Origin: an uncultured Actinomycetes bacterium | GTDB lineage: Bacteria; Actinomycetota; Thermoleophilia; RBG-16-64-13 | Direction: 5' to 3' | Length of the DNA stretch: 64,000 nt | NCBI GenBank assembly: GCA_963706025.1 | Contig: CAVPLM010000005.1 | Span: 960,001-1,024,000 of the forward strand | Part shown: piece by piece, positions 1 through 64,000 of the stretch | Numbering within the stretch: position 1 is the first letter of the stretch | How the letters are laid out: every line of letters begins with the position of its first letter | Position numbers and translations under genes: made by a program | Notes under the pieces: model-generated | The model's database searches: none | What the model was told of the DNA's origin: nothing | What the model saw: only the letters and a program-made list of their open reading frames with translations

Positions 1-6
1 GGGTCA

Positions 7-402
7 ATGCGTGTAGACGTCGGTTTCCCGGCCAGCGACGAGATTCAGGCCCGCTCGAAGGGACTGGTGGTAGAGATCGGCCTGCCGCCGGACCGCGGAG
101 GAGATCCGGAAGCGCTCGGCCCGTTCGATCTTCTGCTCTGTTCTCTTGCTCTGTGCACCGGATACCACGTCCTCGCCTTCTTGGAGGAGCGCGGCATCTC
201 TCTCGCCGAGGCGGGCCTATGCGTCGAGGCCGAGCGCAGTGCGGATTCCCACCTGCTGGACACGGTGTCCGTCCAGATCAAAGTGCCCGCCGACTTCCCC
301 GAGAAATACGGCGACGCGATCATGCGGGCGGCAGGCCAGTGCCTCGTAAAGGCCCAGTTGGGACACCAACCCGACTTCAAGATGTCGGTCGTGCCCGCTT
401 GA
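7..402 (+). CDS. OsmC/Ohr family protein
   Basis: 131-aa ORF with GG..GPFDLLLCSLALC motif and a second Cys in QCLV. Confidence 0.75.
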   Translation: MRVDVGFPASDEIQARSKGLVVEIGLPPDRGGDPEALGPFDLLLCSLALCTGYHVLAFLEERGISLAEAGLCVEAERSADSHLLDTVSVQIKVPADFPEKYGDAIMRAAGQCLVKAQLGHQPDFKMSVVPA

Positions 403-574
403 CGGGATTTCGCAGGGAGACCGACACACACGGTCGCCGCATCAGTCCGGAGCAGTCCACGTGGGATCGGGGCAGGACAGCGGAAGCGGCGGCGTGTGAT
501 AGGGTTGATCGAGCGAGCTGCATATGCTTCCGCGATTCATCACGCCAGTACGTCCTCCCGGAAAGGAGCATCTG

Positions 575-1384
575 ATGGGTGAGCTGAACTACGAGACCAG
601 ACACAAGTTGAAGCCCCACGATTTCGCCATTCTCGACAAGTTCGACTTCAAGTATGCCCCGGTCGGCTTCAAGTTCTTCAACGTGGAGGCAGATCTGGAG
701 GGCCTGGATCTGGAACCACTGTCCGGGACCGGGAAGTACGGCGGTGATTCGAAGATGGCGTGGTGCGAGATGCTGCTCGAGGCTCAGATGGGAAAGGCCT
801 TCTATGCCACGGCGGAACACCAATACTGCGAACCCGGCATCTTCCTGTCGGGCCATGGCGAGTTGGACCCCCTGGCCGCCGGCGGGCGGATCGGCCCTCC
901 CTTCGACATCTACGCCGACGAGCGTCCGAACAGACGCATCTACAACCACATCACCGTGCTCGCCCCGGGGTCGACGTACGCCACCGGGTTTGCCCCGGTC
1001 GACAAGTTGACCTTCGATCCGGACCTCCTGATCATCACCTGCGACAACATGGATCAGGGCGAACGCGTGCTGCGGGCGACGCAGTGGGACACGGGCGACA
1101 TGATCGAGAGCCACATGACCTATGTGATGGGCTGCAACTGGATGTACACGTATCCGTTCGTGACCGGCAAGATAAACACCGTATGGACGGGCGTCTGCTA
1201 CGGCATGAAGATGTACAAGCTCTATCCGCCGGGACTGCCGATCGTCGTGATCCCCTGGCACCACATCGATAGGATCCTCAGAAACATGAACGAGATGCCC
1301 TGGAGCCTTCCCGGACACACCGACCAGAAAGACGAGGCCTACCAGAAGGGCTACGAACGCCTGGGCGTCAAAGACATCATCTAA
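575..1384 (+). CDS. DUF169 family protein
   Basis: SD GAAAGGAG before ATG575; PVGFKF, WCEM, C..G, FDPDLLII and GxC pattern typical of DUF169. Confidence 0.7.
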   Translation: MGELNYETRHKLKPHDFAILDKFDFKYAPVGFKFFNVEADLEGLDLEPLSGTGKYGGDSKMAWCEMLLEAQMGKAFYATAEHQYCEPGIFLSGHGELDPLAAGGRIGPPFDIYADERPNRRIYNHITVLAPGSTYATGFAPVDKLTFDPDLLIITCDNMDQGERVLRATQWDTGDMIESHMTYVMGCNWMYTYPFVTGKINTVWTGVCYGMKMYKLYPPGLPIVVIPWHHIDRILRNMNEMPWSLPGHTDQKDEAYQKGYERLGVKDII

Positions 1385-1417
1385 AGCGCTGCCACCGGCT
1401 TTCACCCCGATTTGGGC

Positions 1418-2608
1418 CTAGACCACGAACGCCTCCACGGCCTCGTCAATCAACCTCTGCACGTGCCCGTCATCGTCTTCGCGAGTGCGGCCGAGCAGAC
1501 CCTCGCGCCAGCGGGCGGGGAGCGACGCTTCACCGTGGAGCGCCCCCACGGCCGCGCCCACGATTGCGGCCACGGTGTCGTTGTCCCGGGTGTCGTTGAC
1601 GGCACGCACGATCGCTTCCTGCGGATCCCCGCCATGACAGGCCAGGATGTGTAAGACACAGGGCACGGTCTCCAGCAGATAGGCCCCCGAATACCAGCGC
1701 TCGGCTGCAGCCGGGACGCTCTCACCCGCTTCGACGGCCCGGAACACCTGCTGCTCGACCCGGTCGCAGAGGCCGCCTTGGAAAGGATCTCCCGGTACCC
1801 GGGAGCGATAGGGGGCGCCGTCCGCGGGCGATTCCACCGGTCGTGCGTAGCGGAGGAAGGTCTCGGGCCACCACCGGGCGGGGGGATCCTCACCTTCCGG
1901 CCGGGCCATGCACTCCGCCAGCAGTCCCACGAAGCCCACGCTCGCCGCCACGGCGGCCTCGTCTCGGTGGGTCAGGACCGTGGCCGCTACCACGTCCGCC
2001 CACAAAGCCTCGGTCATGCTCCGCAGGTGGGGCAGAAGGACGGGGGCGATGCGCATGAGGGCACCGTTGCCCGCACTGGGCTGTCCGGCCTCGAACCACT
2101 CCTTCCCGCCGAACCGGTAGGCGAAGAGGAAAGCGGTCATGGTGCTCCCGATTCCGAAGATCCGGTGCTGCCGGGTGAAAGTATCGGCGAGATCGGCGGG
2201 GTCGAGGTATCCGCGGCGGAGCAATGACTCCAGCGTCCAGAAGGCGAGTTGGGTGTCGTCGGAAGGGAGTCCGATCGGAAGCATCTCCTCCCGGCGATTG
2301 GGGAGATAGTCACGGACCTCCCCGTGGGCTCGGCGCCTTTCCTCCGGGCTCACGCCCTCGCTGGTGTTGCCAAGGGAATCTCCTACGGCCAGGCCGAGCA
2401 GCATACCCCGGACGCGGTTGCTCAACAGTCCCGCAGGCGATCCTACGCTCGCGGGCGCCGGGCGCGCGGGCGCCCTTTGCCCGGACGCCGGCCCAGCCTG
2501 CCCCGGCGTCGGCCCGGCCCGAGTCGGCGCCGGCGGGACCGGGATCGACCGGCCTACCCAAGGCAGAAGCGCCTGCCACTCTCGATCCGAGTAGTGATAC
2601 GCGGTCAT
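1418..2608 (-). CDS. ADP-ribosylglycohydrolase (DraG/ARH family)
   Basis: GLAVGDSLG, SDDTQL, GNGALMR and DNDT motifs in the C-terminal part of ORF 1418..3904; start may be 2608 or 2626. Confidence 0.88.
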   Translation of the reverse strand: MTAYHYSDREWQALLPWVGRSIPVPPAPTRAGPTPGQAGPASGQRAPARPAPASVGSPAGLLSNRVRGMLLGLAVGDSLGNTSEGVSPEERRRAHGEVRDYLPNRREEMLPIGLPSDDTQLAFWTLESLLRRGYLDPADLADTFTRQHRIFGIGSTMTAFLFAYRFGGKEWFEAGQPSAGNGALMRIAPVLLPHLRSMTEALWADVVAATVLTHRDEAAVAASVGFVGLLAECMARPEGEDPPARWWPETFLRYARPVESPADGAPYRSRVPGDPFQGGLCDRVEQQVFRAVEAGESVPAAAERWYSGAYLLETVPCVLHILACHGGDPQEAIVRAVNDTRDNDTVAAIVGAAVGALHGEASLPARWREGLLGRTREDDDGHVQRLIDEAVEAFVV

Positions 2609-2634
2609 GGCGCGCTCGCTATCCATTGGAAGAC

Positions 2635-4269
2635 CTACCCGCCGCGCAGCACCGACCGCGCGCTTCTCGTCCCCGACTCCGCCAGCACCCTCTCCACCTG
2701 CTCCCGATTCTTCCAGAGCGCGCACCCGCCCCCGACATATTGCGACAGCTCCGGCAGGGCGCGCAGACCGGCCAGGAAGGGCGACCGCAGGGCCTCCAAC
2801 AGAGACGTGTCGTTGAGGTTGACGTCGGAGTAAGGAGCGAACGGGCACGGTTCCAGGTCGCCCGAGGCGTTGATGTGGACGAACCCCCTGCCCGAGGAGA
2901 GGCAGCCGCCGACCGCTTGTTCGTCCCAGGGGACGGCGGTGAACAGGGCGGCGTGGCGTTTCCGCAGGGCTTGGATCCGGGACATGACCTGCTGTCGCTG
3001 AGACTCGGTGAGGACCCAGTCGGCGGTGGTCTCGTCTGTGGGCGTGTAGTCCAAGAAGAGGAAGAACCGGCAGCCCTCGCCGACCAGTCCCCGGATATAG
3101 TGCTCGTCCAACACCTGGGAGAAGTTCCGGCTGGTCAGGGTGAGCGAGCACCCGAAGAAGAGTGACTCGTCCTTCAGAGTCCCCATGACCTGCATCAGCC
3201 GGCGGTACGTGCCCGGGCCCCGGCGTTCGTCGGTCTGGCCGGCGGTGCCCTCCAGACTCAACATGGGGACGACGTTCTTGAGTCCCGTCAGTCGATCCAC
3301 CATCCCTTTGTCGACCAGCACCCCGTTCGTCAGTAGGAGGAACAGGACGCGAGGGAACCGAGCCGCGATATCGAGGAACTCGGGCCGCATGAGCGGCTCG
3401 CCGCCTGCCACGACGAAGAACGAGACCCCCAGTTGGTCGGCTTCGGCCACGATCCCGCGGAGACGAGATTCGCTGAGCTCGCCGGGTAGCGCGGCGGCAT
3501 CCAAGCCGGCCGCTCGGTCGGCGGCCGGCGCCTCCGCCCGGTTCTCGAAAGAACGCGCGTAGCACCCCGCACACTCGAGATTGCACTGGTGAGTGATGCT
3601 GAAGATGATGATCGGCGGCACCGGTATGCCCCGCTTCCGCCACTCTTCCCGGGTCTTTGCAGCAGCGGCCTGCCAGCGGACGACGCGCGAGAACTGCCAT
3701 GCCTGCCCCGGCCGGCGGAGCGTGACCCGCATCCCGTTCCAGAAGAAAGCAAGGAGCGTGCGGTCCAGCACCTTCGCGAGACCCGGGCGGCCCCCAAGAC
3801 TCCGCTGGCTCCCAAGGCCCGGTTGGCCCCCAAGACCCGGGCCGGCTTCCGGCACGCGGCCCTCCCCTCCCTCCGTGTGCGCGGTGATGTCCCACTCGCC
3901 CCACCGGCGTACGATCCGCCCGTCCCGGACGTCGATGATCTCGATGCCGGTGATCGGCGTCTTCTTTCCCGTAGGGCCCCGACCCAGGAAGGTCGCGCGA
4001 TTCGTACCTTCGGCGGACCAGCGCACCGCTACCCGCCCTGTGGCCTCGTCGACGACCAGGTCGTCGACCGTGGTCTTCAGATCCGGGAAGACGCGCACCA
4101 GTTCGGCGAGGGCGGCGGCAAAGGCTTCCTTGGTGCTAGGGCGGCCCGCGGCCGAGTGGTCCTCGAAGTCCGGGGAATGAAGCCGGTCGAAGAGGTCCCA
4201 ATCCACAGGCGTGCACCAGAGCGAGATCCACCGCCTGGCCGTACTCTCGAGTTCAGTTCGAAGGGACAA
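2635..4269 (-). CDS. SnoaL-like ester cyclase domain fused in frame to a radical SAM/Twitch-SPASM domain
   Basis: N-term FPDL..TVDDLV..VAVRW..GT..FLG..PTGK..GRIV; CNLECAGC; C-term GCLSSGRGFVHINASGDLEPCPF. Confidence 0.75.
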   Translation of the reverse strand: MSLRTELESTARRWISLWCTPVDWDLFDRLHSPDFEDHSAAGRPSTKEAFAAALAELVRVFPDLKTTVDDLVVDEATGRVAVRWSAEGTNRATFLGRGPTGKKTPITGIEIIDVRDGRIVRRWGEWDITAHTEGGEGRVPEAGPGLGGQPGLGSQRSLGGRPGLAKVLDRTLLAFFWNGMRVTLRRPGQAWQFSRVVRWQAAAAKTREEWRKRGIPVPPIIIFSITHQCNLECAGCYARSFENRAEAPAADRAAGLDAAALPGELSESRLRGIVAEADQLGVSFFVVAGGEPLMRPEFLDIAARFPRVLFLLLTNGVLVDKGMVDRLTGLKNVVPMLSLEGTAGQTDERRGPGTYRRLMQVMGTLKDESLFFGCSLTLTSRNFSQVLDEHYIRGLVGEGCRFFLFLDYTPTDETTADWVLTESQRQQVMSRIQALRKRHAALFTAVPWDEQAVGGCLSSGRGFVHINASGDLEPCPFAPYSDVNLNDTSLLEALRSPFLAGLRALPELSQYVGGGCALWKNREQVERVLAESGTRSARSVLRGG

Positions 4270-4473
4270 GGCGCCTCCTGCGCGGCCGGTTTGGGTCTTC
4301 TCGTCATGCTACTCCCCTTTGGGCCGGCGCGCGGCCCAGGAACTTTGGGGGAGCCCCCGTGGTCGAGCGAAGAACTTCTGCTGAAGCAACTGCGTCAGAG
4401 AGCCGATACAATGGGCGTAGACAAGTCACTCCCAACGCCCAGGGGTGGAACCCGGGCCTACGAAGGAGTCATC

Positions 4474-5514
4474 ATGCGCAGGTTGTCACTGTTGCTTCTC
4501 ACTGTCGGCCTACTCGTCGCATTGGGGGCCGCCGGATGCGGCACGGCCGCCCAGACAGCCGGCGTCTCCCCCGAGGGCTCGTCCGACCTGTCCCCCGAGG
4601 CCATCCTCTCGGCGGCCGTCACAGCCGCTGAGGATATGAGCAGCGCTCAGGGGAGCTACGAGTTCGCGATGTCGTTCGACGTCGACACCAGTCAGTTGCC
4701 CGACGAGGCGCTGGGGATGGTCGGTCAGCCCATGACGGTGGCCGGCACTTTCGCCTACGGTGACGAACCGCAGGCGGTCGAGCTCACACTCTCCATGGAA
4801 CTGGCCGGGGAAGCCATGGATATGGGCATGAAGCTCGTCGACGACAAAGCCTGGCTCCACGTTCTCGACCAGTGGTACGAGGCACCCGCCGAGATGACGG
4901 CATTCATGGGTGACCCGGCCGCGCAGGAGACCCAAGCGGCCGAGGTCCGGCAGATGCTGACCGATGCGGGGATCGATCCGATGACCTGGATGAAGGACCT
5001 GCGTCTGGTCGGGGAGGAGACGCTCGACGGCGTCGCCGTCTACCACCTGGCAGCCTCGCCGGACATGGCCAAGATCATGACCGACCTCGTCACCTTGATG
5101 CAGAGCGAGCAGTTCACGAAACTGCTCGATCCGACCGGGTCTGCGGGTGGCATGACGGGCGCCGGGGAGTTCATGCCGGGGACCGAAGAGCTCGAGGAGA
5201 TGCAGACGCAGCTGGCCTCGATGTTCCAAAACCTGACGGCCGACCTCTGGATAGCCAAGGAAGACTCCATGCTCCGCAAGGCCGCCATCGCCGCGCGCAT
5301 GGTACCTCCGGCGGGCGAGGACGCTGAAGGTCTCAACGCGATCGACATCGGGGCGACTATCGTCCTGCAGACGGCGAACCAGCCTGTGACAGTGGAACCA
5401 CCCGCTTCCGCACTTCCCTGGTCTGAATTCGAGAAGGCCATGCAGGAGAACCCGGGTATGTTCATGGGCCCGTTCATGGGAGCGATGGGAGGCACCGCGA
5501 CCGGGACCTACTAA
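4474..5514 (+). CDS. LppX/LprAFG-like lipoprotein
   Basis: SD GAAGGAG, signal peptide with lipobox AAGC, GEETLDG..YH and LWIAKED motifs. Confidence 0.65.
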   Translation: MRRLSLLLLTVGLLVALGAAGCGTAAQTAGVSPEGSSDLSPEAILSAAVTAAEDMSSAQGSYEFAMSFDVDTSQLPDEALGMVGQPMTVAGTFAYGDEPQAVELTLSMELAGEAMDMGMKLVDDKAWLHVLDQWYEAPAEMTAFMGDPAAQETQAAEVRQMLTDAGIDPMTWMKDLRLVGEETLDGVAVYHLAASPDMAKIMTDLVTLMQSEQFTKLLDPTGSAGGMTGAGEFMPGTEELEEMQTQLASMFQNLTADLWIAKEDSMLRKAAIAARMVPPAGEDAEGLNAIDIGATIVLQTANQPVTVEPPASALPWSEFEKAMQENPGMFMGPFMGAMGGTATGTY

Positions 5515-5544
5515 GGACGCACTTCGACTGAGCGCCGCGTTCTT

Positions 5545-5579
5545 AAGCGGCCACGGTCCCCGACCGTGGCCGCTTCTTC
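5545..5579 (+). terminator. Intrinsic terminator hairpin
   Basis: aagcggccacggtc-ccc-gaccgtggccgctt followed by cttc, between convergent genes. Confidence 0.7.
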
Positions 5580-5654
5580 GTGCGCCGCAGCCGCGGGAGT
5601 AGACGCAAGGGGCGCGGAGACTACCGGAGCGGGGAGACTACCTGAGCGGGGAGG

Positions 5655-6497
5655 CTACCGTAGGAGCCTCACGCCCTGCTCGATCAGCGCTCTCACGTCC
5701 TCCAAGCTCTGCTGGTTCACCCGTATGACGCCTCGGAAGGGTCTGTCGAAATCGAGGATGACGAACATCACCGCGGTTACAACGAAGGTGATCACCACCT
5801 CGGCAACCAGCGACCGCCCCCCGCTCAACCCGGAGGTATATCCCATGACCCCCAGCATCGCGAACGTGACCACGAAGATCACGTACAACACCGGCTCGGG
5901 CACGTGGTTGCGCAGCCCGGCTTCGCGCCGACCGGCCGAGTCGATCATCTCGTTGAGCGACTGCAGATAAAGACCGTAGGTCACGGCCCGCTGATCCAGT
6001 TCTGCCGCGGACACGCCCAGGGACCAGAGTTGCTGCTGCAGGCTTGTCGCCCTCTCCTGGAAGTTGGAAGCCTCGCTGAGATATCGCTCCGGACTGGCCA
6101 ACTGGAGGCGGACGTCGACGTATTCCGCGAAAGCTCGGACCGAAAGGGTCCGCTGCGGTTCCGGGAGCAGGTCCGTCCGTAGATAGGCGGTGCCGACGGC
6201 GTTGGCCTCATCGACCACAGCCAACTTCCTGGTTTCGAAACGGCTGACCGACATCGAGAGGGTAAAGGCGAGCAGAAGGCCGAGGAGGGCCGCGATCGCC
6301 GCCTGAGCCGCACCCAGGTGGTCCTTCTTGTACTTGGCCCGGGCGGCGCTTTCGCTGTCGCCCCTGGAGTCTCTCTTCGCGGCGGCGTGTCGCTTACCCA
6401 GTTGGTATCCGCCCTCGGCCACGAGGAAGCAGACCACGAAGATGACAACGGCGATGATCCAGCCCGGTACTCTGAAAAGGAAGGTGTAGCTCTCCAT
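5655..6497 (-). CDS. DUF4239-like (bestrophin-like) membrane protein
   Basis: LLGLLLAFT..RF..R..EANAVGTAYLR and DFDRPFRG motifs; several TM segments. Confidence 0.75.
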   Translation of the reverse strand: MESYTFLFRVPGWIIAVVIFVVCFLVAEGGYQLGKRHAAAKRDSRGDSESAARAKYKKDHLGAAQAAIAALLGLLLAFTLSMSVSRFETRKLAVVDEANAVGTAYLRTDLLPEPQRTLSVRAFAEYVDVRLQLASPERYLSEASNFQERATSLQQQLWSLGVSAAELDQRAVTYGLYLQSLNEMIDSAGRREAGLRNHVPEPVLYVIFVVTFAMLGVMGYTSGLSGGRSLVAEVVITFVVTAVMFVILDFDRPFRGVIRVNQQSLEDVRALIEQGVRLLR

Positions 6498-6747
6498 CCC
6501 GGACAGTGTACTTGAGGACGGACGAAGCCCGCAACGGCCTGCGCTTTCCGCCAAGGAATCTCCGGCCGCGGCGGCCTTCGGTCAGCGGCATTTTGGGCCC
6601 CGAGGCCCCTCCGGCCGGGGGAGCCGGCGATCGCAGGCGTTTCTGCCGCGAAAACTGCCGATTGCGGGGGCCCTCCGCTCATGGGAACTCCCTGAGCGCC
6701 CGTGTTGTCCTAGGGACAGGACTTGGGTTCTCGGCTGGTGGGGGTGC

Positions 6748-8166
6748 ATGATGAGAGTGACGCCACGTTCTTTCGGAGCCGTTGCCCTGGCGGCTGTGTT
6801 CTTGATTATGGGGGTGATGTTCATGGTCACGGCCTGCGGGGATGCCGGTCCTGACGAGAACGGCAGCACCACGTCCACGTCGTCGAACGACTCGACCCCG
6901 ACGACCACGCCTACCGGAGATACGGAGACAGATGGCGTGGTCCTGGCCATGTCCGACCTCTCCCGGATCGCCCCCGCGGCTTCCCAGGACGATATCCTTT
7001 CCGCCGCCGCCAGCATGCGGGAGTTCGGTATCGACATGTACGAGATCCTCGCTCAAGATTCGGGCGATGGGAATCTCGTGTTCTCCCCGGCCAGCATCGT
7101 CACGGCCCTAGCCATGACCTACGCGGGCGCGCAGGGAGTCACCGCCGAAGAGATGGCGGCCACGCTCCACTTCACTCTTGAAGGCGACGCCCTACACCAA
7201 GCGTTCAACTCCCTCGACTCCGCTCTGGAATCCAGGAGCTGGGAAGGCAAAGACCCGGACGGCAAGGACCAGGGGGTGTTGGTGAAGACGGCCAACAGCC
7301 TGTGGGGACAGCAAGATACCGTATTCGAACAGATCTTCCTCGACACGCTGGCCGCCAACTACGGGGCCGGCATGCGGCTGGTCGACTACAAGACGGCGGC
7401 CGAGGAAGCTCGCCAGGCCATCAACGACTGGGTGGCGGGCGAGACCGAAGACAAGATCACCGACCTCATCCCGGAGGGGACGCTCGACGAGCTCACCCGC
7501 CTGGTGTTGGTCAACGCCGTCTATCTGGACGCCACCTGGGCGACGCAGTTCGATCCCGAGCTCACCGAGGACGGACAGTTCACCACGCTGACCGGCGACC
7601 CGGTCACGGCCAGTATGATGTTCCAGTCCCTGTCGTTCCCGTATGCGAGCGGTGAGGGCTGGCAGGCGGTGGAGCTCCCCTACCTGCGCGATGACCCTTC
7701 CCGGGGCGAGCTGTCCATGCTCCTCATAGTGCCCGAAGCCGGACGCTTCGCCGAGGTCGAGAGCCGCCTCGGCGCCGGACTGATCGACGAGGCGGTCGGG
7801 CAACTGGCCACAGGCCCAGAGGTGATTCTGAGGATGCCCAAGTTCGAGTTTCGCACCCAGGCCGGCCTCAACGACGCTTTGACCGCGCTCGGCATGCCGA
7901 GCGCCTTCGACCCCAACACCGCCGATTTCTCCGGCATGACCACTCAGGAAGCACTGTACATCAGCGACGTCATCCACGAAGCCTACATAGCGGTAGATGA
8001 GGAAGGCACGGAAGCCGCTGCCGCCACCGCCGTCGTGATGCGGGCCACCGCGGCGCCCATGGAGATGGTGGAGCTGACCATCGACCGGCCCTTCATGTTC
8101 GCGCTGCGCGACCGGGAGACGGGCGCGATCTTGTTCCTGGGTCGGGTCACCGATCCGACGAGGTGA
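6748..8166 (+). CDS. Serpin (serine protease inhibitor) lipoprotein
   Basis: NLVFSPASI, LVNAVY, hinge EEGTEAAAAT, DRPFMF..LFLGRV; lipobox VTAC. Confidence 0.95.
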   Translation: MMRVTPRSFGAVALAAVFLIMGVMFMVTACGDAGPDENGSTTSTSSNDSTPTTTPTGDTETDGVVLAMSDLSRIAPAASQDDILSAAASMREFGIDMYEILAQDSGDGNLVFSPASIVTALAMTYAGAQGVTAEEMAATLHFTLEGDALHQAFNSLDSALESRSWEGKDPDGKDQGVLVKTANSLWGQQDTVFEQIFLDTLAANYGAGMRLVDYKTAAEEARQAINDWVAGETEDKITDLIPEGTLDELTRLVLVNAVYLDATWATQFDPELTEDGQFTTLTGDPVTASMMFQSLSFPYASGEGWQAVELPYLRDDPSRGELSMLLIVPEAGRFAEVESRLGAGLIDEAVGQLATGPEVILRMPKFEFRTQAGLNDALTALGMPSAFDPNTADFSGMTTQEALYISDVIHEAYIAVDEEGTEAAAATAVVMRATAAPMEMVELTIDRPFMFALRDRETGAILFLGRVTDPTR

Positions 8167-8194
8167 CCGTCCGGTCATCCCCGGTCTCAGACGC

Positions 8195-8232
8195 AAGAAA
8201 CCCTGGATGGGGCCCGGAGGCCCCGCCCAGGG
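8195..8232 (-). terminator. Intrinsic terminator (probably for cocE, possibly bidirectional)
   Basis: ccctgg..ggggcc-cgga-ggcccc..cccaggg hairpin with tttctt tail on the minus strand. Confidence 0.55.
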
Positions 8233-8299
8233 CACATTGCTGAAGGAGCGGGTCGGGCCAGGCTCCCTCAGCCGGCCCGCAAGCCTCTACCCCGCGGCT

Positions 8300-10064
8300 C
8301 TACGCCGGCGGGATCACCGGCAGTAGCAGGTGCGACGGGTATTCGGCGTTGTGGTAAACGCTGTGGGTGACGGTCTTGCTGCTGCAGACGTGGTTGCCGA
8401 TGTACTCGATGTTGCTCAGCCCGGCAGTGCCTGTGGGGACGTCCAGGCTCATGATGTCCACGCAGATGCGGTGACCACGCAGGAACAGGTTGGATGTAGA
8501 CAGAAGCTCGATCTGATACTCGTTGATCTCCCCCGGGACCACGGGCTGCTGCGCCTCCCGGGTCAGCTTGTGGAAGGGAGCCCAGGGCTTGGTCCGCTTG
8601 GGATCGAGCGCCCGCAGAGAGGCCTTCAGCCAGCCCCGGGTCAGTTCCCGCTCGGGTAGATCGTCGGGCACGAAGCGCTCCCCTTCGCGCTGGGTACGCA
8701 CCGAGACGTCCGGGCCCACATCCGACAGGGCAATGATCCAGTTGGTGTCGTCCTGGTCGAGCGCCGCGTGAATGGTTAGCGAGCACGGGCCGACCACCAG
8801 CAGGTCGTCCGGCAGGGGCTCGGTCATGTAGCGGAGCCGCTCCACCTTCATGGTCTTCTTGAGCGGCATCTGGGTGAAGACGTCCGGGTCCGGGTTGTAG
8901 CTCTGAGTCTTGTCCGGAGGCAGGGCTGCCTCAGTGGTAAGCCGCTCCCAGCTGTCCAGGTAGAACTTGGTCCACTGGGTCTCGGGCACCGGCCAATCGC
9001 TGAAGGTGCGCCACTTGTTCTCGCCCATGACCCAGGTCTTGACCGGCGGATCGTTCGGCACTCCGTTGTCGATGCCTTTGAGCCAGTAGTCGTACCAGCG
9101 GATGATGTCGTCGTGCAGGGTATGGAAAGGCCGCTCGGCGTGTGCGGGCCCGGTGAACAGCAGCCGCTTCTTGGGCGCGTTCTTGGCGTTCATGAACCAG
9201 TGCTGGGCGCCCTGCCAGTGCATCTTGTAGGTGTAGGCGTAGGCGCCTGAGCCGCACACGAAGGGGATCTTCACTTTCTCAAAGTCTTGCTCGCTCTTTT
9301 CCAGAAGCTCCGGGTAGTCGTAGGGATCGACAAGGGTCCAGAAGGTCATGCCGCTGCGCTGGCCCTTCTGGGTGAGGATGTTGTACAGATGGGCGTACAT
9401 CATGTAGTCGGGGTTGTTCATTGCCCATTCCCACTTCTTCTCCGCTTCGGGAGGAAGGGGGCCCGGCTGCTCCGCAAGGCTCATGCACGCAACTGAACAT
9501 GCCCAGCAGGTAAGGCATCATCTGGAAGACGCCGCCGGGATGGAACTCGCGCGCGCTCCACATGCCGCTGTAGGCGCCCATGGAGTCATACGGGAAGATG
9601 GCCTTGAGGGCCGGGTGTCCCTGCACCGCGGCCCGGAACTGCTCGCCGCCGTAGGCTGAGATGCCGATCATGCCCACGTTCCCGTCGCACCAGGGCTGGG
9701 AGGCGATCCACTCGATCATGTCGTAGTGGTCCCAGACGTCCTCGCCGTAGTTGCCCTCGGACTTGCCCACCCCGCGGAGCTCGGTGATCACGTGGGCGTA
9801 CCCGTTGGCGACCAGGCGTTTGGTGTCGCCCCCTTCGATGACCCCGTACCAGAGGCTGGCATATGCCGGCTGAGGCGGCAGGGCCTCCGCGATCTCGGGC
9901 CGCTGCAGGTCCTTGTTGTGCACGGCGCACGTGTAGAGGACCGGGTACTTGCCCGGGGCCTTGGGCCGGTACACATCCACCGCCAGGTGGACCCCGTCGC
10001 GCATCTTCACCATCACGTCGCGCTCTTGGATGATGTTGTCGTAGACCGGTTCGTTCACAGCCAT
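8300..10064 (-). CDS. CocE/NonD family hydrolase (frameshift near 9480)
   Basis: MRDGVHLAVDVYRP, RGVGKSEG, WCDGNVGMIGIS in ORF 9279..10283, continuing in ORF 8300..9484 (LTRGWLKAS, YPSHLLLP). Confidence 0.85.
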
Positions 10065-10322
10065 GTCGTCTCTCCTCGCTAGAATCCCGCAGTTCTGCTC
10101 ACAGCTTAATGACGATCCGGCCGCCTGGCAAACCGTTTCGGAACTCGCCGCGCGAGCGACGCCACCGGTGGGGCGACGCCGGTGGCGACGACGCCGATAG
10201 GACGACGCCGCTGGGCGACACCGGCGGGGCCGGTGAGAACGGCCTGCGATGGACGGACGGGTGGGTTTCGGAGTACTGTTCACGCGGCAACCAGAGGACC
10301 CAAGGGGTCCAGAGGTGGAAGA

Positions 10323-10409
10323 ATGAACCTCGAAACGGAGACGCCGGAGGAGATCGCCATCAGCATCGCCGCCGAGCTCGTCCGGGTGAGGGCGGGCAAG
10401 AGCAGATGA
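10323..10409 (+). pseudogene. C-terminal remnant of XdhC/CoxF maturation factor
   Basis: ETPEEIAISIAAEL is the conserved XdhC C-terminus; its stop overlaps the next start (ATGA). Confidence 0.65.
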
Positions 10410-11086
10410 GCCCGGCCGGCGGGATAGCCGTCATCGTGCTCGCGGCGGGCAAGTCCTCGCGCATGGGCACGAGCAAGCTCCTGCTACCTCTCGGCGCCGT
10501 GCGCGCGATCGAACGGCTGATCGGTTCTGTCTCCCGGGCAAACGTCGACGATATCGTCGTCGTGACCGGACACGATGCAGACAGGATCACGCCCGTCCTG
10601 GACAAGCTCGCAGTGCGTCGAGTCCATAACGCCCGGTACGAGTCGGGGATGTTCTCCTCCGTTCGCACCGGAGTGAAGGCCTTGGCCGACGGCGTGGAAG
10701 CGTTCCTGGTCCTGCCGGCGGACTTAGCCTTGGTCAGGACGGAGGTCCTGGACCGGCTGATCGACGGCTTCCGCGAAAGCGGGCGCGAGATACTGCACCC
10801 GTCTTGCTGCGGGCTTCGGGGCCATCCCCCGCTTGTTGCCGGCCGCTACATAGATCCCCTGCTGCAGGCGGATGGCTGGTGCAGCCTGCAGGACTTCTTT
10901 CGCGTGTACCCTGAAGCTGAAGTCGAGATAGAGGTGGATGATCTCAGCATCCTCATGGACATGGACGACGAGGAGGACTACCGTAGGATGAGCCGGTTCG
11001 CAGGGTTCCTCGACGCGACGGCCAACACCGCGGCCGAAGCTGGAACTGGCTCTCCGGACGCAGGGAGATGGTGCGGTGTCGCCTGA
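10406..11086 (+). CDS. MocA-like molybdenum cofactor nucleotidyltransferase domain
   Basis: VLAAGKSSRMG, GMFSSV, GHPP, DMDD..DY motifs. Confidence 0.85.
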   Translation: MSPAGGIAVIVLAAGKSSRMGTSKLLLPLGAVRAIERLIGSVSRANVDDIVVVTGHDADRITPVLDKLAVRRVHNARYESGMFSSVRTGVKALADGVEAFLVLPADLALVRTEVLDRLIDGFRESGREILHPSCCGLRGHPPLVAGRYIDPLLQADGWCSLQDFFRVYPEAEVEIEVDDLSILMDMDDEEDYRRMSRFAGFLDATANTAAEAGTGSPDAGRWCGVA

Positions 11087-11609
11087 AGACGCCCTCTACC
11101 TCCTATCGGTGCTCGAAGTCCCCGACCTGGTCGTACGGCATTGTCAGACGGTTGCGACCGCGGGTGAAGCGCTGGCGGAGGCGATCAAGCCGCATGTTCC
11201 GAGCCTCGACGTCGGCCTGGTCCGCGCGGCCGGCCTGCTCCACGACATGGCCAGACCCAAGCCTAGGCACGCGCTCGTCGCTCAGAACATGCTTGCCAAC
11301 CTCGGCTTGAGCCGGCTGGGCGCGATAGTGGGTGCGCACATGGTCCTGCCGGCCGAGCAGTTGGACACTCCCCTGGTGACCGAAGAGCAACTGGTCTACT
11401 TGGCCGACAAGCTGGTGATAGAGGACAGGATCGCCGGACTCGAGCAAAGAGCGGCCCGCGCTCTATCCAGACGAGGCCAGGACCCCACCGCGGTGGAGGG
11501 AGTCAGAAGGAAGATGCGGGCTGCTCAGATCATCCAGGAGAGGGTGGAGACCATCCTCCAACGTCCGCTGGACGAGGTGCTGCTACGAGAGATACGGCCG
11601 TCTATCTGA
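11076..11609 (+). CDS. HD domain protein (probably continuous with the MocA domain)
   Basis: H..V, LLHDMAR, H, YLADK motifs. Confidence 0.8.
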   Translation: MSPEDALYLLSVLEVPDLVVRHCQTVATAGEALAEAIKPHVPSLDVGLVRAAGLLHDMARPKPRHALVAQNMLANLGLSRLGAIVGAHMVLPAEQLDTPLVTEEQLVYLADKLVIEDRIAGLEQRAARALSRRGQDPTAVEGVRRKMRAAQIIQERVETILQRPLDEVLLREIRPSI

Positions 11610-12205
11610 TCCGACATACCGAGTTCGTCGTGTTCGATGACCAACAGCGTTTCAGCGGCCAAGCGGACCCGCCGCTCAGCTCCTCCGGCATCGAGCACGC
11701 GCACCGCCTGGCGGACCGTCTAGGGCAGGTCCACTTCGACTCCGTGCACAGCAGCGACCTGCAGAGATGCCTGTTGACGGCCGAGGTCATCGCGAGAGCG
11801 AGCGGTGTGCCGGTCCGGCCGGATATCCGGCTCCGGGAGATCGATACCGGCCTCTGGGAAGGGCTTACTTTCGAGGAGGCAAGGACGCAGTATCCGTTCG
11901 AGTACGCCGAGCGCGAGCGCGACCTCGTAGGCTATCGCTTTCCGGGCGGAGAGAGCTTCCGCGACCTGCACGAGAGGGTCGTTCCGGCCTTCGCTCAGAT
12001 CGTCGATGAAGGTGGAGAGAGCATCCTCGTCGTGGGGCACCGGGGAGTCAACCGAGTGTTGCTATGCGACTTCCTTGGTCTGCCGCTGGAGAGTCTTTTC
12101 TCGATCGAGCAGGACTACGGCTGTGTCAACCTCGTCAGGGCTTCGCGGCTACCGAATGGCGCCCGCCGCTTCGAGGTGACCGCGCTGCCTACCCTGGAGT
12201 CCTGA
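11594..12205 (+). CDS. Histidine phosphatase (CobC/PGAM family) domain
   Basis: VYLIRH lies in frame upstream of the called start at 11630; SSDLQRC, LREIDTGLWEG, GESF, VGHRG. Confidence 0.85.
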   Translation, partial: TAVYLIRHTEFVVFDDQQRFSGQADPPLSSSGIEHAHRLADRLGQVHFDSVHSSDLQRCLLTAEVIARASGVPVRPDIRLREIDTGLWEGLTFEEARTQYPFEYAERERDLVGYRFPGGESFRDLHERVVPAFAQIVDEGGESILVVGHRGVNRVLLCDFLGLPLESLFSIEQDYGCVNLVRASRLPNGARRFEVTALPTLES

Positions 12206-12210
12206 AACGC

Positions 12211-12975
12211 CTAGCGGACGATCACGGCGAGACGCTCGCCGGTGGCGGCCTGCTTGCAGGCCTCGCAGAGGTCGTAGTAGTCCTCCGGCAGGTCGCCCCG
12301 AGCCGCGACCGCGGCCCGGTGGGCCTCGGTCATGAACGGAGTGTGGCAACTCCGGCAGGCGGAGAGCTCGAAGGTACGACCCCAGATGGTGCGCGTGGTC
12401 GCGGTGTCCTCCATGGGGATGCAGTGCGTCGGGCACGCCAAGTGGCAGGCGCCGCAGCCCACGCAGGCGTCGGCGGCGGCCTGGTCGAACGGCGGGCCCA
12501 CGCTCTTGTGATCGCCGCGGCCCAGCGTGGACAGCGCGTGGTAACCAAGGGCAGCGCACACCCGCACACAGAGCTCACACAGGATGCAGCCCGGAAGCGG
12601 TGCGTCCGCGACCGGGGGGAACAACGAATGGGTCACGCCCAGCCGGGCGGCCAGCTCCTGGAGCACCGGCGCGGCCGGGGCGTAGGGCATTAGGAGCTGC
12701 AGGTTCATGGCCCGGTGCTTGCGGATGCGCGGTGAGTCCGTCACCACTTCGAGGCCCGCCGATACCGGGTAGTCGCAGGATGTGGTCAGCGCCGCCTCGG
12801 TGCGGCCGGGACGGCGCACCTCCACCAGGCAGAGACGGCAGGCGGCGATGGCGGGCACGGCTTCGTGGTGACACAGCGCCGGAATGTCGTAGCCGGCGCG
12901 CCGGGCCACGTCGAGGAGGCTCGCGCCCGCCGGCGCCGTCACCTCGACATCGTCGATCCTCAGCCTGACGTCCAT
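12211..12975 (-). CDS. NuoG-N/HoxU-like Fe-S subunit (BfuA-like)
   Basis: [2Fe-2S] C..ACRLC..SC, two CxxCxxCxxxC motifs and an extra CxxC..CxxC. Confidence 0.85.
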   Translation of the reverse strand: MDVRLRIDDVEVTAPAGASLLDVARRAGYDIPALCHHEAVPAIAACRLCLVEVRRPGRTEAALTTSCDYPVSAGLEVVTDSPRIRKHRAMNLQLLMPYAPAAPVLQELAARLGVTHSLFPPVADAPLPGCILCELCVRVCAALGYHALSTLGRGDHKSVGPPFDQAAADACVGCGACHLACPTHCIPMEDTATTRTIWGRTFELSACRSCHTPFMTEAHRAAVAARGDLPEDYYDLCEACKQAATGERLAVIVR

Positions 12976-12985
12976 CTATGACCTC

Positions 12986-14839
12986 CTACCGGACGAGGAC
13001 GGCGTCGTACCGGCACACGTCCCTGCAGATGCCGCACTTGATGCACAGCTCCTGCTCGATGGTATGGGGTTGCTTCTTCTCACCGGCCACAGCCTGCTGC
13101 GGGCAGCGCCGGGCGCAGAGCATGCAGCCGGTGCAGTTCACAGGGTCGATGGTGAAGGTGATGAGCGCCTTGCACACCCGGGCCGGGCAGCACTTCTCAT
13201 CGACGTGGGCAAGGTACTCGTCGCGGAAGTAGCGCAGCGTCGAGAGCACCGGGTTGACCGCGGTCGTCCCCAGGGCGCACAGAGAGCTGGCTTGGACGGT
13301 CTCGGCCAACTCCTCCACGAGGGCGATGGTGTCACGAGTACCGCGGCCTTCCGTGATGTCTCCGAGCAACTGGTGCAGGCGCAGGAGCCCCTCGCGGCAC
13401 GACGTGCAGTTGCCGCAGGATTCGGAGGCGAGGAATTTCAGGAAGTATTTCGCCACGTCCACCATGCAGGTGTCTTCGTCCATGACGATCATGCCCCCGG
13501 ACCCCATCATCGCGCCCTCGGAGACCAGGGTGTCGAAGTCCACGGGCAGGTCCAGCTTGTCCGCCGGCAGGCAGCCCCCTGACGGGCCGCCGGTCTGGAC
13601 GGCCTTGAAGGCCTTGCCGCCGGGGATGCCGCCGCCGATGTCGAAGATGATCCGGCGCAGGCTTATGCCCATCGGCACCTCGACCAGGCCGGTGTTGTTC
13701 ACCTTGCCCACGAGGGAGAAGATCTTCGTTCCCTTGGAGCCCTCGGTACCGATGGAACGGAACCACTCGGCGCCTCTCAGCACGATGTGAGGCACGTTGG
13801 CCCAGGTCTCGACGTTGTTGACGTTGGTGGGCTTACCCCAGAGGCCTTTCTCGGACAGGTGGATAAGCCGGCGGTGCGGCACGCCGCGGCGCCCCTCGAG
13901 CGACGCCATCATGGCGCTCGCCTCGCCGCACACGAATGCACCGCCGCCGCGGCTGATCTGGATGTCGAACGCCAGGTCGCTGCCCAGGATCGCCTCGCCC
14001 AGCAGGCCGAGCTCACGCGACTGCTCGATCGCAGTGATCAGGCGTTGCACGGCCAGCGGGTACTCCTGACGCACGTAGATGTACCCCTCGCGGGCGCCCA
14101 TGGCCAGGGCGCCGATGGTCATGCCCTCAAGGACGCTGTGCGGGTTCCCCTCGAGCACCGAGCGGTCCATGAAGGCGCCGGGATCGCCCTCGTCCGCGTT
14201 GCAGACCACGTAGCGCAGATCGCCGGGGGACTTGCTGCACGCCTCCCACTTCCGGCCCGCCGGGAACCCGGCGCCGCCCCGGCCGCGCAGGTCGGCGCGC
14301 TTGACCTCCTCGAGGATCGCTTCCGGTCCCATCTCCAGGGCCCGCACCAGCGCCGAGTAACCTCCGAGCGCGATGTAGTCGTCTATGGACGTCGGGTCGA
14401 GGTGACCGTTGTCGCGCAGCACCAGCCGCTGCTGGTTGCGGTAGAAGGGGATGTCCTCCTCCTTGCGGTGCTGCACGCCGGTCGTGGGATCCACGTAGAA
14501 CAGCCGCTCCACCATTTCGCCGCCGAGCACCGTCTTCTCGACGATCTCGGCGACGTCCTCAGCGCGCACGTGCTGGTAGAGGACGCCCTCCGGGAAGAGA
14601 AGCACGAGCGGCCCGCGCTCGCAGAACCCATGGCACCCGGTCGCGCGCAGCTCGACCTTGCGGTCGGCGCCGCGCGCCCCCAACTCGGCGCGCAAGGCCT
14701 CGAACACCTCCATGGCTCCCTGCGCCCGGCAGCCGGTGCCGCCGCACACGGCGATGACCGCCCTGCCCGGGTCCCGGGCCGCGACCAGGACGGCGCGATG
14801 GCGCTCAAGAGCATCCGGGTCGGCCAGTCTGACGGTCAT
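12986..14839 (-). CDS. NuoF/HydB-like FMN/NAD-binding subunit (BfuB-like)
   Basis: [37 protein letters not shown]-terminal thioredoxin-like 2Fe-2S domain, C-terminal 2x[4Fe-4S]. Confidence 0.92.
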
Positions 14840-14852
14840 GTCGGCTTCCGCT

Positions 14853-15344
14853 TCACGCGTGCTCCTCATGCTTCAGGAGCTTCTTGACCAGCCGAGAGAG
14901 GTGGTCCGCAGTCATGTGTCCGTGATAGGCGCCGTCGATGAGGACCAGGGGGCCGAGGGCGCACGCGCCCACGCAGTTGACCTCCTCGACGGTCAGCGAC
15001 AGATCGGCCGTGGTGCCGCCCGCGGCAACGCCCGTGTCCCGCTCGAGCTGCTCGAGCAGCCGGCGGGCGCCGCGCACGTGGCAGGCGGTGCCCATGCACA
15101 CCGTGCACGTGTGCTCGCCGCGCGGCGAGGTGTGGAAGCCCTCGTAGAAGGTCGCCACCCCGAACACCTGGGCCGGCGGCAGGCCGAGGTGGGCCGCGGC
15201 CTGCCGCAGCGCCTCCTCGGGTAGATAGCGTAACTCGCCCTGTAGATCGTGAAGAACGTTGACGAGGCTGCCCGGGTCGCCCTGTGGATAGCGGGCCAGC
15301 ACCGCTTCAACGCGGCGTGGGTCGATGGTGGGTGCGACGCTCAT
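14853..15344 (-). CDS. NuoE/HydC-like [2Fe-2S] subunit (BfuC-like)
   Basis: [21 protein letters not shown]. Confidence 0.92.
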
Positions 15345-15488
15345 GGGCCGGCCCTTGCTGCGGCGGGCCGATCGCGGCCCCGGGCATGAGTGGCGCTCAC
15401 GCCACTGCCGGCAGCGTCCACCGCGCGGAGCCCGGTGGCGCCGTTGCCCGGTATGACCAGCTTCTGGCCCACCATTCTGACTATGTGC

Positions 15489-17366
15489 TTAGGCTTGCTT
15501 GAGGCTGGCCGGCAATCTGTCGGCCAAACCTAGCTCCTGAGCTCTTTCCGGGGTAAGGTTACCCTTCTTGTCCCAACCTCTCAGCTTGTAGTACTCGGGC
15601 AACATCTCGCTCAGTTTGACCACGTGGCCCTTGGCCGGGCCGTCGGGCATGGGCTCTTCCAGCATGCGCTTGGGCAGGGTGTCGTCGGCGCCGGTGAGGC
15701 CGGCCCGGCGGTTGAAGAGCGTCTCCAGGTTGAAGATGCGCTCGCCCGTGCGCATGAAGCCCTCGTATCCACCCATGTCGATCCCGGTAGCCGCCTCGAT
15801 GAGCTCCCGAGTCTGGTCTTCGTCCACATGGAGGAAGAACGCGAAGTTGCACATCCCGCAGGCGTCGATCATGCAGAACCAGTCCTGGACCTCTTTGCCC
15901 AGAAGCGGCTTGTCGTCACAGCGCAGCGGGTCCACCTGCGTGATGCCCCGGTCACTGGTCAGCTTCCATACACATACGCCGTAGAGATCGAGGTCCTGAA
16001 CCTCACCACGAATGTGGCAGGCGCCGCGCGGCTGGGTGGCATATCCCAAGCCCATGCCTTGCAGGGCTCGTCCGTCGTAGCTGGCGAAATCCTGCTTCTT
16101 CACACCCATGAAGCATTCGGGGTGGCCGTATTTCTCGGCCAGACGGTAGGAGCCCTCGGCCAGCACGTCGCCGAAGCCCTCGCGATTGGCCATCATCTCG
16201 GTCAGCTTGACGATGGCCGTGGCATCTCCGAACCGGAGCGGGAAGCCGATGTCTTCCGCGGGGATGTAACCCCGCTCGGACATCTCCATAGCGCAGGCGA
16301 TGGTACCGCCGGCGGAGATGGTGTCCATACCCATCTCGTTGCAGATGAAGTTCGCCTTGGAGATGGCGTTGAAGTCGCTGACTCCGCAGTTGGAGCCGAA
16401 CATGCCGATGGTCTCGTATTCCGGTCCCCCGCCCACGCCGGCGAATTCAGGGTCGGTCACCCTGGTGACGCGGCCGCAGGCGACCGGGCAGGCCGGGCAG
16501 GCCGTCCCCATGAACTTCCTGACCGAGATGGTGCTGGCCAGAGCGTCGCCATCTATCTTCTGCCAATCCTCATAGACCCCCTCCTGGAAGTTGCGGGTCG
16601 GAAGCGCCCCGAACGACTGGACCAAGCCGAGCACACCCGGAGTGCCCACTCCGTGGAACCACGTGACCTCGTCGCTGTTCAAGGTGTCAAAGGCGCTTTC
16701 CGCCGCCTGGTAGAAGGCCTTGCGATCCGCGACCTTGACGCCCTTGCTACCCTTGACGGCAATGGCTTTCAAGTTTTTGGAGCCCATCACCGTGCCCACG
16801 CCGGACCGGCCGGCGGCCCGGTCGTCGTCGTTCATGACGCAGGCGAAGCGCACGAGCTTTTCTCCTGCCGGGCCGATGCTGGCCACCTTCGCCCGCGGTG
16901 ACGTGGCGGCCACGACCGCGTCTCGGGTCTGCTGGGAGTTGAGTCCCCACAGCGACTGAGCATCGCGGATCTCGACGCTGTCGTCATCTATCCACAGGTA
17001 GACGGGCTTCTTGGCCTTGCCTTCGACAATGATCATGTCGAAGCCGGCGTACTTGATTTGCATGGCGAACTCGCCCGCGGCGCTCGCGTTGGCGATGGCC
17101 CCCGTCAACGGCGACTTGGTCACCAACATGTAACGGTTGGCACACGGGGCCCCGGTGCCGGTGAGAGGCCCGGTGGCGAAGATGAGCTTGTTCTGCGGGC
17201 TGAGCGGGTCGACCGCGGGGTCGATCTCATCGTAGAGATACACCGTACCCAGGCCAATGCCACCGATGTAGTCTTTGGCCCTCTGCATGTCCAGGTCTTC
17301 GACTGAGACCTCGGACTTGGTGAGGTTGACGCGGAGGATCTTGCCTTGCCAGCCGTACATGGTCAT
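15489..17366 (-). CDS. aor: Tungsten aldehyde:ferredoxin oxidoreductase family, catalytic subunit
   Basis: KSPLTG, GRSGVG, SKNLKAI, CPACPVAC, PEYET, GMDTIS, GACH, YY..RGWD. Confidence 0.95.
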   Translation of the reverse strand: MTMYGWQGKILRVNLTKSEVSVEDLDMQRAKDYIGGIGLGTVYLYDEIDPAVDPLSPQNKLIFATGPLTGTGAPCANRYMLVTKSPLTGAIANASAAGEFAMQIKYAGFDMIIVEGKAKKPVYLWIDDDSVEIRDAQSLWGLNSQQTRDAVVAATSPRAKVASIGPAGEKLVRFACVMNDDDRAAGRSGVGTVMGSKNLKAIAVKGSKGVKVADRKAFYQAAESAFDTLNSDEVTWFHGVGTPGVLGLVQSFGALPTRNFQEGVYEDWQKIDGDALASTISVRKFMGTACPACPVACGRVTRVTDPEFAGVGGGPEYETIGMFGSNCGVSDFNAISKANFICNEMGMDTISAGGTIACAMEMSERGYIPAEDIGFPLRFGDATAIVKLTEMMANREGFGDVLAEGSYRLAEKYGHPECFMGVKKQDFASYDGRALQGMGLGYATQPRGACHIRGEVQDLDLYGVCVWKLTSDRGITQVDPLRCDDKPLLGKEVQDWFCMIDACGMCNFAFFLHVDEDQTRELIEAATGIDMGGYEGFMRTGERIFNLETLFNRRAGLTGADDTLPKRMLEEPMPDGPAKGHVVKLSEMLPEYYKLRGWDKKGNLTPERAQELGLADRLPASLKQA

Positions 17367-17851
17367 TCAGCCTCCTGGTAGGCGGTGAGAAGGGTGGCGG
17401 CCACCTTGGCTTTGCGGTCAAGGATGCCCTCGTCGCTGTCCGCGAAAGTAAGTGCGCCCGCGGCGCAGAACTTGACGCACTGCGGCACTCCGTCGCAGAG
17501 GTCGCACTTCTCGGCATAGCCCTCGTCCATGACCGTGATGCAACCATACGGGCAGGCCAGCGCGCACATCCTGCAACCCACGCAGCGGTCCTTGTTCACG
17601 GTCACCACCGTGGCTCCGGTGAGGGCGTTGATTCCCTTGCTTATGGCCCCCGAGGGGCAGATACGCGCGCACCAAGCATCCTCGCATTGGCGGCACAGCA
17701 CCGGGATAGAGACCTCCTGCTCCAAGAAGATGGTCTTGTGGATCCGAGCCTTGGAGGGGTTGAACTCACCCTTGTGCTTGAAGGAGCACCACAGCTCACA
17801 GCTACCGCACCCGGTGCACTTCTCGATGTTTACATTGATCATCTTGGTCAT
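17363..17851 (-). CDS. 4x[4Fe-4S] small subunit of AOR
   Basis: CTGCGSC..C, CRQC..C..CP, CVGCRMC..CP, CDLC..C..C; overlaps the aor start. Confidence 0.9.
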   Translation of the reverse strand: MTKMINVNIEKCTGCGSCELWCSFKHKGEFNPSKARIHKTIFLEQEVSIPVLCRQCEDAWCARICPSGAISKGINALTGATVVTVNKDRCVGCRMCALACPYGCITVMDEGYAEKCDLCDGVPQCVKFCAAGALTFADSDEGILDRKAKVAATLLTAYQEAE

Positions 17852-17897
17852 GCCTCAACCTCCTGCGAAGACTTGCACGACATGGCCGGCCCCAACC

Positions 17898-18191
17898 TCA
17901 ACCCCCGGCCGTGGGAAGAAACACCGTGACCAGATCGCCGTCGTGAAGCGACGTGTCCAAACGCTCCGCGAAAGCGATGTTCCTACCATTCACCAGCACA
18001 TTGACCCCGGGCCTGACGGAACCCGGCTGCGCGTATATGGTCTGCGTCTGCTCGGGCGTGGTGCATATGAAGCCCAAGAGATCGCCGGCGGTGCGCGCCC
18101 GGGCAAGATCGAGGCTCATCTCCGTCTGCCGAAAGACGTCCTTCAAGCTGCCAAGAAACCTCACCGTCACTTTGCCGTTGGCGGCTTCCAT
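17898..18191 (-). CDS. MoaD/ThiS ubiquitin-like sulfur carrier
   Basis: VLVNGRN..DGD..PTAGG ending in Gly-Gly. Confidence 0.88.
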   Translation of the reverse strand: MEAANGKVTVRFLGSLKDVFRQTEMSLDLARARTAGDLLGFICTTPEQTQTIYAQPGSVRPGVNVLVNGRNIAFAERLDTSLHDGDLVTVFLPTAGG

Positions 18192-18208
18192 CGATACGCT
18201 GATCGCTC

Positions 18209-19027
18209 CTAATCGCTTCGGGATCCGGCATCAGGTGGGGTCATCGTAGTAGCGCCGTCCGAACCAGGATACCACCCGTGAGCCGGGGTATGCGCCGGGC
18301 TGGCCGTATCGTCCTCGGTCGTGGCCAGCCCCAGATATGCCCTCCTGACGTGCTCGTTGTCTTGCAGGTGCTTGGCGTCGTCCGCCAGAGTGATGACGCC
18401 CGTCTCCATGACGTAGCCCTTGTCGGCGATCTTGAGAGCCATGCTGGCGTTCTGCTCTATGAGAAGGATCGAGACACCCTCAGTGGCGATGCGGGCGATG
18501 ATCTCCCCCACTTCCTGCGTGACCAGGGGCGACAGACCAAGAGAGGGTTCGTCCAGCAGTAGGAGTTTGGGGGCGCACATCAACCCTCTGCCGATGGCGA
18601 GCATCTGCTGCTCCCCACCGCTCAAGGCCGAGGCGAGCCGGCGCGCTGCCTTTTTCAACACGGGAAAGTACTCGTAGATCTTCTCCAGATCGCTGGCTAT
18701 ACCGGCCTTGTCCCTTCTGAGATAGGCGCCGGTGAAGAGGTTGTCGTAGACACTCATTTCCAGAAACAGCCTCTTGCCTTCTGGAACGTGACCGATGCCC
18801 AACCCCACCACTTTGTCCGGTTTCATCCCATCGATTCTCTTATCCTCATACCAGATCTCCCCCGCCGAAAGCCGTACCAGACCCGAGATCGCCTTCAAGC
18901 AGGTGCTCTTGCCCGCGCCGTTGGACCCGATAAGAGTGGTGATGCTCCCGGCGGCGACTTCCAGAGAGATCCCCTTGAGCGCCCTGACCCCGCCGTAGCG
19001 CACCTCTACGTTCTTCAAGCTGAGCAT
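18209..19027 (-). CDS. livF: HAAT (Liv) ABC transporter ATP-binding subunit
   Basis: GSNGAGKS, VPEGK, LSGGEQQM, LDEPSLGL. Confidence 0.88.
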   Translation of the reverse strand: MLSLKNVEVRYGGVRALKGISLEVAAGSITTLIGSNGAGKSTCLKAISGLVRLSAGEIWYEDKRIDGMKPDKVVGLGIGHVPEGKRLFLEMSVYDNLFTGAYLRRDKAGIASDLEKIYEYFPVLKKAARRLASALSGGEQQMLAIGRGLMCAPKLLLLDEPSLGLSPLVTQEVGEIIARIATEGVSILLIEQNASMALKIADKGYVMETGVITLADDAKHLQDNEHVRRAYLGLATTEDDTASPAHTPAHGWYPGSDGATTMTPPDAGSRSD

Positions 19028-19030
19028 GCC

Positions 19031-19789
19031 TTAGCTCCTACCCAGGTAGGCTTCTATTACTTCTTGATGGGAGCAGACATGATCGGGGCTGCCCTGGCAG
19101 ATCTTCCGGCCGAAGTTGATCACCGTGATCTCCTCGCAGGTGCTCATGACCGCCTTCATGTCGTGCTCCACCAACAAGATGGTTATACCGGTGTCGCGCA
19201 GATGCTTGATGCGTTCCATCATGTCTTTGGTCTCGCTCGGGTTCATACCGGTGACCGGCTCGTCGAGCAGCAGCATCTTCGGTTCGGTAGCCAGGGCCAT
19301 GGCCACCCCCAGAGCTTCCTGGTGACCATGCGGCAAAGACCCAGAGATCTCGTCCTTCACATGGGCTATCCCCATGGCTTCCAGTATGGCGACGGATTTC
19401 TCCTCGATCTCCCTGTCTCGCCGCTTTGTACCTCGGGTCATGAGGTACTGCTTGACGAGCCCCATCCCCGTGTGGAGATGACAGGCCATGACCACATTCT
19501 GGAGGGCAGTCATATCCCGAAAGAGGTTGGTAAGTTGAAAGGTGCGGGCCATCCCTCTGCTGGCCACCATGTGTGGCGGTTGCCCGGTTATGTCCTCTCC
19601 CTGCCAGATCACCTTGCCTCTGGTGGGGTGGAGAAAACCGGTTATGCAATTGAACACGGTGGTCTTGCCGGAGCCGTTGGGGCCGATCAGACCCCGGATC
19701 TCGCCCTCCTCGATGCTCATGTCGAGATCGTCGACCGCCACCAGTTCTCCGAACTGCTTCCTCAGACCTTGTAGCTCGAGAATGGCCAT
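19031..19789 (-). CDS. livG: HAAT (Liv) ABC transporter ATP-binding subunit
   Basis: GPNGSGKT, RTFQ, LDEP, VEHDM, AYLG. Confidence 0.88.
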   Translation of the reverse strand: MAILELQGLRKQFGELVAVDDLDMSIEEGEIRGLIGPNGSGKTTVFNCITGFLHPTRGKVIWQGEDITGQPPHMVASRGMARTFQLTNLFRDMTALQNVVMACHLHTGMGLVKQYLMTRGTKRRDREIEEKSVAILEAMGIAHVKDEISGSLPHGHQEALGVAMALATEPKMLLLDEPVTGMNPSETKDMMERIKHLRDTGITILLVEHDMKAVMSTCEEITVINFGRKICQGSPDHVCSHQEVIEAYLGRS

Positions 19790-20805
19790 CAGTCCTGCTC
19801 CTCCGTCGTCACATTCTCGGGCGTCGTCGAATCCTCAGACGCCTTGCCCCCATCCTGTCTTCGCCGGTACCAGGACTGTAGCCGCTTGGGCACGCCCTCG
19901 AGGCCCTCCGGCAAGAAGAGCAGAGTCAATATCAGGATGGCGCCGTAGAACATGGGCAGCCATTCCGCCAGAGGGTCGAGGAGTTGATCTATCAGCGTAA
20001 GCACGGATACCCCTATGATGGGACCGGCGAAGGTGCCCGTACCCCCGAACACCACCCACACCAGGAGATACAGGGTGGGGGTGAAGCCGAACTGGTTGGG
20101 TGAGATGGCCCACATGCGATGGACCAGGATGACCCCCGCAACCCCGGCGAAGAAACCACCGATCACGAAGACCAGCATCTTGTACTTGACCACGTTTATG
20201 CCTAGGGCCCTGGCCAGACTCTTCTGAGAATGGATGGCATGGAAGGTGGCTCCTATGCGGGATCGGCACACGCGGTACATGAGCCACAGGCAGACTGCCG
20301 TTATCAACAGCGCCAAGAAGTAGTACGGGATGGGCCGGCTGAAATCGACCGCTCCGATGGACCCCGGATCGGGGATGTTCGCCAAGCCCGTGTGGCCCCC
20401 GAAAGGCTGCCTGAACCTGGTCCAGCACAGCCGCATTGCTTCCCCGGCGGCATAGGAGGCTATGAAGAAGGAGAAACCCGTTGTACGGGAGAGGGGAACG
20501 CTCATGATCAACGCGATGACTCCCGCGATGATCGCCGACAGCAGCAGGCTGGGCCAGAATGGCCAGCCCAGGGTCCCCGTGATCAGGGCGCTCGCGTAGG
20601 CGCCTGCGCCCATCAGGGGCAGGTGGGCCAGCGACCAGTCGCCGATTATGGTGATGAGGCGGAAGCTCGACACCAGAATGATGTTGACGAACAGCATGGT
20701 CAGCAGGTCGACGTAGTAGTGACTTAGTAGGAAGGGCAGCACCGCGCCAACGACCGCGAGGACGACCAGAATAAGTGTGGTAGTTAGTGTTTTGCTATTC
20801 CGCAT
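19789..20805 (-). CDS. livM: HAAT (Liv) ABC transporter permease
   Basis: Hydrophobic protein with SLAH, SRIG..AI, GG.GT..GP motifs. Confidence 0.85.
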   Translation of the reverse strand: MRNSKTLTTTLILVVLAVVGAVLPFLLSHYYVDLLTMLFVNIILVSSFRLITIIGDWSLAHLPLMGAGAYASALITGTLGWPFWPSLLLSAIIAGVIALIMSVPLSRTTGFSFFIASYAAGEAMRLCWTRFRQPFGGHTGLANIPDPGSIGAVDFSRPIPYYFLALLITAVCLWLMYRVCRSRIGATFHAIHSQKSLARALGINVVKYKMLVFVIGGFFAGVAGVILVHRMWAISPNQFGFTPTLYLLVWVVFGGTGTFAGPIIGVSVLTLIDQLLDPLAEWLPMFYGAILILTLLFLPEGLEGVPKRLQSWYRRRQDGGKASEDSTTPENVTTEEQD

Positions 20806-21652
20806 GGCCCAACAACCCTTGAGGTCTGACGGCCAGGAATACCAGCAGGAAGACCGTGATCAACAAGTTGGAGATGGTGGAATCGAACACCGTCGTCAAG
20901 ATGGTGTCGAGAAAACCGAACAAGGCGGAGGCCAAAATGGCCCCCTTCAGGTTGCCCTGTCCGCCTATGATCACGATGACGAAGGCCATCCAGATGACCA
21001 TCCCGCCCATGTAGGGATAGACGGACATGACAGGAGCCATCAGGGCGCCGGCCGCCCCTGCCATAGCGCATCCGATCAGCATGGCGATGGCCGAGGCCCG
21101 GTTGACGCTTATGCCCTGGAGTGCGGCCGCCGTTGCGTCCTGGGCGGACGCCCGGAGGGCCCGGCCTATCCGGGTCCGATTGAGGAAGAGTATGAGAATG
21201 GCGATAAGGACGATCGCTCCAACGAATACCATGATCCTCTGAACGTCGACGCTCACACCACCGACGCGGACGACCTCGCCCTTGTACGGAGCCGGGACCC
21301 TCTTCATCTTGCCGACGCCCCACAACCGCCCCACGGCGACCTGCAGGATGAACACGAGCCCTATGGAAGCGATGAAGCCGGGGATCAACTGACCGCGCAG
21401 CGGCCTGAAGATGATTCTCTCGGTGACTGCGCCCAGGATCCCTACGAGGACGATGCCCATCACGAGCGCCGCGAAATACGGCCAGGAGTTGCGGGCATAG
21501 AGGACATAGATCGCGTAGGCTCCCAGCATGTAGAACTCGCCGTGGGCGAAGTTCACGATCTTCATGACGCCGAACACCAGCGTAAGTCCCACGGCCACGA
21601 GAGCGTAGAAGGCGCTGGTTATGAGGGCATTGGCTATTGTCTGACCAATCAT
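20795..21652 (-). CDS. livH: HAAT (Liv) ABC transporter permease
   Basis: GLTLVFGVMKIVNFAHGE, GRALRA, IIGG.G. Confidence 0.9.
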   Translation of the reverse strand: MIGQTIANALITSAFYALVAVGLTLVFGVMKIVNFAHGEFYMLGAYAIYVLYARNSWPYFAALVMGIVLVGILGAVTERIIFRPLRGQLIPGFIASIGLVFILQVAVGRLWGVGKMKRVPAPYKGEVVRVGGVSVDVQRIMVFVGAIVLIAILILFLNRTRIGRALRASAQDATAAALQGISVNRASAIAMLIGCAMAGAAGALMAPVMSVYPYMGGMVIWMAFVIVIIGGQGNLKGAILASALFGFLDTILTTVFDSTISNLLITVFLLVFLAVRPQGLLGHAE

Positions 21653-21736
21653 GTTTCTTCTCGATCTTATTACGTCTTGGCAAGAATCAAGCTGTCACGC
21701 GCCTTTCTGCTACCGGCAGGAGCAGAACACCAGATT

Positions 21737-21768
21737 GGTGGCTGGACCGCTGTCGCGACCCAGCCACC
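21737..21768 (-). terminator. Intercistronic stem-loop after the substrate-binding gene
   Basis: ggtggctgg ... ccagccacc inverted repeat. Confidence 0.45.
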
Positions 21769-21803
21769 CATATTCTTCTTCCGAGGCCGTTGCTCCGCCG
21801 CTA

Positions 21804-23188
21804 CTACTGGACCGACAGATTCCATTTCACGAGGTATTTCTCAAGAATCGCCGCGTTGTCGCCCTCTGCCATCCACTCGTTGATGTTTTTCCAGCCCTCG
21901 ATGGCCGGTTTCCCATCGCGGATCACGGTCATGGGCACCGTGGGGGCGAGGAGTTGGTCGATGCCGAAGTACGCCATGCCTGTCCAGTTCCCGGTCCCGA
22001 ACGACCGCGGAACATCCTTTCCGGCCCGCAGCGCCTGGCTGACCGCTTCCCCGTCGATGCTGCCCGCCTGCTGCGCGGCCCACACCCAGACGTCAAGCGC
22101 CGAGGCGTATTCCCAGGTGATCTCCGAGTACGAGCTGTCGGGGTACTCCGCTTTCCATACATCCCAGAATTCCTGGTAGGTCTTGCCGGCGGCAAAAACG
22201 CCTTTTCCAGCTTCGGATCGTCGAAGTCCGGGAAGTTGGACACCGAGCCTTCCATGAACTCCTTCGGGACTTTGGCCAGGATGGCGCCGAAGTCCCAACA
22301 GGCGGAGGTTATGATGCCTTCCCACCCCTGCAGGTAGGCCTGCTCGCAGATCAGTGCTTGATACTCGGGGTAGCAGGCTCCCAGGTTGATGATGTCGGGT
22401 TCACTGGCCAGCACCTTGGTCACGATCTGGGCGAAGTCGGTGGTATCCAGCGAGAAGGGTTCGTCGTACACCACTTCAAGGCCGTCAACTTCGGCCCCGG
22501 CCTCAGACCAAGCGACGGCGGCGATGCCGATCTCATCGTCCTGAGAGAGGATGGCCATCTTCTTCGCGTCCGGATACGTCTCCTTGATATAGCGCACGTT
22601 AAGTGCATGATAGGTGGGGAAGTTGTCCGTCACGGCGAACAGATAAGGCCTGTCCGCTTTCAAGTCCTGTGCGATGAGCGTGAACGAGGGGATCTTCTGC
22701 TCGGTCAGGAACGGTGCCATGGAGGCGCTGGTGGCTCCCCCTAGGTCGAGGATCAACGAACACCCGTCCTCCAACACCAGTTTCCGGGCACCGAGCAGAG
22801 CCTCGTCGGGGATGGCCTGGTTGTCATACTCGACGATCTCGAACGTATAGGTCGTGTCGCCGATCTTCACCCCGCCGGCTTCGTTGTACCAGTTGGTCAC
22901 GATCGTCAGACCTTCCATGCCGGGCAGGCCCCACGCCGCAGCCCCTCCGGTCAGGGGGGCGTTCATGCCGACCTTCACGACTCCGGTCGCACCTGCTGCC
23001 GTTGTCTCGGTCGGCGCTGCGGTCGTCTCGGTCGGCGCTGCGGTCGTCTCGGTCGGCGCCGCGGTCGTCTCGGTCGGCGCTGCGGTCGTCTCGGTTTCCT
23101 CTTCTCCACAAGCGGCCAACATTAGCCCAAGCACCAGCATCAGGCCAAGAGCTATCACGATGAGTTTGTAGCTGCTTACCTTGCGCAT
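21804..23188 (-). CDS. Liv-family substrate-binding lipoprotein (frameshift near 22200)
   Basis: Lipobox LAAC, PLTGGAAAWG, TDFAQIVT; C-terminus continues in ORF 21804..22325. Confidence 0.85.
23001..23095. repeat. 21-bp tandem repeat (about 4.5 copies) encoding a TETTAAP linker
   Basis: gtcgtctcggtcggcgctgcg units. Confidence 0.9.
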
Positions 23189-23607
23189 CTTCCCTCCCTA
23201 ATACGTCACTCCGTTACGGACTGAGTACCCCTGCGCCAAGCACTGTTTCCAGATGACTACCTCCTTCTGACCTCCCAGGTCTGTTATCGCGCGCTTGCCC
23301 ATGAGCGTCCAACCAGGCCGAGCAGATCGAATCGGCTGAGACACGTCATAACTGGGAAGAGGAGGATCGAAAATGGTGCGCGCGCACGGCAGTGACGCGA
23401 GTCGGAGCAGTTGCTGCCTGTCTGCGACGACGATCATCGCCCCTCCCCCTCAGACGCTCCTGCGACATGAATCACCTGACGGCAGTCCCACAATAGTCCT
23501 TCTCGTTGTGTTTTGTCTACCCCCCGGGAGAGGAACTCCTAGCCGCCCGCGGCGCCGCGTTCCAGAGTCCCGGACACTTGGTGAGAGAACCGGAGGTGCA
23601 GTACCGT

Positions 23608-24016
23608 ATGCCCATGTGGACAGGCCGGCAGCTCCTGACCTCGTACAACAATGGAAAGGGCGGCGTTGTCTCTGTGCTCGCCGAGACCTCGATCGGCGTC
23701 ACGTTCGACGAACGCGGCGACCTGGGCGGCCTTGCGGGCTGCAACTCGTTCTGGGGAGCCTACACCACGGACGGCGACACGCTCTCGATCAGCTCCCTCG
23801 ATTCCACCAACCTGTCCTGCACGGAGCCGGCAGGCATAATGGAGCAGGAGGCGGCGTACCTGAGCGCGTTGCGCGACGCCGCCACGTTCAGATACCAGGG
23901 GGGACGCGCTCGAGCTGAGAGCGGCGGACGGGGCTCTCGTCGCCTCGTACGAAGCCTGGAAAGCACCTCCCGGCGGGCTGTTTCATGGTGGTTCCCCGCA
24001 ACCGACCTCGCCGTAG
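23608..24016 (+). pseudogene. META (HslJ-like) domain paralog, no signal peptide, frameshifted near 23900
   Basis: GLAGCNSF..ST..SC.EP.G.MEQE; the shifted frame reads TLELRAADG..SYEAW..PPGG like the downstream gene. Confidence 0.65.
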
Positions 24017-24114
24017 GTGGGTTGGGCCGGGTGAAGTGCTGTAATCTATGAAGTCACTTTTGGCCGTCGAAGGCGATGGGGGTAGACGGCCGATGAACGA
24101 TTGGGGGATCATCC

Positions 24115-24594
24115 ATGAACGGCAAACAGCTGTTGGCACTGCTCAGAGCAGCCGTCGTGCTGGGTGCTCTGTTCGCGGTCGTCTTCTCCTTGGGTTGTGC
24201 CTCCACTGAGCCGGAGTCCGGCGCCGCGCTGCCCGGCACTTCCTGGGTGCTGAGCTCCTACGGAGACGGGAACGGTGGGCTGGTCTCAGTGCTCGAGGAC
24301 ACCCGTGTCAGCATCGCCTTCTCCGATAACGGGGACCTGGCCGGCTTGGCCGGCTGCAACTCGTATTGGGGCACTTACGCCACCGAGGACGACGAGCTGT
24401 CGATCGAATCGCTTGATTCCACTTCCTTGTCCTGCACAGAGCCGGCGGGCGTCATGGAGCAGGAGAAGGCTTGCCTGCAGGCCTTGCGAGATGCCGCCAC
24501 TTTCGAGATCGAGGGGGACACGCTCGAGCTGCGATCGGACGACGGAAGCCTCCTTGCCTCGTACGACGCCTGGAACCTGCCGCCGGGTGGCTGA
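24115..24594 (+). CDS. META (HslJ-like) domain lipoprotein
   Basis: Lipobox SLGC; LPGTSWVL, GLAGCNSY, MEQE. Confidence 0.85.
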   Translation: MNGKQLLALLRAAVVLGALFAVVFSLGCASTEPESGAALPGTSWVLSSYGDGNGGLVSVLEDTRVSIAFSDNGDLAGLAGCNSYWGTYATEDDELSIESLDSTSLSCTEPAGVMEQEKACLQALRDAATFEIEGDTLELRSDDGSLLASYDAWNLPPGG

Positions 24595-24810
24595 TTCCGG
24601 TGCCTTGCCGAGTAGGTCCTACTCGCAACTCATAGTAAGCAGCGCCCCGGCGGCGCGGCAGGCATCCCTGCAGGCCGGCCCGGAGCGGTCTCCAACCAGC
24701 AGCCGGATTGCGCCGCGAATCGTAGACGGGGTACGATAGCCTCATCGGCCACGGCCTTGCCGCCCCGGCACCCGGCCCGATCCCTAGCCCCCGAGCCCCC
24801 GACCTGGGCC

Positions 24811-25122
24811 CTAGCCCCCCGCGATCGGCGGGAATATCGCGACCTCGTCTCCGTCGTGGAGCGTGGCGCCGGCGCCACCCAAGAACGCGATGTTGTGACC
24901 GTTGAGCAAGACGAGGAACCCTTCCCTGATGCCTCCGGACTCGTCAAGGAGCCCATGTCTTTGCTCCGGAGTGGTGCAGAGTGCCTCGAGGAGCCGCCCT
25001 ATGTCCGCCGCTTGCCCAATGGCAACGCGGGACTCCTTCTGCCCGAAGAGGTACCTGAGCCCGGCGAACAGCCTGACCGTGACGCCGGTGTCGTGACTGT
25101 TCTCGCCCGCCTGCATGGTCAT
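24811..25122 (-). CDS. MoaD/ThiS ubiquitin-like sulfur carrier
   Basis: VRLFA..LLNG..DGDEVAIFPPIAGG. Confidence 0.88.
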   Translation of the reverse strand: MTMQAGENSHDTGVTVRLFAGLRYLFGQKESRVAIGQAADIGRLLEALCTTPEQRHGLLDESGGIREGFLVLLNGHNIAFLGGAGATLHDGDEVAIFPPIAGG

Positions 25123-26981
25123 TCTCTACGGCTCAGAGCCGTCGAGGGCAGGCCATCGATCGCCACCACGGTGGGCTCGTCGAGGGGCGCCGCGATCCCC
25201 AGTTCGCCGAGCTTCTCTGAAGTCGGTCTGCCGTCAGAGTCCCAACCGCGAAGCCCGTAGTACTCATCGAGCATCGGCAGCAGATCGACCACGCGGCCTT
25301 TCGAGGGACCTTCGGCGACCGGCTCGAAGAGCAGGCGCGGCGGCAAGGTATCGTCCGCACGGGTGAAACCGGCGCGGAGATTGAAAAGCCGCTCTAGGTT
25401 CCAGATACGCTCACCCGTCTCCAGGAGCTCGCGCGTTTCTACAGTCTCGCCCGTGACCGCGGAGAGCAGCCGAGCGAAGTGGTCTTCCTTCATGACATAG
25501 GCGGCGAACTTACACTCCAGAAGTGAGTCGAGCACGGCGTTGAGGTTCTGCAGGTGTATGAGCAGGGCGGCCTTACCGTGGACGGCGAAGCGGTCCACCA
25601 GCTCGGGCACACCGAAGATCTCCGGCCCCAGCATGTTGGCCCGCGCGTGACACGCGCCCCGGTTAGAGGTGGCGAAGGCTAGGCCTTGGCCGCTCATCCC
25701 ACGAGGATCGAAGGCCGGGATCTCGAGTCCCTTCACCTGCATTGCCAGCTCGGGACGCCCATAGCGGACGGCCAGGCGGCGACTGCCCTCGGCGAGCTCA
25801 TCGCCCAGGTCGCGCCGGTAGGCGGTGGCAGAGATGAGTTCGCGTAGCGCTGCCGCATCCCCGAAGCGCGGTCCGCCCCTCAGCACGCCCTCTTCGGCAA
25901 GCTCCATCGCACAGGCGATGGTGGCTCCCATAGTCATGGTATCGAGGCCCAAGCGGTTGCAGGCATGGTTGGCCTCCACGACGGCGCCGAGGTCGCCGAC
26001 ACCGCAGTCGGGACCCAACGCCCAAAGGCTTTCGTACTCGGGACCCTGAGTCGCGCCGCTCGCCGAGCGCGTGCGCCGGGCGCAGCCGATGAAGCAGCCG
26101 GTGCAGGCGGCGCGTTTCCTCACGAAGTCGGTGCGGAGCGCCTCGCCGCTGACGAGCTCGGCCGACTCGAACCGCGAGGCGCGGAAGTTGCGGGTCGGCA
26201 GAGCTCCCACTTGATCGAGAACGTTCAGAAGCACCGAGGTGCCGAACTCGGGTAGAGCCTGGCTGGTGATGGGGTTCGTCCTCAGCAAGGCGCGGGCCTC
26301 GGACACCACGAGGTCGAAGCTCCGTCTGTCTGCCGGCCCGGGCGACAAGCCGCTGCCCTCACCTAGTACCACGGCCTTGAGGAGCTTGGCGCCCATCACG
26401 GCGCCCAGACCGCCGCGGCCGATCTGTCGACCGCGATTGTTGGCGACCGAGGCGAATAGGACCCCTCGCTCCCCGGCCGGGCCGATCACGGCCGCTTCTA
26501 CGCGGCCGTGAAGCTCCCGCAGCCGGGCGAGCGTGGCCGGCACGTCGAGACCCCACAACTCCTGGGCGGGAAGCACGCGTATGCCATCGTCACCGATGAA
26601 GAGGTAGGAGGGTTCGCCGCAGGCACCGGTGATGACAAGGTAGTCGAGCCCGAGGCGACGCAAAGCCATACCGAAGCCGCCACCTGAGTTCCCGTCGAAG
26701 ATCGTACCGGTGAGCGGGGAGCGGGAACTGAGGCTGTAGCGCGCGGCCGAGGGCGCGCCGCTACCGGTCAGTGGTCCGATGGCAAATACGAGCGGATTGC
26801 CGGGCGCGAGCGGCTCCACTTCGTACATGCCTTCGCTCAGCAGCAGGTACGCGCCCAATCCTCGACCGCCAACCACCGCGCGCCGAACGTGCGGAGGCAG
26901 CTCCTCGCGCGCCGCGCTGCCCGCCGACAAGTCCACGCGCAAGCCGCGGAGCGCATGGCGATCCGTCTCCGTCACAGTCAT
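25119..26981 (-). CDS. aor: Second tungsten aldehyde:ferredoxin oxidoreductase family protein
   Basis: RSPLTG, GRGGLG, CTGCFIGC, PEYES, GACH, YY..RGWD. Confidence 0.92.
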   Translation of the reverse strand: MTVTETDRHALRGLRVDLSAGSAAREELPPHVRRAVVGGRGLGAYLLLSEGMYEVEPLAPGNPLVFAIGPLTGSGAPSAARYSLSSRSPLTGTIFDGNSGGGFGMALRRLGLDYLVITGACGEPSYLFIGDDGIRVLPAQELWGLDVPATLARLRELHGRVEAAVIGPAGERGVLFASVANNRGRQIGRGGLGAVMGAKLLKAVVLGEGSGLSPGPADRRSFDLVVSEARALLRTNPITSQALPEFGTSVLLNVLDQVGALPTRNFRASRFESAELVSGEALRTDFVRKRAACTGCFIGCARRTRSASGATQGPEYESLWALGPDCGVGDLGAVVEANHACNRLGLDTMTMGATIACAMELAEEGVLRGGPRFGDAAALRELISATAYRRDLGDELAEGSRRLAVRYGRPELAMQVKGLEIPAFDPRGMSGQGLAFATSNRGACHARANMLGPEIFGVPELVDRFAVHGKAALLIHLQNLNAVLDSLLECKFAAYVMKEDHFARLLSAVTGETVETRELLETGERIWNLERLFNLRAGFTRADDTLPPRLLFEPVAEGPSKGRVVDLLPMLDEYYGLRGWDSDGRPTSEKLGELGIAAPLDEPTVVAIDGLPSTALSRRE

Positions 26982-27219
26982 GGTGTGAGTATAGCCGATA
27001 GGCTTGGTCGCTCCCGCCGGCAGTGGCCCCCCTCTGCCCACCCGGAGGCGAGGCAGGCACCGGCCCCCGGTCAGGCCGCGTCGGGGTGGACGGCACAAGA
27101 AACGCCCCGCGAGGGGCAGGATTCTTGCCCGGCCTTCCCGTAGCGTGATACGCTGAGATACACCCTTGCGAGCATGGCAAATCGATCCATGCCGCGCTAT
27201 TCGATGGGGGTATTATCCA

Positions 27220-29862
27220 ATGGCAAGAAAGAATCGAGCGGTCAGCGAGCAGCCCGTGACCGCCCAAGAAGATGTATGGATCCATACGTCTTGCGGAGGC
27301 TGCTACGCCCAGTGCGGGATCAAGGCTCACCGGGTCGACGGTTTGATCGTGGGCCTGGAAGGCAATCCCGAGACGCCCGCCGGCAGCGGCCGGATGTGCG
27401 CAAAAGGTACCGCCCAGCTGATGATGCTCTACGACCGGTATCGGGTGAATTATCCGGTCAAGAGGACCAACCCGGAAAAAGGGGTAGGGGTCGATCCCAA
27501 ATGGGAGCGCATCTCCTGGGACGAAGCCATGGAGACGATCATATCGAAGTTCAAGAACCAGAAGGACCCCAGGGGGACCTATTTCCAGGCCACCACGGTC
27601 CAGACCAGCGAGATCCGTTTTGCCGTTCCCGCCTTCATGCGCGCCTGGGGTTTCAAGAACTACTGGGTATCGGGGGGCGGCCTCTGGTGCGGCAACGGCG
27701 CTCACTTCATGAACGGGATCATGCACGCCGCCTGGTCGATCATCCCCGATTGGAACTACAACAAGTACACGATCTACTTCGGGTGCTCGAAGGGGCACGG
27801 AGCGGGGCATGCCGCCCTGCAGAGCGCCCAATGGGTGGCGGATGCGCGGGCCAGGGGGATGAAAGCGGTGGTGTTCGACCCCTTCCTCTCTACCCAGGCC
27901 TCGAAGGCGCACGAGTGGGTGCCCATCCGCGTCGGAACGGACGGGGCCGTTGCGCTGGGCATGATCAATGTCATCCTGAACGAGCTCGGCATCTGGGACG
28001 CCCACTACCTCAAGCTGAAGACGAACGCCCCCTACTTGATCCAGCCCGACCAGCACTACAAGAGAGATCCCGAGACCAACAAGCCGCTCATCTGGGATCC
28101 CACTGACGGCCGGGCGAAGACCTTCGACGATCCGTCGATCAAGGACTACGCCCTCGAGGGGACCTTCGAGGTCGAGGGCACGCCCTGCACGCCTGCGTTC
28201 CAGCTTCTGAAGGAGCACGTCAAGAAGAACTACCCCCTGGAAAAGGTGGAGAAGATCACCAGCGTACCGGTTTCCACCATCCGCCGGGTCGCCACCGAGT
28301 TCGCCGAGGCGGCCGAGATCGGCCGGACCATCACCATCGACGGCAAGGAGCTCCCGCTGAGGCCGGCGGCCGCCATCTTCTTCCGGGGAAGTCAGGGCCA
28401 CGTGAACTCGGGCTGGAACTGTCTGGAGATCGACCTGCTGAACCAGATCGTCGGAGCCGCCGACGTACCCGGAGGATCGATGGGCCACGGGCCGCCGGTC
28501 TCCTACGGTCATCCCGACACCGGCAAGCCTGAGACGATACCGTACCCCTGCCCTGACGGCCTCATGGTCGTCAAAGGTTGGGTCTACGATCACAAGCCGT
28601 ACCCGCTCAGGGAGCCGGCGCCTCCCAAGCGGCTCGACCTGCAGGACCTGTTCCCCTGCTCGGTCTACAACGCCTTCACCATCTGCTCACCAGAGTGGGA
28701 GAAGTACCGGAAGGACTTCAACATCGACTACGAGCCGGAGATCATGATCAACTTCGGTTCCAACTCGGTGATGACGATGGCCAACGCGCACGAGGTCACC
28801 GAGAACTTCCTCAAGAAGTTCGACTTCGTGCTGTCGTTCAACATCTTCCAGAACGAGTTCACCGAGGCCGTCGCCGACATCGTCCTTCCTGACGCCAGCT
28901 TCCTCGAACGGTACACACCATGCGTGACCTTCCCCTCGACGTTTTGCCATCCCACCGGGATGGACCACTGGGTGTGGCAGATCCGCCAGCCGGTCGTCGA
29001 GCCGCTCTACGAACGCCGCGACTTCAACGAGGTGATGCTGGAGATCGCCAAGCGGCTCGGTGTTCAGGAGAAGTACTTCCAGGCGATCAACGATCTCATC
29101 CCGGTGCGGTACGGCGGGGAGATGTCAGAAGAGTACAAGCTCGATCCAAGCAGCGACTACTCGTGGCAGGACATATCGGACCGGGTCCTCAAGGACAGGC
29201 TGGGACCGGAGAATGGGCTCGAAGCCCTCAAGAAGACCGGCCTCGTGAAATGGCCGACGAAGGTCGAGGAGATGTACTGGCGGTGGTTCACGCCCGTTCG
29301 AGTGCCCATCTACTTCGAGTTCTTCCTCGAAAGTGGGGAGAAGCTGGGGAATCTCCTGAAATCGTTCGGCCGGGAGGACATGGCCGACCTACGGTTCTAT
29401 ACGCCTTTGGCCGAGTGGTTCCCCTGCCCTTCGCACGAGGATGAGAACCCCGATTTCGACCTGTGGGCCTTCAGTTGGCGGCCTTCGTTCCACACTCAGT
29501 CCTCGACCCAGAACAACCCCTGGCTGGACGAGGTGTCGGTGAACGATCCCTTCGTCTACCTGATCCAGATCAACGCCGCGACAGGCAAGGAGAAGGGGCT
29601 CAAGGACGGGGACGTCGTATGGGTCGAGAACCCCGATGGAAAGCGGATCAAGGGTCCGGTGAAACTCGCCGAGGGAGTACACCCCGAGCAGTTGGGGATC
29701 GCCGGTTGCCACGGCCACTGGGCGCGAGGCACGCCCATCTCAAAGGGAAAAGGCCAGTTCTTCGACGATCTCATAAGCCCTGACGTCAAACACACCGACT
29801 CGCTCACCCAAGGGACGGACGCCTGCGTCAAGGTCAAGATCTACAAGGCCGAGGGGAGGTGA
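27220..29862 (+). CDS. Mo/W-bisPGD (DMSO reductase family) catalytic subunit without Tat signal
   Basis: CGGCYAQC..CAKG, RVNYPVKRTNP, ISWDEA, TDGAVALG, ADIVLPD. Confidence 0.9.
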   Translation: MARKNRAVSEQPVTAQEDVWIHTSCGGCYAQCGIKAHRVDGLIVGLEGNPETPAGSGRMCAKGTAQLMMLYDRYRVNYPVKRTNPEKGVGVDPKWERISWDEAMETIISKFKNQKDPRGTYFQATTVQTSEIRFAVPAFMRAWGFKNYWVSGGGLWCGNGAHFMNGIMHAAWSIIPDWNYNKYTIYFGCSKGHGAGHAALQSAQWVADARARGMKAVVFDPFLSTQASKAHEWVPIRVGTDGAVALGMINVILNELGIWDAHYLKLKTNAPYLIQPDQHYKRDPETNKPLIWDPTDGRAKTFDDPSIKDYALEGTFEVEGTPCTPAFQLLKEHVKKNYPLEKVEKITSVPVSTIRRVATEFAEAAEIGRTITIDGKELPLRPAAAIFFRGSQGHVNSGWNCLEIDLLNQIVGAADVPGGSMGHGPPVSYGHPDTGKPETIPYPCPDGLMVVKGWVYDHKPYPLREPAPPKRLDLQDLFPCSVYNAFTICSPEWEKYRKDFNIDYEPEIMINFGSNSVMTMANAHEVTENFLKKFDFVLSFNIFQNEFTEAVADIVLPDASFLERYTPCVTFPSTFCHPTGMDHWVWQIRQPVVEPLYERRDFNEVMLEIAKRLGVQEKYFQAINDLIPVRYGGEMSEEYKLDPSSDYSWQDISDRVLKDRLGPENGLEALKKTGLVKWPTKVEEMYWRWFTPVRVPIYFEFFLESGEKLGNLLKSFGREDMADLRFYTPLAEWFPCPSHEDENPDFDLWAFSWRPSFHTQSSTQNNPWLDEVSVNDPFVYLIQINAATGKEKGLKDGDVVWVENPDGKRIKGPVKLAEGVHPEQLGIAGCHGHWARGTPISKGKGQFFDDLISPDVKHTDSLTQGTDACVKVKIYKAEGR

Positions 29863-29867
29863 GCTGT

Positions 29868-30497
29868 ATGACGCGCTACGGTTTTGTGATCGATCTGAAG
29901 CGCTGCTACGGGTGCTATTCGTGCCAGGTGGCATGCAAAGCCGCGAACCACACCCCGCGAGGCATCGACTGGGCCCGGTGCGTCCCTGCCGAGACGGGAA
30001 CGTACCCGACCTCTCTCCGCCAGATGCTGCCGCTCGTCTGCCAGCAGTGCAGAGAGCCGGCCTGCAAAGAGGTGTGTCCCACGGGGGCGACGACCCAAGA
30101 CGAGAACGGGATCGTCCACGTGGACCCGAAGCTCTGCATGGGCTGCAAAGCCTGCATCATGGCCTGCCCCTACGGGGCACGGCAGACGGTGAGCGGTTGG
30201 CAGACCTACTTCCCCGATGCCGAGGGTGAGCTCGACCCATACGAAGCTCATGCCAAGAAGGAATGGGAGAAGAAGTACGGCTACGGTATGGCCACCAAGT
30301 GCGACTACTGCATGGATCGTGTGAACGAGGGGCGTCAGCCCGCTTGTGTGGAAACCTGCCCGGCAAAGGCTCGCTACTTCGGTGATCTCGACGACCCCGA
30401 AAGCGAGGTCTCGATACTCATCAGACGTGAGTATGGATTCCAGCTCAACCCCGAGTTCGGAACCGATCCAGCCTGCTACTACCTACCACCGAGGTGA
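29868..30497 (+). CDS. 4Fe-4S electron-transfer subunit (NrfC/DmsB-like)
   Basis: Four ferredoxin Cys motifs; PACVETCP..ARYFGD. Confidence 0.92.
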   Translation: MTRYGFVIDLKRCYGCYSCQVACKAANHTPRGIDWARCVPAETGTYPTSLRQMLPLVCQQCREPACKEVCPTGATTQDENGIVHVDPKLCMGCKACIMACPYGARQTVSGWQTYFPDAEGELDPYEAHAKKEWEKKYGYGMATKCDYCMDRVNEGRQPACVETCPAKARYFGDLDDPESEVSILIRREYGFQLNPEFGTDPACYYLPPR

Positions 30498-30501
30498 CGA
30501 G

Positions 30502-31416
30502 ATGCAGCTGAAAGCTCAAACCAAGTGGGGTTGGATGATCGCCGCGTATCTCTTTCTCGCGGGACTCGGCGGTGGCGCATACGTGACCGGTGTCGTTACC
30601 GATTTCTTGGGCGAGGATTGGAGCTCCCTCTCCAAGATCGGTGTCACTCTCGGATTCCCCTGTGTTTTCGTGGGAACGATGTTCCTTATCACCGACCTGG
30701 GGACACCGGCCAACTTCTGGCGGGCCTTCATGCGGCCCCGCACCTCCTGGGTGGCCAGGGGGACGATCATCATCATGACCTTCATGGTCATCAGCATCAT
30801 CCACCTTGGCCTCTGGGTCTGGCCGTTCCATGTGCTGGAAGATGCCGAGACCGCGCGTTACGTTCTCGGAGTGGTGGGCGCCGTCTTCGCCTTCGGGACC
30901 ATGATCTACACCGGGCTCCTCCTGGGGGCCAACCGGCCGATCGCCTTCTGGAGCACCGCGTTGGTGCCGGTCATGTTCCTCGTCTCCGCTTTATCGACAG
31001 GAGCGATGGCCGTCATCCTGGCCGGGACCATCGGGGGATTGGAGCACGCCGGGCCAATATCGAGGCTGGCACGGTTCGACATTATCTTGCTGGCCCTCGA
31101 GGTAGTGGTGATCACCATGTACCTGCAGGCAACTCACCGGGTGCCCGAGTCGCGCGAATCGGCCAGACTGGTGCTGACCGGCAACGTCGCCCCGCTCTTC
31201 TGGCTCGGGGTGGTCCTCTGTGGGCTGATCATCCCGCTCGTCCTCGAACTGGTAGGCGTGTACGCCTTGGAGGGATCCGGCGCGACGGCCGTTACCGCCG
31301 TCGCCGCGGTCAGCGGATTGTTCGGCGGTCTGTGCCTGCGGCAAGTCGTGCTGTCCGGCGGCGTCCAGGCCCCGTTGCGAGCCAGCCGGTTCGAATTCGG
31401 CCTGCCGATCGTCTGA
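30502..31416 (+). CDS. NrfD/PsrC-like membrane anchor
   Basis: WGWMIAAYLFLAG, DLG.P, SW..RG, YTG, W..P motifs. Confidence 0.9.
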   Translation: MQLKAQTKWGWMIAAYLFLAGLGGGAYVTGVVTDFLGEDWSSLSKIGVTLGFPCVFVGTMFLITDLGTPANFWRAFMRPRTSWVARGTIIIMTFMVISIIHLGLWVWPFHVLEDAETARYVLGVVGAVFAFGTMIYTGLLLGANRPIAFWSTALVPVMFLVSALSTGAMAVILAGTIGGLEHAGPISRLARFDIILLALEVVVITMYLQATHRVPESRESARLVLTGNVAPLFWLGVVLCGLIIPLVLELVGVYALEGSGATAVTAVAAVSGLFGGLCLRQVVLSGGVQAPLRASRFEFGLPIV

Positions 31417-31447
31417 CCTTCGCCTCGGACCTTCGGGACTCGATCCA

Positions 31448-31490
31448 TCGGGGGGGCCCTCCGGCAGGAGGGCCCCCCCGAGTCTTTCTT
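31448..31490 (+). terminator. Intrinsic terminator
   Basis: tcggggggg ccctcc-ggca-ggaggg cccccccga followed by tctttctt. Confidence 0.8.
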
Positions 31491-31498
31491 AGAGGAAA

Positions 31499-31963
31499 CT
31501 AGACCGGGATCTTGAGCAGTTCGACGTCTTTGATCCAGATCTTGCCTTGCCCCTCCACCGCCAGGTTCAGCTTGACCAGGTCGGGGCGCTCCCCTTTCTT
31601 CAGGCGGAAGGGGATCTCGTGCGACGTCCACTCGGTGGTGCCTTTGAGCGGCTGATTCAGGCCCCGGGAGAAGAACTCGCCCCGGCCCGGCAGGCGGCAC
31701 CACATCTCCAGGAACGCCCGGCCCTTGAGGCCCTCGGATTTCAGGGTCGCGCGATAGGTCAGAAGGCATTTTTCGACATCTGGATCGGCCACCTCGAAAA
31801 GACGGACCACCTGCTCCTCCTGGGCGTCGACCAGCCAACCTTTCTCCTCGACGGCGACGTTGTCGTGGCTCAAGGGGACGTCCGCTGTGCTGAACTGCCG
31901 AATCGCTATCGGGATAGCGGCGGGTGCCGGTCTCACGAAGAACGATTTGAGCCAATCGGCCAT
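31499..31963 (-). CDS. Conserved hypothetical protein, possible jelly-roll (CBM-like) fold
   Basis: SD present; LEMWC..GEFFSRG..GTTEW..G.IWI.DV.L pattern. Confidence 0.6.
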   Translation of the reverse strand: MADWLKSFFVRPAPAAIPIAIRQFSTADVPLSHDNVAVEEKGWLVDAQEEQVVRLFEVADPDVEKCLLTYRATLKSEGLKGRAFLEMWCRLPGRGEFFSRGLNQPLKGTTEWTSHEIPFRLKKGERPDLVKLNLAVEGQGKIWIKDVELLKIPV

Positions 31964-31994
31964 TCTACTGTCTCCTCTCAGGTGGATGTGGCCG

Positions 31995-33128
31995 TCACGC
32001 CCCCTCGAACGGGAACGTGTACGGCAGCTTCAGCTCGTCGCGCAGGGTCACCAGCTCCTGCCGGAGACCGGCGTCGACGGGCACGCCCTTGTCTTTGCGT
32101 TCCTGCCAGGCCAGGTACTCTTTCTCGCCGCAGGTGTAGATGCGCTCCTTGCCCGGAGCCCTGGTGGACGCGCGCAGGGCCCGCAGGATATCGCCGGTGG
32201 TCTTCTTGAAGGCCTCGAGATCGGTGAAGCAGTCGATGTCGATGGCCATGAAGAAGTGGCCGAGCGGAATGGGGATGTCCCTACCCTGCTCGTCCTTGCC
32301 CCCGAGTTGCTTCAGGAACGCTCCCTGTGACAGGGCCGCCGACAGGATCTCGACCACCGTGGCGAAGCCGTAGCCCTTGTACCCGCCGGTCTCCTCCGTC
32401 AAGCCGCCGATGGGGGCCAGCGCGGCCGCTCCCCGGATGAGATCCTGAAGGATCTGCACGGAATCGGTGGCCGACCTGCCTTCCCGGTCGATGACCAGGC
32501 CCTCCGGGCAGTCCTTGCCCTCGCGGGCCCACTGCTCGATCTTGCCCCGCTGGATGACCGAGGTGGCGTAGTCGTTGGTGAAGGGGAACGGCTCGTCGGT
32601 GGGCATGGCGAAGACCAGGGGGTTGGTGCCGAGCATGTTGTCTACCCCGTGGGTGGGAGCGATCGAGGGACGGGCGTTGGTGCCGGTCAAGCCGATCATG
32701 CCGGCGTCGACCGCCATAAGCGAGTAGTAGGCGGCGAAGCCGTAATGGGTGGAGTTGCGGGCCACCACCATGCCCAGACCGTGCTCGCGGGCCTTGTCGA
32801 TGGCCATCTGCATGCAGCGTTTGCCGATGACCATGCCCATGCCGTCGTGGCCGTCCACAACGGCCGTCGCTTTGCAGTCGCGGACCACCTCGAACCGCGT
32901 CACCGGGTTCTGGATCCCACCCTTGACGATGCGGTCGTAGTAGATGGGCTTGAGCCGGCCGACGCCGTGGGAATCGATGCCGCGCTTGTCGGCGCTGATG
33001 AGGACGTCGGCACAGACCCGAGCGTCCGCGTCGGGGACGCCCACCCCCTTGAAGACGTCCACCATGAACGCCTCCAAGACATCGAACGGCACCCAGGAAC
33101 GACCCGAAGATCTGTCCGTTGTCGCCAT
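31995..33128 (-). CDS. Ldh-2 (malate/L-lactate/ComC/AllD family) oxidoreductase
   Basis: GIDSHG, NSTHYG, LGTNP, GYKGYG; SD AAGGAGG. Confidence 0.9.
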   Translation of the reverse strand: MATTDRSSGRSWVPFDVLEAFMVDVFKGVGVPDADARVCADVLISADKRGIDSHGVGRLKPIYYDRIVKGGIQNPVTRFEVVRDCKATAVVDGHDGMGMVIGKRCMQMAIDKAREHGLGMVVARNSTHYGFAAYYSLMAVDAGMIGLTGTNARPSIAPTHGVDNMLGTNPLVFAMPTDEPFPFTNDYATSVIQRGKIEQWAREGKDCPEGLVIDREGRSATDSVQILQDLIRGAAALAPIGGLTEETGGYKGYGFATVVEILSAALSQGAFLKQLGGKDEQGRDIPIPLGHFFMAIDIDCFTDLEAFKKTTGDILRALRASTRAPGKERIYTCGEKEYLAWQERKDKGVPVDAGLRQELVTLRDELKLPYTFPFEGA

Positions 33129-33239
33129 GTCGCCCTCCTTCCCGGCCCGGTGACGGCTCCACAGTAGCAGACCAGGACGCGATGCCGGCGGCGGTGGAAG
33201 CAGCCGTCCTCGCCCCATCCCGCCGACACAGACCCGGCG

Positions 33240-33740
33240 CTAGAGCTCGATCTCCGCCGGCGCCGGCATCGCGTCCGCGAACCACTCGGTCTCGCTGAAC
33301 TCAGCGCTCGCGATATCGTCGAGCGGCATCTTGAGATACTTCCCGCGGGCCTCCACCGCCACACTGCCGTCCTCCAGCACGATCTCACCGGTACCCTCGA
33401 ACAGCCGGGTCGAGTCGCGGGTGATGCGTCCGATCGCCTTGATCTCCCGGTCGATCGGTACCGGCTTACGGAACTTCACAGTCAGCTCGACGGTAACGCC
33501 CCAGGTGTGCGAATCGGCGATGTTGATGGCCCGGCCGATGGTCTCGTCGAGGATCGCCGAGGCCACGCCGCCGTGCAGGCGCCCGGGATAGCCCTGATGC
33601 TCCGCCTTGGGCTGAAAGACCCCGACCAATTCGCCGTTCTCGAGTTCGAAGAAGCGCGCCCCGAGGCCGGCCACGTTCTCGACTCCGCAGACCAAACACA
33701 TGCGGCTCACGTTCTGGACGGCGCGAACCTTGTGGTTCAT
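33240..33740 (-). CDS. PaaI/hotdog thioesterase
   Basis: CLVCG..N..GL, GYPGRLHGG..LDE. Confidence 0.85.
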   Translation of the reverse strand: MNHKVRAVQNVSRMCLVCGVENVAGLGARFFELENGELVGVFQPKAEHQGYPGRLHGGVASAILDETIGRAINIADSHTWGVTVELTVKFRKPVPIDREIKAIGRITRDSTRLFEGTGEIVLEDGSVAVEARGKYLKMPLDDIASAEFSETEWFADAMPAPAEIEL

Positions 33741-33818
33741 ACAGGATTCCCTTCGTGCTCGCGTGACTGCGCAGACAGACCCGGATGCGCAGCCCAGCCT
33801 ACCACCAGAAGGCGGCGG

Positions 33819-34382
33819 TCAGGAGCCGGTGGGCGTCGTGGTGTGCGCCGGCGCCCACAGGCCCAGGCTCTCGGCACGAGCCTTCCGCTGCGCTTCCCTC
33901 AACTGCGACTGGCGGGCGAGATTCGGAGGGTATTCATGGGCTCGAGCGTACCCATCGCGCACCAAGCGCTCGTTGACGAGCACCTCGCCCGCCCACACGT
34001 AGGCGAGCAGGCGCCCGAAGTCATCGCGCTCGTCCACATCCAGCTCCAGATACAGCGGACCCGACGCAAGCAGCTCCGCGTTGTGGATCGAGGCCTCCTC
34101 GCCCATGTACTCGGCCGCCGCATCAGTGTGGGCGATCTCCGGCGTGTCGATCCCGATGTACCGTACCCGCTCCTCGCTACCGTCGGGCATGCGCACCCAG
34201 ATGGTATCGCCGTCGACGACCTCGACCAATTCCACTTCGACGCGCCCCGGCGCGACGGTACCGCTTCCCTGGGACGGAGGCTGGGTCGCCGGCTCACCCC
34301 CACACCCGGCGGGCAGGATTACGGCCGGCGCCGTCAAGAGCACGGCCAGAACTAGGGCCGCGCCGGCCGGCCGCCGTTTCAC
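33819..34382 (-). CDS. Thermonuclease (SNase) lipoprotein
   Basis: VVDGDT, VRYIGIDTPE, D.FGRLLAYV, GLW; lipobox PAGC. Confidence 0.9.
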   Translation of the reverse strand: MKRRPAGAALVLAVLLTAPAVILPAGCGGEPATQPPSQGSGTVAPGRVEVELVEVVDGDTIWVRMPDGSEERVRYIGIDTPEIAHTDAAAEYMGEEASIHNAELLASGPLYLELDVDERDDFGRLLAYVWAGEVLVNERLVRDGYARAHEYPPNLARQSQLREAQRKARAESLGLWAPAHTTTPTGS

Positions 34383-34434
34383 GATCGCTCCAGCGCCGGC
34401 GCGGGCGCCGCTCTATGCCCGCGACGATACCCCA

Positions 34435-34930
34435 CTACCAGCCCAGGGTCCCCGGGTCTCCCTTGAAGGGTCCGACGATGTCGGAGGTCACCCAACCCCC
34501 ATAGAAGCCCCCCGGCTGCGGCTCCACCCGCTCGCCGTCCACAAGGCAGGCGTCCATGTCGTGCGCGTAGATGGCGATATGACCCCGGATGGACGCAAAG
34601 GGCTCGGTCGGTTCGGGGTAGCTCCAAGCGGCGTTCTCCGCCCTCCGGTCTCCGACGCACGATGGTGTAGTAGACCGCCTGGCCCTTCCACTCGCAGATG
34701 GTCCGCCGGGAAGAGGGTTGGAAGTGCTCCGTACGCACGTCTTCGCGGGGCAGATAGTATGTGGGAGGATGACTGGTCTCGAGCACCCGTTTGGCTCCCA
34801 GTGAGTCGGCGATCACCACTCCGTTGAAGATCACCTGGATATGCCGGCGGCTGTCCTCGACCCTCGGTGGCCGGGGGTAGTCCCACACCGACTCCCGGCC
34901 GGAGCCGGGCTCGTCACCATAGGTAGTCAC
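34435..34930 (-). CDS. DUF427 protein (frameshift near 34655)
   Basis: RESVWDYPRPP, VLETSHPP, CEWKG; the shifted frame ends FYGGWVT..VGPFKG.PG..GW. Confidence 0.8.
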
Positions 34931-34943
34931 GATCCCCTCCCAA

Positions 34944-35610
34944 TCACTCGAGCCCGACGACGGCCGCAGCAATCTCGGTCGCCGTCATCCCGCCCATGCG
35001 GACATCTCCGATACGGCCTTGAGGATCGATGAAGAAAGCCGTCGGAACCCCCTCCAAGCCGTAGCGAGCGCCTATCTCGTCGTTGGAGTCCATAAGAACC
35101 GGCAGTTCGCTCTCCGCTCCAAGTACGGCCCGAGGCGTCCTCCGTGGTGTCCCAGACCGCTACGATCAGCAACCCAGTGCTCTCCTTGTTGTCTCGATAG
35201 AACCTATCGAGTTCGGGAACTTCGTCCCGGCACGGGCCTCAGCCGCTCGACCAGAACACGAGAACCAGCGGCCGCCCGGCGAAGGAGTCGAGCGAGACCT
35301 CCATCCCGGAGAGTGTCACCCCGCTGAACTCGGGAGCCGGCGGCCGGTCCGAATGGGTCTGGGTAGTCGTCGTGGGCGCGGCAGTGGTCGTCGTAGGCGC
35401 CGCCGTGGTCGTGGGCGCGACCGTCGTCGTGGGCGCCAACGTGGTCGTAGGCGCCGCCGTGGCTGTCGTCTGCGCGTACGAGGTGCTCGAGCCGCCGTCG
35501 ATAGCCGTGGGCTGAGTGTCGCCGCAACCCAGGACAGCGGTCACCAGCGCAAGGGCGACGATGGCAAGTGAGGACCGCACAGAAACGTTCCCGACACTCC
35601 TAGGACTCAC
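34944..35610 (-). CDS. TlpA/redoxin-family lipoprotein with in-frame UGA (putative selenocysteine, UxxC)
   Basis: Lipobox VLGC, APEFS..LVFWSSG-TGA-GPCRDEVPEL; after one indel near 35130 it continues PVLMD..YGLEGVPTAFFIDPQG. Confidence 0.8.
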
Positions 35611-36866
35611 GAGACCCCCCTCTCCGGCGCCGGTTTCTTGCGAGTCACGACATATATTGTAGCCGCGATGGTACCCACCAAGGGGAACAGGGCCAGAAGC
35701 AGATAGCCGGATAGATAGCCCGAATCGCCGACAGAAGTGCCGTAGGCGTCCAGCAGCACCCCAAAGAGCCAGGGGGCAAAAAGCGTCCCCACCAGGTTCG
35801 TCAGATTCAGGAAACCGGTGGCCGGTCCCACCTGCTCGGGCCGAGCCACGATCTCGGGCACCGAGCCCATGATGGCCGGAAACACGGCCATCGTCAGAAA
35901 GCCCGCGATCACCACACCCGCGATCACCAGTCCCAGACCGGGCGCGACGGGAACCAGCGCGGTCGCGGCGAACATCACGGCCATTCCCGAAAGGAGGACG
36001 AACGGCTTTCCCCAGCGGGCCATGGCCGCTGCCCCGGCCACATTGCCGAGCATCTGCGCCACCCCGATCCCGGCGGTCAGGTAAGCGGCCACGGCCAGAC
36101 TGGCCCCCCGCTGATCGTTCAGGAACGCCGGGGTCCAGGCCAGCATGCCTACGACGATGGCCATCACCCCGATGTTGATCACTGCCAGGAGGATCAGACG
36201 GCGATTGACCGCCACGGCCCCCACTCCCCGGGCCAAGGCCGAGAACGAGATCATTCCTTCGGGGTGCCGAGGCTTGGCCCGGATCGCCTTCTGAGCCAGA
36301 GCCACCAAACCGATCACGATAGCGATGGCCGCTGCCGCCAGGAATACCCCTCTGTACCCACCGGCCTCATGGATGCCGGGCATGATCAGCAGGGCCGCGA
36401 CCACCCCCAGGCCATGGCCGGTGCCGAATACCCCCAGAGCGCGAGCGTGATAGCGCGGCCCGATGCTCTGTGCCATCAGAGGATTGCTCACCGGGATCAC
36501 GGTAGATCCGCCGGCCCCTTGTAGGAACCGGGCGACAAGGAACCAGGGGTACGAAGCGCTGAACGCGAAGAGGATCGATCCCAGCGCATAGACCCCGGCC
36601 CCCACGACCAGAGTCCGTCCGCCCCACCGCGCTCCGGCCAACCCCATGGGGATCGCGCCGATGGCAAAGGTGACCATGAAGATGGAAGTCAGAAACCCGA
36701 TCTGGGACGAGGAGAAGGAGAACTGTTCCTCCAGATCCTTGCCCACAATGGGCATCAGGGACAGCGCGATGCTGTTCATGGCCATGAACAGCATCAGCGA
36801 CAGAGACAGCGAATCGGCCCCCCGCCGGGTATCGAGGGAAACGCCGTAGACTGCGCCTTCCTGCAT
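35607..36866 (-). CDS. MFS transporter
   Basis: About 12 TM segments, GARWGGR, ARFLQG. Confidence 0.88.
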   Translation of the reverse strand: MQEGAVYGVSLDTRRGADSLSLSLMLFMAMNSIALSLMPIVGKDLEEQFSFSSSQIGFLTSIFMVTFAIGAIPMGLAGARWGGRTLVVGAGVYALGSILFAFSASYPWFLVARFLQGAGGSTVIPVSNPLMAQSIGPRYHARALGVFGTGHGLGVVAALLIMPGIHEAGGYRGVFLAAAAIAIVIGLVALAQKAIRAKPRHPEGMISFSALARGVGAVAVNRRLILLAVINIGVMAIVVGMLAWTPAFLNDQRGASLAVAAYLTAGIGVAQMLGNVAGAAAMARWGKPFVLLSGMAVMFAATALVPVAPGLGLVIAGVVIAGFLTMAVFPAIMGSVPEIVARPEQVGPATGFLNLTNLVGTLFAPWLFGVLLDAYGTSVGDSGYLSGYLLLALFPLVGTIAATIYVVTRKKPAPERGVS

Positions 36867-37028
36867 AGTGCCCCTTCGCCTCTGTCCCCGACCGCCGGCC
36901 CCTGCGCACTTGGACCCAGGGGCACTTCAGCATATCAGGTGGCGATCAGTGCCTTCTTCGCGCAGGAGGGGAGCGCGTGGGGTAGCCACCGTGGCGGAGC
37001 AACTCAAGGCTCCGCGGTCGCTGCAGCG

Positions 37029-38187
37029 CTAGTCCAGCATCTGCGAGGCTTTCGCCATCTCCTGAGACACCGGGATCTGCTGGGGGCAGGCCTCTACACA
37101 TTGGCCGCACTCAGTGCACGCAGAAGCTGGAGCAGTGTGACCGGCGCCCAGCTCGAACTTGTAGGTCGCAAGCTCTGCCGCGAAATCGTCGAATAGCGCC
37201 GCATTGTTGACGCAACCCAGTATGAGAGGGATGTCGATACCCTCGGGGCAGGGCAGGCAGTAGCGGCACCCGGTGCAGTCGACCGCTATGCGCGCCTGGT
37301 ACGCTTCCCGGACCTGCCCGATCAAGGCATGCTCTCCCGGGCTCAGGGATCCCGCCTGGCCCTGCGCGGCGATCTGCACATTGGCGACGACCTGCTCCAT
37401 GGCCGACATCCCGCTCAGCAGCAGGCTCACCCGGGGATCGTCCCACACGAAGCGGAGCGCCCATTCCACCGGCGCGCGCGTCACCGCAGCCGAATCCCAC
37501 AGAGCCTGCACCTCCCCGGGGGCGCGGCCGGCCAGACGTCCCCCCTTGAGCGGCTCCATCACGATCACTCCAAGACCGCGGCCGGCCGCGTACTCGAGCC
37601 CCGCTCTACCCGCCTGGTAATCCACATCCATGTAGTTGTACTGGATCTGGCAGAAGTCCCAGTCGTACGCATCGACGATGGGCGCGAACGCCGGCGGGTC
37701 GTCGTGATAGGAGAAGCCGGCATAGCGGATCCTCCCGTCGGCCCTGGCGGCATCGAGGAACCCGAGCACGCCCAGGTCGACCATCTTGGCCCAGCTTCCC
37801 GCGCTCAGACCGTGGACCAGGTAGCAGTCGATCTGACTCGCTGCGCAGCCGCTCCAGTTGACCGGCGAGGATTCTGTCCATGTCCGCGCGGGAGCCGACC
37901 ACCCACGTGGGGAGTTTAGTGGCAAGCAGCACCTTCTCCCTATAGCCGCCGGCCAGCGCTCCACCGACGAAGGCCTCGCTCTCACCCGGACGTTCGAAGC
38001 TGGTCCCGTGATAGGGAAAAGCGGTGTCGACGTAGTTGACCCCGTGGTCGATGGCGTAGTGCAGCATCTCGGTGGCGAGGGGGACATCGATGCGCTCGCG
38101 GCGTCCATCGAGGACAGGCAGGCGCATGCAGCCAAAGCCGAGGATCGATACGCGCTCGCCGGTCTTCCCGAGATCACGGTACAGCAT
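37029..38187 (-). CDS. Aldo/keto reductase with C-terminal Fe-S motifs (frameshift near 37835)
   Basis: SILGFGCMRLP, DTAFPYH, MEPLKGG, CTGCRYC..CP, CTECGQC..CP. Confidence 0.88.
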
Positions 38188-38189
38188 GG

Positions 38190-38409
38190 CGCTCCCTTTG
38201 TGCGTCATTCGTGCAGACGTGTCGGGTTCCCCGGAGAAAGAATCCAGCTTCTGGACCAGACTCTCGATCAGGTCTTCGCGCTCTCTCAAGTGGTGCTTGA
38301 GTTCTCGGGAATCGGTGTTGGCGATCTCGAAGAGCATCGCCTTTCGATATCTCTCGATGACGAAGCGGATGACCTCGATCTCCTTCATGCTCAGCGGCAC
38401 GTCAATCAT
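38190..38409 (-). CDS. Small helical hypothetical protein, in frame with the AKR start
   Basis: SD AGGAGG; EIANTD..L..RE..L pattern; no stop before the AKR ATG. Confidence 0.5.
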
Positions 38410-38481
38410 CTCAGCCTCCTTTTTGACGGGTCCCGCGTTGTTACGGCACTGAACCAGGAGCCGCTCCCCAGACCGCTCGGC

Positions 38482-39225
38482 CTACGATCCCACCCTCCTG
38501 CGGGGGAAACGCGACCTTCGCACCTCGTCCCGGACGAGTGCCGCCAACTCCTCGGGGTCATCCAACACCGGCGAGCGAACATCTCCTCCCATCGCGATGA
38601 GGACGAGGCAGCCGTCTTCCACCTTCACTTCATGGACGGCCTCGAGCGGCACCACATCGGGGCTATCGGTGTCCACGCCAAACAGCACCGCTTCCGTGGT
38701 CAACTGGATCTCACCGTTGTCCCAGACCACCCGCTCCATGCCCCGGAAGGCCCGCATGTCCTTCTCCCACAGGTCCCGGTGACTTCCGATCGCGCGGCCG
38801 TACCTTCGGGCGATGATCTCGCTGGTCCCCTTGGCGATGCTCCATCCGACATGATGGTTGGTCTCCGCGAGCCGGCGCAGATCTGCTCCGTCGATGACGA
38901 TCGCCTCCACGGGCTCCGTCGTCTCGCCGGTGGCGATGTAGCGGTAGGGCTTGGTCACGACAGCCCAACCAAGCTCCTCGCCGGCCGTTACCTCGTCCAG
39001 AACGCCGTCTGGGCCATCCAGCGTGTGCACCGTTACGATCACCTTGCCGGCCAAGAGCAAGTAGAGCCGGTCGGCCTCGGCACCCTCCTCGATGAGTCGG
39101 GTACCCGCCGGATAGTCCTCTACCCTGGAGATCTGTGCGACCGCCGCCAGCTCATCCGGACCGAGTCCGGCGAAGATGCTGAACTCCCGCAGTCGATCGA
39201 GTGGTTCGATCATGTCCCCTCCCAA
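38482..39225 (-). CDS. Cyclic-nucleotide-binding domain protein
   Basis: LIEEG..LYLLL.G.V..GEELG. Confidence 0.8.
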   Translation of the reverse strand: MGGDMIEPLDRLREFSIFAGLGPDELAAVAQISRVEDYPAGTRLIEEGAEADRLYLLLAGKVIVTVHTLDGPDGVLDEVTAGEELGWAVVTKPYRYIATGETTEPVEAIVIDGADLRRLAETNHHVGWSIAKGTSEIIARRYGRAIGSHRDLWEKDMRAFRGMERVVWDNGEIQLTTEAVLFGVDTDSPDVVPLEAVHEVKVEDGCLVLIAMGGDVRSPVLDDPEELAALVRDEVRRSRFPRRRVGS

Positions 39226-39373
39226 AAGGTAGAAGGACTCCGATCGTGGATCGCGGGGACGAGCCCCTACTTTGTCACTCCCCCCAATGGCCCAACTCTA
39301 ATCCTCTGCCCCTCTGCCCGCGCCTGCGCGCGGTCTCGGCGGCCCCGGCGCGGTGCCCGCGCCCCGACGCGGT

Positions 39374-40174
39374 CTAGTGAGGAGTCAGGCCCCCATCGAC
39401 CAGAAGCGTCTGGCAGGTCATGAAGTCGCTGTCGGGCGAGGCCAGGAAGAGGGCGGGACCGGCAAGGTCCTCTGGGACCTCGTTCCGCTCCTTGAGGGCC
39501 TGCCTGTTGCGGTTGATCTCGTACCAGTCCAGGGCATCCTTGGTCAACTCCAGTTGCGCGTCGGAAAGGGTGAAACCCGGTGCGATCGCGTTGACCCGGA
39601 TGCCGAACTCCCCGATCTCTCTCCCCAGGGAGCGGGTGAAACCTATGACCCCACCCTTGCTGGTGGTGTAGTGGATGAAGCCCGGCACTCCCTCGAAGAA
39701 GGTGGAGGAACTCAGGTTGACGACCTTGCCGTAGCCTTGCGACTTCATGTAGGGGAAGACTGCTTGGACACAGAACCACATGCCCCGCACGTTCACGGCC
39801 TGCATCTGGTCCCACTCCTCCGTGGTCCACTCGTTGAACGGTCGCCAGGTTCCCATGGTCCCGAAGAAAGCGGCATTGTTGACCAGGATGTCGATGCGCC
39901 CTCCGAAGGTGTCCGCCACCCGCTTGGCGGCAGTCTCGCATTGGCGTAGGTCGGTGATATCGCACCCCACCGCGATGGCCGTGCCCCCCGCGGCCTCGAT
40001 CTCTTTCGCGACCCGAGCTGCTCCCTGGCTATTGACGTCCAGCACCGCGACTCGGGCGCCCTCCTGCCCGAAGCGCAGGCAGATCGCCCGCCCAATGCTG
40101 TTGGTGCCTCCCCCTCCGGTGACGATGGCGACCTTGTCTTGGAGACGACCCCGCGCCCTGCCTGCATCACTCAT
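39374..40174 (-). CDS. Short-chain dehydrogenase/reductase
   Basis: VTGGG..IG, NNAA, YTTSK, VNAIAPG, VDGG. Confidence 0.92.
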   Translation of the reverse strand: MSDAGRARGRLQDKVAIVTGGGGTNSIGRAICLRFGQEGARVAVLDVNSQGAARVAKEIEAAGGTAIAVGCDITDLRQCETAAKRVADTFGGRIDILVNNAAFFGTMGTWRPFNEWTTEEWDQMQAVNVRGMWFCVQAVFPYMKSQGYGKVVNLSSSTFFEGVPGFIHYTTSKGGVIGFTRSLGREIGEFGIRVNAIAPGFTLSDAQLELTKDALDWYEINRNRQALKERNEVPEDLAGPALFLASPDSDFMTCQTLLVDGGLTPH

Positions 40175-40305
40175 GTTCTTCACCCATCTCCCGTTCCCGT
40201 GGAAAACTATAGACTGCCATGAGCATACTATGGTGGACACTTGGATTTGAAGACGCCCGCGGGTGGTAGCTCGGGCATCCGGTCAGCTGCAAGAGGAGAG
40301 AAAGC

Positions 40306-40753
40306 ATGAAACACACTCAAGGCGCCATCGGCCGGATCTTCGTGCTCCGGCTCGAAGATGGCGAGCTCTTGAACGACACCCTCGAGGTCTTCGCCCGCGA
40401 CCACGGCGTCCAGAGAGGACTGGCCTTCTACGTCGGAGGATCTGCCGAAGGGAGCAGGCTGGTGGTGGGTCCCGATGCCGGCCGTGACGATGCCATCATC
40501 CCGCTGGTCCACGTGCTGGCCGGGGCTCCAGGAGGCTTTCGCCGTGGGCACCATCTTCCCCAATGAGGCCGGCGAGCCCATGCTGCACATGCACGCCGCC
40601 TCCGGACGGGAGGGCGCCGCCACCGTGGGCTGCACCAGAGCCGGGCTGCAGACCTGGCTGGTGGGTGAAGTGGTCCTACTCGAGATAACCGGCACCGAGG
40701 CGCGTAGAGAGCTGGATGCCGGCACCGGCTTCCAGCTCCTTTCGGTGTCCTGA
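40306..40753 (+). CDS. PPC/DUF296 domain protein (frameshift near 40520)
   Basis: RLEDGE..; GTIF..LHMHAA.GR..EVVL. Confidence 0.8.
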
Positions 40754-40803
40754 TCCGTGGCCCCATACTCCTTGCCGGGCGGACCGCCCGGCTAGAACAG
40801 CCC

Positions 40804-41175
40804 TCAGCCCGGGGAGGGCAGGGCGAAGGACAGCACGACCACGGCGAGACCCAGCACCACAAGGAGCGGCTGCGTCCAGTGACGGTAGCCGATCATGCTC
40901 AGTTGGGCGACCATCCAGGCCAGGAGCACTATGCCCGCTTCCAGAGACATCACCCGGGCGCCCGAAGCGCCCCCCAGCAGCAGGGCCGCTGCCGCGGCCA
41001 TGCTGCCGCCGACGAGGACTAGGAGCACCAATCCGGGCGCGAAGTAGGTCTTGAACGCCGTGGCCTGCAGCCACTCCTTGGGGACTCGCGGAGCGCCCAG
41101 AAGTGCATACACGCCGCCGGCCACGGCGGCGGCGCCGATCAGGATCTCCAGCACGATGAGCGTAGAGCGGACCAT
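40804..41175 (-). CDS. Small 4-TM hypothetical membrane protein
   Basis: GG..L..EWL..F..Y..PGL.L..VG pattern. Confidence 0.6.
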   Translation of the reverse strand: MVRSTLIVLEILIGAAAVAGGVYALLGAPRVPKEWLQATAFKTYFAPGLVLLVLVGGSMAAAAALLLGGASGARVMSLEAGIVLLAWMVAQLSMIGYRHWTQPLLVVLGLAVVVLSFALPSPG

Positions 41176-41293
41176 GTTAGGTGCTATGCATACCACAACC
41201 AAGAGCTGACAGACGAATAGTCGCGTGAAGGAACGGCGGCGGCCGAGGATGACGTCGAACGTGCGTTGTATCGTTGAGAGAGGGGGACCAGCC

Positions 41294-42248
41294 ATGTCCG
41301 GCCATCTGGGCACCGACGAAAAACAGACCCGTCTGAAGAAACCATCCGGCAGCCCACGGCGTACGGCCACCCTCCCGTTGGCCGCCGCCTTGCTGCTCGC
41401 AGTTGTCCTGATATCCGCTGCCTGCGGCGCCGCGAACCCTGGAGACGGCAGCGGGAGCACCTCTACCACGGGCACCGACGGCGCTATTTCCCACCCCACC
41501 GGCGCGAACGAGATCGTGCTCCAGGTCACCCATGGCGGTGGGTTCGTTCCCGTCGAGTACAACTTGACCATGGTGCCCCAGTTCTCCCTCTACGGTGACG
41601 GCAGGGTGATCGTCTCCGGGCCGGTCATCGCGATCTATCCGCCACCGGCGCTGCCGAACCTGCAGACTACCGTCATCTCCGAGGAATCGGTGCAGGCCAT
41701 CTTGTCGGCCGCCCGGGAGGCCGGGCTCTTCGACCCCACCGTCGACTACGGCCAGCCCGGTATCACCGATGTGGGGACCACCACGATAGTGATAAACGCC
41801 GATGGCACCACCTATCGCTCGGACATCTACGCCCTGGGCATGGAGTCGGGAGCCGGCGGACTGACCCTGGAACAACAACAGGCCCGAGCCGCCATCGACG
41901 AGCTCCGCAACAAGTTGATCGACCTCAGCGCCTTCGAGACGGGAGAGCTCACGTGGACCCCCTATGAGTACTCCGCGCTCGCCGTCTACAGCCAAGCCGT
42001 GGATCCGGGCGCGACCACCGACCCCACCGACATCCAGCCGAATCAGCCTCCAGTGGCCGCTGGGGGATCTGAGCACTCTCGGAGAGCCGGTGCTGCCCGA
42101 TGGATTCAGGCGGTTCGTCGTCTCCGGCCAAGACCTGGCCACGCTCAAGCCTCTTGCGCAGCAGGCGACCACTATCACTCTCTGGAAGAGCGGGGACCAG
42201 GAATACCACCTGTCCTTCAGGCCTCTGCTCCCAGAAGAGACGGTCTAG
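41294..42248 (+). CDS. Hypothetical lipoprotein (frameshift near 42048)
   Basis: Lipobox SAAC; GGFVP..PQFSLYGDGRVI; the shifted frame ends FRPLLPEE. Confidence 0.65.
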
Positions 42249-42436
42249 CTGCTCCGGCGGCTCGAGGGGCGAAGGCGGCGTGATCGGGCGCCCGGGCACC
42301 CCGGGCCCAGCCCTGTGAGCGGGGCCGGCACTCCCACGATGCTCCGGCCGCGCGGCGGCGCGGACACAAGGCGCCCTCGGTGGAGTAGCGTGCTAGTCTG
42401 ATTCTCCGTCGACCAGAACGCTCCGGGAGTACGCTC

Positions 42437-43340
42437 ATGGCACCGGCCGTCCAGACGGAGGGACTCACCAAGAGGTACGGCCTCCGCGCTGGGCATCGAG
42501 AACCTCGACCTAGAAGTCCTGCAGGGGGAGATATTCGGATTCATAGGCCCCAACGGGGCCGGCAAGACGACTACCATCCGTCTGCTTCTGGACCTGCTTC
42601 ACCCCACCAGTGGGCGGGCCACCGTGCTGGGGCTGGATGCCCACCGCGACAGCGTGGCAGTGCGACGGGCGACCGGCTACCTCCCGGGTGAGTTCGGGCT
42701 GGATGTCCACATGACGGGGCGCCAGTTCCTCAAGTACTGCGGCCGGCTGCGCGGCCTCGACGATCTGGGAGCGGCGTCGCAGGTGGCCGACCGTCTGGAC
42801 CTCGATCTGGACGTGCCGATGGGCCGCCTCAGCCGGGGCAACCGCCAGAAGCTCGGCCTGGTCCAGGCTCTCTTCCATCATCCGCAGCTATTGATCCTCG
42901 ACGAACCCACCACCGGGCTGGATCCGCTGGTGCAAGACACCTTCCTGCAGATGATGCGAGAAGCCCGGAGCGAGGGTCGGACGGTCTTCCTGTCTTCGCA
43001 CATACTGAGCGAGGTGGAGCGGGTGTGTGATCGGGTTGCCATCGTGCGCGGTGGAAGGCTGGCTGCTCTGGAGACCACCGAGTCTCTCCTGGAGAGGCGG
43101 CGGAAGCGGGTCACGCTCGTGTTCAGCGAGCCGGTCGATGCTACGCCCTTCGCCCGCCTTCCCGGAGTGAGCGACGTGCGGGTCGACGGGAACACCATCT
43201 CACTCCGATTGCACGACGGCATAGACGCCGTGGTCAAGGTGGCGGCTCAGCACACGCTGCTCGACCTGAACGTCGAGCACCCCACCTTGGACGAGGTTTT
43301 CATGGGCTACTACGACGAGAGGCAGCCGTGGCCGGCCTGA
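42437..43340 (+). CDS. ABC-2 exporter ATP-binding subunit (frameshift near 42485)
   Basis: LTKRYG.., GPNGAGKTT, LSRGNRQK, LDEPTTGLDP. Confidence 0.88.
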
Positions 43341-44128
43341 GACAGGTGTGGACCCTGATTGCGCACCAACTGCACAGACGGGTGCGCTCTATCGGCATCT
43401 GGGGAGTGGCCCTGGGCGGTTTGGGCGCGCTGTACGTGGCCCTCTACCCCAGCATGAGCAGCCTCCTCGAGCAGTACATGGAACAGGCGCCGGATCTGAT
43501 GCAGCAGTACATGGGCGAGATTCAAGGGTCAATCACCATCGAGCAGTGGCTGGGGATGGAACTCGTGAACGGTATCATCCCGATCGCGCTCCCCTTCATG
43601 GTCATGGTGATAGGGTCCCGGGCCATAGCCGGGAACGAAGAGCGCAAGACGCTCGACCTGTTGCTCAGCAATCCTTTGCCGCGCCAGAACGTAGTCGCAG
43701 GTTCGGTGGGTACAATGGCGCTTTCCCTGGCCGGCGTGTTGGCGATCACCTGGATACTGACCTACATCGCCGTGCCCGCTGCCGGGGTGGAGCTGTCGGC
43801 CGGTCGCCTGGCGGCCGGCCTGGCCGCGCTGTGGCCCATGTGTCTCTTTTTCGGAGCCCTCGCCCTACTGGCATCGGCCCTGGTCCGGCGCGCGTTCCTG
43901 GCCATAGTCATACCGGGAGTCGTCCTCGTGGCCATGTACGTGATCGACGGTCTCGCCCAGGCATCAAAGACCATCGAGCCGTTGCGGGTGCTCTCCCTCT
44001 TCTACCACCTGGGCCGGCCCTTGGAAGGGGACTTCCCCTGGACGGCGGTGCTTGTGACGCTGGTAGGGGTGTGCATTCTGGCCGGCGCGGCGATAGCCGC
44101 TTTCGCCCGCAGGGACATCTATACGTAG
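43328..44128 (+). CDS. ABC-2 exporter permease
   Basis: IAG.EE..TLDLLLS.P.R; ends FARRD. Confidence 0.88.
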   Translation: MAGLRQVWTLIAHQLHRRVRSIGIWGVALGGLGALYVALYPSMSSLLEQYMEQAPDLMQQYMGEIQGSITIEQWLGMELVNGIIPIALPFMVMVIGSRAIAGNEERKTLDLLLSNPLPRQNVVAGSVGTMALSLAGVLAITWILTYIAVPAAGVELSAGRLAAGLAALWPMCLFFGALALLASALVRRAFLAIVIPGVVLVAMYVIDGLAQASKTIEPLRVLSLFYHLGRPLEGDFPWTAVLVTLVGVCILAGAAIAAFARRDIYT

Positions 44129-44304
44129 AGTCGGCTCCCCGGCCGGGGCCGATCCTTCGGCCGTTCGCGAGAACAGCAGGTGCGATGGGCACCGGGGCGT
44201 TGCGTTAGATCTTACGCGATCCCGAAAGCCCTAGTCTTTGGCTGTCATAGGGTTGCTCGCCTCGGACACGCCGTTGGGATCGAAGCTCCGCCGCACGGCC
44301 GTAT

Positions 44305-46575
44305 TCATGGAGTCGACCAGATCTTGTAGTTGTCGAAACCCAGTTGGAGCCCGCCCGAGGTGGTCGTTCCGCCTATGAATCCTAATCTGCCGGACGCAAG
44401 GGAAGCGCCCGTAAGCTCGCAAACATTCGTCCCGTTGACGTACATATTGACGGTGGCTCCCTTGGCCGTCACCTTCAGATGATTCCAGGCAGTGCCCTTG
44501 TTGATGGCGCTGGCCGGATTGTCCTGGACCTGGGTCAGAGAACTCCGACTCCCGCCGGCCACCCGCCACAATTGCCAGAAGCCCTCGCTGGAGACGACGA
44601 ACTGATACATGTCCTTGCCATCGGAGGATACCCTAAAGATGAGCCCGTAGAGCCCCTCCATTAGCGAGGGCAGAGAAAGGGCGTCAACTTCGACCGTGAA
44701 ATCGCTGTACGACTCGCCCAGCCAGGTCCAGGCGAGCCAATTGGGCTCGCTGATGGTGATGGTGTAGCGGGAGAGCGAAGTGTCGCACGCCAGTTGGTAG
44801 TTGCCGTCCCCGCCCTCCGACCACCCGCTGGCCCCAGTGGAAAAATCGTCGGAGAACAGCAGCTGAGGCTCCGACGGAGGCGGTCCGTTGCCCTCCAGGT
44901 TGTAGAGGTTCCACATGATCTGGGCCGATTCGCCCCGGCTGGCCTTGGCCTCGCAGCTCCATGAGGGGCCGACCCCGGCGACGCCGTCGAGCAGCCCGTT
45001 GAATTCGGCGACGCGCACGTTCTCGCCATGATAGGGATTCGAGTAGTAGTTAGTTAGCCCACCGCCGTTCCAGCCGGTGGGTGGAGTCTCGAGCGCCCCC
45101 TGTTTGAAGTTCTTGCCGGCACGCACCACCATGCTAATCACTTGCGCCCGGGTGATGTCCACGTACGGCGCGAAGGTGGTAGCCGTCTTGCCGTAGGTGA
45201 TCTGAAGGGCATAGGCCTTGCCTACATAGTCGTTCGGGTAGAGCTTGCCTGGGTCGTCGAGTTCGAGGTCCGTGAAGGGCTTGCTCGCGTCCTGCCAGTC
45301 GCTTTCGGAAACGGTGATCTTCAGCACACCCAGGATCATCTTGGCGAACTGGGCCCGGAGGATGTTGTTCTGGGGCCGAAACTCCTTTCCCCCGGGGACA
45401 TCATATCCGTCGATGACCCCGGCGTGACTCAGGCCCTCGATCGCGGTGTAGTAGGTGTGGCTCGGAGGCACGTCGAGGAAGCACTGGTGGCCGGGAGGCT
45501 GCGTGCCGCCGTAGCTCACTATCGTCCCCGCGTCACCGACAGCCCAGCCGCGCGGCGTGCCGCCCGTCTGGCTGGCAGGAAGGAAGAAGACCTGGTTCAG
45601 CTTCGCGGAGGTACCGGAGGACTGTGAAGACCAGGCGCCACCGCCGCTGGTGGTCTGCATGAGGGAGCCGTCGGCCAAGATGCCCCAGCCTTGAGTGGAA
45701 CTGGCGAATGCGAACCGCGCCGGCCACTGCGGAGAAGAGACGCTCACCACCTGCCAGGTGACCCCGCCGTTGGTGGTGTGGAGGAGCCGATTGACGCTCG
45801 TGAGGAGGTTGGTCATCCTCACCCAGCCCTCGAGCGGACTGGTGAAGAAGAGTGAATCGAAGGTGAGGATGCCCTCCTCCACCGGCAGGTTAGTGAATTC
45901 CGCCCTACTCCAGAGGGAGCCGCCGTTGGTCGTATAGAAGTGGACGTTCCCGGAGCCCGTGATGCAACCGTTGTTGGCGTCGCGAAAATGGACCCCGTTG
46001 ATGGTCTGCACGGTGGAGAGCACCCCACCTACATCCGTCTTGTCCTGCCGCTCCCAGATGCCGCCGCCGTTCGTCGTGCGGACGACGGTCCCCCAGGTGC
46101 CGCCCAACCAGATGTGGGTGGCATCGACGATGGCCACGTCGAGGTAACCGCCTGTGATGGCTGGCACAGCCACTGGGTTCCAGGTACCGCCGCCGTTGGA
46201 AGTCTTGAGCACGACTGGAGCGTTCGAGGCGTCGCGACCCAGGACCCAGCCGTTGTTCTGGTCGACGAACCTGACCTTGAACAGGCCGGCCGTACCCCCG
46301 GAAGTCTGCTTCGTCCAGGTTTGGCCACCATTGGTGGTACTGAGAATGACGCCGCCGTCGCCCGCCACCCAGCCGTAATTGCGATCGAGGAAGAAGACTG
46401 CGTTGAGCTTCGCGGTGGTGCCGGAGGCCTGAGCAGCCCAGCCGACGTCTGCCGCCAGAGCCACGCCCGGAGAGAAGGCACCGGAGGTCGCGAATGCGCC
46501 CACCGCCAACAGCAGCATGGTGGCAAAGGCGACCGTTGGCAGGTACTTGACCAAACGTCGCCGTGCGGCCAACAT
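44305..46575 (-). CDS. Surface protein: YCF48-like beta-propeller + SLH repeats + DUF1080-like domain
   Basis: Signal peptide, repeated T.NGG.TW Asp-boxes, FLDVP..F.P..LRAQ/TRAQ SLH motifs, C-terminal WNHLKV..G.LG..FDN. Confidence 0.8.
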   Translation of the reverse strand: MLAARRRLVKYLPTVAFATMLLLAVGAFATSGAFSPGVALAADVGWAAQASGTTAKLNAVFFLDRNYGWVAGDGGVILSTTNGGQTWTKQTSGGTAGLFKVRFVDQNNGWVLGRDASNAPVVLKTSNGGGTWNPVAVPAITGGYLDVAIVDATHIWLGGTWGTVVRTTNGGGIWERQDKTDVGGVLSTVQTINGVHFRDANNGCITGSGNVHFYTTNGGSLWSRAEFTNLPVEEGILTFDSLFFTSPLEGWVRMTNLLTSVNRLLHTTNGGVTWQVVSVSSPQWPARFAFASSTQGWGILADGSLMQTTSGGGAWSSQSSGTSAKLNQVFFLPASQTGGTPRGWAVGDAGTIVSYGGTQPPGHQCFLDVPPSHTYYTAIEGLSHAGVIDGYDVPGGKEFRPQNNILRAQFAKMILGVLKITVSESDWQDASKPFTDLELDDPGKLYPNDYVGKAYALQITYGKTATTFAPYVDITRAQVISMVVRAGKNFKQGALETPPTGWNGGGLTNYYSNPYHGENVRVAEFNGLLDGVAGVGPSWSCEAKASRGESAQIMWNLYNLEGNGPPPSEPQLLFSDDFSTGASGWSEGGDGNYQLACDTSLSRYTITISEPNWLAWTWLGESYSDFTVEVDALSLPSLMEGLYGLIFRVSSDGKDMYQFVVSSEGFWQLWRVAGGSRSSLTQVQDNPASAINKGTAWNHLKVTAKGATVNMYVNGTNVCELTGASLASGRLGFIGGTTTSGGLQLGFDNYKIWSTP

Positions 46576-46684
46576 CTGACCCCCTTTCCGCTTTGTGAGA
46601 CCCAGGGATGGAGAGGCGGCGGATGCTGGGGATTCCGTCCCCGGAGCCCCGGCGCCCGCCGCCTCAGGCGGTAGCCTCACCCGA

Positions 46685-47511
46685 TTACCTTTCTACGAAG
46701 ATGACCCCCAGATTGAGGCTGTCGACGAGGTCGACCTGCTGCGCGACCGGCTTGTAGCCGGGCGCGCTCACGACCAGGTCGTAGCGACCGGGCGCCAGGC
46801 CGTCGAAGATGAAGTCGCCGTAGTTGTTCGTTGCGGTGTCGCCAATCTTGGTGCCCTCCGCCTGCAGGATGACGATCGCACCCTCGGCGCAGTCGTCGGT
46901 GTCTTTGTAGGCCACGGTTCCGCCCAGAAAGGCCTTGGTCCAACGGTGGAGGTTCTTGTACCAGACGCGCGGGTTGGTCCCCCAGTCCGCCTGATACGCC
47001 TCCAGACCCTCCGCACTGGCCTTCACCACCATCTCGTCCTCATCACCCAGGACGAGTTTGAGCGCCCCGGTGGGGCACACCTGGGTGCAGCGGGTCTCGG
47101 TCCACCCGCCGTCGATCAGGTGTGCGCAACCGGTGCACTTCTGGGGAAGGCCGGCCTCCTCGTTCCAGTAGATGACGTCGTAGGGGCAACTGCCAACGAT
47201 CTGCTTCTGACCCTTGGCTTTCTTGGGGTCGATGATCACGAGGCCGTCTTTGCGCTTGTGCACGGCGCCGTCGGGAGTGAGGCAGGGAGCATCGTCGCAA
47301 TGCTGGCAGGGGACGGGCAGGTAAGCCACCTGCACCATCGGGAACTGGCCTCTCTCCTTGCGCTCGATGTCCATCCAGCGCTGGCCGGACCAGGGCTGGG
47401 CGACCGAGTAGCCCTTGAAGTCGTTCCCTACATACTCGTCCTTGCAGGCCAGGAAGCAGTTGTTGCAGTCGTGGCAGAGGGCGACGTCGACACCATGTTC
47501 CACTTTTTCAT
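46685..47511 (-). CDS. bthL: Pyrogallol transhydroxylase small subunit-like Fe-S protein (frameshift near 47490)
   Basis: MKKWNMV../CHDCNNCFLACKDE, CPY..WNEE, C-terminal TNNYGDF domain. Confidence 0.8.
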
Positions 47512-50100
47512 CTGCCGTCCTCCCACTTCTCGACTTGGATCAAACAGGAGTTGTTGGACATGCCCCCGGAGTAGGGAGTGATCAGCCGGATGTTGGTGAG
47601 GATGTTCACACAACCGCCGCGGTCCGGCGACTCACCGGGCGTGCCCAGGGGATCGTATTCCGCGCACGACTCGTACGAGTGGACGGTGCCGGACGGCACC
47701 CGCTCGGTGACCTGCGCCGCCAGGATGACCGAACCCCGGTCGTTGAAGGCCCGGATCAAGTCACCGCTCCTGAGGCCTCGAGCCGAAGCATCCTGAGTGT
47801 TGAGGCGCATGACCCAGTAGTAGTGGCCGTCCACCAACACCCGGTGGTCCTTGACCTCGTTCATCCAACTCTCTTTGCCGTCGCCCATGGTGTGGAAGCT
47901 GAAGCGCGGGTGCGGGGAGACCATCTGCAGGGGATACTTGCCGTAGAGCTCGGTGGTGTGGTGTCCCTCCCAGCTGGGGATGAACTGCGGGCCCATGGCC
48001 GGCCGCTCGGGATCGATGTTGCCCCCCGCCTCGAAGCGGGTGAGGCTCGACGAGACGAACTCGATCTTGCCGGATGCGGTCTGTAGCCCTTTGAGGCCGA
48101 CCGTGTCGGCTGGGAAAGCCCAGTCGGGCGTGTCGCGGACCCGGTCCTCGGCGAACCAGCGCATGGCCGGAGTGGACTTGTGGTCTTTGGGGAACGGGAC
48201 GACGACGTAGCCCTTCTTCTCGAAGTCTTTCCAGGAGATCAACTTGGGTAGGTCGGTGGCCTGGAAGTATTCCTTGACCCACTGATACTCGTCCTTGCCG
48301 CCCATGGTGAACAGGTGCCCGATCCCCAGTCGCTCGCACACAGCCGCGAAGATGTCGTAGTCGGACTTGCTCTCGCCCAGCGGCTCGATGCACTTCATCT
48401 GCAGGCTGATGACCCGGTTGTTGGTCTGGGTGTAGACGTCGGGGATATAGCCTGAGCAGCTGGCGAACTCGCTGATGTCCCAGCGCTCGAAGTTGGTGCA
48501 GGCCGGCAGGACGATATCGGCGAACTTGGCTTCCCCCTCCCACCAGATGGGCTGGCTCACCGCGAACTCCAGCTTCGGATTCCGATAGGCCTTCACGTAG
48601 CGGTTGGTCTGGGTCATGGTCCCGAAGAAGGACCCTCCGTAGCGCCAGTACATGTGGATGAACGGGTAGCCCGGAGCCGGATACTCGTATTTCTGCAGCT
48701 GGCTCTCGATGGAGGAACCGCAGAACCCCTTGCCCCTGAACTCCATCTTCTCGTTCTGGAGCGCTTCGGGGATGCGGAGGCGCGATATGATCTGACCCTC
48801 GGTGGAGTCGTGCGTGCACCGGGTGGCTCCCTGCCTGCCCGCGAACATGTGATAGACCCAGCGGAAGCCGGCGGCCGACTTGTCTACATCACCGGAGATG
48901 CCACCCTCGGCATAGCCGGGGAAGAGGAAGGACTCGTCGGCCGGGCAGCCCTGCGAGGTCCCCCATATGTTGCTCCCCGGCTTGCCCATGCCCTGCATCG
49001 CAGCCAGGGCGATCATGGTGCGGGCCCACTCGTTGCCGGTGGCAGAACGGCAGGCGCCGCCCCAGCCTCCGAGGCTGCCGGCGGCCAGCATCGTCTTCTT
49101 GGCGCCCCACTCCCGAGCCAACGCCCGGATGTCGCGGGCCGGGATCCTCGATTCACCCTCGGCCCATTCGGGGGTCTTGGGCACGCCGTCGCTCTCGCCC
49201 AGGACGTACGCTTTCCATTGATCGAAGCCCACGGTGCGATCGGCCACATATTCCTTGTCGTACGTGCCCTCGGTCAGCCACGTGTAGGCGATGCCGAGAC
49301 CCAGGGCCACGTCGGTGCCGAGCCGCGGCGAGAACCACTTGTCGGCGATAAGACCGGCGGTGTGGTTGTAGTAGGGGTCGATGAAGATCATCTTGACGCC
49401 CAGCTCCTTGAGCCAGAAGCGGCGGACGGTGCTCTCGAAGGCCGAGTAGATGCCGCCCCCGGTGCTCTCGGGGTCGGCCGACCAGAACACGATCATCTCG
49501 GTGTGCTTGAGGGCATCTTCCAGGAGGTCGTACTGCTCGGGTATGCCCAGGCGGTGGCTGTAGCCCCACATGTGCATGCCCCCCCAGTGCCAGCCTTCCC
49601 AGCTGTCCGGGTTGTGGGCGGCCTGGACCATCCCCACCAGGTTCGAGAAACGCAAGTAGGCGCTGTGGCGATAGCCCACGTTGCCCCACAGGTGGTGGGA
49701 CCCACAGGTGGTGAGGATCGCCCCCGGTCCAAACGTTCGCTTCACCCGGTTGATCTCGTTGCAGACGATACCCAGGGCCTCGTCCCAGCTGATGGGCTCG
49801 TAGTCTGACTCGCCCCGCTTTTCGCAGTTGCGCTCGCCGTTGGGGTCGAAATCCACCCGTTTGAGCGGGGTGAGCACCCGCTTGGGCGAGTAGATCATCG
49901 ACTTGTGACCGGCGGTGTAGGGCATCACGGTGGTGCGCCGGGGCGGGGCGAAGGTACGCCCTCTGCGCCTCGATCGACCAGGTGGGGTTGTCGGACTCCT
50001 CGAGGTCCATGGGCGTGATCCGCAAGATCTTCCCATCTCTCACATCGACGAAGACCGGCCCCCCGGTGGTGCTGTTTGTCATCCTCTGTACTTTGCCCAT
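47508..50100 (-). CDS. athL: Pyrogallol-phloroglucinol transhydroxylase large subunit-like Mo-bisPGD enzyme (frameshift near 49965)
   Basis: TNSTTGGP..RITP, SHHLWGNVGYRHS, NPDSWEGWHWG, GGWGGACR, FPGYAEGG; no Tat signal or FS0 cluster. Confidence 0.85.
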
Positions 50101-50212
50101 GCTTCGACCTCCGCTCGCGCTTTGATCCCGGGGCGGCCGCACGTGCCGCCCTACCCGTCAACTATGATTTACCGGGCCCGGAACTACAACCCTCGTGTGG
50201 GATACGTGTGAA

Positions 50213-50245
50213 GGTGGCGGAGCCGGTTCCACCGGCTCCGCCACC
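50213..50245 (-). terminator. Perfect 15-bp stem hairpin after the substrate-binding gene
   Basis: ggtggcggagccggt-tcc-accggctccgccacc. Confidence 0.7.
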
Positions 50246-50294
50246 CATGCAGGCCCCGATTCGCTTGTAAGAGGGCTCCGCGCCCGTGGGTACT

Positions 50295-51764
50295 CTAGGA
50301 GTACTCTATGGGCACCATCGCTGCCTCCTTCGCGATCGCTGGACCCATCTTGTTGTCGACAATGACCAGGTCGAAGTCCCACTTCCCGGTCCCCGGGACC
50401 CACTGCCCACCAACCAACGGCGTACGGTACACGTTCGGGACCGGGTGTAAGGAGTTCGGATCGACCGGCGAGGTGAAGTCGATCGGACCGCCGATGGTCT
50501 CCATCTTGGTGGTTCTAATCGCCGCGACGATGGCTTCTTTGTCGTCCACGTTTGGGCACCGTCTAAGGGCGTCGACCACGACTTCGAACACCCCATAGTG
50601 CAGCAGGGGTTGAGTCCATTGAAGTCCTGTGCGCTGCTCAAAGTCATCCGCAAACTGCTGGCACGTCTCCCCGGTTAACGACGACTTGAACGGATGTCTC
50701 GGCGTCCACCAGACCTCGGTCGACAGATAGTAGCCCGCGGGGCCGATAGCTTCGAGCGCTCCGGGGAAAAGGAGAGCCTTGCCCACCGTCGCCACGGGAG
50801 GCCTGAAACCCTGCTGGAGCATCTGATTCCACATGACCGGGAAGTCAGGCGGTAGGGGGACGCCGGTAAGGATCTCGCAACCTGATTTCTTGATATCGGT
50901 GATGATGGCCGTGTAGTCCTCGGTCCCACTGTTGTAGCCGCCCGCGTAGACGACCTCGTATCCGTTCTGCGGCAGGACTGCCGGGAATCCCAACTCTGGA
51001 TCCCGCCAGGCGTTACCGTCGGCGTCATTGGGCCACATGCCGGCGACCTTCTTGTTGGTCTGCATGCTGTCCCACATGCTCACGAACGTCCCAATGACGT
51101 CCTCGAGACCCCAGAACGCGTGCCACGTCCACTTGAAGCCCTCGGGCGGAGGATTCCGGCTCAGGTAGTAGGCCTGCCAGGGAGCATCATTCGAGAACAT
51201 GGGGCATTGTAGAGCCTCAGCCTGCCCGGCCACCGGGGTGACCGTATCGTTCGTGGAGGCCGCCATGATGACGTCGACCTGGTCGTTCGTGATGAGGTCG
51301 CCCCCTACCTGTGCTGCCCGGTTGCTGTCGGACTGGCTATCCCTGACCAAGATGTTGATGGGGTGATTCTTGCCGTCGCCACAGACAAGCCCGTCGGAGA
51401 CGGCTTCCTTCCAGCGCGAGGCGCAGTACTGGTCGGGCACTCCGAACAAGGCGATGGCGCCGGTAATCGGGGCCACAAACCCGATCTTGAGTTCCCGCCC
51501 GGTCTCCGGACCCGCGGAGACGGTCGTAGTGGCCCCCGCCGTGGTGGTGGTTGCGCCTGCTGTGGTGGTCGTTGATTCCGCGGCGGTGGTGGTGGTTTCC
51601 TCTTCGCCGCAGGCGGCGAGCAGTCCGCCCAGGCCAGCGCTGAGGCCGATCGCGGCACCCGAAACGCCCGCGATCCGAAGGAACTCGCGACGGCTCAGCG
51701 CCTTCGCGCCGGGAATAGCGGTTGCTCCCTTCCCGTCAGGAGCTTTCTCCTCCGAGTTCGGCAT
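50295..51764 (-). CDS. Orphan Liv-family substrate-binding Tat lipoprotein
   Basis: SRREFL Tat motif, LAAC lipobox, KIGFVAP.TG, WPNDADG, VGGQW. Confidence 0.88.
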   Translation of the reverse strand: MPNSEEKAPDGKGATAIPGAKALSRREFLRIAGVSGAAIGLSAGLGGLLAACGEEETTTTAAESTTTTAGATTTTAGATTTVSAGPETGRELKIGFVAPITGAIALFGVPDQYCASRWKEAVSDGLVCGDGKNHPINILVRDSQSDSNRAAQVGGDLITNDQVDVIMAASTNDTVTPVAGQAEALQCPMFSNDAPWQAYYLSRNPPPEGFKWTWHAFWGLEDVIGTFVSMWDSMQTNKKVAGMWPNDADGNAWRDPELGFPAVLPQNGYEVVYAGGYNSGTEDYTAIITDIKKSGCEILTGVPLPPDFPVMWNQMLQQGFRPPVATVGKALLFPGALEAIGPAGYYLSTEVWWTPRHPFKSSLTGETCQQFADDFEQRTGLQWTQPLLHYGVFEVVVDALRRCPNVDDKEAIVAAIRTTKMETIGGPIDFTSPVDPNSLHPVPNVYRTPLVGGQWVPGTGKWDFDLVIVDNKMGPAIAKEAAMVPIEYS

Positions 51765-51913
51765 GGCCCCCCTTTGAGTGTTGCCGATGACTCAGCGATT
51801 CCCCGAGAAACGATCGATTTCGTCGTCAGTCCAAACGCTCGTTCTCCCCCATAAGCCTCCATTCCCCGGGCCGAAAAGACCTGAGAGCCGTCTGATGCTA
51901 TCTATCCAGTGAT

Positions 51914-51933
51914 ATTGTTTGTAAACATACAAT
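51914..51933. promoter_or_regulatory. Palindromic operator in a divergent promoter
   Basis: ATTGT-t-TGT-aa-ACA-t-ACAAT dyad, AT-rich within GC-rich DNA. Confidence 0.6.
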
Positions 51934-52019
51934 GGCTCCAGGCAGGCCGGCAAGTTCTGCAGCTAATCCTCGCGGATCCCGGGCCTTAGGCATCCCACAG
52001 GGTGGTGGTTCTCTCCAGA

Positions 52020-53219
52020 ATGGCCAAAGCATGTCCTACTCCTCGACCCTTCCGAGCGGTCGCCGGGACCGTCGTGTTCCTCACCCTGCTCTTCTTCGTC
52101 ACCTTTCTCGGCCGGCTCATCTTCTCGCCGCTTCTCCCTGCGATAGGAGAGGACATCTCCCTCACCTCTGGCCAGGCCGGGTCGATCTTCTTCGTTGGTT
52201 CCTTCGGCCTGCTGGCCGGCTCGATGGTGGCCGGGTTGCTATCTTCACGGCTGAACCACCGGCGGACGATGCTGTTATCCGTTTTCGGGATCGCAGCCGT
52301 TCTCGCGGTTCTCTTTTTCGTCGACTCGGTCTGGGGACTACGTGGAGCGATGTTCGTCCTGGCGTTCTTCGCCGGGATCCACCTGCCTTCGTCGGTGGCG
52401 ACCATCACAGCCACGGTGCGAGAGCAGGACTGGCCTCGAGCTCTCTCCGTCCAGCAACTCGGCCCCCCGCTGGGGCTGATTGCTGCTCCGCTGGTGGCCG
52501 TCGGACTGTCGCACTGGTTCAGTTGGCAGACCATCTTCGTGTGGGTGGCAGGCCTCGCCTTGGTGCTCAATCTGGGTTTCTTGTTCTTCTTTGGGGGGAT
52601 CGGCTCGTTCCCCGGTGACCCCCCCAGCCCCAGGTTCATCGGGCCTCTGTCCCGCACTCGGTCGTTCTGGCTGATGATCTTCCTGTTTGCCCTGGGCATG
52701 GGGTCTCAGGTGGGGGTCTACACGATGCTGCCCTTGTATCTCTCTGAAGAGCGGGGGATGACGGTCTCCTCGGCCAACACCCTGCTGGGCTTGGCCAACA
52801 TCGCCCCCCTGGTGATGGTGTTCGTCTCGGGCTATATCACCGCACGGATCGGACCGAAGCGCACCATGGCGCTCTTCCTCTTCCTCACCGGGATCGCGGC
52901 GATCCTGGTAGGGAGCCTCTCCGGTCCCGGGCTCATAGTGGCCATCTTCTTCATGCCGGCTTTCGCGGTCGGCTTCTTCCCACCGGCCTTCGCCGCCCTG
53001 TCGCGCATCGTACAGCCCACGCTGCGCAGCTTGGCCGCGGCGCTGGGCCCATCGATGGCCTTCATCCTCGGCGGGGGTCTGCTCCCGCAGGCTCTCGGCT
53101 ACATGGGGCAGGCCTACAGCTTCAGTCTCGGCATCGTCATCACAGGGGTGGTCGTCGCGGTCGGTTCGTGCGCGGCCTTCTTCGTCCACCTCTTGAAGGA
53201 ATTGGAACCCGGCTGCTAG
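52020..53219 (+). CDS. MFS transporter
   Basis: About 12 TM segments; GR.IFSPLLP. Confidence 0.85.
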   Translation: MAKACPTPRPFRAVAGTVVFLTLLFFVTFLGRLIFSPLLPAIGEDISLTSGQAGSIFFVGSFGLLAGSMVAGLLSSRLNHRRTMLLSVFGIAAVLAVLFFVDSVWGLRGAMFVLAFFAGIHLPSSVATITATVREQDWPRALSVQQLGPPLGLIAAPLVAVGLSHWFSWQTIFVWVAGLALVLNLGFLFFFGGIGSFPGDPPSPRFIGPLSRTRSFWLMIFLFALGMGSQVGVYTMLPLYLSEERGMTVSSANTLLGLANIAPLVMVFVSGYITARIGPKRTMALFLFLTGIAAILVGSLSGPGLIVAIFFMPAFAVGFFPPAFAALSRIVQPTLRSLAAALGPSMAFILGGGLLPQALGYMGQAYSFSLGIVITGVVVAVGSCAAFFVHLLKELEPGC

Positions 53220-53319
53220 ACCACCCTCTGGAGCCGGCTCGGCAGCCGGCGGCGGTGGTCGCGCCCTCTCGTGGTAGATTGACTCCCGAACGCGAGACGA
53301 CAATAGCTATCGAGGAGAG

Positions 53320-53817
53320 ATGACATGGCCCAGATCGCACAAGAGCGGGCGAAGGCCGACTGCTCTGGCCCGTTTCGCCGCCACTGGTCCGGAGCACATC
53401 AACTGCGCGCAAGCCGTCGTCGCTTTCGCGCTCGACATGATGGGGGAAGACCCTGATCTGGTGGTGACCGCCGGCTATTTCGGAGGAGGGATAGCGGGGA
53501 TGGGAGAGGCCTGCGGCGCGGTCACGGGAGCGGCCCTGGCTCTGGGCCTGCGCGACTACTGCAGGAAGGGAATCGTCGTCGATGGCCCGAACCCGACTCC
53601 CGATCTCCTGAAAGGGCTGATGCGCGACTTCGCCGGTCAGTTTGGATCTCGGCGGTGTGGAGAACTCACCGGCCACGATCTGAGCACGCCCGAGGGATTC
53701 GAGTTGTTCCATAAGAGCGAGATCCGCGACAGGTGCCCGCTCTACGTCGGCTGGGTCTGCGACCGCTTGGCACCCCTTCTGGTCGAGCAGGAAACGCCCG
53801 CTCCACCCAGCGAGTAA
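53320..53817 (+). CDS. C_GCAxxG_C_C family putative redox protein
   Basis: NCAQAV, FGGG, CGAVTG and two further Cys. Confidence 0.88.
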   Translation: MTWPRSHKSGRRPTALARFAATGPEHINCAQAVVAFALDMMGEDPDLVVTAGYFGGGIAGMGEACGAVTGAALALGLRDYCRKGIVVDGPNPTPDLLKGLMRDFAGQFGSRRCGELTGHDLSTPEGFELFHKSEIRDRCPLYVGWVCDRLAPLLVEQETPAPPSE

Positions 53818-53859
53818 TCGGGTAGGGGCCGGGCTCACCCCGGCACCTCCCACAACGCC

Positions 53860-54055
53860 GGAGGCCGCCCCGATAACGGGACGGCCTCCACAAGCTCTTA
53901 TGAAGCGCTGCGACCCCGAAGGCGCCGTCGGAAGGCGTCAGTCGGGAATCCAACGACTAAAGGCGAGCGCCACCTCCGGTCCAATGGCCGCTGCGCTTAC
54001 TAGGCATGCTGTCTATTGGGACCACCTCCTTTCCACGCTTGATGAGATTCTAGCA
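53860..54055 (-). ncRNA. Putative small RNA or small-peptide transcription unit
   Basis: TGcTAGAAT extended -10, GAAAGGAGGTGGTCC, 16-codon ORF, 13-bp terminal hairpin. Confidence 0.45.
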
Positions 54056-54131
54056 AACGGGACCGCGGCCTACCAGAGGTGTGTGGGCGGCGGGAGCCAA
54101 GTGACAGACGACGGCCCATACGCCGCGTACG

Positions 54132-55103
54132 CTATCCTCGACCGGGCGATGACTTTCGCGGCCAATCATCTTTCAGAAGGCGCGACAGAGCTCGATCGGC
54201 CAGGATACGGCCCTTGGTCTGGCAGCCGGGACAGTAGTCACATTCGTTTTCCGCGTACACGATGCGCTGGACGGCTGCTCCGCAGTCAGGGCATGGAGAG
54301 CCGAAGCGTCCGTGCACCGCCATCTCGGGGCGAAAGGCCGTGACCTTTTCGGGAAAGCCTTCCCGAGCCTCGGCCCGCAGCCGTTCGGTCCATTCCTCCA
54401 GCACCTCCACGGCTGCCGCATGGAGTCCGGCCACCTCTGCCGCCTCCAAGGCCTTGGTCTGCTTGAGGGGAGACATTCGAGCCCGATGAAGGATCTCGTC
54501 CGAATAGGCGTTGCCGATCCCGCTGATCGTGTGAGGATCGGTAAGGGCCCGCTTGACAGTCCGATTCTCACGCCGAAGGGCCGCCTCGAACTCCTCCAGA
54601 CTCGAGCCGATGATCTCCAGCCCGCCGGGGTCGAGATCCGCGAGAGCATCCCGGCCCTTGACCAGGCGAAGAGAGGCCCGTCGTTTCTTGCCGGCCTCGG
54701 TGAGGATCAAGCTGCCGGTGGCGAAGTCGAAGGCGGCCAGCCCCGAGCCCTTGGGAACCGGAGATCGCGCCTCTTTCCAGTGCAACCGGCCGGCGATCAT
54801 CAGGTGCAGCACGAGAAAGAGGGGGACGTCATGTTTGGGGTCTGCGGGCGCGGGGGCTACGGCGACGGTAGCCGTGGAGTCGGGCACGACGGTCGCCTGG
54901 CCGGGCGCGGCCGTCACCTCGAAGACGATGCGCTTGCCCAACCGTTCGATCGCCGCGACACGGCCCCCGGCCACGGCCTCCAGCGGAGGGTCGACCGTGC
55001 GCAGCAAGAAAGGATTGGCCAGTCGGATCCCCAGCAGAGTCTCGCCCAGGATCCGAGGCCTCAGGGCTTCGATGTAGGCTTCGATGTCGGGTATCTCGGG
55101 CAT
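54132..55103 (-). CDS. Fpg/Nei family DNA glycosylase
   Basis: N-terminal PE.P, R.GK, HLMIAG, GIGNAYSDEIL, CxxC..CxxCQ zinc finger. Confidence 0.92.
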   Translation of the reverse strand: MPEIPDIEAYIEALRPRILGETLLGIRLANPFLLRTVDPPLEAVAGGRVAAIERLGKRIVFEVTAAPGQATVVPDSTATVAVAPAPADPKHDVPLFLVLHLMIAGRLHWKEARSPVPKGSGLAAFDFATGSLILTEAGKKRRASLRLVKGRDALADLDPGGLEIIGSSLEEFEAALRRENRTVKRALTDPHTISGIGNAYSDEILHRARMSPLKQTKALEAAEVAGLHAAAVEVLEEWTERLRAEAREGFPEKVTAFRPEMAVHGRFGSPCPDCGAAVQRIVYAENECDYCPGCQTKGRILADRALSRLLKDDWPRKSSPGRG

Positions 55104-55153
55104 CGGAGATCGCGACCAGTATAGCCGCGCACCCGAGGCTGTATCCTGGCTGC

Positions 55154-56437
55154 ATGAAGCGATGCCTGACCACGTGGTGCATCATCGCCTGCCTTTGCGG
55201 CGCGGTGATGACGAGTTGCGACGGTCTCTCGGACGCCGGCCCGTCTGCCGCGGAGACACAGGCGAGCACCGCCCCGACGCCTGCGGCGACGGAGGCGGCG
55301 GCCGCGGCCACCTCGACCACCACGCTCCCGGCCACGACGACGACGTTGCCGTCTCCCGCGGAAGTGCTGTTGGCCGATATGACTCTGCGCCAGAAGGCGG
55401 CCCAGGTCCTGCTGCTCGCCATCGACGGGACCACCCTCTCCACGAGCACCCAGGAGCTGCTGGCCGAGGGTCCCCCGGGCGGGATCCTACTCCTGGGACG
55501 TAACGTGCAAGGAGCAGAGCAGACGCGCAGATTCACAGAAGATCTGCAGAAGGCAGCCGCGTCTGGCGGGTCGGGGATCGGGCTGTTCATCGCCGTGGAC
55601 CAAGAGGGTGGGCTCGTCCAACGTATCCACGAAGGCGTACCCGAAGTCCCACGGGCTCGAAAGCTCGGAGAGACCTCCTCCCCGGAGGAGGCAGCTCTCC
55701 TGGCGGTGGAGACGGCTCAAGGGCTCCTCGCTCTCGGGGTGAACATGAACCTGGCGCCCGTGGCGGATGTGGTCGCCGACCAGGGTTCGTTCCTGTACCA
55801 AAGGAGTTACGGAGGAGAGGTGGGACTCGTCTCCGGATTCGTCACCGCGGTCGCCGAAGCCTACGCCGACAACGGATTGATCTCGGTGGTGAAGCACTTC
55901 CCCGGTCACGGCAGCGCCTCCGGCAACACCCACGGGGAGGCGGTCATCTCGAACGCCACCCAGGCCGAGTTCGAGACCGTCCACCTGCCGCCGTTCCGGG
56001 CCGCCATCGACGCCGGAGCCGAGGGGGTCATGATGGCTCACATCATCGCCACCGCTTACGATGCCGAGGAACCCGCGTCTCGATCCGCCGCCGTCATCGA
56101 AGGGTTGCTGCGTGACGAGTTGGGCTTCACCGGCCTCGCGATATCGGACGACCTGGAGATGGCCGCAGCGACCGCGTCGGCAGCGGCCGGTTCGGGAGCC
56201 GAGGCCGAGGCAGGACAGGCGACTGCGCTCGGGAAGGCGGCGGTAGCCGCGCTCAACGCCGGCTGTGATCTCCTCATCTGCACTGGCACCCTTGCCCGGA
56301 ACTTGGAGTTGCTGGACGCCATCGTCGCCGCCGTCGAAACCAGCGCGGTGTCTTCGGCCAGGCTCGACGAAGCCGTTTTGAGGGTGCTCGAGCTCAAACT
56401 CCGCCACGAGATAGTGGGACCCCCGCTCGCGCCCTGA
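55154..56437 (+). CDS. nagZ: GH3 beta-N-acetylhexosaminidase, secreted/lipoprotein
   Basis: DQEGG, NLAPVAD, KHFPGHG, SDDLEM. Confidence 0.85.
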   Translation: MKRCLTTWCIIACLCGAVMTSCDGLSDAGPSAAETQASTAPTPAATEAAAAATSTTTLPATTTTLPSPAEVLLADMTLRQKAAQVLLLAIDGTTLSTSTQELLAEGPPGGILLLGRNVQGAEQTRRFTEDLQKAAASGGSGIGLFIAVDQEGGLVQRIHEGVPEVPRARKLGETSSPEEAALLAVETAQGLLALGVNMNLAPVADVVADQGSFLYQRSYGGEVGLVSGFVTAVAEAYADNGLISVVKHFPGHGSASGNTHGEAVISNATQAEFETVHLPPFRAAIDAGAEGVMMAHIIATAYDAEEPASRSAAVIEGLLRDELGFTGLAISDDLEMAAATASAAAGSGAEAEAGQATALGKAAVAALNAGCDLLICTGTLARNLELLDAIVAAVETSAVSSARLDEAVLRVLELKLRHEIVGPPLAP

Positions 56438-56557
56438 CCGTGAGCCCTGTTACCATGGGGCCGCTTGCCGGCCCGGTGCCAAGAGAAGGAGCTGGGTATG
56501 GATGTGCGCTTCCTCAACGCTTCACGGACCAAGTCGACCCGACTGTTGAAGTCAGGC

Positions 56558-57094
56558 ATGCTGATAGCCTGTGTTTCTTGCGCCTTCACCCTGCTGCTCT
56601 TGGCCGCATGCGGGGGTGACGACTCCAACTCCAGCACTGCCACCACCTCGGGCGGCGACTCCGCGTCGACCACAGTCCAGGCTGCGGAGATGACTCCGGA
56701 CGAATTGGGAGATGCCGCCGTCGCCACCTGGAGCGAAGCCATGCAGGAACTGGTCGCCCTCTTGGAGAGCAAGCCGGAGGCCGCGACCATCCAGAGCCAG
56801 GTGGAGCAGCTGAAAGAGACATACGTCGTCAAGTTGGTGGCGCTCGGACGGTTGAGAGAGGCGCTCTCCGACAGTGACAAAGCAAAGGTGAGTTCTGGCA
56901 TCACGGCGGGATTGGAGGCTACCGCAGACGAGCCCTGGTTCATGAGCTACATGGAGATCTACGACGGTTACTCGGACGGCGACCTGGGATTCGCGAACCT
57001 TCTGGCTTCCTTCAACATCCTCACCCAGTATGCCGACTTCGAGCTGCTGAAACAGCAGGCTCCGGAGGAGGCTGCCCGCCTAGGAATCGAGTAG
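56558..57094 (+). CDS. Hypothetical lipoprotein
   Basis: Lipobox LAAC followed by a Ser/Thr linker; start could be 56498. Confidence 0.6.
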   Translation: MLIACVSCAFTLLLLAACGGDDSNSSTATTSGGDSASTTVQAAEMTPDELGDAAVATWSEAMQELVALLESKPEAATIQSQVEQLKETYVVKLVALGRLREALSDSDKAKVSSGITAGLEATADEPWFMSYMEIYDGYSDGDLGFANLLASFNILTQYADFELLKQQAPEEAARLGIE

Positions 57095-57160
57095 CGTCCG
57101 CGGCGAGCAGGCCTCTGTTCCGGTCAGGCCGAGCGTCGACCGGCCCAGCCGTCACCGAAA

Positions 57161-57202
57161 GGCGGCGGGGGCGCGCCCGTATGGGCGCGCCCCCGCCGTT
57201 TC
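57161..57202. terminator. Strong hairpin between convergent genes
   Basis: ggcggcgggggcgcgccc-gtat-gggcgcgcccccgccgtt. Confidence 0.75.
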
Positions 57203-57291
57203 CCCCCGGTAGTCCACGCACGAGTCGCTGACAACGCCGGTTCACCGGCGAACTCCTCTTGGTCGAGCGCCTCTTGGTCAAGCGCCCTGGG

Positions 57292-58893
57292 TCAACTATC
57301 GAGTATCTTCTCGGCCTCTTCTTTGAAGGCGTCCATCACGTACTGGATGCCCGATACCTTGGCCGCATCTTCGGTAAGGGCGATCACGTCGCTCCGGTTC
57401 ATAGTGTCGAGGCGGAAGCTACGGGCGCCGGCCATGAACTGGGTCAGACCGGTGCGCAGTTTGTCCACGAAGGTGTAGATGGCTACGGCGCCCAGCGGGA
57501 TCTTGTCCATCCTGGCACCGTATTTGTCCTTGAGAGTCGAGTGTGTAACGAAGATCTCCTCAGGCGTCTGGCCATACTTCTTGACCGGCGTCGGCAGTTC
57601 GTTCCACAGGCCCTGACGACTTCCATCGCCCACCACGCCCTCGATGTTGCTGCCCACGAAACCGGGGATCATGAGGGCCCGGCCCATGCACACCGCTTTG
57701 AAGTAGGGGGCCCCCATGGCCAGCACCTTGAAGATGTGGTCCTCGGTAGAGAAACCGCCGGCCATGGCCAGGTCGGGAGTCCACTCGCCCCGGGTGGCCA
57801 GGCGTTTCGCGCACTCATAGGCCATGGCCTGCAGGTAGAAGGTGGGCACGCCCCACTCCTCCATCATGCGCCACGGGCTCATGCCGGTGCCGCCACCGGA
57901 GCCATCGATGGTGACCAGGTCGACCCGCGCCTTGGACGACCACTTGATAGCCCGCGCCAGCTCCGGATATCCGTAAGCTCCGGTCTTGAGTGTGACCCGT
58001 TTCACTCCCAGGCTCCGGCGCAGTTGCTCGACCGAGCGCAGGAACTGCTCCTCGTCGATGAAACCCAGCCGGGAATGACGTTCGAACTCCTTGATCCCTC
58101 CGCTCTCGAAGGCCCTGCGCACCGCCGGGAGGCTCGGATTGGGAGTGATGATGTAGCCGCGTTTCTGCAACTCGATCGCGCGGTCCAGATCGCGGATCTT
58201 GATCTCGCCACCGATGCACTTGGCTCCCTGGCCCCACTTGAGCTCGATGGTCTCCACTCCGAGCTTCTCGACCACGTATTCAGCCACGCCGAAAACGGTG
58301 TCTTCCACGTTGAGCTGGACGATGATGTCACCGAAATCCTCTTGCCACTGCTTGTAGATCTTGATCCGCCGCTCCATCTCGGGCGACCGCTTGATTCGAC
58401 CGTCTTTGTAGAATTCGGCCGCCGGATCAATACCACAGACGTTCTCGCCTACTACCAGGGAAATGCCTGAGATAGCCGCACCGATGGCGAACGTCTCCCA
58501 GTACTTCCGGGCAACGTCGGTCGAGCCGAGCGCACCGGTGAAGACAGGCATGCGCATGCGCACCGGGTGCATGTGACCGTAGACGGCGGTCGTGTCGACC
58601 ACGGGGAAGATCGCCTTGTTAGGGTTGGCTTCGTCGATAGCCTTTGCCCCCATCGCGAAGCCGAGGATATTGAGATGCGAGTAATCCACGGGGAACTGCT
58701 TGTCCCCACCGGCGGTCATCTCGCCGAAGGGACCCGGGTACACCACTTCGCGCCCGCGGAAGGACGACCTGAACACGTCGCAGTTGCCCTGACAGTCGGC
58801 CATGCAACGCGTGCAAACCCCGGAACTCGCCACGTCGCGCGAGCGGTTCCTGGTGTCGAGCGCCTCACTGGATCCGGTGTGTGAGAAGTTCAT
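57292..58893 (-). CDS. Stand-alone FMN-binding glutamate synthase family protein
   Basis: GALGST, ELKWGQGAKCIGGE, LKTG, DGSGGGTG, CMGRA. Confidence 0.88.
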   Translation of the reverse strand: MNFSHTGSSEALDTRNRSRDVASSGVCTRCMADCQGNCDVFRSSFRGREVVYPGPFGEMTAGGDKQFPVDYSHLNILGFAMGAKAIDEANPNKAIFPVVDTTAVYGHMHPVRMRMPVFTGALGSTDVARKYWETFAIGAAISGISLVVGENVCGIDPAAEFYKDGRIKRSPEMERRIKIYKQWQEDFGDIIVQLNVEDTVFGVAEYVVEKLGVETIELKWGQGAKCIGGEIKIRDLDRAIELQKRGYIITPNPSLPAVRRAFESGGIKEFERHSRLGFIDEEQFLRSVEQLRRSLGVKRVTLKTGAYGYPELARAIKWSSKARVDLVTIDGSGGGTGMSPWRMMEEWGVPTFYLQAMAYECAKRLATRGEWTPDLAMAGGFSTEDHIFKVLAMGAPYFKAVCMGRALMIPGFVGSNIEGVVGDGSRQGLWNELPTPVKKYGQTPEEIFVTHSTLKDKYGARMDKIPLGAVAIYTFVDKLRTGLTQFMAGARSFRLDTMNRSDVIALTEDAAKVSGIQYVMDAFKEEAEKILDS

Positions 58894-59060
58894 TCGGCTA
58901 GACCTCCTGCCTGAGTTGCCACCCTGCCGGCACATGCCGCCCTCTGCCGGTACGAACCTGCCGCGTACAAGCAAGGCGGAAAGATTCTATTCTAGTGGCT
59001 GACTAATCATGCACAATCGCCAACTGTACAAAGACTGAGGCCATTTCCCTGGTCAAAAGT

Positions 59061-59813
59061 CTAGTTGCCCCGAGAATGCGCCGCTATGAACTCCAGGGTG
59101 CCTGCGAAGATGCGCTCCTTGTCATGGTCCATCGTGGCCACGTGATAGGAATCGCGCAGCTCGATCATCGTCTTGTCGGTGGACGAAATCGCCCCGTAGA
59201 GCTCGCGCTGGTTCGCCGGAGGAACCACGTGGTCGATGACCGACGAGAAGACAAGAGCCGGGCAGCGGACGAGGGGAATATCCCGACGAACTTCGGCAAG
59301 GAGCAGGGCGAGCTGCCGAGCAGAACGCGCGGGGATCCGGTCGTACGCCTTCTCGTCCACCCCCGCCAGCTTAGTGTCGTTGCCGATGGCTTTCACCCAC
59401 CGGGGTCGCCCGATCAAGCCCAGAAAGTGCATCGTGCGCTCCTGCGGGTGCCGCACTATTGCGTTCACCGTGATCAAGCCGGCCACCTCAGGATGACGCT
59501 CGACCAGCCATAGGGCCAGCGTACCTCCCATCGAGAGGCCGAACGCGAAGATCTCGTCCGATCGCTCTCGCAGCCAGGCGCATGCCTGTTCGACATCCGC
59601 GGTCCATTCCGTCCAACGGGAGCTCTCCATCGCCTCGGCCGTAAGACCGTGGCCGGCAAGGAGGGGCAGCGCCACCGTGTAGCCCGCCCCTACCAACCGG
59701 AGAGCCATCTCCTGGACCGAACGGGGCGATCCGCCGAAGCCATGGCAAACAAGCACCCCGACCCGACCCCTGTCGCCGGATCCCACCGTGAAGAGAGCCT
59801 CGTTCCATTCCAT
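59061..59813 (-). CDS. Alpha/beta hydrolase carboxylesterase (monoacylglycerol lipase-like)
   Basis: HGFGG, GLSMGG, DHVV, SYHV. Confidence 0.88.
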   Translation of the reverse strand: MEWNEALFTVGSGDRGRVGVLVCHGFGGSPRSVQEMALRLVGAGYTVALPLLAGHGLTAEAMESSRWTEWTADVEQACAWLRERSDEIFAFGLSMGGTLALWLVERHPEVAGLITVNAIVRHPQERTMHFLGLIGRPRWVKAIGNDTKLAGVDEKAYDRIPARSARQLALLLAEVRRDIPLVRCPALVFSSVIDHVVPPANQRELYGAISSTDKTMIELRDSYHVATMDHDKERIFAGTLEFIAAHSRGN

Positions 59814-59965
59814 CCCGAGCCGCCTCCAGCCCCGGCCGCGCCGGGCTTGCTCGATACGTGCTCACTGCCCTATTGTACGGGCATCAGCCTCGGGCCGCAG
59901 TCGCGCATAGCGCGAGCGGGTCGCACGATCTCGGGCGCAGGCGTCGCCGATACAAGGGAGGCCGG

Positions 59966-61531
59966 ACGGCAGGCAGACCCAAAGCAGTGATGGCGCTAGA
60001 CCAGGGGACCACGAGTTCCCGGGCGATCGTCTTCGGCCATGACGGCACCATCTTGGGGGCCGCACAGGAGGCGTTTCCCCAGCACTATCCGGAGCCCGGT
60101 TGGGTAGAGCACGACCCCGAAGACATCTGGGGGACCCAGCTCCGCTCGTGCCGGGCCGCCCTCGAACGGGCGGGTATCGGCGCCGCAGATCTGGCAGCCA
60201 TCGGCATCGCCAACCAGCGGGAGACGGTCCTCCTCTGGGATGCAGAGAACGGCGCTCCCTTGGGAAACGCCATCGTGTGGCAGTGCCGCCGGACGGCGGA
60301 CCGCTGCGCGGAACTGAGGGAGGCGGGGCTCGAGCCGGTCATCGAAGCCCGGACGGGGCTCCGGCTCGACCCCTACTTCAGCGCCACCAAGATCGGGTGG
60401 CTACTCGCGAACAGGCCTGGCGCTTCCGACCTGCTGGCGCGCGGCCGTCTGCGGGCGGGGACGATCGACAGCTTCCTCCTCTGGCGACTCACCGCCGGTC
60501 GACACCACATGACCGACCACAGTAATGCTTCCCGGACCATGCTGCTCGACCTGCACGGCCTCGAGTGGGCGGAAGACCTGCTCGATCTGTTCGGTATCCC
60601 CCGTTCGATCCTGCCGAGTGTGTGCCCTTCGTCGGCCGTGATCGGAGCGACCGAGCCGGCGTGGCTGGGAGCCGCGGTGCCCATCGCCGGCGTAGTAGGG
60701 GATCAGCAGGCGGCCCTCTTCGGGCAGGGCGGCCTCGACACGGGCGACTGCAAGAACACTTACGGGACAGGCTGCTTCTTGCTCATGAACGTCGGCTCCC
60801 GTCCTGCCCGACCGGAGCACGGTTTGCTGTCCACAGTGGCGTGGAGCCTGGGTCCGGGCTTGCGCGACGCCGGAGAGGGGGGCGCCGCGCAGGCGGGCGC
60901 CGCGCAAGACGGCGCCGGCGGAGGCGCGGTCGCGTACGCGCTCGAAGGCTCCGTGTTCATGGCCGGCGGGGCGGTCCAATGGCTGCGCGACGCCTTGGGG
61001 ATCGTCGACTCGTCCGCCGACGTTGGGCCGCTCGCGGCGCAGGCGCTTGACAACGGCGGGGTCTACTTCGTGCCCGCCCTGACGGGACTCGGGGCCCCGT
61101 ATTGGGACCCTTATGCCCGGGGCCTGCTGATCGGTCTCACTCGCGGTAACAGGCCCGAGCACCTCGCCAGAGCTACCGAAGAGGCCATCTGCTTCCAGAC
61201 CCGGGCAGTGCTCGATGCCATGCGCGAGACCTCGGGGGCCGACGTCGCCGGATTGCGAGCCGACGGGGGGGCGGCCGGCGACGATTTCCTCCTGCAACTA
61301 CAGGCCGACGTACTGGGCATCCCCGTGAGCCGGCCGCGCATCCTCGAGACCACCGCGCTGGGAGCCGCGGCGCTGGCGGGCCTGGCGGTCGGTTTCTGGT
61401 CGGAGACCGACGTCGGCCGGCTGGCGGGCACCGACCTCGTCTTCACGCCCCGCATGGATCCCGGCGAGCGCGAACGCCTCTATCGAGAGTGGCAGAGGGC
61501 CGTCGAGAGAACGCTGGGCTGGACTCGGTAG
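59966..61531 (+). CDS. glpK: Glycerol kinase
   Basis: DQGTTSSR, NQRET, WQCRR, YFSATK, GDQQAALFGQ, KNTYGTG; start is uncertain (59966 to 59990). Confidence 0.93.
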   Translation, partial: TAGRPKAVMALDQGTTSSRAIVFGHDGTILGAAQEAFPQHYPEPGWVEHDPEDIWGTQLRSCRAALERAGIGAADLAAIGIANQRETVLLWDAENGAPLGNAIVWQCRRTADRCAELREAGLEPVIEARTGLRLDPYFSATKIGWLLANRPGASDLLARGRLRAGTIDSFLLWRLTAGRHHMTDHSNASRTMLLDLHGLEWAEDLLDLFGIPRSILPSVCPSSAVIGATEPAWLGAAVPIAGVVGDQQAALFGQGGLDTGDCKNTYGTGCFLLMNVGSRPARPEHGLLSTVAWSLGPGLRDAGEGGAAQAGAAQDGAGGGAVAYALEGSVFMAGGAVQWLRDALGIVDSSADVGPLAAQALDNGGVYFVPALTGLGAPYWDPYARGLLIGLTRGNRPEHLARATEEAICFQTRAVLDAMRETSGADVAGLRADGGAAGDDFLLQLQADVLGIPVSRPRILETTALGAAALAGLAVGFWSETDVGRLAGTDLVFTPRMDPGERERLYREWQRAVERTLGWTR

Positions 61532-61574
61532 GTGGGCGGCGGCAGGCGATCCGGGCCGGCCGCCACCGCCCCGG

Positions 61575-62684
61575 CTAGCGTACCGCCTCCACCATGGCTT
61601 TGACGTTCTCGTACTTGGCGTCGATAGGGACGTCGCAGCCCGACGACAGTATGAAGCCGCCGGGCCCGATCTCGCTGATGAGCCGCTTGCAGTACTCGGT
61701 GACTTCGTCCGGAGTGCCCAGGCTGAACATCCGCGGGGGCACATCCCCCATGATGCACATGTGGTCGCCCAGGATCTCCTTAGCTTTGAAGATGTCCGTC
61801 TTTCCGTCCAAGGAGAGAACGCACTTGCCTTTGGGGAACTCCCGCAGACGCTCGAGATCGCGGGTCCAATTCGCGTCGAAGTGAAGGACGACGATGGCCC
61901 CCTCCTCCACCGCTGCCTCCACCATCTGCTGGTAGTACGGGAAGACGAAGCGGTTCCACAGGCGGGGAGAGATGAATTCGCTGGCTGAGCGCCAGCCCCC
62001 GATCCACAGGCCCATGAGGCCCAAGCCGCGGATGACCCGGCGCATGTTCTCGATGAGGACCGGCAGGGCCGCGTCCATGGCGGCCTGGACCCTGTCTCCG
62101 TGGCGGAAGAGATCGAGCAGGAACTCCTTCATGGAGCGTCCGCCACAGAAGTACTCATAGGGGATTGTCGCGACCGCCGGCGTGAACGGGACCACGCCTT
62201 TGTCCCGGCAGGCCTGCAAAGCATCGGGGATGGTCTTCGCGAACGCGCCGAAAGCTTCCAGCGTCCCCGGCAGACGTTCTCGGTAGTAACGCTCGACCCA
62301 GGGTCCAAAGCCCTCTTCGACGATAGCGTCGTAGTCCGCCAGGGTCATGATCTCAGCCTCGTCGACCTGCCAGAGCTCGTCCTCCGGCAACTCGCGTCCG
62401 GGGACCTTCACCCGCGAGAGCCACTGGATGCTGAGGCTGCTGACGTGATAGGCGGGACTCTGAATGCCGTCGATCTCACCGAGACCTGTGTATGCGTCGA
62501 TGATCGTCCGGTAGCAGACTTCGGGATTGGTGGCTATCTCCGAGATCTTGACGCCCATGGCCCGGCCCGGCCACGCAGGACCGTTGGGTACCACCGGCAC
62601 CCGGTCGGGGGTCTTCAGAGCCACGGCGTCGCGGATGCGCTGCTCGTGCACCTCAAAAAGCCGCCGTGTGGTCGCATCGCCCAT
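61575..62684 (-). CDS. Uroporphyrinogen decarboxylase-family (MtaA/CmuA-like) methyltransferase
   Basis: PDRVP, ISP, LHFD, GDVP, GFILSSGC.VP..ENV.AM. Confidence 0.85.
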   Translation of the reverse strand: MGDATTRRLFEVHEQRIRDAVALKTPDRVPVVPNGPAWPGRAMGVKISEIATNPEVCYRTIIDAYTGLGEIDGIQSPAYHVSSLSIQWLSRVKVPGRELPEDELWQVDEAEIMTLADYDAIVEEGFGPWVERYYRERLPGTLEAFGAFAKTIPDALQACRDKGVVPFTPAVATIPYEYFCGGRSMKEFLLDLFRHGDRVQAAMDAALPVLIENMRRVIRGLGLMGLWIGGWRSASEFISPRLWNRFVFPYYQQMVEAAVEEGAIVVLHFDANWTRDLERLREFPKGKCVLSLDGKTDIFKAKEILGDHMCIMGDVPPRMFSLGTPDEVTEYCKRLISEIGPGGFILSSGCDVPIDAKYENVKAMVEAVR

Positions 62685-63318
62685 CTAGCTCACCCCCAGT
62701 ACTCTCTTGGCGACGATGACCCCGTCTTGAGCGGTCCTACAGTAGACGTCGGCGCCCACGTAGTCGCAGGTGGCCTGATCCACCGGTCCGCCGCCAATCA
62801 AGATGGTGACCTGGTCTCTAAGGCCGGCGGCTTTGATGGCCCCGATGGTCTCTTTCATGTCGTCAAAGACGGTGGTCAGAAGACAGCTCAGGCCCACCAG
62901 CTCCGGACGGTGTTCTCGTATGGCCTGGACGAAGGCCTCGGTGCTCCACGCTCACCCCCAGGTCGATAACCCGGATGCCGTTAGAGGTCATGATGGTTCC
63001 CACGATGTCTTTCCCGAAGTCGTGAATGTCGTTTTTGACCGTACCTAAGACCAGGGTGCCCACCGTGCTCAGGGCGGCGCTCTTTAAGCCCTCCTGCAAG
63101 GGAGCTCCGGCTTTCTTAAAGATGTCGGCCGCGTAGATGAGCTCGGAGAGGAAGTACTCTTCACCTTCGAACCTCTCCCCTACGATGTTCATACCGGCCT
63201 GGAGCTCTTCTAAGATGGAAAGCGCCTCTTCCCCGGAAGAGAGCTTCTCCTCGACCAGCCTGATGGCGGTAGCTTCATCAAGATCGCCCAGGGCTTGGGC
63301 GAGGGGTGAGGTGGACAT
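62685..63318 (-). CDS. Corrinoid (cobalamin-binding) protein (frameshift near 62940)
   Basis: B12 cap domain, DIHDFGK, GLSCLLT, IGGG. Confidence 0.9.
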
Positions 63319-63617
63319 GGCTTGCCACCTTTCGTGCTCCTGTGCCTACATCGCTAGGGCGGTCTGCTCCATGCAACTCCGAGGGGAGAGTATCAGATAT
63401 GAACACGGGTACGCAGTCAGACCACGGTAGAGGGCCATGACGCGCGTCGCACCGTCGGCGGGCAGCAAGGTTGCCCGTAACCTCCGGATCGAGTAGCCGG
63501 ACTTTGCGGGAGTACGTTGGCGGCTTTCCGGGAACAAACCGCACACCACCGCGCCGGATGCTCAGTCTGGTCGCTGACTGCGGAAAGGATGAAGTTCGTT
63601 TTCCCCGGAATGCCTAC

Positions 63618-63778
63618 AACTCGTTTCAAAATGAAGCCGCGGCCGCCTAGTGCACCCTGGACGGCACGACTGTACGTCCTCGGTCGCGCAAATAGCGCTG
63701 CTATTTACGCTCCCTGCGTTCTTCTCTCGCGCTCGCCCAGGGCGTCCCTGACGGCGGACCTTCATTTTGAAACGAGTT
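63618..63778. mobile_element. MITE-like element with perfect 19-bp terminal inverted repeats
   Basis: aactcgtttcaaaatgaag (63618-63636) and cttcattttgaaacgagtt (63760-63778); no transposase inside. Confidence 0.65.
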
Positions 63779-63825
63779 CTTGGTCGCGATGGTGCTGCTG
63801 CATCAGTCCGAGAGAGGGAGAAGCC

Positions 63826-63963
63826 ATGAAAGGGAGCAACAGCGAGAGCCGAACGGGGCAGGGGACGGCATCGGCACGGTTGGTCGCCGGCAAAGAGGCC
63901 AGGAAACGAGTGCCCAGGGGAAGCCACGGCGAATGGAGCCCGGCGATCGCAACTGGTCCTTGA
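63826..63963 (+). pseudogene. Truncated N-terminus of a DUF2252-like protein
   Basis: SD GAGGGAG; R..AGK.AR..VPR.SH.EW.P then an early TGA. Confidence 0.4.
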
Positions 63964-64000
63964 TGCGTGGAACGATTATCTGGCCAGCCTCTTGCCGGGA

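Follow-up and report, generated by a model that had tools for sequence, protein, structure and literature searches.

The stretch of DNA analysed here (the window, 64,000 nucleotides) belongs to a Thermoleophilia MAG, that of an uncultured sediment actinobacterium, and carries on its minus strand eleven ORFs for a substrate-binding protein (SBP), LivH, LivM, LivG, LivF, WorX, WorS, WorL, WorC, WorB and WorA. A sequence-only reading had described these as one co-directional run, and the description is accurate: all eleven ORFs lie where it had placed them, and their Pfam matches agree. The genes overlap or are separated by 1-46 nt, except after the SBP gene and between WorL and WorC, where a gap of 144 nt (15345..15488) has neither a terminator-like site in the scan nor an Rfam match. 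The latter gap is likely where the WorCBA module was joined on. The Liv importer and WorXSLCBA look like one operon and presumably yield a single transcript. Contigs from RNA libraries, which can also hold DNA, fall on WorL, WorX and LivF/G; none of them spans the WorL/WorC gap, which weighs against the one-operon reading. The window also contains a MobA-like gene at 10109-11086.

The SBP gene was given as an ORF at 21929-23188 (Peripla_BP_6 in Pfam) of 419 aa, the last ~90 residues of which are Arg/Pro/Ser-rich and out of frame. Its N-terminal part (22204..23188, ~328 codons in the frame of the ATG at 23188) matches the first part of Peripla_BP_6 and has a lipoprotein signal (LAAC|G) and five TETTAAP repeats. 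The C-terminal part (21804..22203, Peripla_BP_6 profile positions 256-322) is in another frame, inside an ORF at 21804-22325; therefore, the gene would end at 21804 and not at 21929. Alignment to L107, a contig 98% identical to the window with an intact SBP ORF of 462 aa in which the two parts are continuous, places the frameshift at 22200-22207, where 4 nt are missing relative to L107. Frame-restoring indels at 22200/22203 are present in contigs of runs X1, X2, and X6. The frameshift may be an error of this assembly, because an S15 peptidase gene in the window (8300-10283) likewise appears split. An SBP does head the run, as had been claimed, but its ORF as first delimited is frameshifted. 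Among solved binding proteins, it shows only weak similarity (≤37.6 bits) to a set that includes amino-acid and aromatic-acid binders.

The four permease and ATPase genes of the importer are intact. They encode a LivH-type permease of the HAAT family (20795..21652; BPD_transp_2, E 2e-42), a LivM-type permease (19789..20805; BPD_transp_2), a LivG-type ATPase (19031..19789; ABC_tran), and a LivF-type ATPase (18209..19027; ABC_tran). The LivH-type permease matches UrtB and LivH models, with every score under the cut-off, and the LivG-type ATPase reaches 258.6 bits with the LivG model, for which the cut-off is 362. The same holds throughout the NCBIfam Liv and Urt equivalog models, as every score for the window genes lies below its cut-off.

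Downstream of the importer lies WorX (17898..18191), a MoaD/ThiS-like protein by Pfam that ends in GG. In two papers, WorX has a proposed role in maturation of the pterin cofactor and is not an enzyme subunit (PMC13328260; PMC6365974). WorS (17363..17851) is a polyferredoxin with four [4Fe-4S] sites (Pfam 4Fe-4S), in which 16 Cys are invariant across 24 sequences and the C-terminal helix region is conserved. Its best solved match is AorA (8c0z_C, 126 bits), with 117 bits for A. mobile WorS (9mqx_E); that it is slightly nearer to AorA weighs against a Class IV WOR reading. WorL (15489..17366; AFOR_N and AFOR_C, 276 and 449 bits) is the catalytic subunit of a tungstopterin aldehyde oxidoreductase, and its best match among solved structures is 9mqx_D (638 bits). 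Alignment to 1aor and 9mqx_D shows that the CxxCxxxC + C cluster cysteines and the active-site Glu and His are conserved. The latter two occupy the positions of PfAOR E313 and H448. The metal in WorL is presumably tungsten rather than molybdenum.

The bifurcating half begins with WorC (14853..15344), a BfuC/NuoE-like, thioredoxin-like [2Fe-2S] protein (2Fe-2S_thioredx). WorB (12986..14869) is BfuB/HydB-like, with 2Fe-2S_thioredx, Complex1_51K, SLBB, NADH_4Fe-4S, and C-terminal Fer4 domains. The long HydB layout proposed earlier for this NuoF-like protein is borne out by these domains and by its translation, which has [17 protein letters not shown]...[16 protein letters not shown], the N-terminal 2Fe-2S Cys pattern, and two C-terminal CxxCxxCxxxC motifs; the sites comprise an N-terminal 2Fe-2S, an FMN/NAD site, a 4Fe-4S motif, a His/Cys site, and a C-terminal 2 x [4Fe-4S]. 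The best solved relatives of WorB are all electron-bifurcating BfuB subunits (670-808 bits), compared with 384 bits for the best FDH beta subunit and up to 363 bits for complex I NuoF, which is consistent with the bifurcating BfuB features that had been ascribed to it. The best solved matches of WorC are likewise all BfuC, at the level of sequence. At this same level, the two subunits carry the cofactor set of the bifurcating BfuBC core: FMN/NAD, B1, the B2 site, B3/B4 in the C-terminal domain, B5 as the N-terminal 2Fe-2S, and C1 as the 2Fe-2S of WorC. However, WorB scores 808 bits with HydB of a NiFe-hydrogenase (7t2r_B) and 802 with 9mqx_B, and 9mqx_C ranks only fourth among the solved matches of WorC, which weighs against a WOR-specific reading of that subunit; WorB and WorC alone are therefore no mark of a WOR-specific module.

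WorA is the subunit diagnostic for the match to WorABCSL. It is a short BfuA (12211..12975; Fer2_4 and Fer4) with a 2Fe-2S motif, two 4Fe-4S motifs, a four-Cys zinc finger (C207, C210, C237, C240), and a C-terminal helix, which lies at 238-253 in the model. The 2Fe-2S, 2 x 4Fe-4S and Cys4 motifs are invariant in 22 WorA sequences. Its best solved match, over the full length, is 9mqx_A (residues 5-246 against 7-239 of 247, E 7.6e-43), with which the zinc-finger CxxC...CxxC cysteines align; 9mqx_A is also ranked first by Foldseek for the WorA model (E 9e-19), at a TM of only 0.42 and a pLDDT of 76.6. It had been noted that this subunit has no H-cluster or catalytic domain, and its domain matches indeed include neither. 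In Dehalococcoidia, WorA-like proteins (35-37% identity) are encoded along with 2-oxoacid oxidoreductases, and Myxococcota have CBA + S clusters without a nearby WorL, so a short BfuA alone is not proof of a WOR partner. WorA and a close WorS are each encoded just once in the host genome, which has about 17 AOR paralogues. WorA would dock onto WorS to form the complex.

Each of the five Wor subunits has a match among the 9mqx chains, in agreement with the earlier comparison to WorABCSL of Acetomicrobium mobile, and this, together with the type 1 order X-S-L-C-B-A, makes the kind of enzyme a known one. We interpret the locus as encoding a Class IV (BfuABC-coupled) tungsten-type WOR, placed behind a HAAT/Liv importer in a hybrid operon, that carries out bifurcating aldehyde oxidation, and give this reading a probability of roughly 0.78. 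On the model of the homologous A. mobile WorABCSL, WorL would oxidize an aldehyde to the acid at its pterin site, electrons would run through the [4Fe-4S] chain of WorS to WorA, and the WorBC flavin core would reduce NAD+ and ferredoxin together; electron bifurcation is thus predicted by analogy. The imported substrate would feed the WOR, in that an intracellular aldehyde derived from it would be oxidized and part of the energy saved as reduced ferredoxin. The most plausible candidate for import is an amino compound that a GABA-type transaminase converts to a semialdehyde. A class-III aminotransferase above the TIGR00700 GABA-transaminase cut-off is found at the locus of a related genome (G015) and in 6/55 metagenome loci; the window's operon has no aminotransferase, and host orthologues (60-63%) are elsewhere in the genome. 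Beside NuoF-like genes, the host genome also carries two [FeFe] hydrogenase genes of group A6, and such HydABC-type hydrogenases could turn reduced ferredoxin and NADH into H2.

As judged from gene trees and pairwise identities, the operon is a hybrid, with WorX-S-L and Liv from an AorABC-type lineage and WorCBA from elsewhere. WorC/B/A of 13 Actinomycetota/Thermoleophilia loci share 70-78% identity with those of the window, and WorS/L only about 40/48%; WorL of these loci scores 769 bits against 9mqx_D, compared with 638 for WorL of the window. Among the 92 clades of the reference tree, WorL is provisionally placed in clade 87 from its best matches (9mqx_D, 1aor, and 8c0z). AOR types are stated to be phylogenetically distinct, with a BF branch in clade 87 (PMC12318220, section 5). 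WorL of the window does not fall in such a distinct BF branch. In the WorL tree the window falls in a 9-row clade (UFBoot 100, SH-aLRT 99) that interleaves BF rows (L108, L109, L144) with AorC rows (L112, L113, L123, L141) and is nested in a group of 35 rows, most of them loci with AorC + Liv; a tree constrained to hold the 8 BF rows as a single clade was rejected (delta lnL 485, p-AU 1e-71). The WorB tree has an 11-row clade (SH-aLRT 100) in which the same loci are intermingled with those of the other Thermoleophilia family. Within the host's own family, WorA is found in 0/60 genomes, and WorL orthologues (72-82% identity) occur in four. In three of these (G015, G008, and G252), AorC follows WorL, and the contig of the fourth (G276) stops at WorL; the closest genome relative (WorL 82%) has AorC in place of the window's WorCBA. 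An AorC orthologue is absent from the host genome, where the best AorC-like ORF is 25% identical and away from the locus. The FAD subunit AorC would thus have been swapped for a WorCBA module close to that of another Thermoleophilia family. This architecture does not stem from an assembly chimera, as L107, L108, L109, and L144 are separate contigs in which S-L is followed by C-B(-A).

The Liv importer is conserved in the AorABC lineage to which WorX-S-L of the window belongs. LivF/G orthologues (at least 50% identity) are upstream of WorL in 14/20 informative loci of this lineage, defined by at least 2.5 kb of sequence upstream of WorL. Liv genes are downstream in two further loci, and G015 has SBP-LivH-LivM genes near its WorL locus with 73-79% identity to those of the window. 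Liv and WorCBA were seen together only in the window and the near-identical contig L107. Between the two BF loci of the window's WorL clade with enough upstream sequence, Liv is found only at the window (and its copy L107), as L109 has no Liv genes within 8 kb. The suggestion that the enzyme has its own importer is thus supported by synteny for the lineage, but as a partner of WorCBA the importer was seen only at the window and L107.

WorCBA could be a non-bifurcating NAD(P)+-reducing diaphorase cap that replaces AorC, giving a plain aldehyde:NAD+ oxidoreductase in which ferredoxin is not obligatory. The nearest WorSL relatives use AorC, a NAD-only cap, so the nanowire evidently works with NAD-only output, and NuoEF-type modules are found also in the non-bifurcating Hox and FDH enzymes. 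This explanation is nevertheless unlikely, as WorB has the full bifurcating layout, including the His/Cys site, and all its best solved relatives are bifurcating; A. mobile WorABCSL is reported to have reduced neither NAD+ nor ferredoxin alone (PMC9304861). It is also conceivable that WorCBA is separate from WorSL and serves another partner, for instance one of the ~16 other AOR paralogues, or that it works by itself as an NADH:ferredoxin module, the adjacency being an accident of recent rearrangement. The 144-nt gap that no RNA-library contig crosses, the different histories of the WorSL and WorCBA modules, and the Myxococcota CBA + S clusters would fit such a separation, which we regard as distinctly improbable: the S-L-C-B(-A) junction recurs on separate contigs (L108, L109, L144) whose WorB branch apart, so it was formed or kept repeatedly; WorA has no catalytic domain of its own; the host has a single WorA and a single close WorS; and the gap shows no terminator-like site.

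Some solved relatives of the SBP (4ey3, 3tx6 family) are binders of aromatic acids, as would suit a complex running in reverse, in which an imported carboxylic acid is reduced to the aldehyde by NADH and reduced ferredoxin (confurcation). Non-activated acids are reducible by AOR-family enzymes, according to the abstract of PMC9295118. However, the acid/aldehyde couple lies at ~-560 mV, against ~-280 mV for NAD and ~-500 mV for ferredoxin (PMC9304861), which makes NADH and ferredoxin in combination much too weak a donor. The related loci, with their GABA-type transaminases, speak for aldehydes made from amines and therefore for the oxidative direction, and the reverse reaction is very improbable indeed.

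The Class IV WOR reading can be set against several known systems. The importer resembles LivJHMGF/HAAT importers in having two BPD_transp_2 permeases, two ATPases, and a Peripla_BP_6 lipoprotein, but its SBP is distant from all solved binders and frameshifted in the assembly. With AorABC of Aromatoleum aromaticum (8c0z; a NAD-reducing 'N type' nanowire), the locus shares a MoaD-like gene within the operon, a WorS most similar to AorA that keeps the conserved C-terminal segment (cf. the filament-forming helix of AorA), and a WorL whose closest relatives (62-82%) are followed by an AorC-like Pyr_redox_2 protein. WorS and WorL are orthologous to AorA and AorB, since the nearest WorL relatives are AorC-linked and the best solved match of WorS is AorA. 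In contrast, the output cap is WorCBA; a full AorABC was rejected as the identity of the enzyme, as WorC follows WorL and AorC is absent genome-wide. WorSLCBA of the other Thermoleophilia family (L016-L023, L026, and others) has closely similar WorC/B/A and the order S-L-(X)-C-B-A, but its more distant WorS/L include a WorL nearer to that of A. mobile; the 5 kb upstream of these clusters yielded no Liv genes.

The locus agrees most closely with A. mobile WorABCSL (9mqx) and E. limosum WOR1 (BfuABC family), which have the same five subunits and the same predicted cofactor sites. Class IV WOR operons are ordered SLCBA or CBASL with a variable WorX, type 1 being (X)SLCBA as in E. limosum (PMC13328260, section 11), and their WorA is a short BfuA with A1, A2, and A4 that lacks A3/A5 and has a Cys4 zinc finger and a C-terminal adaptor helix (PMC12318220, section 7). 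The window conforms in its order and in its short WorA, where the zinc finger of four Cys is present and clusters A3 and A5 are absent. Further traits of a Class IV WOR are mutually dependent NAD+/ferredoxin reduction during aldehyde oxidation, a 1:3 ABC:(SL) assembly, a pterin site with tungsten, and a tungstate transporter (Tup) encoded by the host. Hosts named in two papers are Synergistetes, Firmicutes, and Methanofollis (PMC13328260; PMC9304861). Unlike these systems, the window has a Thermoleophilia host, WorL/WorS from the AorABC-type branch rather than the canonical BF branch, and a Liv-type importer immediately upstream. The earlier statement that no description was known for an actinobacterial-type host or with a dedicated Liv importer meets nothing contrary in open-access full text, where no description of a bifurcating WOR with either was found. 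The kind of enzyme itself is published; what is new here is its Thermoleophilia host, the hybrid operon, and a Liv importer conserved in the AorABC lineage.

According to ORF reading together with Pfam and NCBIfam searches, the run at 12211-23188 holds eleven closely packed ORFs on the minus strand, as the sequence-only reading had described. The importer part comprises a Peripla_BP_6 binding protein (SBP), two BPD_transp_2 permeases (both assigned by Pfam) and two ABC ATPases, for which the top-scoring NCBIfam models, LivG and LivF, stay under cut-off; every score obtained with the NCBIfam Liv and Urt models lies below its cut-off. These genes are followed by WorX, a MoaD/ThiS-like protein with GG at its C-terminal end; WorS, a polyferredoxin (162 aa); WorL (625 aa), with AFOR_N and AFOR_C domains; WorC, a NuoE-like 2Fe-2S protein; WorB (627 aa), which is NuoF-like with an added N-terminal 2Fe-2S domain and C-terminal Fer4 pair; and WorA (254 aa). 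The motifs that had been quoted from the NuoF-like protein are all present in the translation, and WorA consists in Pfam of Fer2_4 and Fer4, in agreement with the earlier statement that it carries no catalytic domain.

The proposed likeness of the five redox subunits to WorABCSL of Acetomicrobium mobile holds, as all five match chains of its structure (9mqx) in a search of solved proteins. For WorL, 9mqx_D ranks first (638 bits), and for WorA, 9mqx_A is first over the full length (E 7.6e-43), with both zinc-finger CxxC pairs aligned. The AlphaFold model of WorA (pLDDT 76.6) also retrieves 9mqx_A first by Foldseek (E 9e-19), at a low TM-score of 0.42. WorB scores 802 bits with 9mqx_B and 808 bits with the NiFe HydB subunit 7t2r_B; WorS scores 117 bits with 9mqx_E and 126 bits with AorA of Aromatoleum aromaticum (8c0z_C); and for WorC, 9mqx_C is in fourth place, with other BfuC subunits among the top matches. 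Cofactor-binding cysteines are invariant in alignments of 22 WorA and 24 WorS sequences. The cluster ligands and the active-site Glu and His of WorL align with those of Pyrococcus furiosus AOR. In a 2026 classification (PMC13328260), Class IV WOR operons have the order SLCBA (type 1, as in Eubacterium limosum) or CBASL (type 2, as in A. mobile), and not all of them include WorX. The order in the window, X-S-L-C-B-A, is that of type 1, and with the 9mqx matches this means that the kind of enzyme is already known. The window encodes a real, well-supported member of this kind, in a new host group.

In this kind of enzyme, electrons are described as passing from the WorSL units through clusters A4-A2-A1 of WorA to the bifurcating WorBC core (PMC12318220). 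By homology, an imported compound would be converted to an aldehyde and oxidised by WorL; electrons would pass from WorS through WorA to WorBC, where NAD+ and ferredoxin would be reduced together; and HydABC-type hydrogenases could then oxidise NADH and reduced ferredoxin again, with formation of H2. All of this beyond the homology itself is what we infer. The oxidative direction, from aldehyde to acid, is adopted because of the potentials in the 2022 Bfu paper (aldehyde/acid about -560 mV, ferredoxin about -500 mV, NAD about -280 mV; PMC9304861). That paper assigns Wor-Bfu to Synergistetes and Firmicutes and nowhere mentions Actinobacteria. The main text of the 2026 classification (PMC13328260) contains none of the strings "Actino", "Thermoleophil" and "branched", and its 102 Class IV enzymes (Figure 4, Fig. 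S3) may include Actinomycetota; the genome table in the supplement lists Actinomycetota only as Coriobacteriia and has no clear tie to Class IV. Searches of open-access full text found neither Thermoleophilia together with aldehyde ferredoxin oxidoreductase nor AorABC tungsten aldehyde oxidoreductase together with an ABC transporter, and the Aromatoleum AOR paper (PMC6365974) never mentions transport. Uncultured Actinomycetota that are abundant in sediments would join the host range of Bfu-coupled WORs.

WorA is widespread in metagenomes (771 matches, the best 120 of which are all at least 63% identical). Among species-representative genomes, 26 near-full-length WorA loci were found: 13 in Actinomycetota/Thermoleophilia, 10 in Myxococcota or "Deltaproteobacteria" and 3 in Dehalococcoidia. 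Thermoleophilia loci with the full cluster have the order S-L-C-B-A; their WorC/B/A are 70-78% identical to those of the window and their WorS/L only about 40/48%. WorL of the other Thermoleophilia family scores 769 bits against A. mobile WorL, versus 638 bits for WorL of the window. WorA occurs in 25 of 79 genomes of another family of the class, in none of 60 other genomes of the host's own family and in none of three of the same genus. Myxococcota loci (L024-L033, L036) have WorC-B-A (54-71% identical) followed by a WorS-like gene, with no AOR-family gene within the fetched flanks. At the Dehalococcoidia loci (L038, L039, L041), WorA-like proteins (35-37%) follow 2-oxoacid:ferredoxin oxidoreductase genes and a fused NADH_4Fe-4S/Fer4_20/Pyr_redox_2 protein, which is a different use of the short BfuA.

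A metagenome scan with WorL of the window returned 56 loci, 31 of which have both WorL identity of at least 60% and a readable next gene. WorL is followed in 25 of these 31 by an AorC-like Pyr_redox_2/Rubredoxin_C protein (AorABC, the NAD-reducing N type), in four by WorC/B (bifurcating or BF loci L108, L109, L142, L144), and in two by a WorA-like gene, in one case then AorC. The latter two loci (L127, 6832-7626; L137, 1868-3341) have a WorA-like protein (38-39% identical; Fer2_4 and Fer4) directly after WorL, with neither WorB nor WorC; in L137 an AorC-like Pyr_redox_2 gene comes next, and in L127 2-oxoacid dehydrogenase E1 alpha/beta genes lie upstream of WorX. In the host's own family, four genomes have WorL orthologues (72-82% identity). 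In three of them (G015, G008, G252) the contig runs on past WorL and the next gene is AorC; the contig of the fourth (G276) stops at WorL. A genome search found no AorC orthologue in the host.

A WorL tree was built from 50 rows, after L107, which nearly duplicates the window, and six rows whose chosen coordinates contained a stop codon had been left out; in it the window falls in a 9-row clade with support of 100/99. In this clade, BF rows (L108, L109, L144) are interleaved with AorC rows (L112, L113, L123, L141), and the clade is nested in a 35-row group of mostly AorC and Liv loci. The BF WorL of the other Thermoleophilia family form a separate 4-row clade. Forcing the eight BF rows, a group set by downstream genes but named after the first tree was seen, into one WorL clade costs 485 log-likelihood units (p-AU 1e-71). 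In a quick WorB tree of 24 rows, the window, L108, L109, L144 and all WorB of the other family form one 11-row clade (SH-aLRT 100), in which L108 groups with L021-L023. The simplest reading is that the WorCBA module was joined more than once to an AorAB-type nanowire, replacing AorC.

Logan DNA contigs of two runs break near 15362-15371; a chimeric assembly was considered and rejected because the S-L-C-B junction is present in L107 (98% identical), L108, L109 and L144. The 144-nt WorL-WorC gap holds no terminator-like site or Rfam element in a scan of the gap, and a promoter/terminator scan gave no more sites than shuffled sequence. Read by eye, the gap offers no in-frame ATG, GTG or TTG for an earlier WorC start. 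No Rfam family reached its gathering score anywhere in the window, a Moco-type riboswitch included, and two sub-threshold Rfam matches within WorL were judged to be chance. Contigs of metatranscriptome run X20 cover WorL (15569-15746, 17134-17359), the WorX/LivF end (17858-18238) and the LivF/LivG junction (18983-19123); none crosses 15345-15488, which speaks neither way, as contigs cannot show transcript ends and the library may contain DNA.

The binding-protein gene is present in the run as first described, but the end of its ORF needs correction, as the last ~90 residues are out of frame. Contig L107, whose DNA in this region is 98% identical, has 4 nt more than the window at 22200-22207 and encodes an intact SBP lipoprotein of 462 aa; the C-terminal part of the SBP domain is found in the overlapping ORF 21804-22325. 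An assembly indel is as likely as a real pseudogene, because indels that restore the frame occur at this position in contigs of three other runs and a peptidase gene of the window also looks split. The latter, an X-Pro dipeptidyl-peptidase at 8300-10283 (minus), has its Peptidase_S15 N-terminal part (9279-10283) and PepX_C (8300-9484) in overlapping ORFs of different frames; it would be a second apparent frameshift of the window, as expected if the assembly contains indel errors. Five tandem TETTAAP repeats lie between the lipobox and the binding domain of SBP (~22990-23110, minus), in a register shifted relative to L107 (blastn).

That the enzyme has its own importer is supported, since the Liv-AOR link is conserved across the AOR subclade. 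Of the 20 loci that have 2.5 kb or more of sequence upstream of WorL, 14 (the near-identical L107 among them) carry Liv orthologues of at least 50% identity on that side, and two further loci have them downstream of WorL; the examined loci, most Liv-bearing ones included, range from 44% to 70% G+C. In G015, a relative whose WorL is 82% identical, SBP-LivH-LivM (73-79% identity) lie 4 kb past AorC. The link belongs mainly to N-type relatives, and BF locus L109, which has enough flank, has no Liv gene within 8 kb. The best solved relative of SBP scores 37.6 bits, and matches at or below this score, one of them to a protein named branched-chain amino-acid binding, are too weak to decide the ligand class. 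Some of these relatives are presumably aromatic-acid binders. A flotillin (Band_7 and Flot, 640-790 aa) directly follows AorC in 13 AorABC and Liv loci (L114-L119, L125, L129, L130, L132, L134, L139, L161), with two further SPFH genes after it in L132 and L139; the host genome has no flotillin homologue (blastp, E 1e-15). The flotillin may be a sign that the nanowire enzyme is anchored in membrane rafts close to the importer. Among AorABC and Liv loci examined, LivF of L114, L116 and L119 has 400-426 aa, with ~170 extra C-terminal residues lacking a Pfam match, whereas that of the window has 272 aa.

GABA-type transaminases convert omega-amino compounds to semialdehydes. Two class-III aminotransferases flank X-S-L-AorC in G015, the first of which passes the TIGR00700 4-aminobutyrate transaminase cut-off (557.8 bits versus 506.65), as does the homologue in L116 (574 bits). 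Homologues occur in six of 55 non-self metagenome loci (L115, L116, L117, L121, L122, L139). Of these, L116 and L117 do not differ from each other in that region, and the majority of the loci are not long enough for a decision. An AOR adjoining such a transaminase could take the place of a semialdehyde dehydrogenase. The host genome has aminotransferase orthologues (60-63%) elsewhere, one of them beside another AOR paralogue, and it is the relatives that suggest a transaminase step for the window. With both an importer and a GABA-type transaminase conserved, the subclade yields a testable hypothesis, omega-amino acid or amine catabolism via an aldehyde, and a binding protein open to ligand screening.

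The source of the window is a Thermoleophilia MAG of 3.66 Mb (92% complete, 7.3% contaminated), in which it occupies part of a contig longer than 1.1 Mb. The MAG has 19 AFOR_C matches, or about 17 AOR-family genes, and only one WorA; its contig C10 carries two [FeFe] hydrogenase genes of group A6 with NuoF-like neighbours. Near-identical DNA occurs in runs of 10 studies labelled freshwater or sediment metagenomes. Directly upstream of the operon, at 24811-27098 (minus), lies a second AOR-family gene (659 aa from a TTG start, ~50 residues ahead of AFOR_N, 42% identical to WorL), directly followed by a MoaD-like gene (24811-25122; 44% identical to WorX). The stretch 27166-31502 (plus) encodes a molybdopterin oxidoreductase of the bis-PGD type together with a 4Fe-4S subunit and an ORF of 325 aa that has no Pfam match. 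The same trio, its third gene NrfD-like, adjoins the AorABC cluster of G015 (locus L172, 13933-18108), so that the two neighbourhoods share synteny in rearranged form; in both, META-domain genes (at 23506-24594 in the window) adjoin the SBP gene. At 47508-51764 (minus), adjoining another Peripla_BP_6 binding protein, there is a molybdopterin enzyme whose N-terminal domain resembles pyrogallol hydroxytransferase. Together with URO-D-like and B12-binding genes at 61575-63318, it hints at an anaerobic metabolism that handles aromatic or methoxylated compounds. The window also encodes a bacterial serpin (6748-8166, plus; 472 aa, Serpin E 1.5e-110) and an 828-aa protein (1418-3904, minus) whose C-terminal 300 residues are an ADP-ribosylglycohydrolase.

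Taken jointly, these data allow a tentative reading, to which we give a probability of about 0.3. The polyferredoxin-AOR nanowire (WorS/WorL, equivalent to AorA/AorB) would be a general socket, and sediment Thermoleophilia and related lineages would on several occasions have swapped its output cap, NAD-only AorC or bifurcating WorABC. Rather than a general detoxifying enzyme, the AOR of this subclade would be part of a dedicated pathway that leads from a HAAT importer through a GABA-type transaminase to the W-AOR. There it would oxidise the semialdehyde, in place of a semialdehyde dehydrogenase, and the WorCBA version would conserve some of the energy in reduced ferredoxin, from which H2 could be made. 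The repeated cap exchange, the conserved importer and the transaminase link, which suggests a defined physiological role, are three points worth pursuing. AorC and WorCBA interleaved on WorSL backbones (68-82% identical to WorL of the window) provide a natural experiment on what bifurcation adds to aldehyde oxidation.

Replacement of AorC by WorCBA fits the known structures, because AorC caps and nucleates the AorAB filament (PMC10413684) and WorABC plugs the (WorSL)3 wire (PMC12318220). The C-terminal segment of WorS, which is the filament helix in AorA, is conserved in alignment whichever cap comes next. The interleaving of AorC and WorCBA on similar WorSL backbones suggests a shared nanowire on which either cap can dock, a property useful for engineering AOR systems. 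BF and N types are described as phylogenetically distinct (PMC12318220); the clade of the window differs from this separation, as its BF and AorC rows are interleaved.

Follow-up and report, generated by a model that had tools for sequence, protein, structure and literature searches.

The window, that is, the whole 64-kb stretch of DNA that was analyzed, carries on its minus strand an open reading frame that runs from a GTG at 35610 to a TGA at 35241-35239. Both the sequence and the list of open reading frames place its end there, as the initial annotation had reported. The gene that we describe extends beyond this TGA to a second one, and its features, together with those of the gene upstream, are as follows.

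35607-36866, minus strand: upstream MFS transporter gene (Pfam MFS_1, 1.5e-43), a linkage that is not conserved
35625-35615, minus strand: Shine-Dalgarno-like run GGAGAGGGGGG, preceding the GTG start
35608-35610, minus strand: GTG start codon, in a 4-nt overlap (GTGA, 35610-35607) with the stop TGA of the MFS gene (35609-35607)
35524-35610, minus strand: predicted signal peptide and lipobox V-L-G-C, residues 1-29, with Cys29 at 35526-35524 (from the translation)
35362-35475, minus strand: Pro/Thr-rich tether of APTTT units, probably disordered (from the translation)
34980-35340, minus strand: ResA/TlpA-like thioredoxin-fold domain, residues 91-210 of the read-through protein P0003 (Pfam and PDB matches)
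35239-35241, minus strand: TGA, putative selenocysteine (Sec) U124 at the first position of U-G-P-C (opposite the first CxxC cysteine of homologs)
35230-35232, minus strand: TGC, resolving Cys127 of the UxxC site (invariant column of alignment A4)
35214-35229, minus strand: stem-loop of the initial annotation, 5 bp with a 6-nt loop, probably not a SECIS (spacing, energy, register)
35193-35211, minus strand: best SECIS candidate, an 8-bp stem with a GUU loop (conservation, fold energy, bSECIS criteria)
35133-35134, minus strand: frame break, one surplus base between GCC (A159) and CGG (R160) (DNA alignment, relatives)
35043-35045, minus strand: CCG, conserved loop proline P189 of the GVPT motif (invariant column of A4, P184 in L001 numbering)
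34944-34946, minus strand: TGA, true stop of the gene (from the sequence)

The same start is called in a relative that is 95% identical (P0008). A genome scan gave 19 loci, with the genome of the window not among them, of which the closest three (L001, L002 and L003) are the orthologs referred to below. Both the lipobox and the APTTT tether described in the initial annotation are there. A lipobox cysteine can be read in all four proteins (VLGC in the window, LAAC in L001, IGGC in L002 and ITGC in L003), and the four are predicted to carry an export signal and a membrane anchor. The tether is a tandem repeat with a period of 18 nt and 5.1 copies (35369-35462, TRF), and the equivalent Thr-rich stretch of L001 has pLDDT values below 60 in an AF2 model. 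The domain that follows is interrupted by the frame break; it matches the Pfam families AhpC-TSA (5.1e-18) and Redoxin (4.5e-16) as well as Thioredoxin_2. A scan of positions 33000-38600 for promoters and terminators found none.

The translational coupling to the MFS gene that had been proposed earlier stands as far as the 4-nt overlap is concerned, but the pairing is not conserved in L001-L003. L001 does have an MFS gene upstream, but the two are not orthologs (26% identity over 137 aa, E 0.006), and the neighborhoods in L002 and L003 differ from that of the window; a conserved MFS partnership was therefore dropped. Immediately downstream of the gene in both L002 and L003 lies a gene for CcdA (DsbD_TM), and L002 has CcmE, CcmF, CcmH, CcmB and a CcmC-like gene upstream. 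No CcdA or ccm genes are present in the 64-kb window and none were found in L001. The redox partner and the substrate proposed below are therefore drawn from L002 and L003 only.

The in-frame TGA and the hairpin behind it

The position of the TGA within the domain is as the initial annotation had placed it. In a sequence search of the PDB (79 matches at E<=1e-3; best 2yp6, E 2.1e-16) it falls opposite the leading Cys of the WCGPC motif of ResA/TlpA/Etrx-type proteins with solved structures, and in the 19-sequence alignment A4 it stands opposite the first Cys of CxxC. Comparison of homologs for Cys or UGA at this site, which had been suggested as a check, found TGA at the equivalent codon in the three nearest orthologs, L001 (60% identity), L002 and L003 (50%), and TGT or TGC in the remaining 16 of the 19 loci, all more distant. 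In L001-L003 a single frame continues past the TGA to PVLLD..GVPTAV..D and then to a normal stop, giving a complete thioredoxin fold. The column of the loop proline, which in thioredoxin folds is cis, is invariant in 19 of the 19 sequences of A4. Downstream of the TGA, dN/dS is 0.22-0.65 in six pairs (0.31 for L002-L003), with dS saturated for several pairs. The UGA of L001-L003 is conserved ahead of an open frame under purifying selection; for the window copy to follow the same path, one base must be skipped.

A hairpin at 35211-35193 begins 27 nt past the TGA, with its loop 35 nt past it. It lies within a 26-nt block (35211-35186) that is identical in the window, L001, L002 and L003 (alignment A1), and all 8 of its pairs are kept in all 4 sequences in the consensus fold. 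The energy of the hairpin is -8.4 kcal/mol (z -3.6). Among degenerate codons whose amino acid is invariant, those within the hairpin are identical in 8 of 8 cases, as against 4 of 38 elsewhere (Fisher p=1.9e-6). Exact matches to the hairpin occur in 3 of the 19 loci, which are the TGA-bearing ones only. Because it never varies, the hairpin provides no compensatory base-pair evidence. When the whole 47 nt after the UGA are folded, the result is no better than for shuffled sequences (z -0.08); what stands out is the 19-nt hairpin alone.

The criteria for a bacterial SECIS (bSECIS) set out in PMC13188914 are a loop of 3-9 nt, a stem of 4-16 bp, a G in the first two loop positions, a spacing of 16-37 nt and an MFE <= -7.5 kcal/mol. 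The hairpin at 35211-35193 satisfies all of those given there, although at 35 nt the distance from the UGA comes close to the maximum of 37. SECIS prediction thus arrives at this hairpin in place of the stem-loop singled out by the initial annotation. That stem-loop exists, at 35229-35214 and 9 nt after the TGA, but as a SECIS it was rejected. With a loop that starts at 14 nt and an energy of -6.2 kcal/mol it falls outside the spacing and energy limits quoted from the same source, and 15 of 200 shuffles fold equally well. Its register is lost in one of the four sequences, where 4 of the 5 pairs are broken without compensatory change. We conclude that the hairpin at 35211-35193 is the best candidate for the real SECIS. 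A scan of positions 34900-35700 against Rfam at E<=10 found no relevant match, the one hit being an irrelevant snoRNA (E 7.7).

We also looked for selenocysteine-related genes beyond the locus itself. There are no tRNA genes, tRNA-Sec included, in the 64-kb window or in L001-L004, and the Pfam families of the Sec machinery (selA, selB, selD) are absent from the 116 ORFs of the window and from the 31 ORFs of L001-L003. A scan of the window for coding regions interrupted by TGA yielded no other accepted selenoprotein gene: four same-frame TGA junctions looked coding-like on both sides and were all interpreted as neighboring genes or as antisense ORFs. The same scan skipped the TlpA-like gene itself because the frame break weakens the downstream signal. 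A TGA also occupies the catalytic Cys codon of an MsrA gene in L001, 8 kb from the TlpA-like gene; the hairpin after that TGA is no better than shuffles (z +1.14). In L002, a PF11823 Se/S-carrier domain is present. Both observations hint indirectly at Sec use in the lineage.

The surplus base and the competing readings

The stretch 34944-35610 is 667 nt long, or 3x222+1. At the break the sequence reads GCC-T-CGG, and the codons downstream sit in the +1 frame. The in-frame reading past the TGA yields ...WDTTEDASGRTWSGERT..., without PVLMD or GVPT, and PVLMD..GVPTAFFID is found in the +1 frame. The continuation of the fold claimed in the initial annotation is therefore correct as to the motifs, which are present downstream, but these do not lie in one frame with the rest: the base at 35134/35133 must be skipped. 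An alignment of the DNA with L001-L003 places a 1-nt gap at exactly this position. In P0010, a relative with 95% identity, ...WDTTEDARAVLGAES... runs through in a single frame, with EDARAVLG across the break. The spot is crossed in frame by the three orthologs and by 5 of 7 C-terminal database fragments, namely those that span it.

In its assembled form, the window copy cannot yield the complete protein. A single +1 break also interrupts each of four further genes of the window that are otherwise intact, making at least five breaks in all, and the likeliest cause of the break at 35134/35133 is therefore an assembly error. The organism itself probably produces the intact protein. With at least five single-base +1 breaks in the window, gene-level claims from this assembly need to be checked against relatives.

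The selenoprotein family could also be real while the window copy is a recently inactivated allele, with a genuine surplus base and a C-terminus that is garbled after residue 159. The break is, after all, present in the sequence as given, and GCC-T-CGG is not a long homopolymer. However, the gene has a single lesion and its downstream frame is fully conserved, the 66-residue query taken from it being 95% identical to P0010. Moreover, each of the five breaks found in the window (5/5) is a +1 surplus of a single base in a gene that is otherwise intact, and no nonsense lesions were noticed among the ORFs examined. Such a pattern is more readily explained by a technical bias toward insertions than by natural decay, and we regard inactivation as rather unlikely. 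We consider it probable that a selenoprotein gene occupies this locus and encodes a thiol-disulfide oxidoreductase of the ResA/CcmG/TlpA type that is exported and anchored by lipid, the surplus base being most likely an assembly error.

If the TGA were an ordinary stop, the gene would be a truncated or split thioredoxin-like gene with an untranslated remnant as its downstream half. Gene callers do treat the TGA in this way (P0006, P0008, P0020), and the failure to find Sec machinery in the 64-kb window or in the ORFs of L001-L003 would agree with it. Such a stop, however, would have to fall on the identical catalytic codon in 4 of 4 orthologs that are just 50-60% identical, and would leave a 123-residue product without the entire active site. 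The open downstream frame with dN/dS below 1, the retention of the loop proline and other fold residues, and the conservation of the hairpin at the nucleotide level also speak against it, and we consider this explanation highly improbable. Hardly any weight can be given to an alternative code, or a suppressor tRNA, that would insert Cys, Trp or Gly at the UGA: some read-through is needed and the Sec machinery was not found in the window or in the L001-L003 ORFs, but TGA terminates many ordinary genes of the window (the MFS gene, an Ldh_2 gene and the TlpA-like gene itself), the four other candidates for coding TGA interruptions were all dismissed as above, the hairpin matches the SECIS model, and the TGA lies at a redox Cys, as in the selenoproteins cataloged in PMC13188914.

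Fold, known relatives and database fragments

The fold was examined in the AF2 model of the L001 ortholog. Its pLDDT is above 90 over the domain, and U118 lies just before a helix spanning residues 119-135. In this model of the ortholog, the predicted fold is of the ResA/TlpA thioredoxin subtype, with the CxxC site at the start of helix 1. The best structural match of the model is ResA of B. subtilis (PDB 1st9, 2f9s), with a TM score of 0.89-0.90 and an rmsd of 1.7 A over about 135 residues. ResA, an extracytoplasmic apocytochrome c reductase, is likewise membrane-tethered and has a CxxC site; its electron donor is CcdA, and CcdA is adjacent to the gene in L002 and L003. The differences are that the protein described here would have Sec in place of the first Cys, and a lipoprotein anchor where ResA has a transmembrane helix. 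With the NCBIfam model for ResA (NF002854), the score is 70.2 bits where 170 would be needed, so the window protein is not an equivalog.

Etrx2 of S. pneumoniae (PDB 2yp6, 4hqz) is the best match by sequence in the PDB, with the E value given above. It is a surface lipoprotein with a thioredoxin fold, titled in its PDB entry as an exposed lipoprotein thioredoxin, and has WCGPC at the aligned site, i.e., Cys where the window gene would have Sec. Etrx proteins feed an extracellular methionine sulfoxide reductase.

Three further NCBIfam models, all for selenoproteins, fall far short of their cutoffs: NF041054 (ResA-like WAxxUGC motif protein) scores 43.1 against a cutoff of 300, NF041057 (Rcas_1661 family thioredoxin-like (seleno)lipoprotein) 21.7 against 190, and NF053656 (TUGYCR-motif redoxin), for which the L001 protein was scored, 21.3 against 100. 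The motif here is FWSSG-U-GPC or FWASW-U-xSC, in contrast to the WAxxUGC and TUGYCR of those models. Because none of these cutoffs is reached, the gene can be assigned no more narrowly than to the broad TlpA/redoxin fold family. The three selenoprotein models do establish Sec-containing ResA-like proteins and thioredoxin-like selenolipoproteins as recognized kinds.

PMC13188914 already catalogs TlpA/redoxin-type selenoproteins with a UxxC site. As described there, these families have AhpC-TSA, Redoxin and Thioredoxin_2 domains, with Sec as the first residue of UxxC and a SECIS hairpin inside the coding region soon after the UGA; our proteins resemble them on all these counts. Compared with the families as described there, the present proteins differ in coming from Actinomycetota-type MAGs and in having a lipobox with a Thr-rich tether and an invariant hairpin of their own. 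Given that such UxxC selenoproteins and selenolipoproteins are already cataloged, we consider the finding confirmatory rather than surprising.

In the protein database, members of this clade occur only as N- and C-terminal fragments. The N-terminal fragment ORFs P0006 and P0008 end at ...FWSSG, and seven C-terminal fragment ORFs (P0010-P0016, 70-95% identity) include two that begin right after the active site. In those relatives for which only the protein is available, the stop after FWSSG is probably TGA as well. A search for representatives with the L001 protein returned 58,976 relatives at E<=1e-3 and 8 at E<=1e-30; because most of the top matches are multi-domain, it adds little beyond the fragments P0020 and P0158. 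Gene callers thus end the gene at the TGA and the database holds pieces of it, which bears out the expectation that standard annotation would miss it. These results support the core of the initial proposal, namely a selenoprotein gene, cut short by gene callers, whose product is a TlpA-like lipoprotein that is exported and has a UxxC site.

Proposed mechanism and significance

In the mechanism that we propose, the hairpin at 35211-35193 would act as a bacterial SECIS and recruit SelB with Sec-tRNA(Sec), and the UGA would therefore be decoded as selenocysteine. The preprotein would be exported and lipidated at Cys29, and the Pro/Thr-rich tether would hold the domain outside the membrane. There the U-G-P-C site would reduce disulfides of exported proteins via a selenenylsulfide and would itself be re-reduced by a CcdA-type membrane electron shuttle. 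For the orthologs in L002 and L003, the likely substrate would be apocytochrome c.

More tentatively, these genes may belong to a distinct, Actinomycetota-type clade of surface selenolipoproteins. Gaiellales-like genomes would then have Sec at the CcmG/ResA position of cytochrome c maturation, between a ccmA-like ATPase gene and ccdA, with a SECIS that is frozen across 50% protein divergence. Literature searches on selenoprotein/CcmG, Thermoleophilia selenocysteine and selenocysteine/TlpA, assessed largely by title, found no paper on such a clade.

Automatic annotation routinely splits selenoprotein genes in two. The sharply defined SECIS hairpin could be used to find further members of the family. 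Recognizing the gene returns an extracytoplasmic redox enzyme to the inventory of the organism and flags the lineage as a selenium user. If the proposed clade is real, cytochrome c maturation or extracellular thiol repair would be selenium-dependent in soil and sediment lineages.

The gene and its active-site TGA

The gene begins at a GTG codon at 35610 on the minus strand, has a 4-nt overlap with the TGA stop of an MFS transporter gene upstream, and runs for 123 codons to the TGA at 35241-35239. The N-terminus of the encoded TlpA-like protein carries a signal peptide and a lipobox V-L-G-C (Cys29), followed by Thr/Pro-rich APTTT units (TRF: 18-nt repeat, 5.1 copies, 35369-35462), as the initial annotation had described. 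The TGA is preceded by ...LVLVFWSSG and followed by codons for G-P-C-R-D-E-V-P-E-L. When the read-through translation was compared with PDB sequences using phmmer, 79 matches were found at E<=1e-3. The best is pneumococcal Etrx2 (2yp6, E 2.1e-16); other best matches are a Geobacter thioredoxin-family protein (3kcm), StoA and ResA. The TGA faces the first Cys of WCGPC/WCPPC in these alignments, in exact agreement with its earlier assignment to the first Cys of the CxxC motif. Elsewhere in the window TGA is an ordinary stop, ending the MFS gene, the Ldh_2 gene and the TlpA-like gene itself.

A genome-collection scan gave 270 pattern matches, which resolved to 19 homolog loci. The three closest have TGA at exactly the same codon (U, selenocysteine):

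Ortholog loci with TGA at the active site
L001: MAG, 60% identity, FWSSG-U-GPC
L002: Actinomycetota MAG, 50% identity, FWASW-U-PSC
L003: Gaiellales MAG, 50% identity, FWASW-U-ASC

In all three, the frame continues unbroken past the TGA, through PVLLD/PVLID and GVPTAV/AVPTAV, to a normal stop. The other 16 of the 19 loci, from Chromatiaceae and Flavobacteriaceae (Winogradskyella among the latter), carry a Cys codon here, TGT or TGC. At the sequence level, TGA in three loci versus a Cys codon in 16 is a classical Sec/Cys pair. With the hairpin codons described below left out, dN/dS after the TGA ranges from 0.22 to 0.65 across the six pairs, dS being saturated in several; L002-L003, the closest pair, has a value of 0.31.

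Protein databases contain this clade in pieces, consistent with the expectation that standard annotation would miss the gene. A near-length search of a 5.8-billion-protein collection yielded five proteins out of 447 candidates. N-terminal fragments of 123 residues that stop at FWSSG make up two of these; one is from the window itself and the other, 95% identical, from a different source. The closest protein of full length has 50% identity and a WCGPC active site. A search with the C-terminal piece retrieved seven proteins among nine candidates (70-95% identity). Each is a short ORF confined to the region beyond the active site, and two of them start with (M)PELDRFYRDNK. Working from these protein sequences, we infer that the stop codon of such relatives is also TGA.

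Table 1 of a 2026 review (PMC13188914) lists among predicted prokaryotic selenoproteins a Prx-like thiol:disulfide oxidoreductase (PF00578, UxxC), which it attributes to Kryukov and Gladyshev 2004, and a redoxin family protein (PF08534, UxxC). The window gene is predicted to encode a UxxC TlpA/redoxin-type selenoprotein, of a kind already known. NCBIfam models also exist for a ResA-like WAxxUGC protein and for a thioredoxin-like (seleno)lipoprotein; against both of these, and against the ResA model, the TlpA-like protein stays far under the cutoff. It can therefore be placed in the broad fold family, outside every named subfamily compared. Judged by titles, our literature search found no paper on Sec-containing CcmG or on Thermoleophilia selenoproteins.

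A candidate SECIS element

We aligned a segment of the four genes reaching from 21 nt ahead of the TGA to 89 nt past it; over its full length the columns average 82% identity. A 26-nt block, 35211-35186 in the window, is identical in all four and has divergent flanks. It codes for L-D-R-F-Y-R-D-N-(K). Considering only degenerate codons that specify the same amino acid in all four genes, the codons are identical at 8 of 8 positions in the block versus 4 of 38 in the rest of the domain (Fisher p=1.9e-6). The first 19 nt of the block (35211-35193) fold into a hairpin with 8 bp in the stem and GUU in the loop; the loop starts 35 nt past the TGA, and RNAalifold keeps all eight pairs in all four sequences. 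Folded alone, this hairpin reaches -8.4 kcal/mol (z -3.6), an energy matched by one of 200 shuffles. The window contains a single copy of the exact 19-mer, which among the 19 loci is confined to the three that carry TGA.

The initial annotation had placed the SECIS at a different stem-loop, 35229-35214. The two are compared below with the bacterial consensus as given in PMC13188914.

Consensus bacterial SECIS features and the two hairpins (35211-35193; 35229-35214)
Loop of 3-9 nt: GUU, 3 nt; 6 nt
Upper stem of 4-16 bp: 8 bp; 5 bp
G in the first two loop positions, often then G or U: G first; G second
UGA-to-loop distance of 16-37 nt: 35 nt; 14 nt
MFE <= -7.5 kcal/mol: -8.4; -6.2

The stem-loop at 35229-35214 lies outside the consensus in both spacing and energy, and in the consensus fold four of its five pairs are broken in L002 without compensatory change; a hairpin is possible at this site in L002 with the register shifted by one. 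We therefore reject that assignment. Because the hairpin at 35211-35193 never varies among the four sequences it shows no covariation, and Rfam has no match for the region. Synonymous-site conservation and the fit to the consensus model make it a candidate SECIS. Together with the orthologs, it supports the central proposal of the initial annotation, a hidden UxxC selenoprotein.

A frame break in the window's copy

The span 34944-35610 is 667 nt, or 3x222+1. In-frame read-through of the TGA gives ...WDTTEDASGRTWSGERTAGSYGLQRRD..., without the second half of the fold. The continuation of the fold past the TGA had been proposed in a single frame; GPCRDEVPEL is indeed in frame, but PVLMD, YG and GVPTAFFID are in the +1 frame, and one base must be skipped. 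Skipping it between GCC (35136-35134) and CGG (35132-35130) yields a 221-residue protein (P0003), improves the Pfam AhpC-TSA match from 1.8e-10 (profile positions 4-71 only) to 5.1e-18 (4-121 of 124) and gives a Redoxin match of 4.5e-16. The DNA alignment with the three orthologs has a single-base gap at the skip site. All three orthologs, and all five of the seven C-terminal fragments that reach the site, are in frame across it; the 95%-identical fragment has ...WDTTEDARAVLGAES... here, precisely as a one-base skip predicts. Thus, the lesion is specific to the window sequence.

At least four further genes in the window share this defect, each shifting to the +1 frame past its break and being otherwise intact:

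Other frame-broken genes in the window
34972-34435, minus: DUF427 gene, +1 break near 34657
38409-37032, minus: aldo/keto reductase with 4Fe-4S tail, +1 break near 37835
10430-8303, minus: S15 X-Pro dipeptidyl peptidase, +1 break between 9560 and 9400
63345-62685, minus: corrinoid (B12-binding) protein, +1 break near 62950-62930

The frame offsets in the five broken genes are 517, 415, 205, 913 and 394 nt, all 1 modulo 3, and all five breaks, on the minus strand, are in the same direction. We noticed no nonsense lesions in the window ORFs examined. For five single-base surpluses on a contig of ~1.2 Mb we consider a technical insertion bias likely and gene decay a good deal less so; the window's copy is probably frame-broken by assembly error. 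A single TAG (62685-62687) separates the broken corrinoid gene from a same-frame URO-D/MtaA-like methyltransferase gene. We take this as ordinary gene adjacency, because the URO-D match begins ~25 codons into the downstream ORF.

Genomic context and proposed function

No tRNA genes were found in the window or in L001 to L004 (the last a further homolog locus), and no SelA, SelB or SelD domains among 116 window ORFs and 31 ORFs flanking L001-L003. Four other coding-TGA candidates from a scan of the window were not judged real. In L001, 8 kb from the TlpA-like gene, an MsrA gene (~1336-2031, plus strand) has a TGA at 1453-1455 in place of the catalytic Cys (FAFG-U-FWG), aligned with that of GCFWG in solved MsrA (E 8.5e-48). 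The fold downstream of this TGA is no better than shuffles. Sec-MsrA is a listed selenoprotein family (PMC13188914), and this gene is a candidate second selenoprotein in that MAG. In L002, an ORF at 15854-16603 (plus strand) matches PF11823, a putative Se/S carrier domain (2.6e-12); it lies ~5 kb downstream of the Sec ortholog. Both are indirect hints, from relatives, that the lineage uses selenocysteine.

The window also encodes two aldehyde:ferredoxin oxidoreductases (15492-17366 and 25122-27212, both minus). Directly upstream of one is a small ThiS/Urm1-like gene (24814-25125); the second has one too, farther upstream and separated from it by a 4Fe-4S ferredoxin gene (17901-18230). A NuoE/NuoF-like and 2Fe-2S/4Fe-4S set is nearby (12214-15488), and there are two molybdopterin oxidoreductase clusters (27157-31413 and 46688-50039). 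This inventory points to an anaerobic lifestyle. A full-length bacterial serpin (6490-8163, plus; Pfam Serpin 2.6e-110) has ~170 extra N-terminal codons in open frame.

We modelled the intact L001 ortholog with AlphaFold2 using the 19-sequence alignment. pLDDT is >90 from residue 81 onward and low over the first 80 residues, which are Thr-rich. Sec118 directly precedes a helix (119-135). Foldseek against the PDB placed B. subtilis ResA first (TM 0.89-0.90 on target, rmsd 1.7 A over ~135 residues), followed by Etrx2, DsbE-like proteins, mycobacterial secreted DsbE/DsbF, StoA and TlpA. Invariant in the alignment are the two active-site positions, the GVPT loop proline and one glycine. The protein has a ResA/TlpA-like fold, a UxxC active site and a lipid anchor.

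The gene neighbourhoods of the window and L001 are unlike those of L002 and L003. In the window, the MFS gene is upstream and DUF427, nuclease lipoprotein and thioesterase genes are downstream; no ccdA or ccm genes occur within the 64 kb. The upstream MFS genes of the window and L001 are not orthologs, which argues against a conserved MFS partner. In L002 (~980-12240), the Sec ortholog closes a cytochrome c maturation (system I) cluster comprising two CcmE, CcmF, CcmH, CcmB, a CcmC-like gene, a BlaI/BlaR-like pair and an ABC ATPase; a CcdA-type membrane protein gene (DsbD_TM, 6.8e-18) is directly downstream, followed by FdhD. L003 (~80-7010) has the same gene order across the scanned part, including the adjacent CcdA.

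The TlpA-like selenoprotein would act as a lipid-anchored extracytoplasmic disulfide reductase, cycling via a selenenylsulfide, and selenocysteine may confer a catalytic advantage. Its redox partner would be a CcdA-type shuttle that recharges it, and in L002-type genomes its substrates would be cytochrome c precursors. The gene position in L002 is that expected of a CcmG/ResA-type apocytochrome c reductase. A possible extension is a selenium-dependent CcmG-type step of cytochrome c maturation in Gaiellales-like Actinomycetota.

Follow-up and report, generated by a model that had tools for sequence, protein, structure and literature searches.

The window, which is the whole stretch of 64,000 nt that was analysed, contains a 314-bp intergenic gap (53818-54131) bordered by the stop codons of two convergent genes. 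The element considered here lies on the minus strand inside this gap. The features of the locus and its two flanking genes are as follows.

53320-53817, plus strand: C_GCAxxG_C_C family protein, the convergent flank (Pfam PF09719, E = 7e-20)
54132-55103, minus strand: Fpg/Nei-type DNA glycosylase (fpg), the upstream flank (Pfam H2TH and Fapy_DNA_glyco)
54055-54047, minus strand: extended -10 box TGCTAGAAT, read from the sequence
54038-54041, minus strand: predicted transcription start, at about A54040 (6-7 nt past the -10 box; in the CC2171 alignment, model position 1 falls at 54041)
54019-54034, minus strand: hyper-extended Shine-Dalgarno (SD) sequence G-GAAAGGAGGTGGTCC, defined by pairing with the 16S tail (GAAAGGAGGTGGTCC itself occupies 54033-54019)
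54014-54016, minus strand: AUA, a speculative near-cognate start candidate, from position and frame
53957-54007, minus strand: 16-codon small ORF (sORF) encoding MPSKRSGHWTGGGARL, with its stop (ATG 54007-54005, TAG 53959-53957)
53970-53977, minus strand: second SD-like motif GGAGGTGG, within the sORF and inside the long helix (sequence and fold)
53890-54009, minus strand: long irregular helix, the predicted body of the RNA
53860-53889, minus strand: 13-bp G+C-rich hairpin, a likely terminator (fold; aligned to the terminator of CC2171)
53824-53850, minus strand: second hairpin past the terminator, bearing a third GGAGGTG at 53850-53844 (sequence, and a two-hairpin alignment on the plus strand)

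The preliminary description had placed an extended -10 box, a 15-nt complement to the 16S rRNA 3´ end, a short ORF, a second SD-like motif and a closing hairpin on the minus strand of this gap, and all of them are present at the coordinates listed above. Its further observations also held: the 15 pairs with the canonical 16S tail include one G-U wobble, the ATG is unusually far from the SD core, and no large gene can use the hyper-extended SD because the flanking genes are convergent and the gap lies between their stops. No second copy of the gap was seen elsewhere in the window, so the element is neither a repeat nor a mobile element. None of eight ORFs of the gap was present in the protein collection by exact look-up, which indicates that no annotator has called a gene there. 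A Pfam search (E up to 1) of six ORFs from the gap, 22-147 aa long, returned no family, and a tRNA/tmRNA scan gave no match. By its sequence signals, the element looks like a stand-alone RNA gene of ~180 nt that would be transcribed from ~54040 to ~53860 on the minus strand.

Relatives of the locus were sought through its upstream flank. The Fpg protein was used as a query for bacterial genome contigs, and 80 loci were listed, which do not include the window's own genome; the best identity among these matches was 61%, and they represent many phyla. The sequence AAGGAGGTGRTCC was present in 0 of the 80 listed loci, and similarity to the gap in these loci did not go beyond chance matches of 12-18 nt. 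Likewise, the gap gave no match to plasmids in a BLASTN search in distant mode with E up to 0.01. Closer relatives of the flanking proteins occur in protein clusters, in which Fpg groups with two sequences at 95-96% identity and the C_GCAxxG protein with two at 82-90%. Among the matches listed, relatives of the Fpg/Nei-type protein at 52-61% identity were found in metagenome-assembled genomes (MAGs) labelled as Acidobacteriota, Gemmatimonadota, Planctomycetota, Myxococcota, Pseudomonadota and Actinomycetota; this protein is a poor taxonomic marker that may be horizontally mobile. Five of the 120 GlpK relatives listed carry a taxon label, namely four Thermoleophilia MAGs (63-76% identity) and one labelled 'bacterium' (78%).

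The remainder of the window was surveyed for other features. Anaerobe-type redox genes are dense at 12211-17851, 25119-31416 and 44305-50036, with most matches below curated cut-offs. This set comprises two aldehyde:ferredoxin oxidoreductase-like ORFs, three molybdopterin oxidoreductase units with FeS and NrfD-like partners, and HoxE/NuoF/HoxU-like subunits (HoxEFU/NuoEF-like genes). MtaA-like genes are also found in the window, and the gene content as a whole points to an anaerobe. Two imperfect palindromes (23922-23975 and 24540-24585) with a common core, CCTCGTACGA / TCGTACGA, are located within the adjacent ORFs 23506-24051 and 24115-24594, which have no NCBIfam match and may be paralogous. 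An 828-aa ORF on the minus strand (1421-3904) contains a region resembling ADP-ribosyl-hydrolases (DraG/Tri1-like, residues ~495-659) that scores well below curated cut-offs; the other parts of this ORF have no assignment.

Complement to the 16S rRNA tail

The pairing of GAAAGGAGGTGGTCC was computed against the canonical 16S tail, as the host's own 16S gene lies outside the window. The 15 pairs consist of 11 Watson-Crick pairs, one G-U pair and three further Watson-Crick pairs. A 16th pair, which would be a second and terminal G-U, is possible only if the 16S tail carries an extra 3´ U. With at most one mismatch to the perfect 15-mer allowed, the window contains one match against 0.01 expected, and any match at all was obtained in one of 100 shuffles. 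By our estimate, the same test scaled to a 4-Mb genome gives ~0.3-0.6 chance matches, and the case for the element therefore depends on the conjunction of its features. When G-U pairs were allowed at every position, runs of at least 15 were reached in three of 60 Markov simulations. This lax measure is uninformative in G-rich DNA, and the strict measure alone is meaningful. With no more than one G-U allowed, complements in the 80 unrelated bacterial loci (613,518 bp) reached a maximum length of 11 nt. The 15-nt complement in the gap is not a product of chance; the finding is real and non-random.

The predicted duplex of GAAAGGAGGTGGTCC with the canonical tail has an energy of -27.8 kcal/mol, compared with -28.4 kcal/mol for the perfect complement and -8.7 kcal/mol for GGAGG. 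For the upstream 22 nt of 46 ORF starts, the best duplex reached -15.1 kcal/mol and the median was -8.5 kcal/mol. A 28-nt stretch around the element's site gave -28.8 kcal/mol. The duplex at -27.8 kcal/mol has about twice the strength of the best of the 46 gene-start regions. Ordinary GGAGG-type sites were found at several of the ORF starts, which indicates that the organism uses normal SD pairing. In the folded transcript, the first SD has a mean unpaired probability of ~0.6; that of the second SD-like motif GGAGGTGG, which pairs with GCGCCUUCGG, is 0.13.

The heptamer GGAGGTG occurs 11 times in the window, and three of these copies lie within 186 nt on the strand of the element. A Monte Carlo test of this clustering, applied post hoc, gave p ~0.001. 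The third copy (53844-53850, minus strand) is 27 nt from the stop codon of the C_GCAxxG gene and may belong to the 3´ end of that convergent gene.

Predicted promoter, terminator and fold

The extended -10 motif TGNTANAAT was seen once in the window against 0.93 expected and is not significant alone. Its weight derives from its place rather than its count: the box precedes GAAAGGAGGTGGTCC on the same strand with a spacing of 13 nt, and the chance of finding TGNTANAAT 13 nt upstream, given the SD site, is ~3e-4 by our estimate. The complement to the 16S tail starts 7 nt after the predicted transcription start. No convincing -35 element was found for this box. A sigma-70 scan of 53000-55200 that requires a -35 element, and is blind to promoters that lack one, returned no promoter on either strand.

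The hexamer TAGAAT occurs six times in the window, and four of these copies, at three places, are in promoter-like intergenic positions: the element's own box, a site at 10080 on the plus strand, and an overlapping pair at 58984 and 58989 on the minus strand. The remaining two copies are found in an SD/ATG context and within a gene. The overlapping pair (58984-58994) precedes the TTG of ORF 57292-58974 by 10-15 nt, and GCTAGAAT at 10080-10085 is 23 nt upstream of an ATG at 10109. Both resemble -10 boxes with short leaders, as does the box of the element.

The predicted transcript of 184-192 nt folds with a z-score of -3.2, and one of 200 shuffles was as stable. Its 3´ end would be formed by the hairpin 53889-53860, whose 13 pairs (12 Watson-Crick and one G-U) enclose a UUAU loop. 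No U-tract follows this hairpin, and a terminator scan of 53000-55200 that requires a U-tract returned none. Four perfect G+C-rich hairpins of 14-16 bp with 3-4-nt loops are located at other gene 3´ ends in the window. They occupy 57163-57198, 31448-31481, 50213-50245 and 5545-5575; two of them lie between convergent genes, and two or three T residues follow the stem. As these other terminal hairpins carry weak T-tracts, the absence of a U-tract seems normal for this genome. The 13-bp hairpin is likely a terminator according to the predicted fold, and it may serve both convergent units.

The 5´ end of the RNA could adopt an alternative hairpin (54024-53978) that would mask the SD over its 3´ half, with the first 10 nt left free as a seed. 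When forced in the full transcript, this conformer lies 8.6 kcal/mol above the minimum free energy structure. The isolated 5´ fragment prefers the alternative hairpin, at -14.8 kcal/mol.

The same elements could be read as belonging to no gene of their own, the gap then being the 3´ untranslated regions of fpg and the C_GCAxxG gene with a shared terminator, and the motifs being either the 5´ relic of a lost gene or coincidence. Convergent genes would in any case be expected to have a terminator hairpin between them. No terminator-like structure was detected between the fpg stop and the -10 box (fold of 54140-54041, z = 0.02), and the missing -35 element, together with the unexceptional count of TGNTANAAT, is compatible with this reading. 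However, a 15-mer with an expectation of 0.01 and the sole extended -10 box 13 nt upstream of it are very unlikely to occur jointly by chance, and neither the three GGAGGTG copies within 186 nt nor a layout that fits a known RNA class end to end (see below) is accounted for. An ordinary gene start is also an unlikely source of such a relic, since no start in the window has an SD of half this strength. The relic was rejected as a candidate: the gap has no family match, and its SD is far stronger than that of any real gene start here. The reading as 3´ untranslated sequence appears unlikely as a whole.

Candidate start codons and comparison with known RNAs

The ATG of the sORF begins 17 nt from the GGAGG core and 11 nt past the complement, which is outside the usual spacing. 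No ATG, GTG or TTG is located at 4-13 nt from the core. The triplet AUA (54016-54014) lies 8 nt past GGAGG and 2 nt past the duplex; the ATG follows 9 nt later in the same frame. Reading from AUA gives 19 codons instead of 16, and both the AUA start and the 19-codon reading are speculative. In the folded transcript the AUG is part of a helix, with an unpaired probability of 0.42-0.49 over the three transcript ends tried. G or C occupies the third position in 9 of the 16 codons, compared with ~0.81 in genes (binomial P = 0.02); this composition looks non-coding and argues against strong coding selection. The 16-aa peptide MPSKRSGHWTGGGARL is polar and lacks a hydrophobic stretch. A 22-aa form of the sORF that starts with GTG is absent from the protein collection.

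The preliminary description had regarded a match to an already described Rfam family as grounds for giving up its reading. At gathering level, no match to Rfam was found in the whole window. A relaxed search of 551 nt with E up to 10 returned nine weak matches, the best of which was RF01867 (CC2171) at 27.9 bits against a gathering score of 75 (E = 4.8e-4). The matches to mir-3960, ftsZ-DE, P17, Atu_C3 and other families were driven by hairpins and were set aside; CC2171 alone is meaningful. At its low score, this match gives grounds against the preliminary reading in a weak sense at most. The alignment to CC2171 runs end to end, from model position 1 (54041) to 159 (53862). It covers the 5´ motif, with identity at 14 of 15 positions, the terminator, whose pairs are retained, and a short GC stretch; the central model positions are skipped. 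The CC2171 consensus consists of an 8-nt leader, then GAAAGGAGGUGAUCC, then AGUG, with a G+C-rich terminator at its end, and the element has the same motif at the same place. In contrast, the body of CC2171 is multi-helix and that of the element is predicted to be one long irregular helix; the host phyla also differ, CC2171 being a Caulobacter small RNA. With a score below the gathering score, the element is not a member of the CC2171 family. Expression of CC2171 has been confirmed by Northern blot in Methylorubrum and is also expressed in Caulobacter, without an assigned function in the available text of that report (bioRxiv 10.1101/2022.01.24.477521).

The closest functional parallel is provided by the rre small mRNAs, which, within the literature searched, are treated as a class in Hahn et al. 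2016 (PMC5711450) alone. As described in the available text, the small mRNA rreB of Bradyrhizobium measures 165 nt and is perfectly complementary to the 16S 3´ end over 17 nt; this complement ends on the G of a GTG start codon, which opens an sORF for 14 aa. The RNA is found in the ribosome pellet, co-sediments with 30S subunits and is weakly translated; removal of the start codon makes it more stable. Over-production of rreB left growth unaffected, and the authors note that ribosomes far outnumber the RNA. The sORF of rreR from Rhodobacterales has 18 codons, and the rreB and rreR peptides are conserved within their clades. Analogues with 16-17 nt of complementarity are reported there only from four alpha-proteobacterial orders (PMC5711450). 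The available text mentions neither Rfam nor CC2171; from the exact fit of the consensus to the rre description, we infer that CC2171 is the Caulobacter rre gene.

The element resembles these RNAs in most of its layout. Its length of ~180 nt compares with 165 nt for rreB, and rre, CC2171 and the element together span 159-180 nt. Its 16 codons fall in the range of rreB and rreR (14-18), and neither the rre genes, as described, nor the element are tied to a downstream gene. The rreB gene has its own promoter and terminator, and the predicted unit here has a -10 box and a 13-bp hairpin without a -35 element or U-tract. Several differences were also observed. The complement of the reported rre RNAs is 16-17 nt and perfect, whereas that of the element is 15-16 nt with one G-U, just short of the minimum of 16 nt that defines the rre RNAs. 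The rre GTG abuts the complement, whereas the element has no GTG there and its AUA is one nucleotide off the equivalent position. For rreB, a single-stranded 5´ part of the complement is described, with the remainder able to enter a hairpin, an arrangement that in the element corresponds to the alternative conformer. Binding to 30S subunits has been demonstrated for rreB (PMC5711450), and for the element it is predicted from duplex energy and accessibility. The rre hosts are alpha-proteobacterial; by single-gene evidence, the element's host resembles Thermoleophilia (Actinomycetota). In sequence terms, the element is not an rre member by any homology test but appears to have the working parts of rre and CC2171.

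A second parallel is the STAB-SD of the Bacillus thuringiensis cry3A mRNA, a non-initiating SD near the 5´ end that pairs with the 16S 3´ end, so that the bound 30S subunit blocks 5´-to-3´ decay by RNase J1 (PMC4113751, as excerpted, citing Agaisse and Lereclus 1996 and Mathy et al. 2007). The element has an SD-like motif near its predicted 5´ end with no canonical start in range, with the caveat of the AUA at 8 nt. STAB-SD, as described, is a 5´-untranslated-region element of a long mRNA in Bacillota, whereas the motif studied here heads a short orphan RNA and its complement is much longer. A third parallel concerns the AUA itself. In Staphylococcus aureus, AUA and AUU starts that go with very strong extended SDs yield ~10-30% of AUG output (PMC13009471, in the portion available). 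These sites combine a strong, start-proximal extended SD with a weak near-cognate start, which keeps output low, and the SD and candidate AUA start of the element would be similarly arranged. The S. aureus sites serve protein genes (infC, ccpN, citZ and cvfC1), and their duplexes exceed the canonical one by a few pairs, compared with 15-16 bp in the element.

These precedents bear on whether the locus is a genuine small-protein gene, in which the 16-aa peptide (19 aa from AUA) matters and the long SD is an unusually strong site or one that compensates for its start. An sORF length within the range of the clade-conserved rreB and rreR peptides, an in-frame AUA 8 nt past GGAGG, and the pairing of near-cognate starts with very strong SDs in S. 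aureus would all fit such a gene, to the extent of the text available for both reports. The placement of the ATG outside the usual spacing, its partial burial in a helix, the low GC3 and the lack of any family match argue against it, and a selected peptide is judged improbable.

The strand assignment was considered in the same way. On the plus strand, the three GGAGGTG copies read CACCTCC within 186 nt, and an RNA carrying them might mimic the 16S anti-SD and repress mRNAs by pairing with their SDs. The hairpins are strand-symmetric, and the weak two-hairpin match to ftsZ-DE (E = 0.18) is on the plus strand. However, no promoter-like site was found on that strand in the scan that requires a -35 element, two of the three motifs lie past the hairpins that would end a transcript coming from the C_GCAxxG gene and the third is in a stem, and the RNA would run antisense into fpg without an end. 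The -10 box, the position of the 5´ motif and the terminator agree only on the minus strand, which makes function of the plus strand very improbable. A type I toxin-antitoxin locus or a Csr/Rsm-type protein sponge, to which the small orphan unit with its short ORF and several GGA motifs resembling CsrA sites might point, is hardly credible: the 16-aa peptide is polar with no membrane-spanning stretch, no antisense promoter was found in a simple scan that is blind to promoters without a -35 element, no toxin-antitoxin RNA or Csr/Rsm family was matched in Rfam at E up to 10, and CsrA is not known to be typical of Actinomycetota.

Proposed role and significance

The best reading of the element, by analogy with the RNAs above, is an rre-like small RNA that would bind 30S subunits and be translated weakly or not at all, in a phylum new to such RNAs and with an altered start arrangement. 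This reading has moderate confidence. The suggestion in the preliminary description that the gap holds an unannotated small RNA or small-peptide gene binding 30S gains support from the anatomy that the element appears to share with CC2171 and with rreB as described in PMC5711450. Its related idea of a ribosome-sequestering RNA is retained in part: 30S binding is predicted by the same analogy, whereas sequestering is weakened, and simple titration of ribosomes is unlikely as a function because rreB over-production, in the text available, had no effect on growth. The type I toxin-like locus that it also raised is not supported, given the polar peptide and the lack of a promoter-like site on the opposite strand in the simple scan.

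As an rre-like RNA, the element would work as follows. Transcription would begin from the extended -10 promoter, and the complement of 15-16 nt to the single-stranded 16S tail would follow 7 nt into the RNA. This complement, predicted to be largely unpaired, would catch free 30S subunits far more tightly than ordinary ribosome-binding sites do. Since no canonical start lies in the initiation window and the near-cognate AUA alone is well placed, the bound 30S subunit would be mostly unproductive, with little or no translation of the sORF of 16-19 codons. The analogy with rreB and STAB-SD suggests that this subunit may keep the RNA at ribosomes and guard its 5´ end against 5´-end-dependent decay. 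The long helix and the 13-bp hairpin would close the unit. The alternative 5´ hairpin may leave the first 10 nt of the SD as a seed for pairing, as proposed for rreB in the available text.

If the element is not conserved, it would be a curiosity of one metagenome-assembled genome. A simple search rule for further such RNAs would follow from its layout: intergenic stretches of at least 15 nt that are complementary to the tail, start no more than ~10 nt from a promoter and have a terminator downstream within 200 nt. A wider implication, offered tentatively, is that small RNAs that clamp the 16S tail are not confined to alpha-proteobacteria, and that they arose independently in Actinomycetota or spread there. 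If this is true, a dedicated short RNA kept on free 30S subunits would be a general device, which might for example monitor or adjust how many idle subunits are available, or bring a micropeptide to the ribosome. The rre and CC2171 RNAs are conserved, expressed and bound to 30S subunits, yet have no known function. The element would then be an independent example from a distant phylum in which the architecture is kept and the start-codon arrangement is changed, which would suggest that tight binding of the 16S tail, rather than the peptide, is what is selected.
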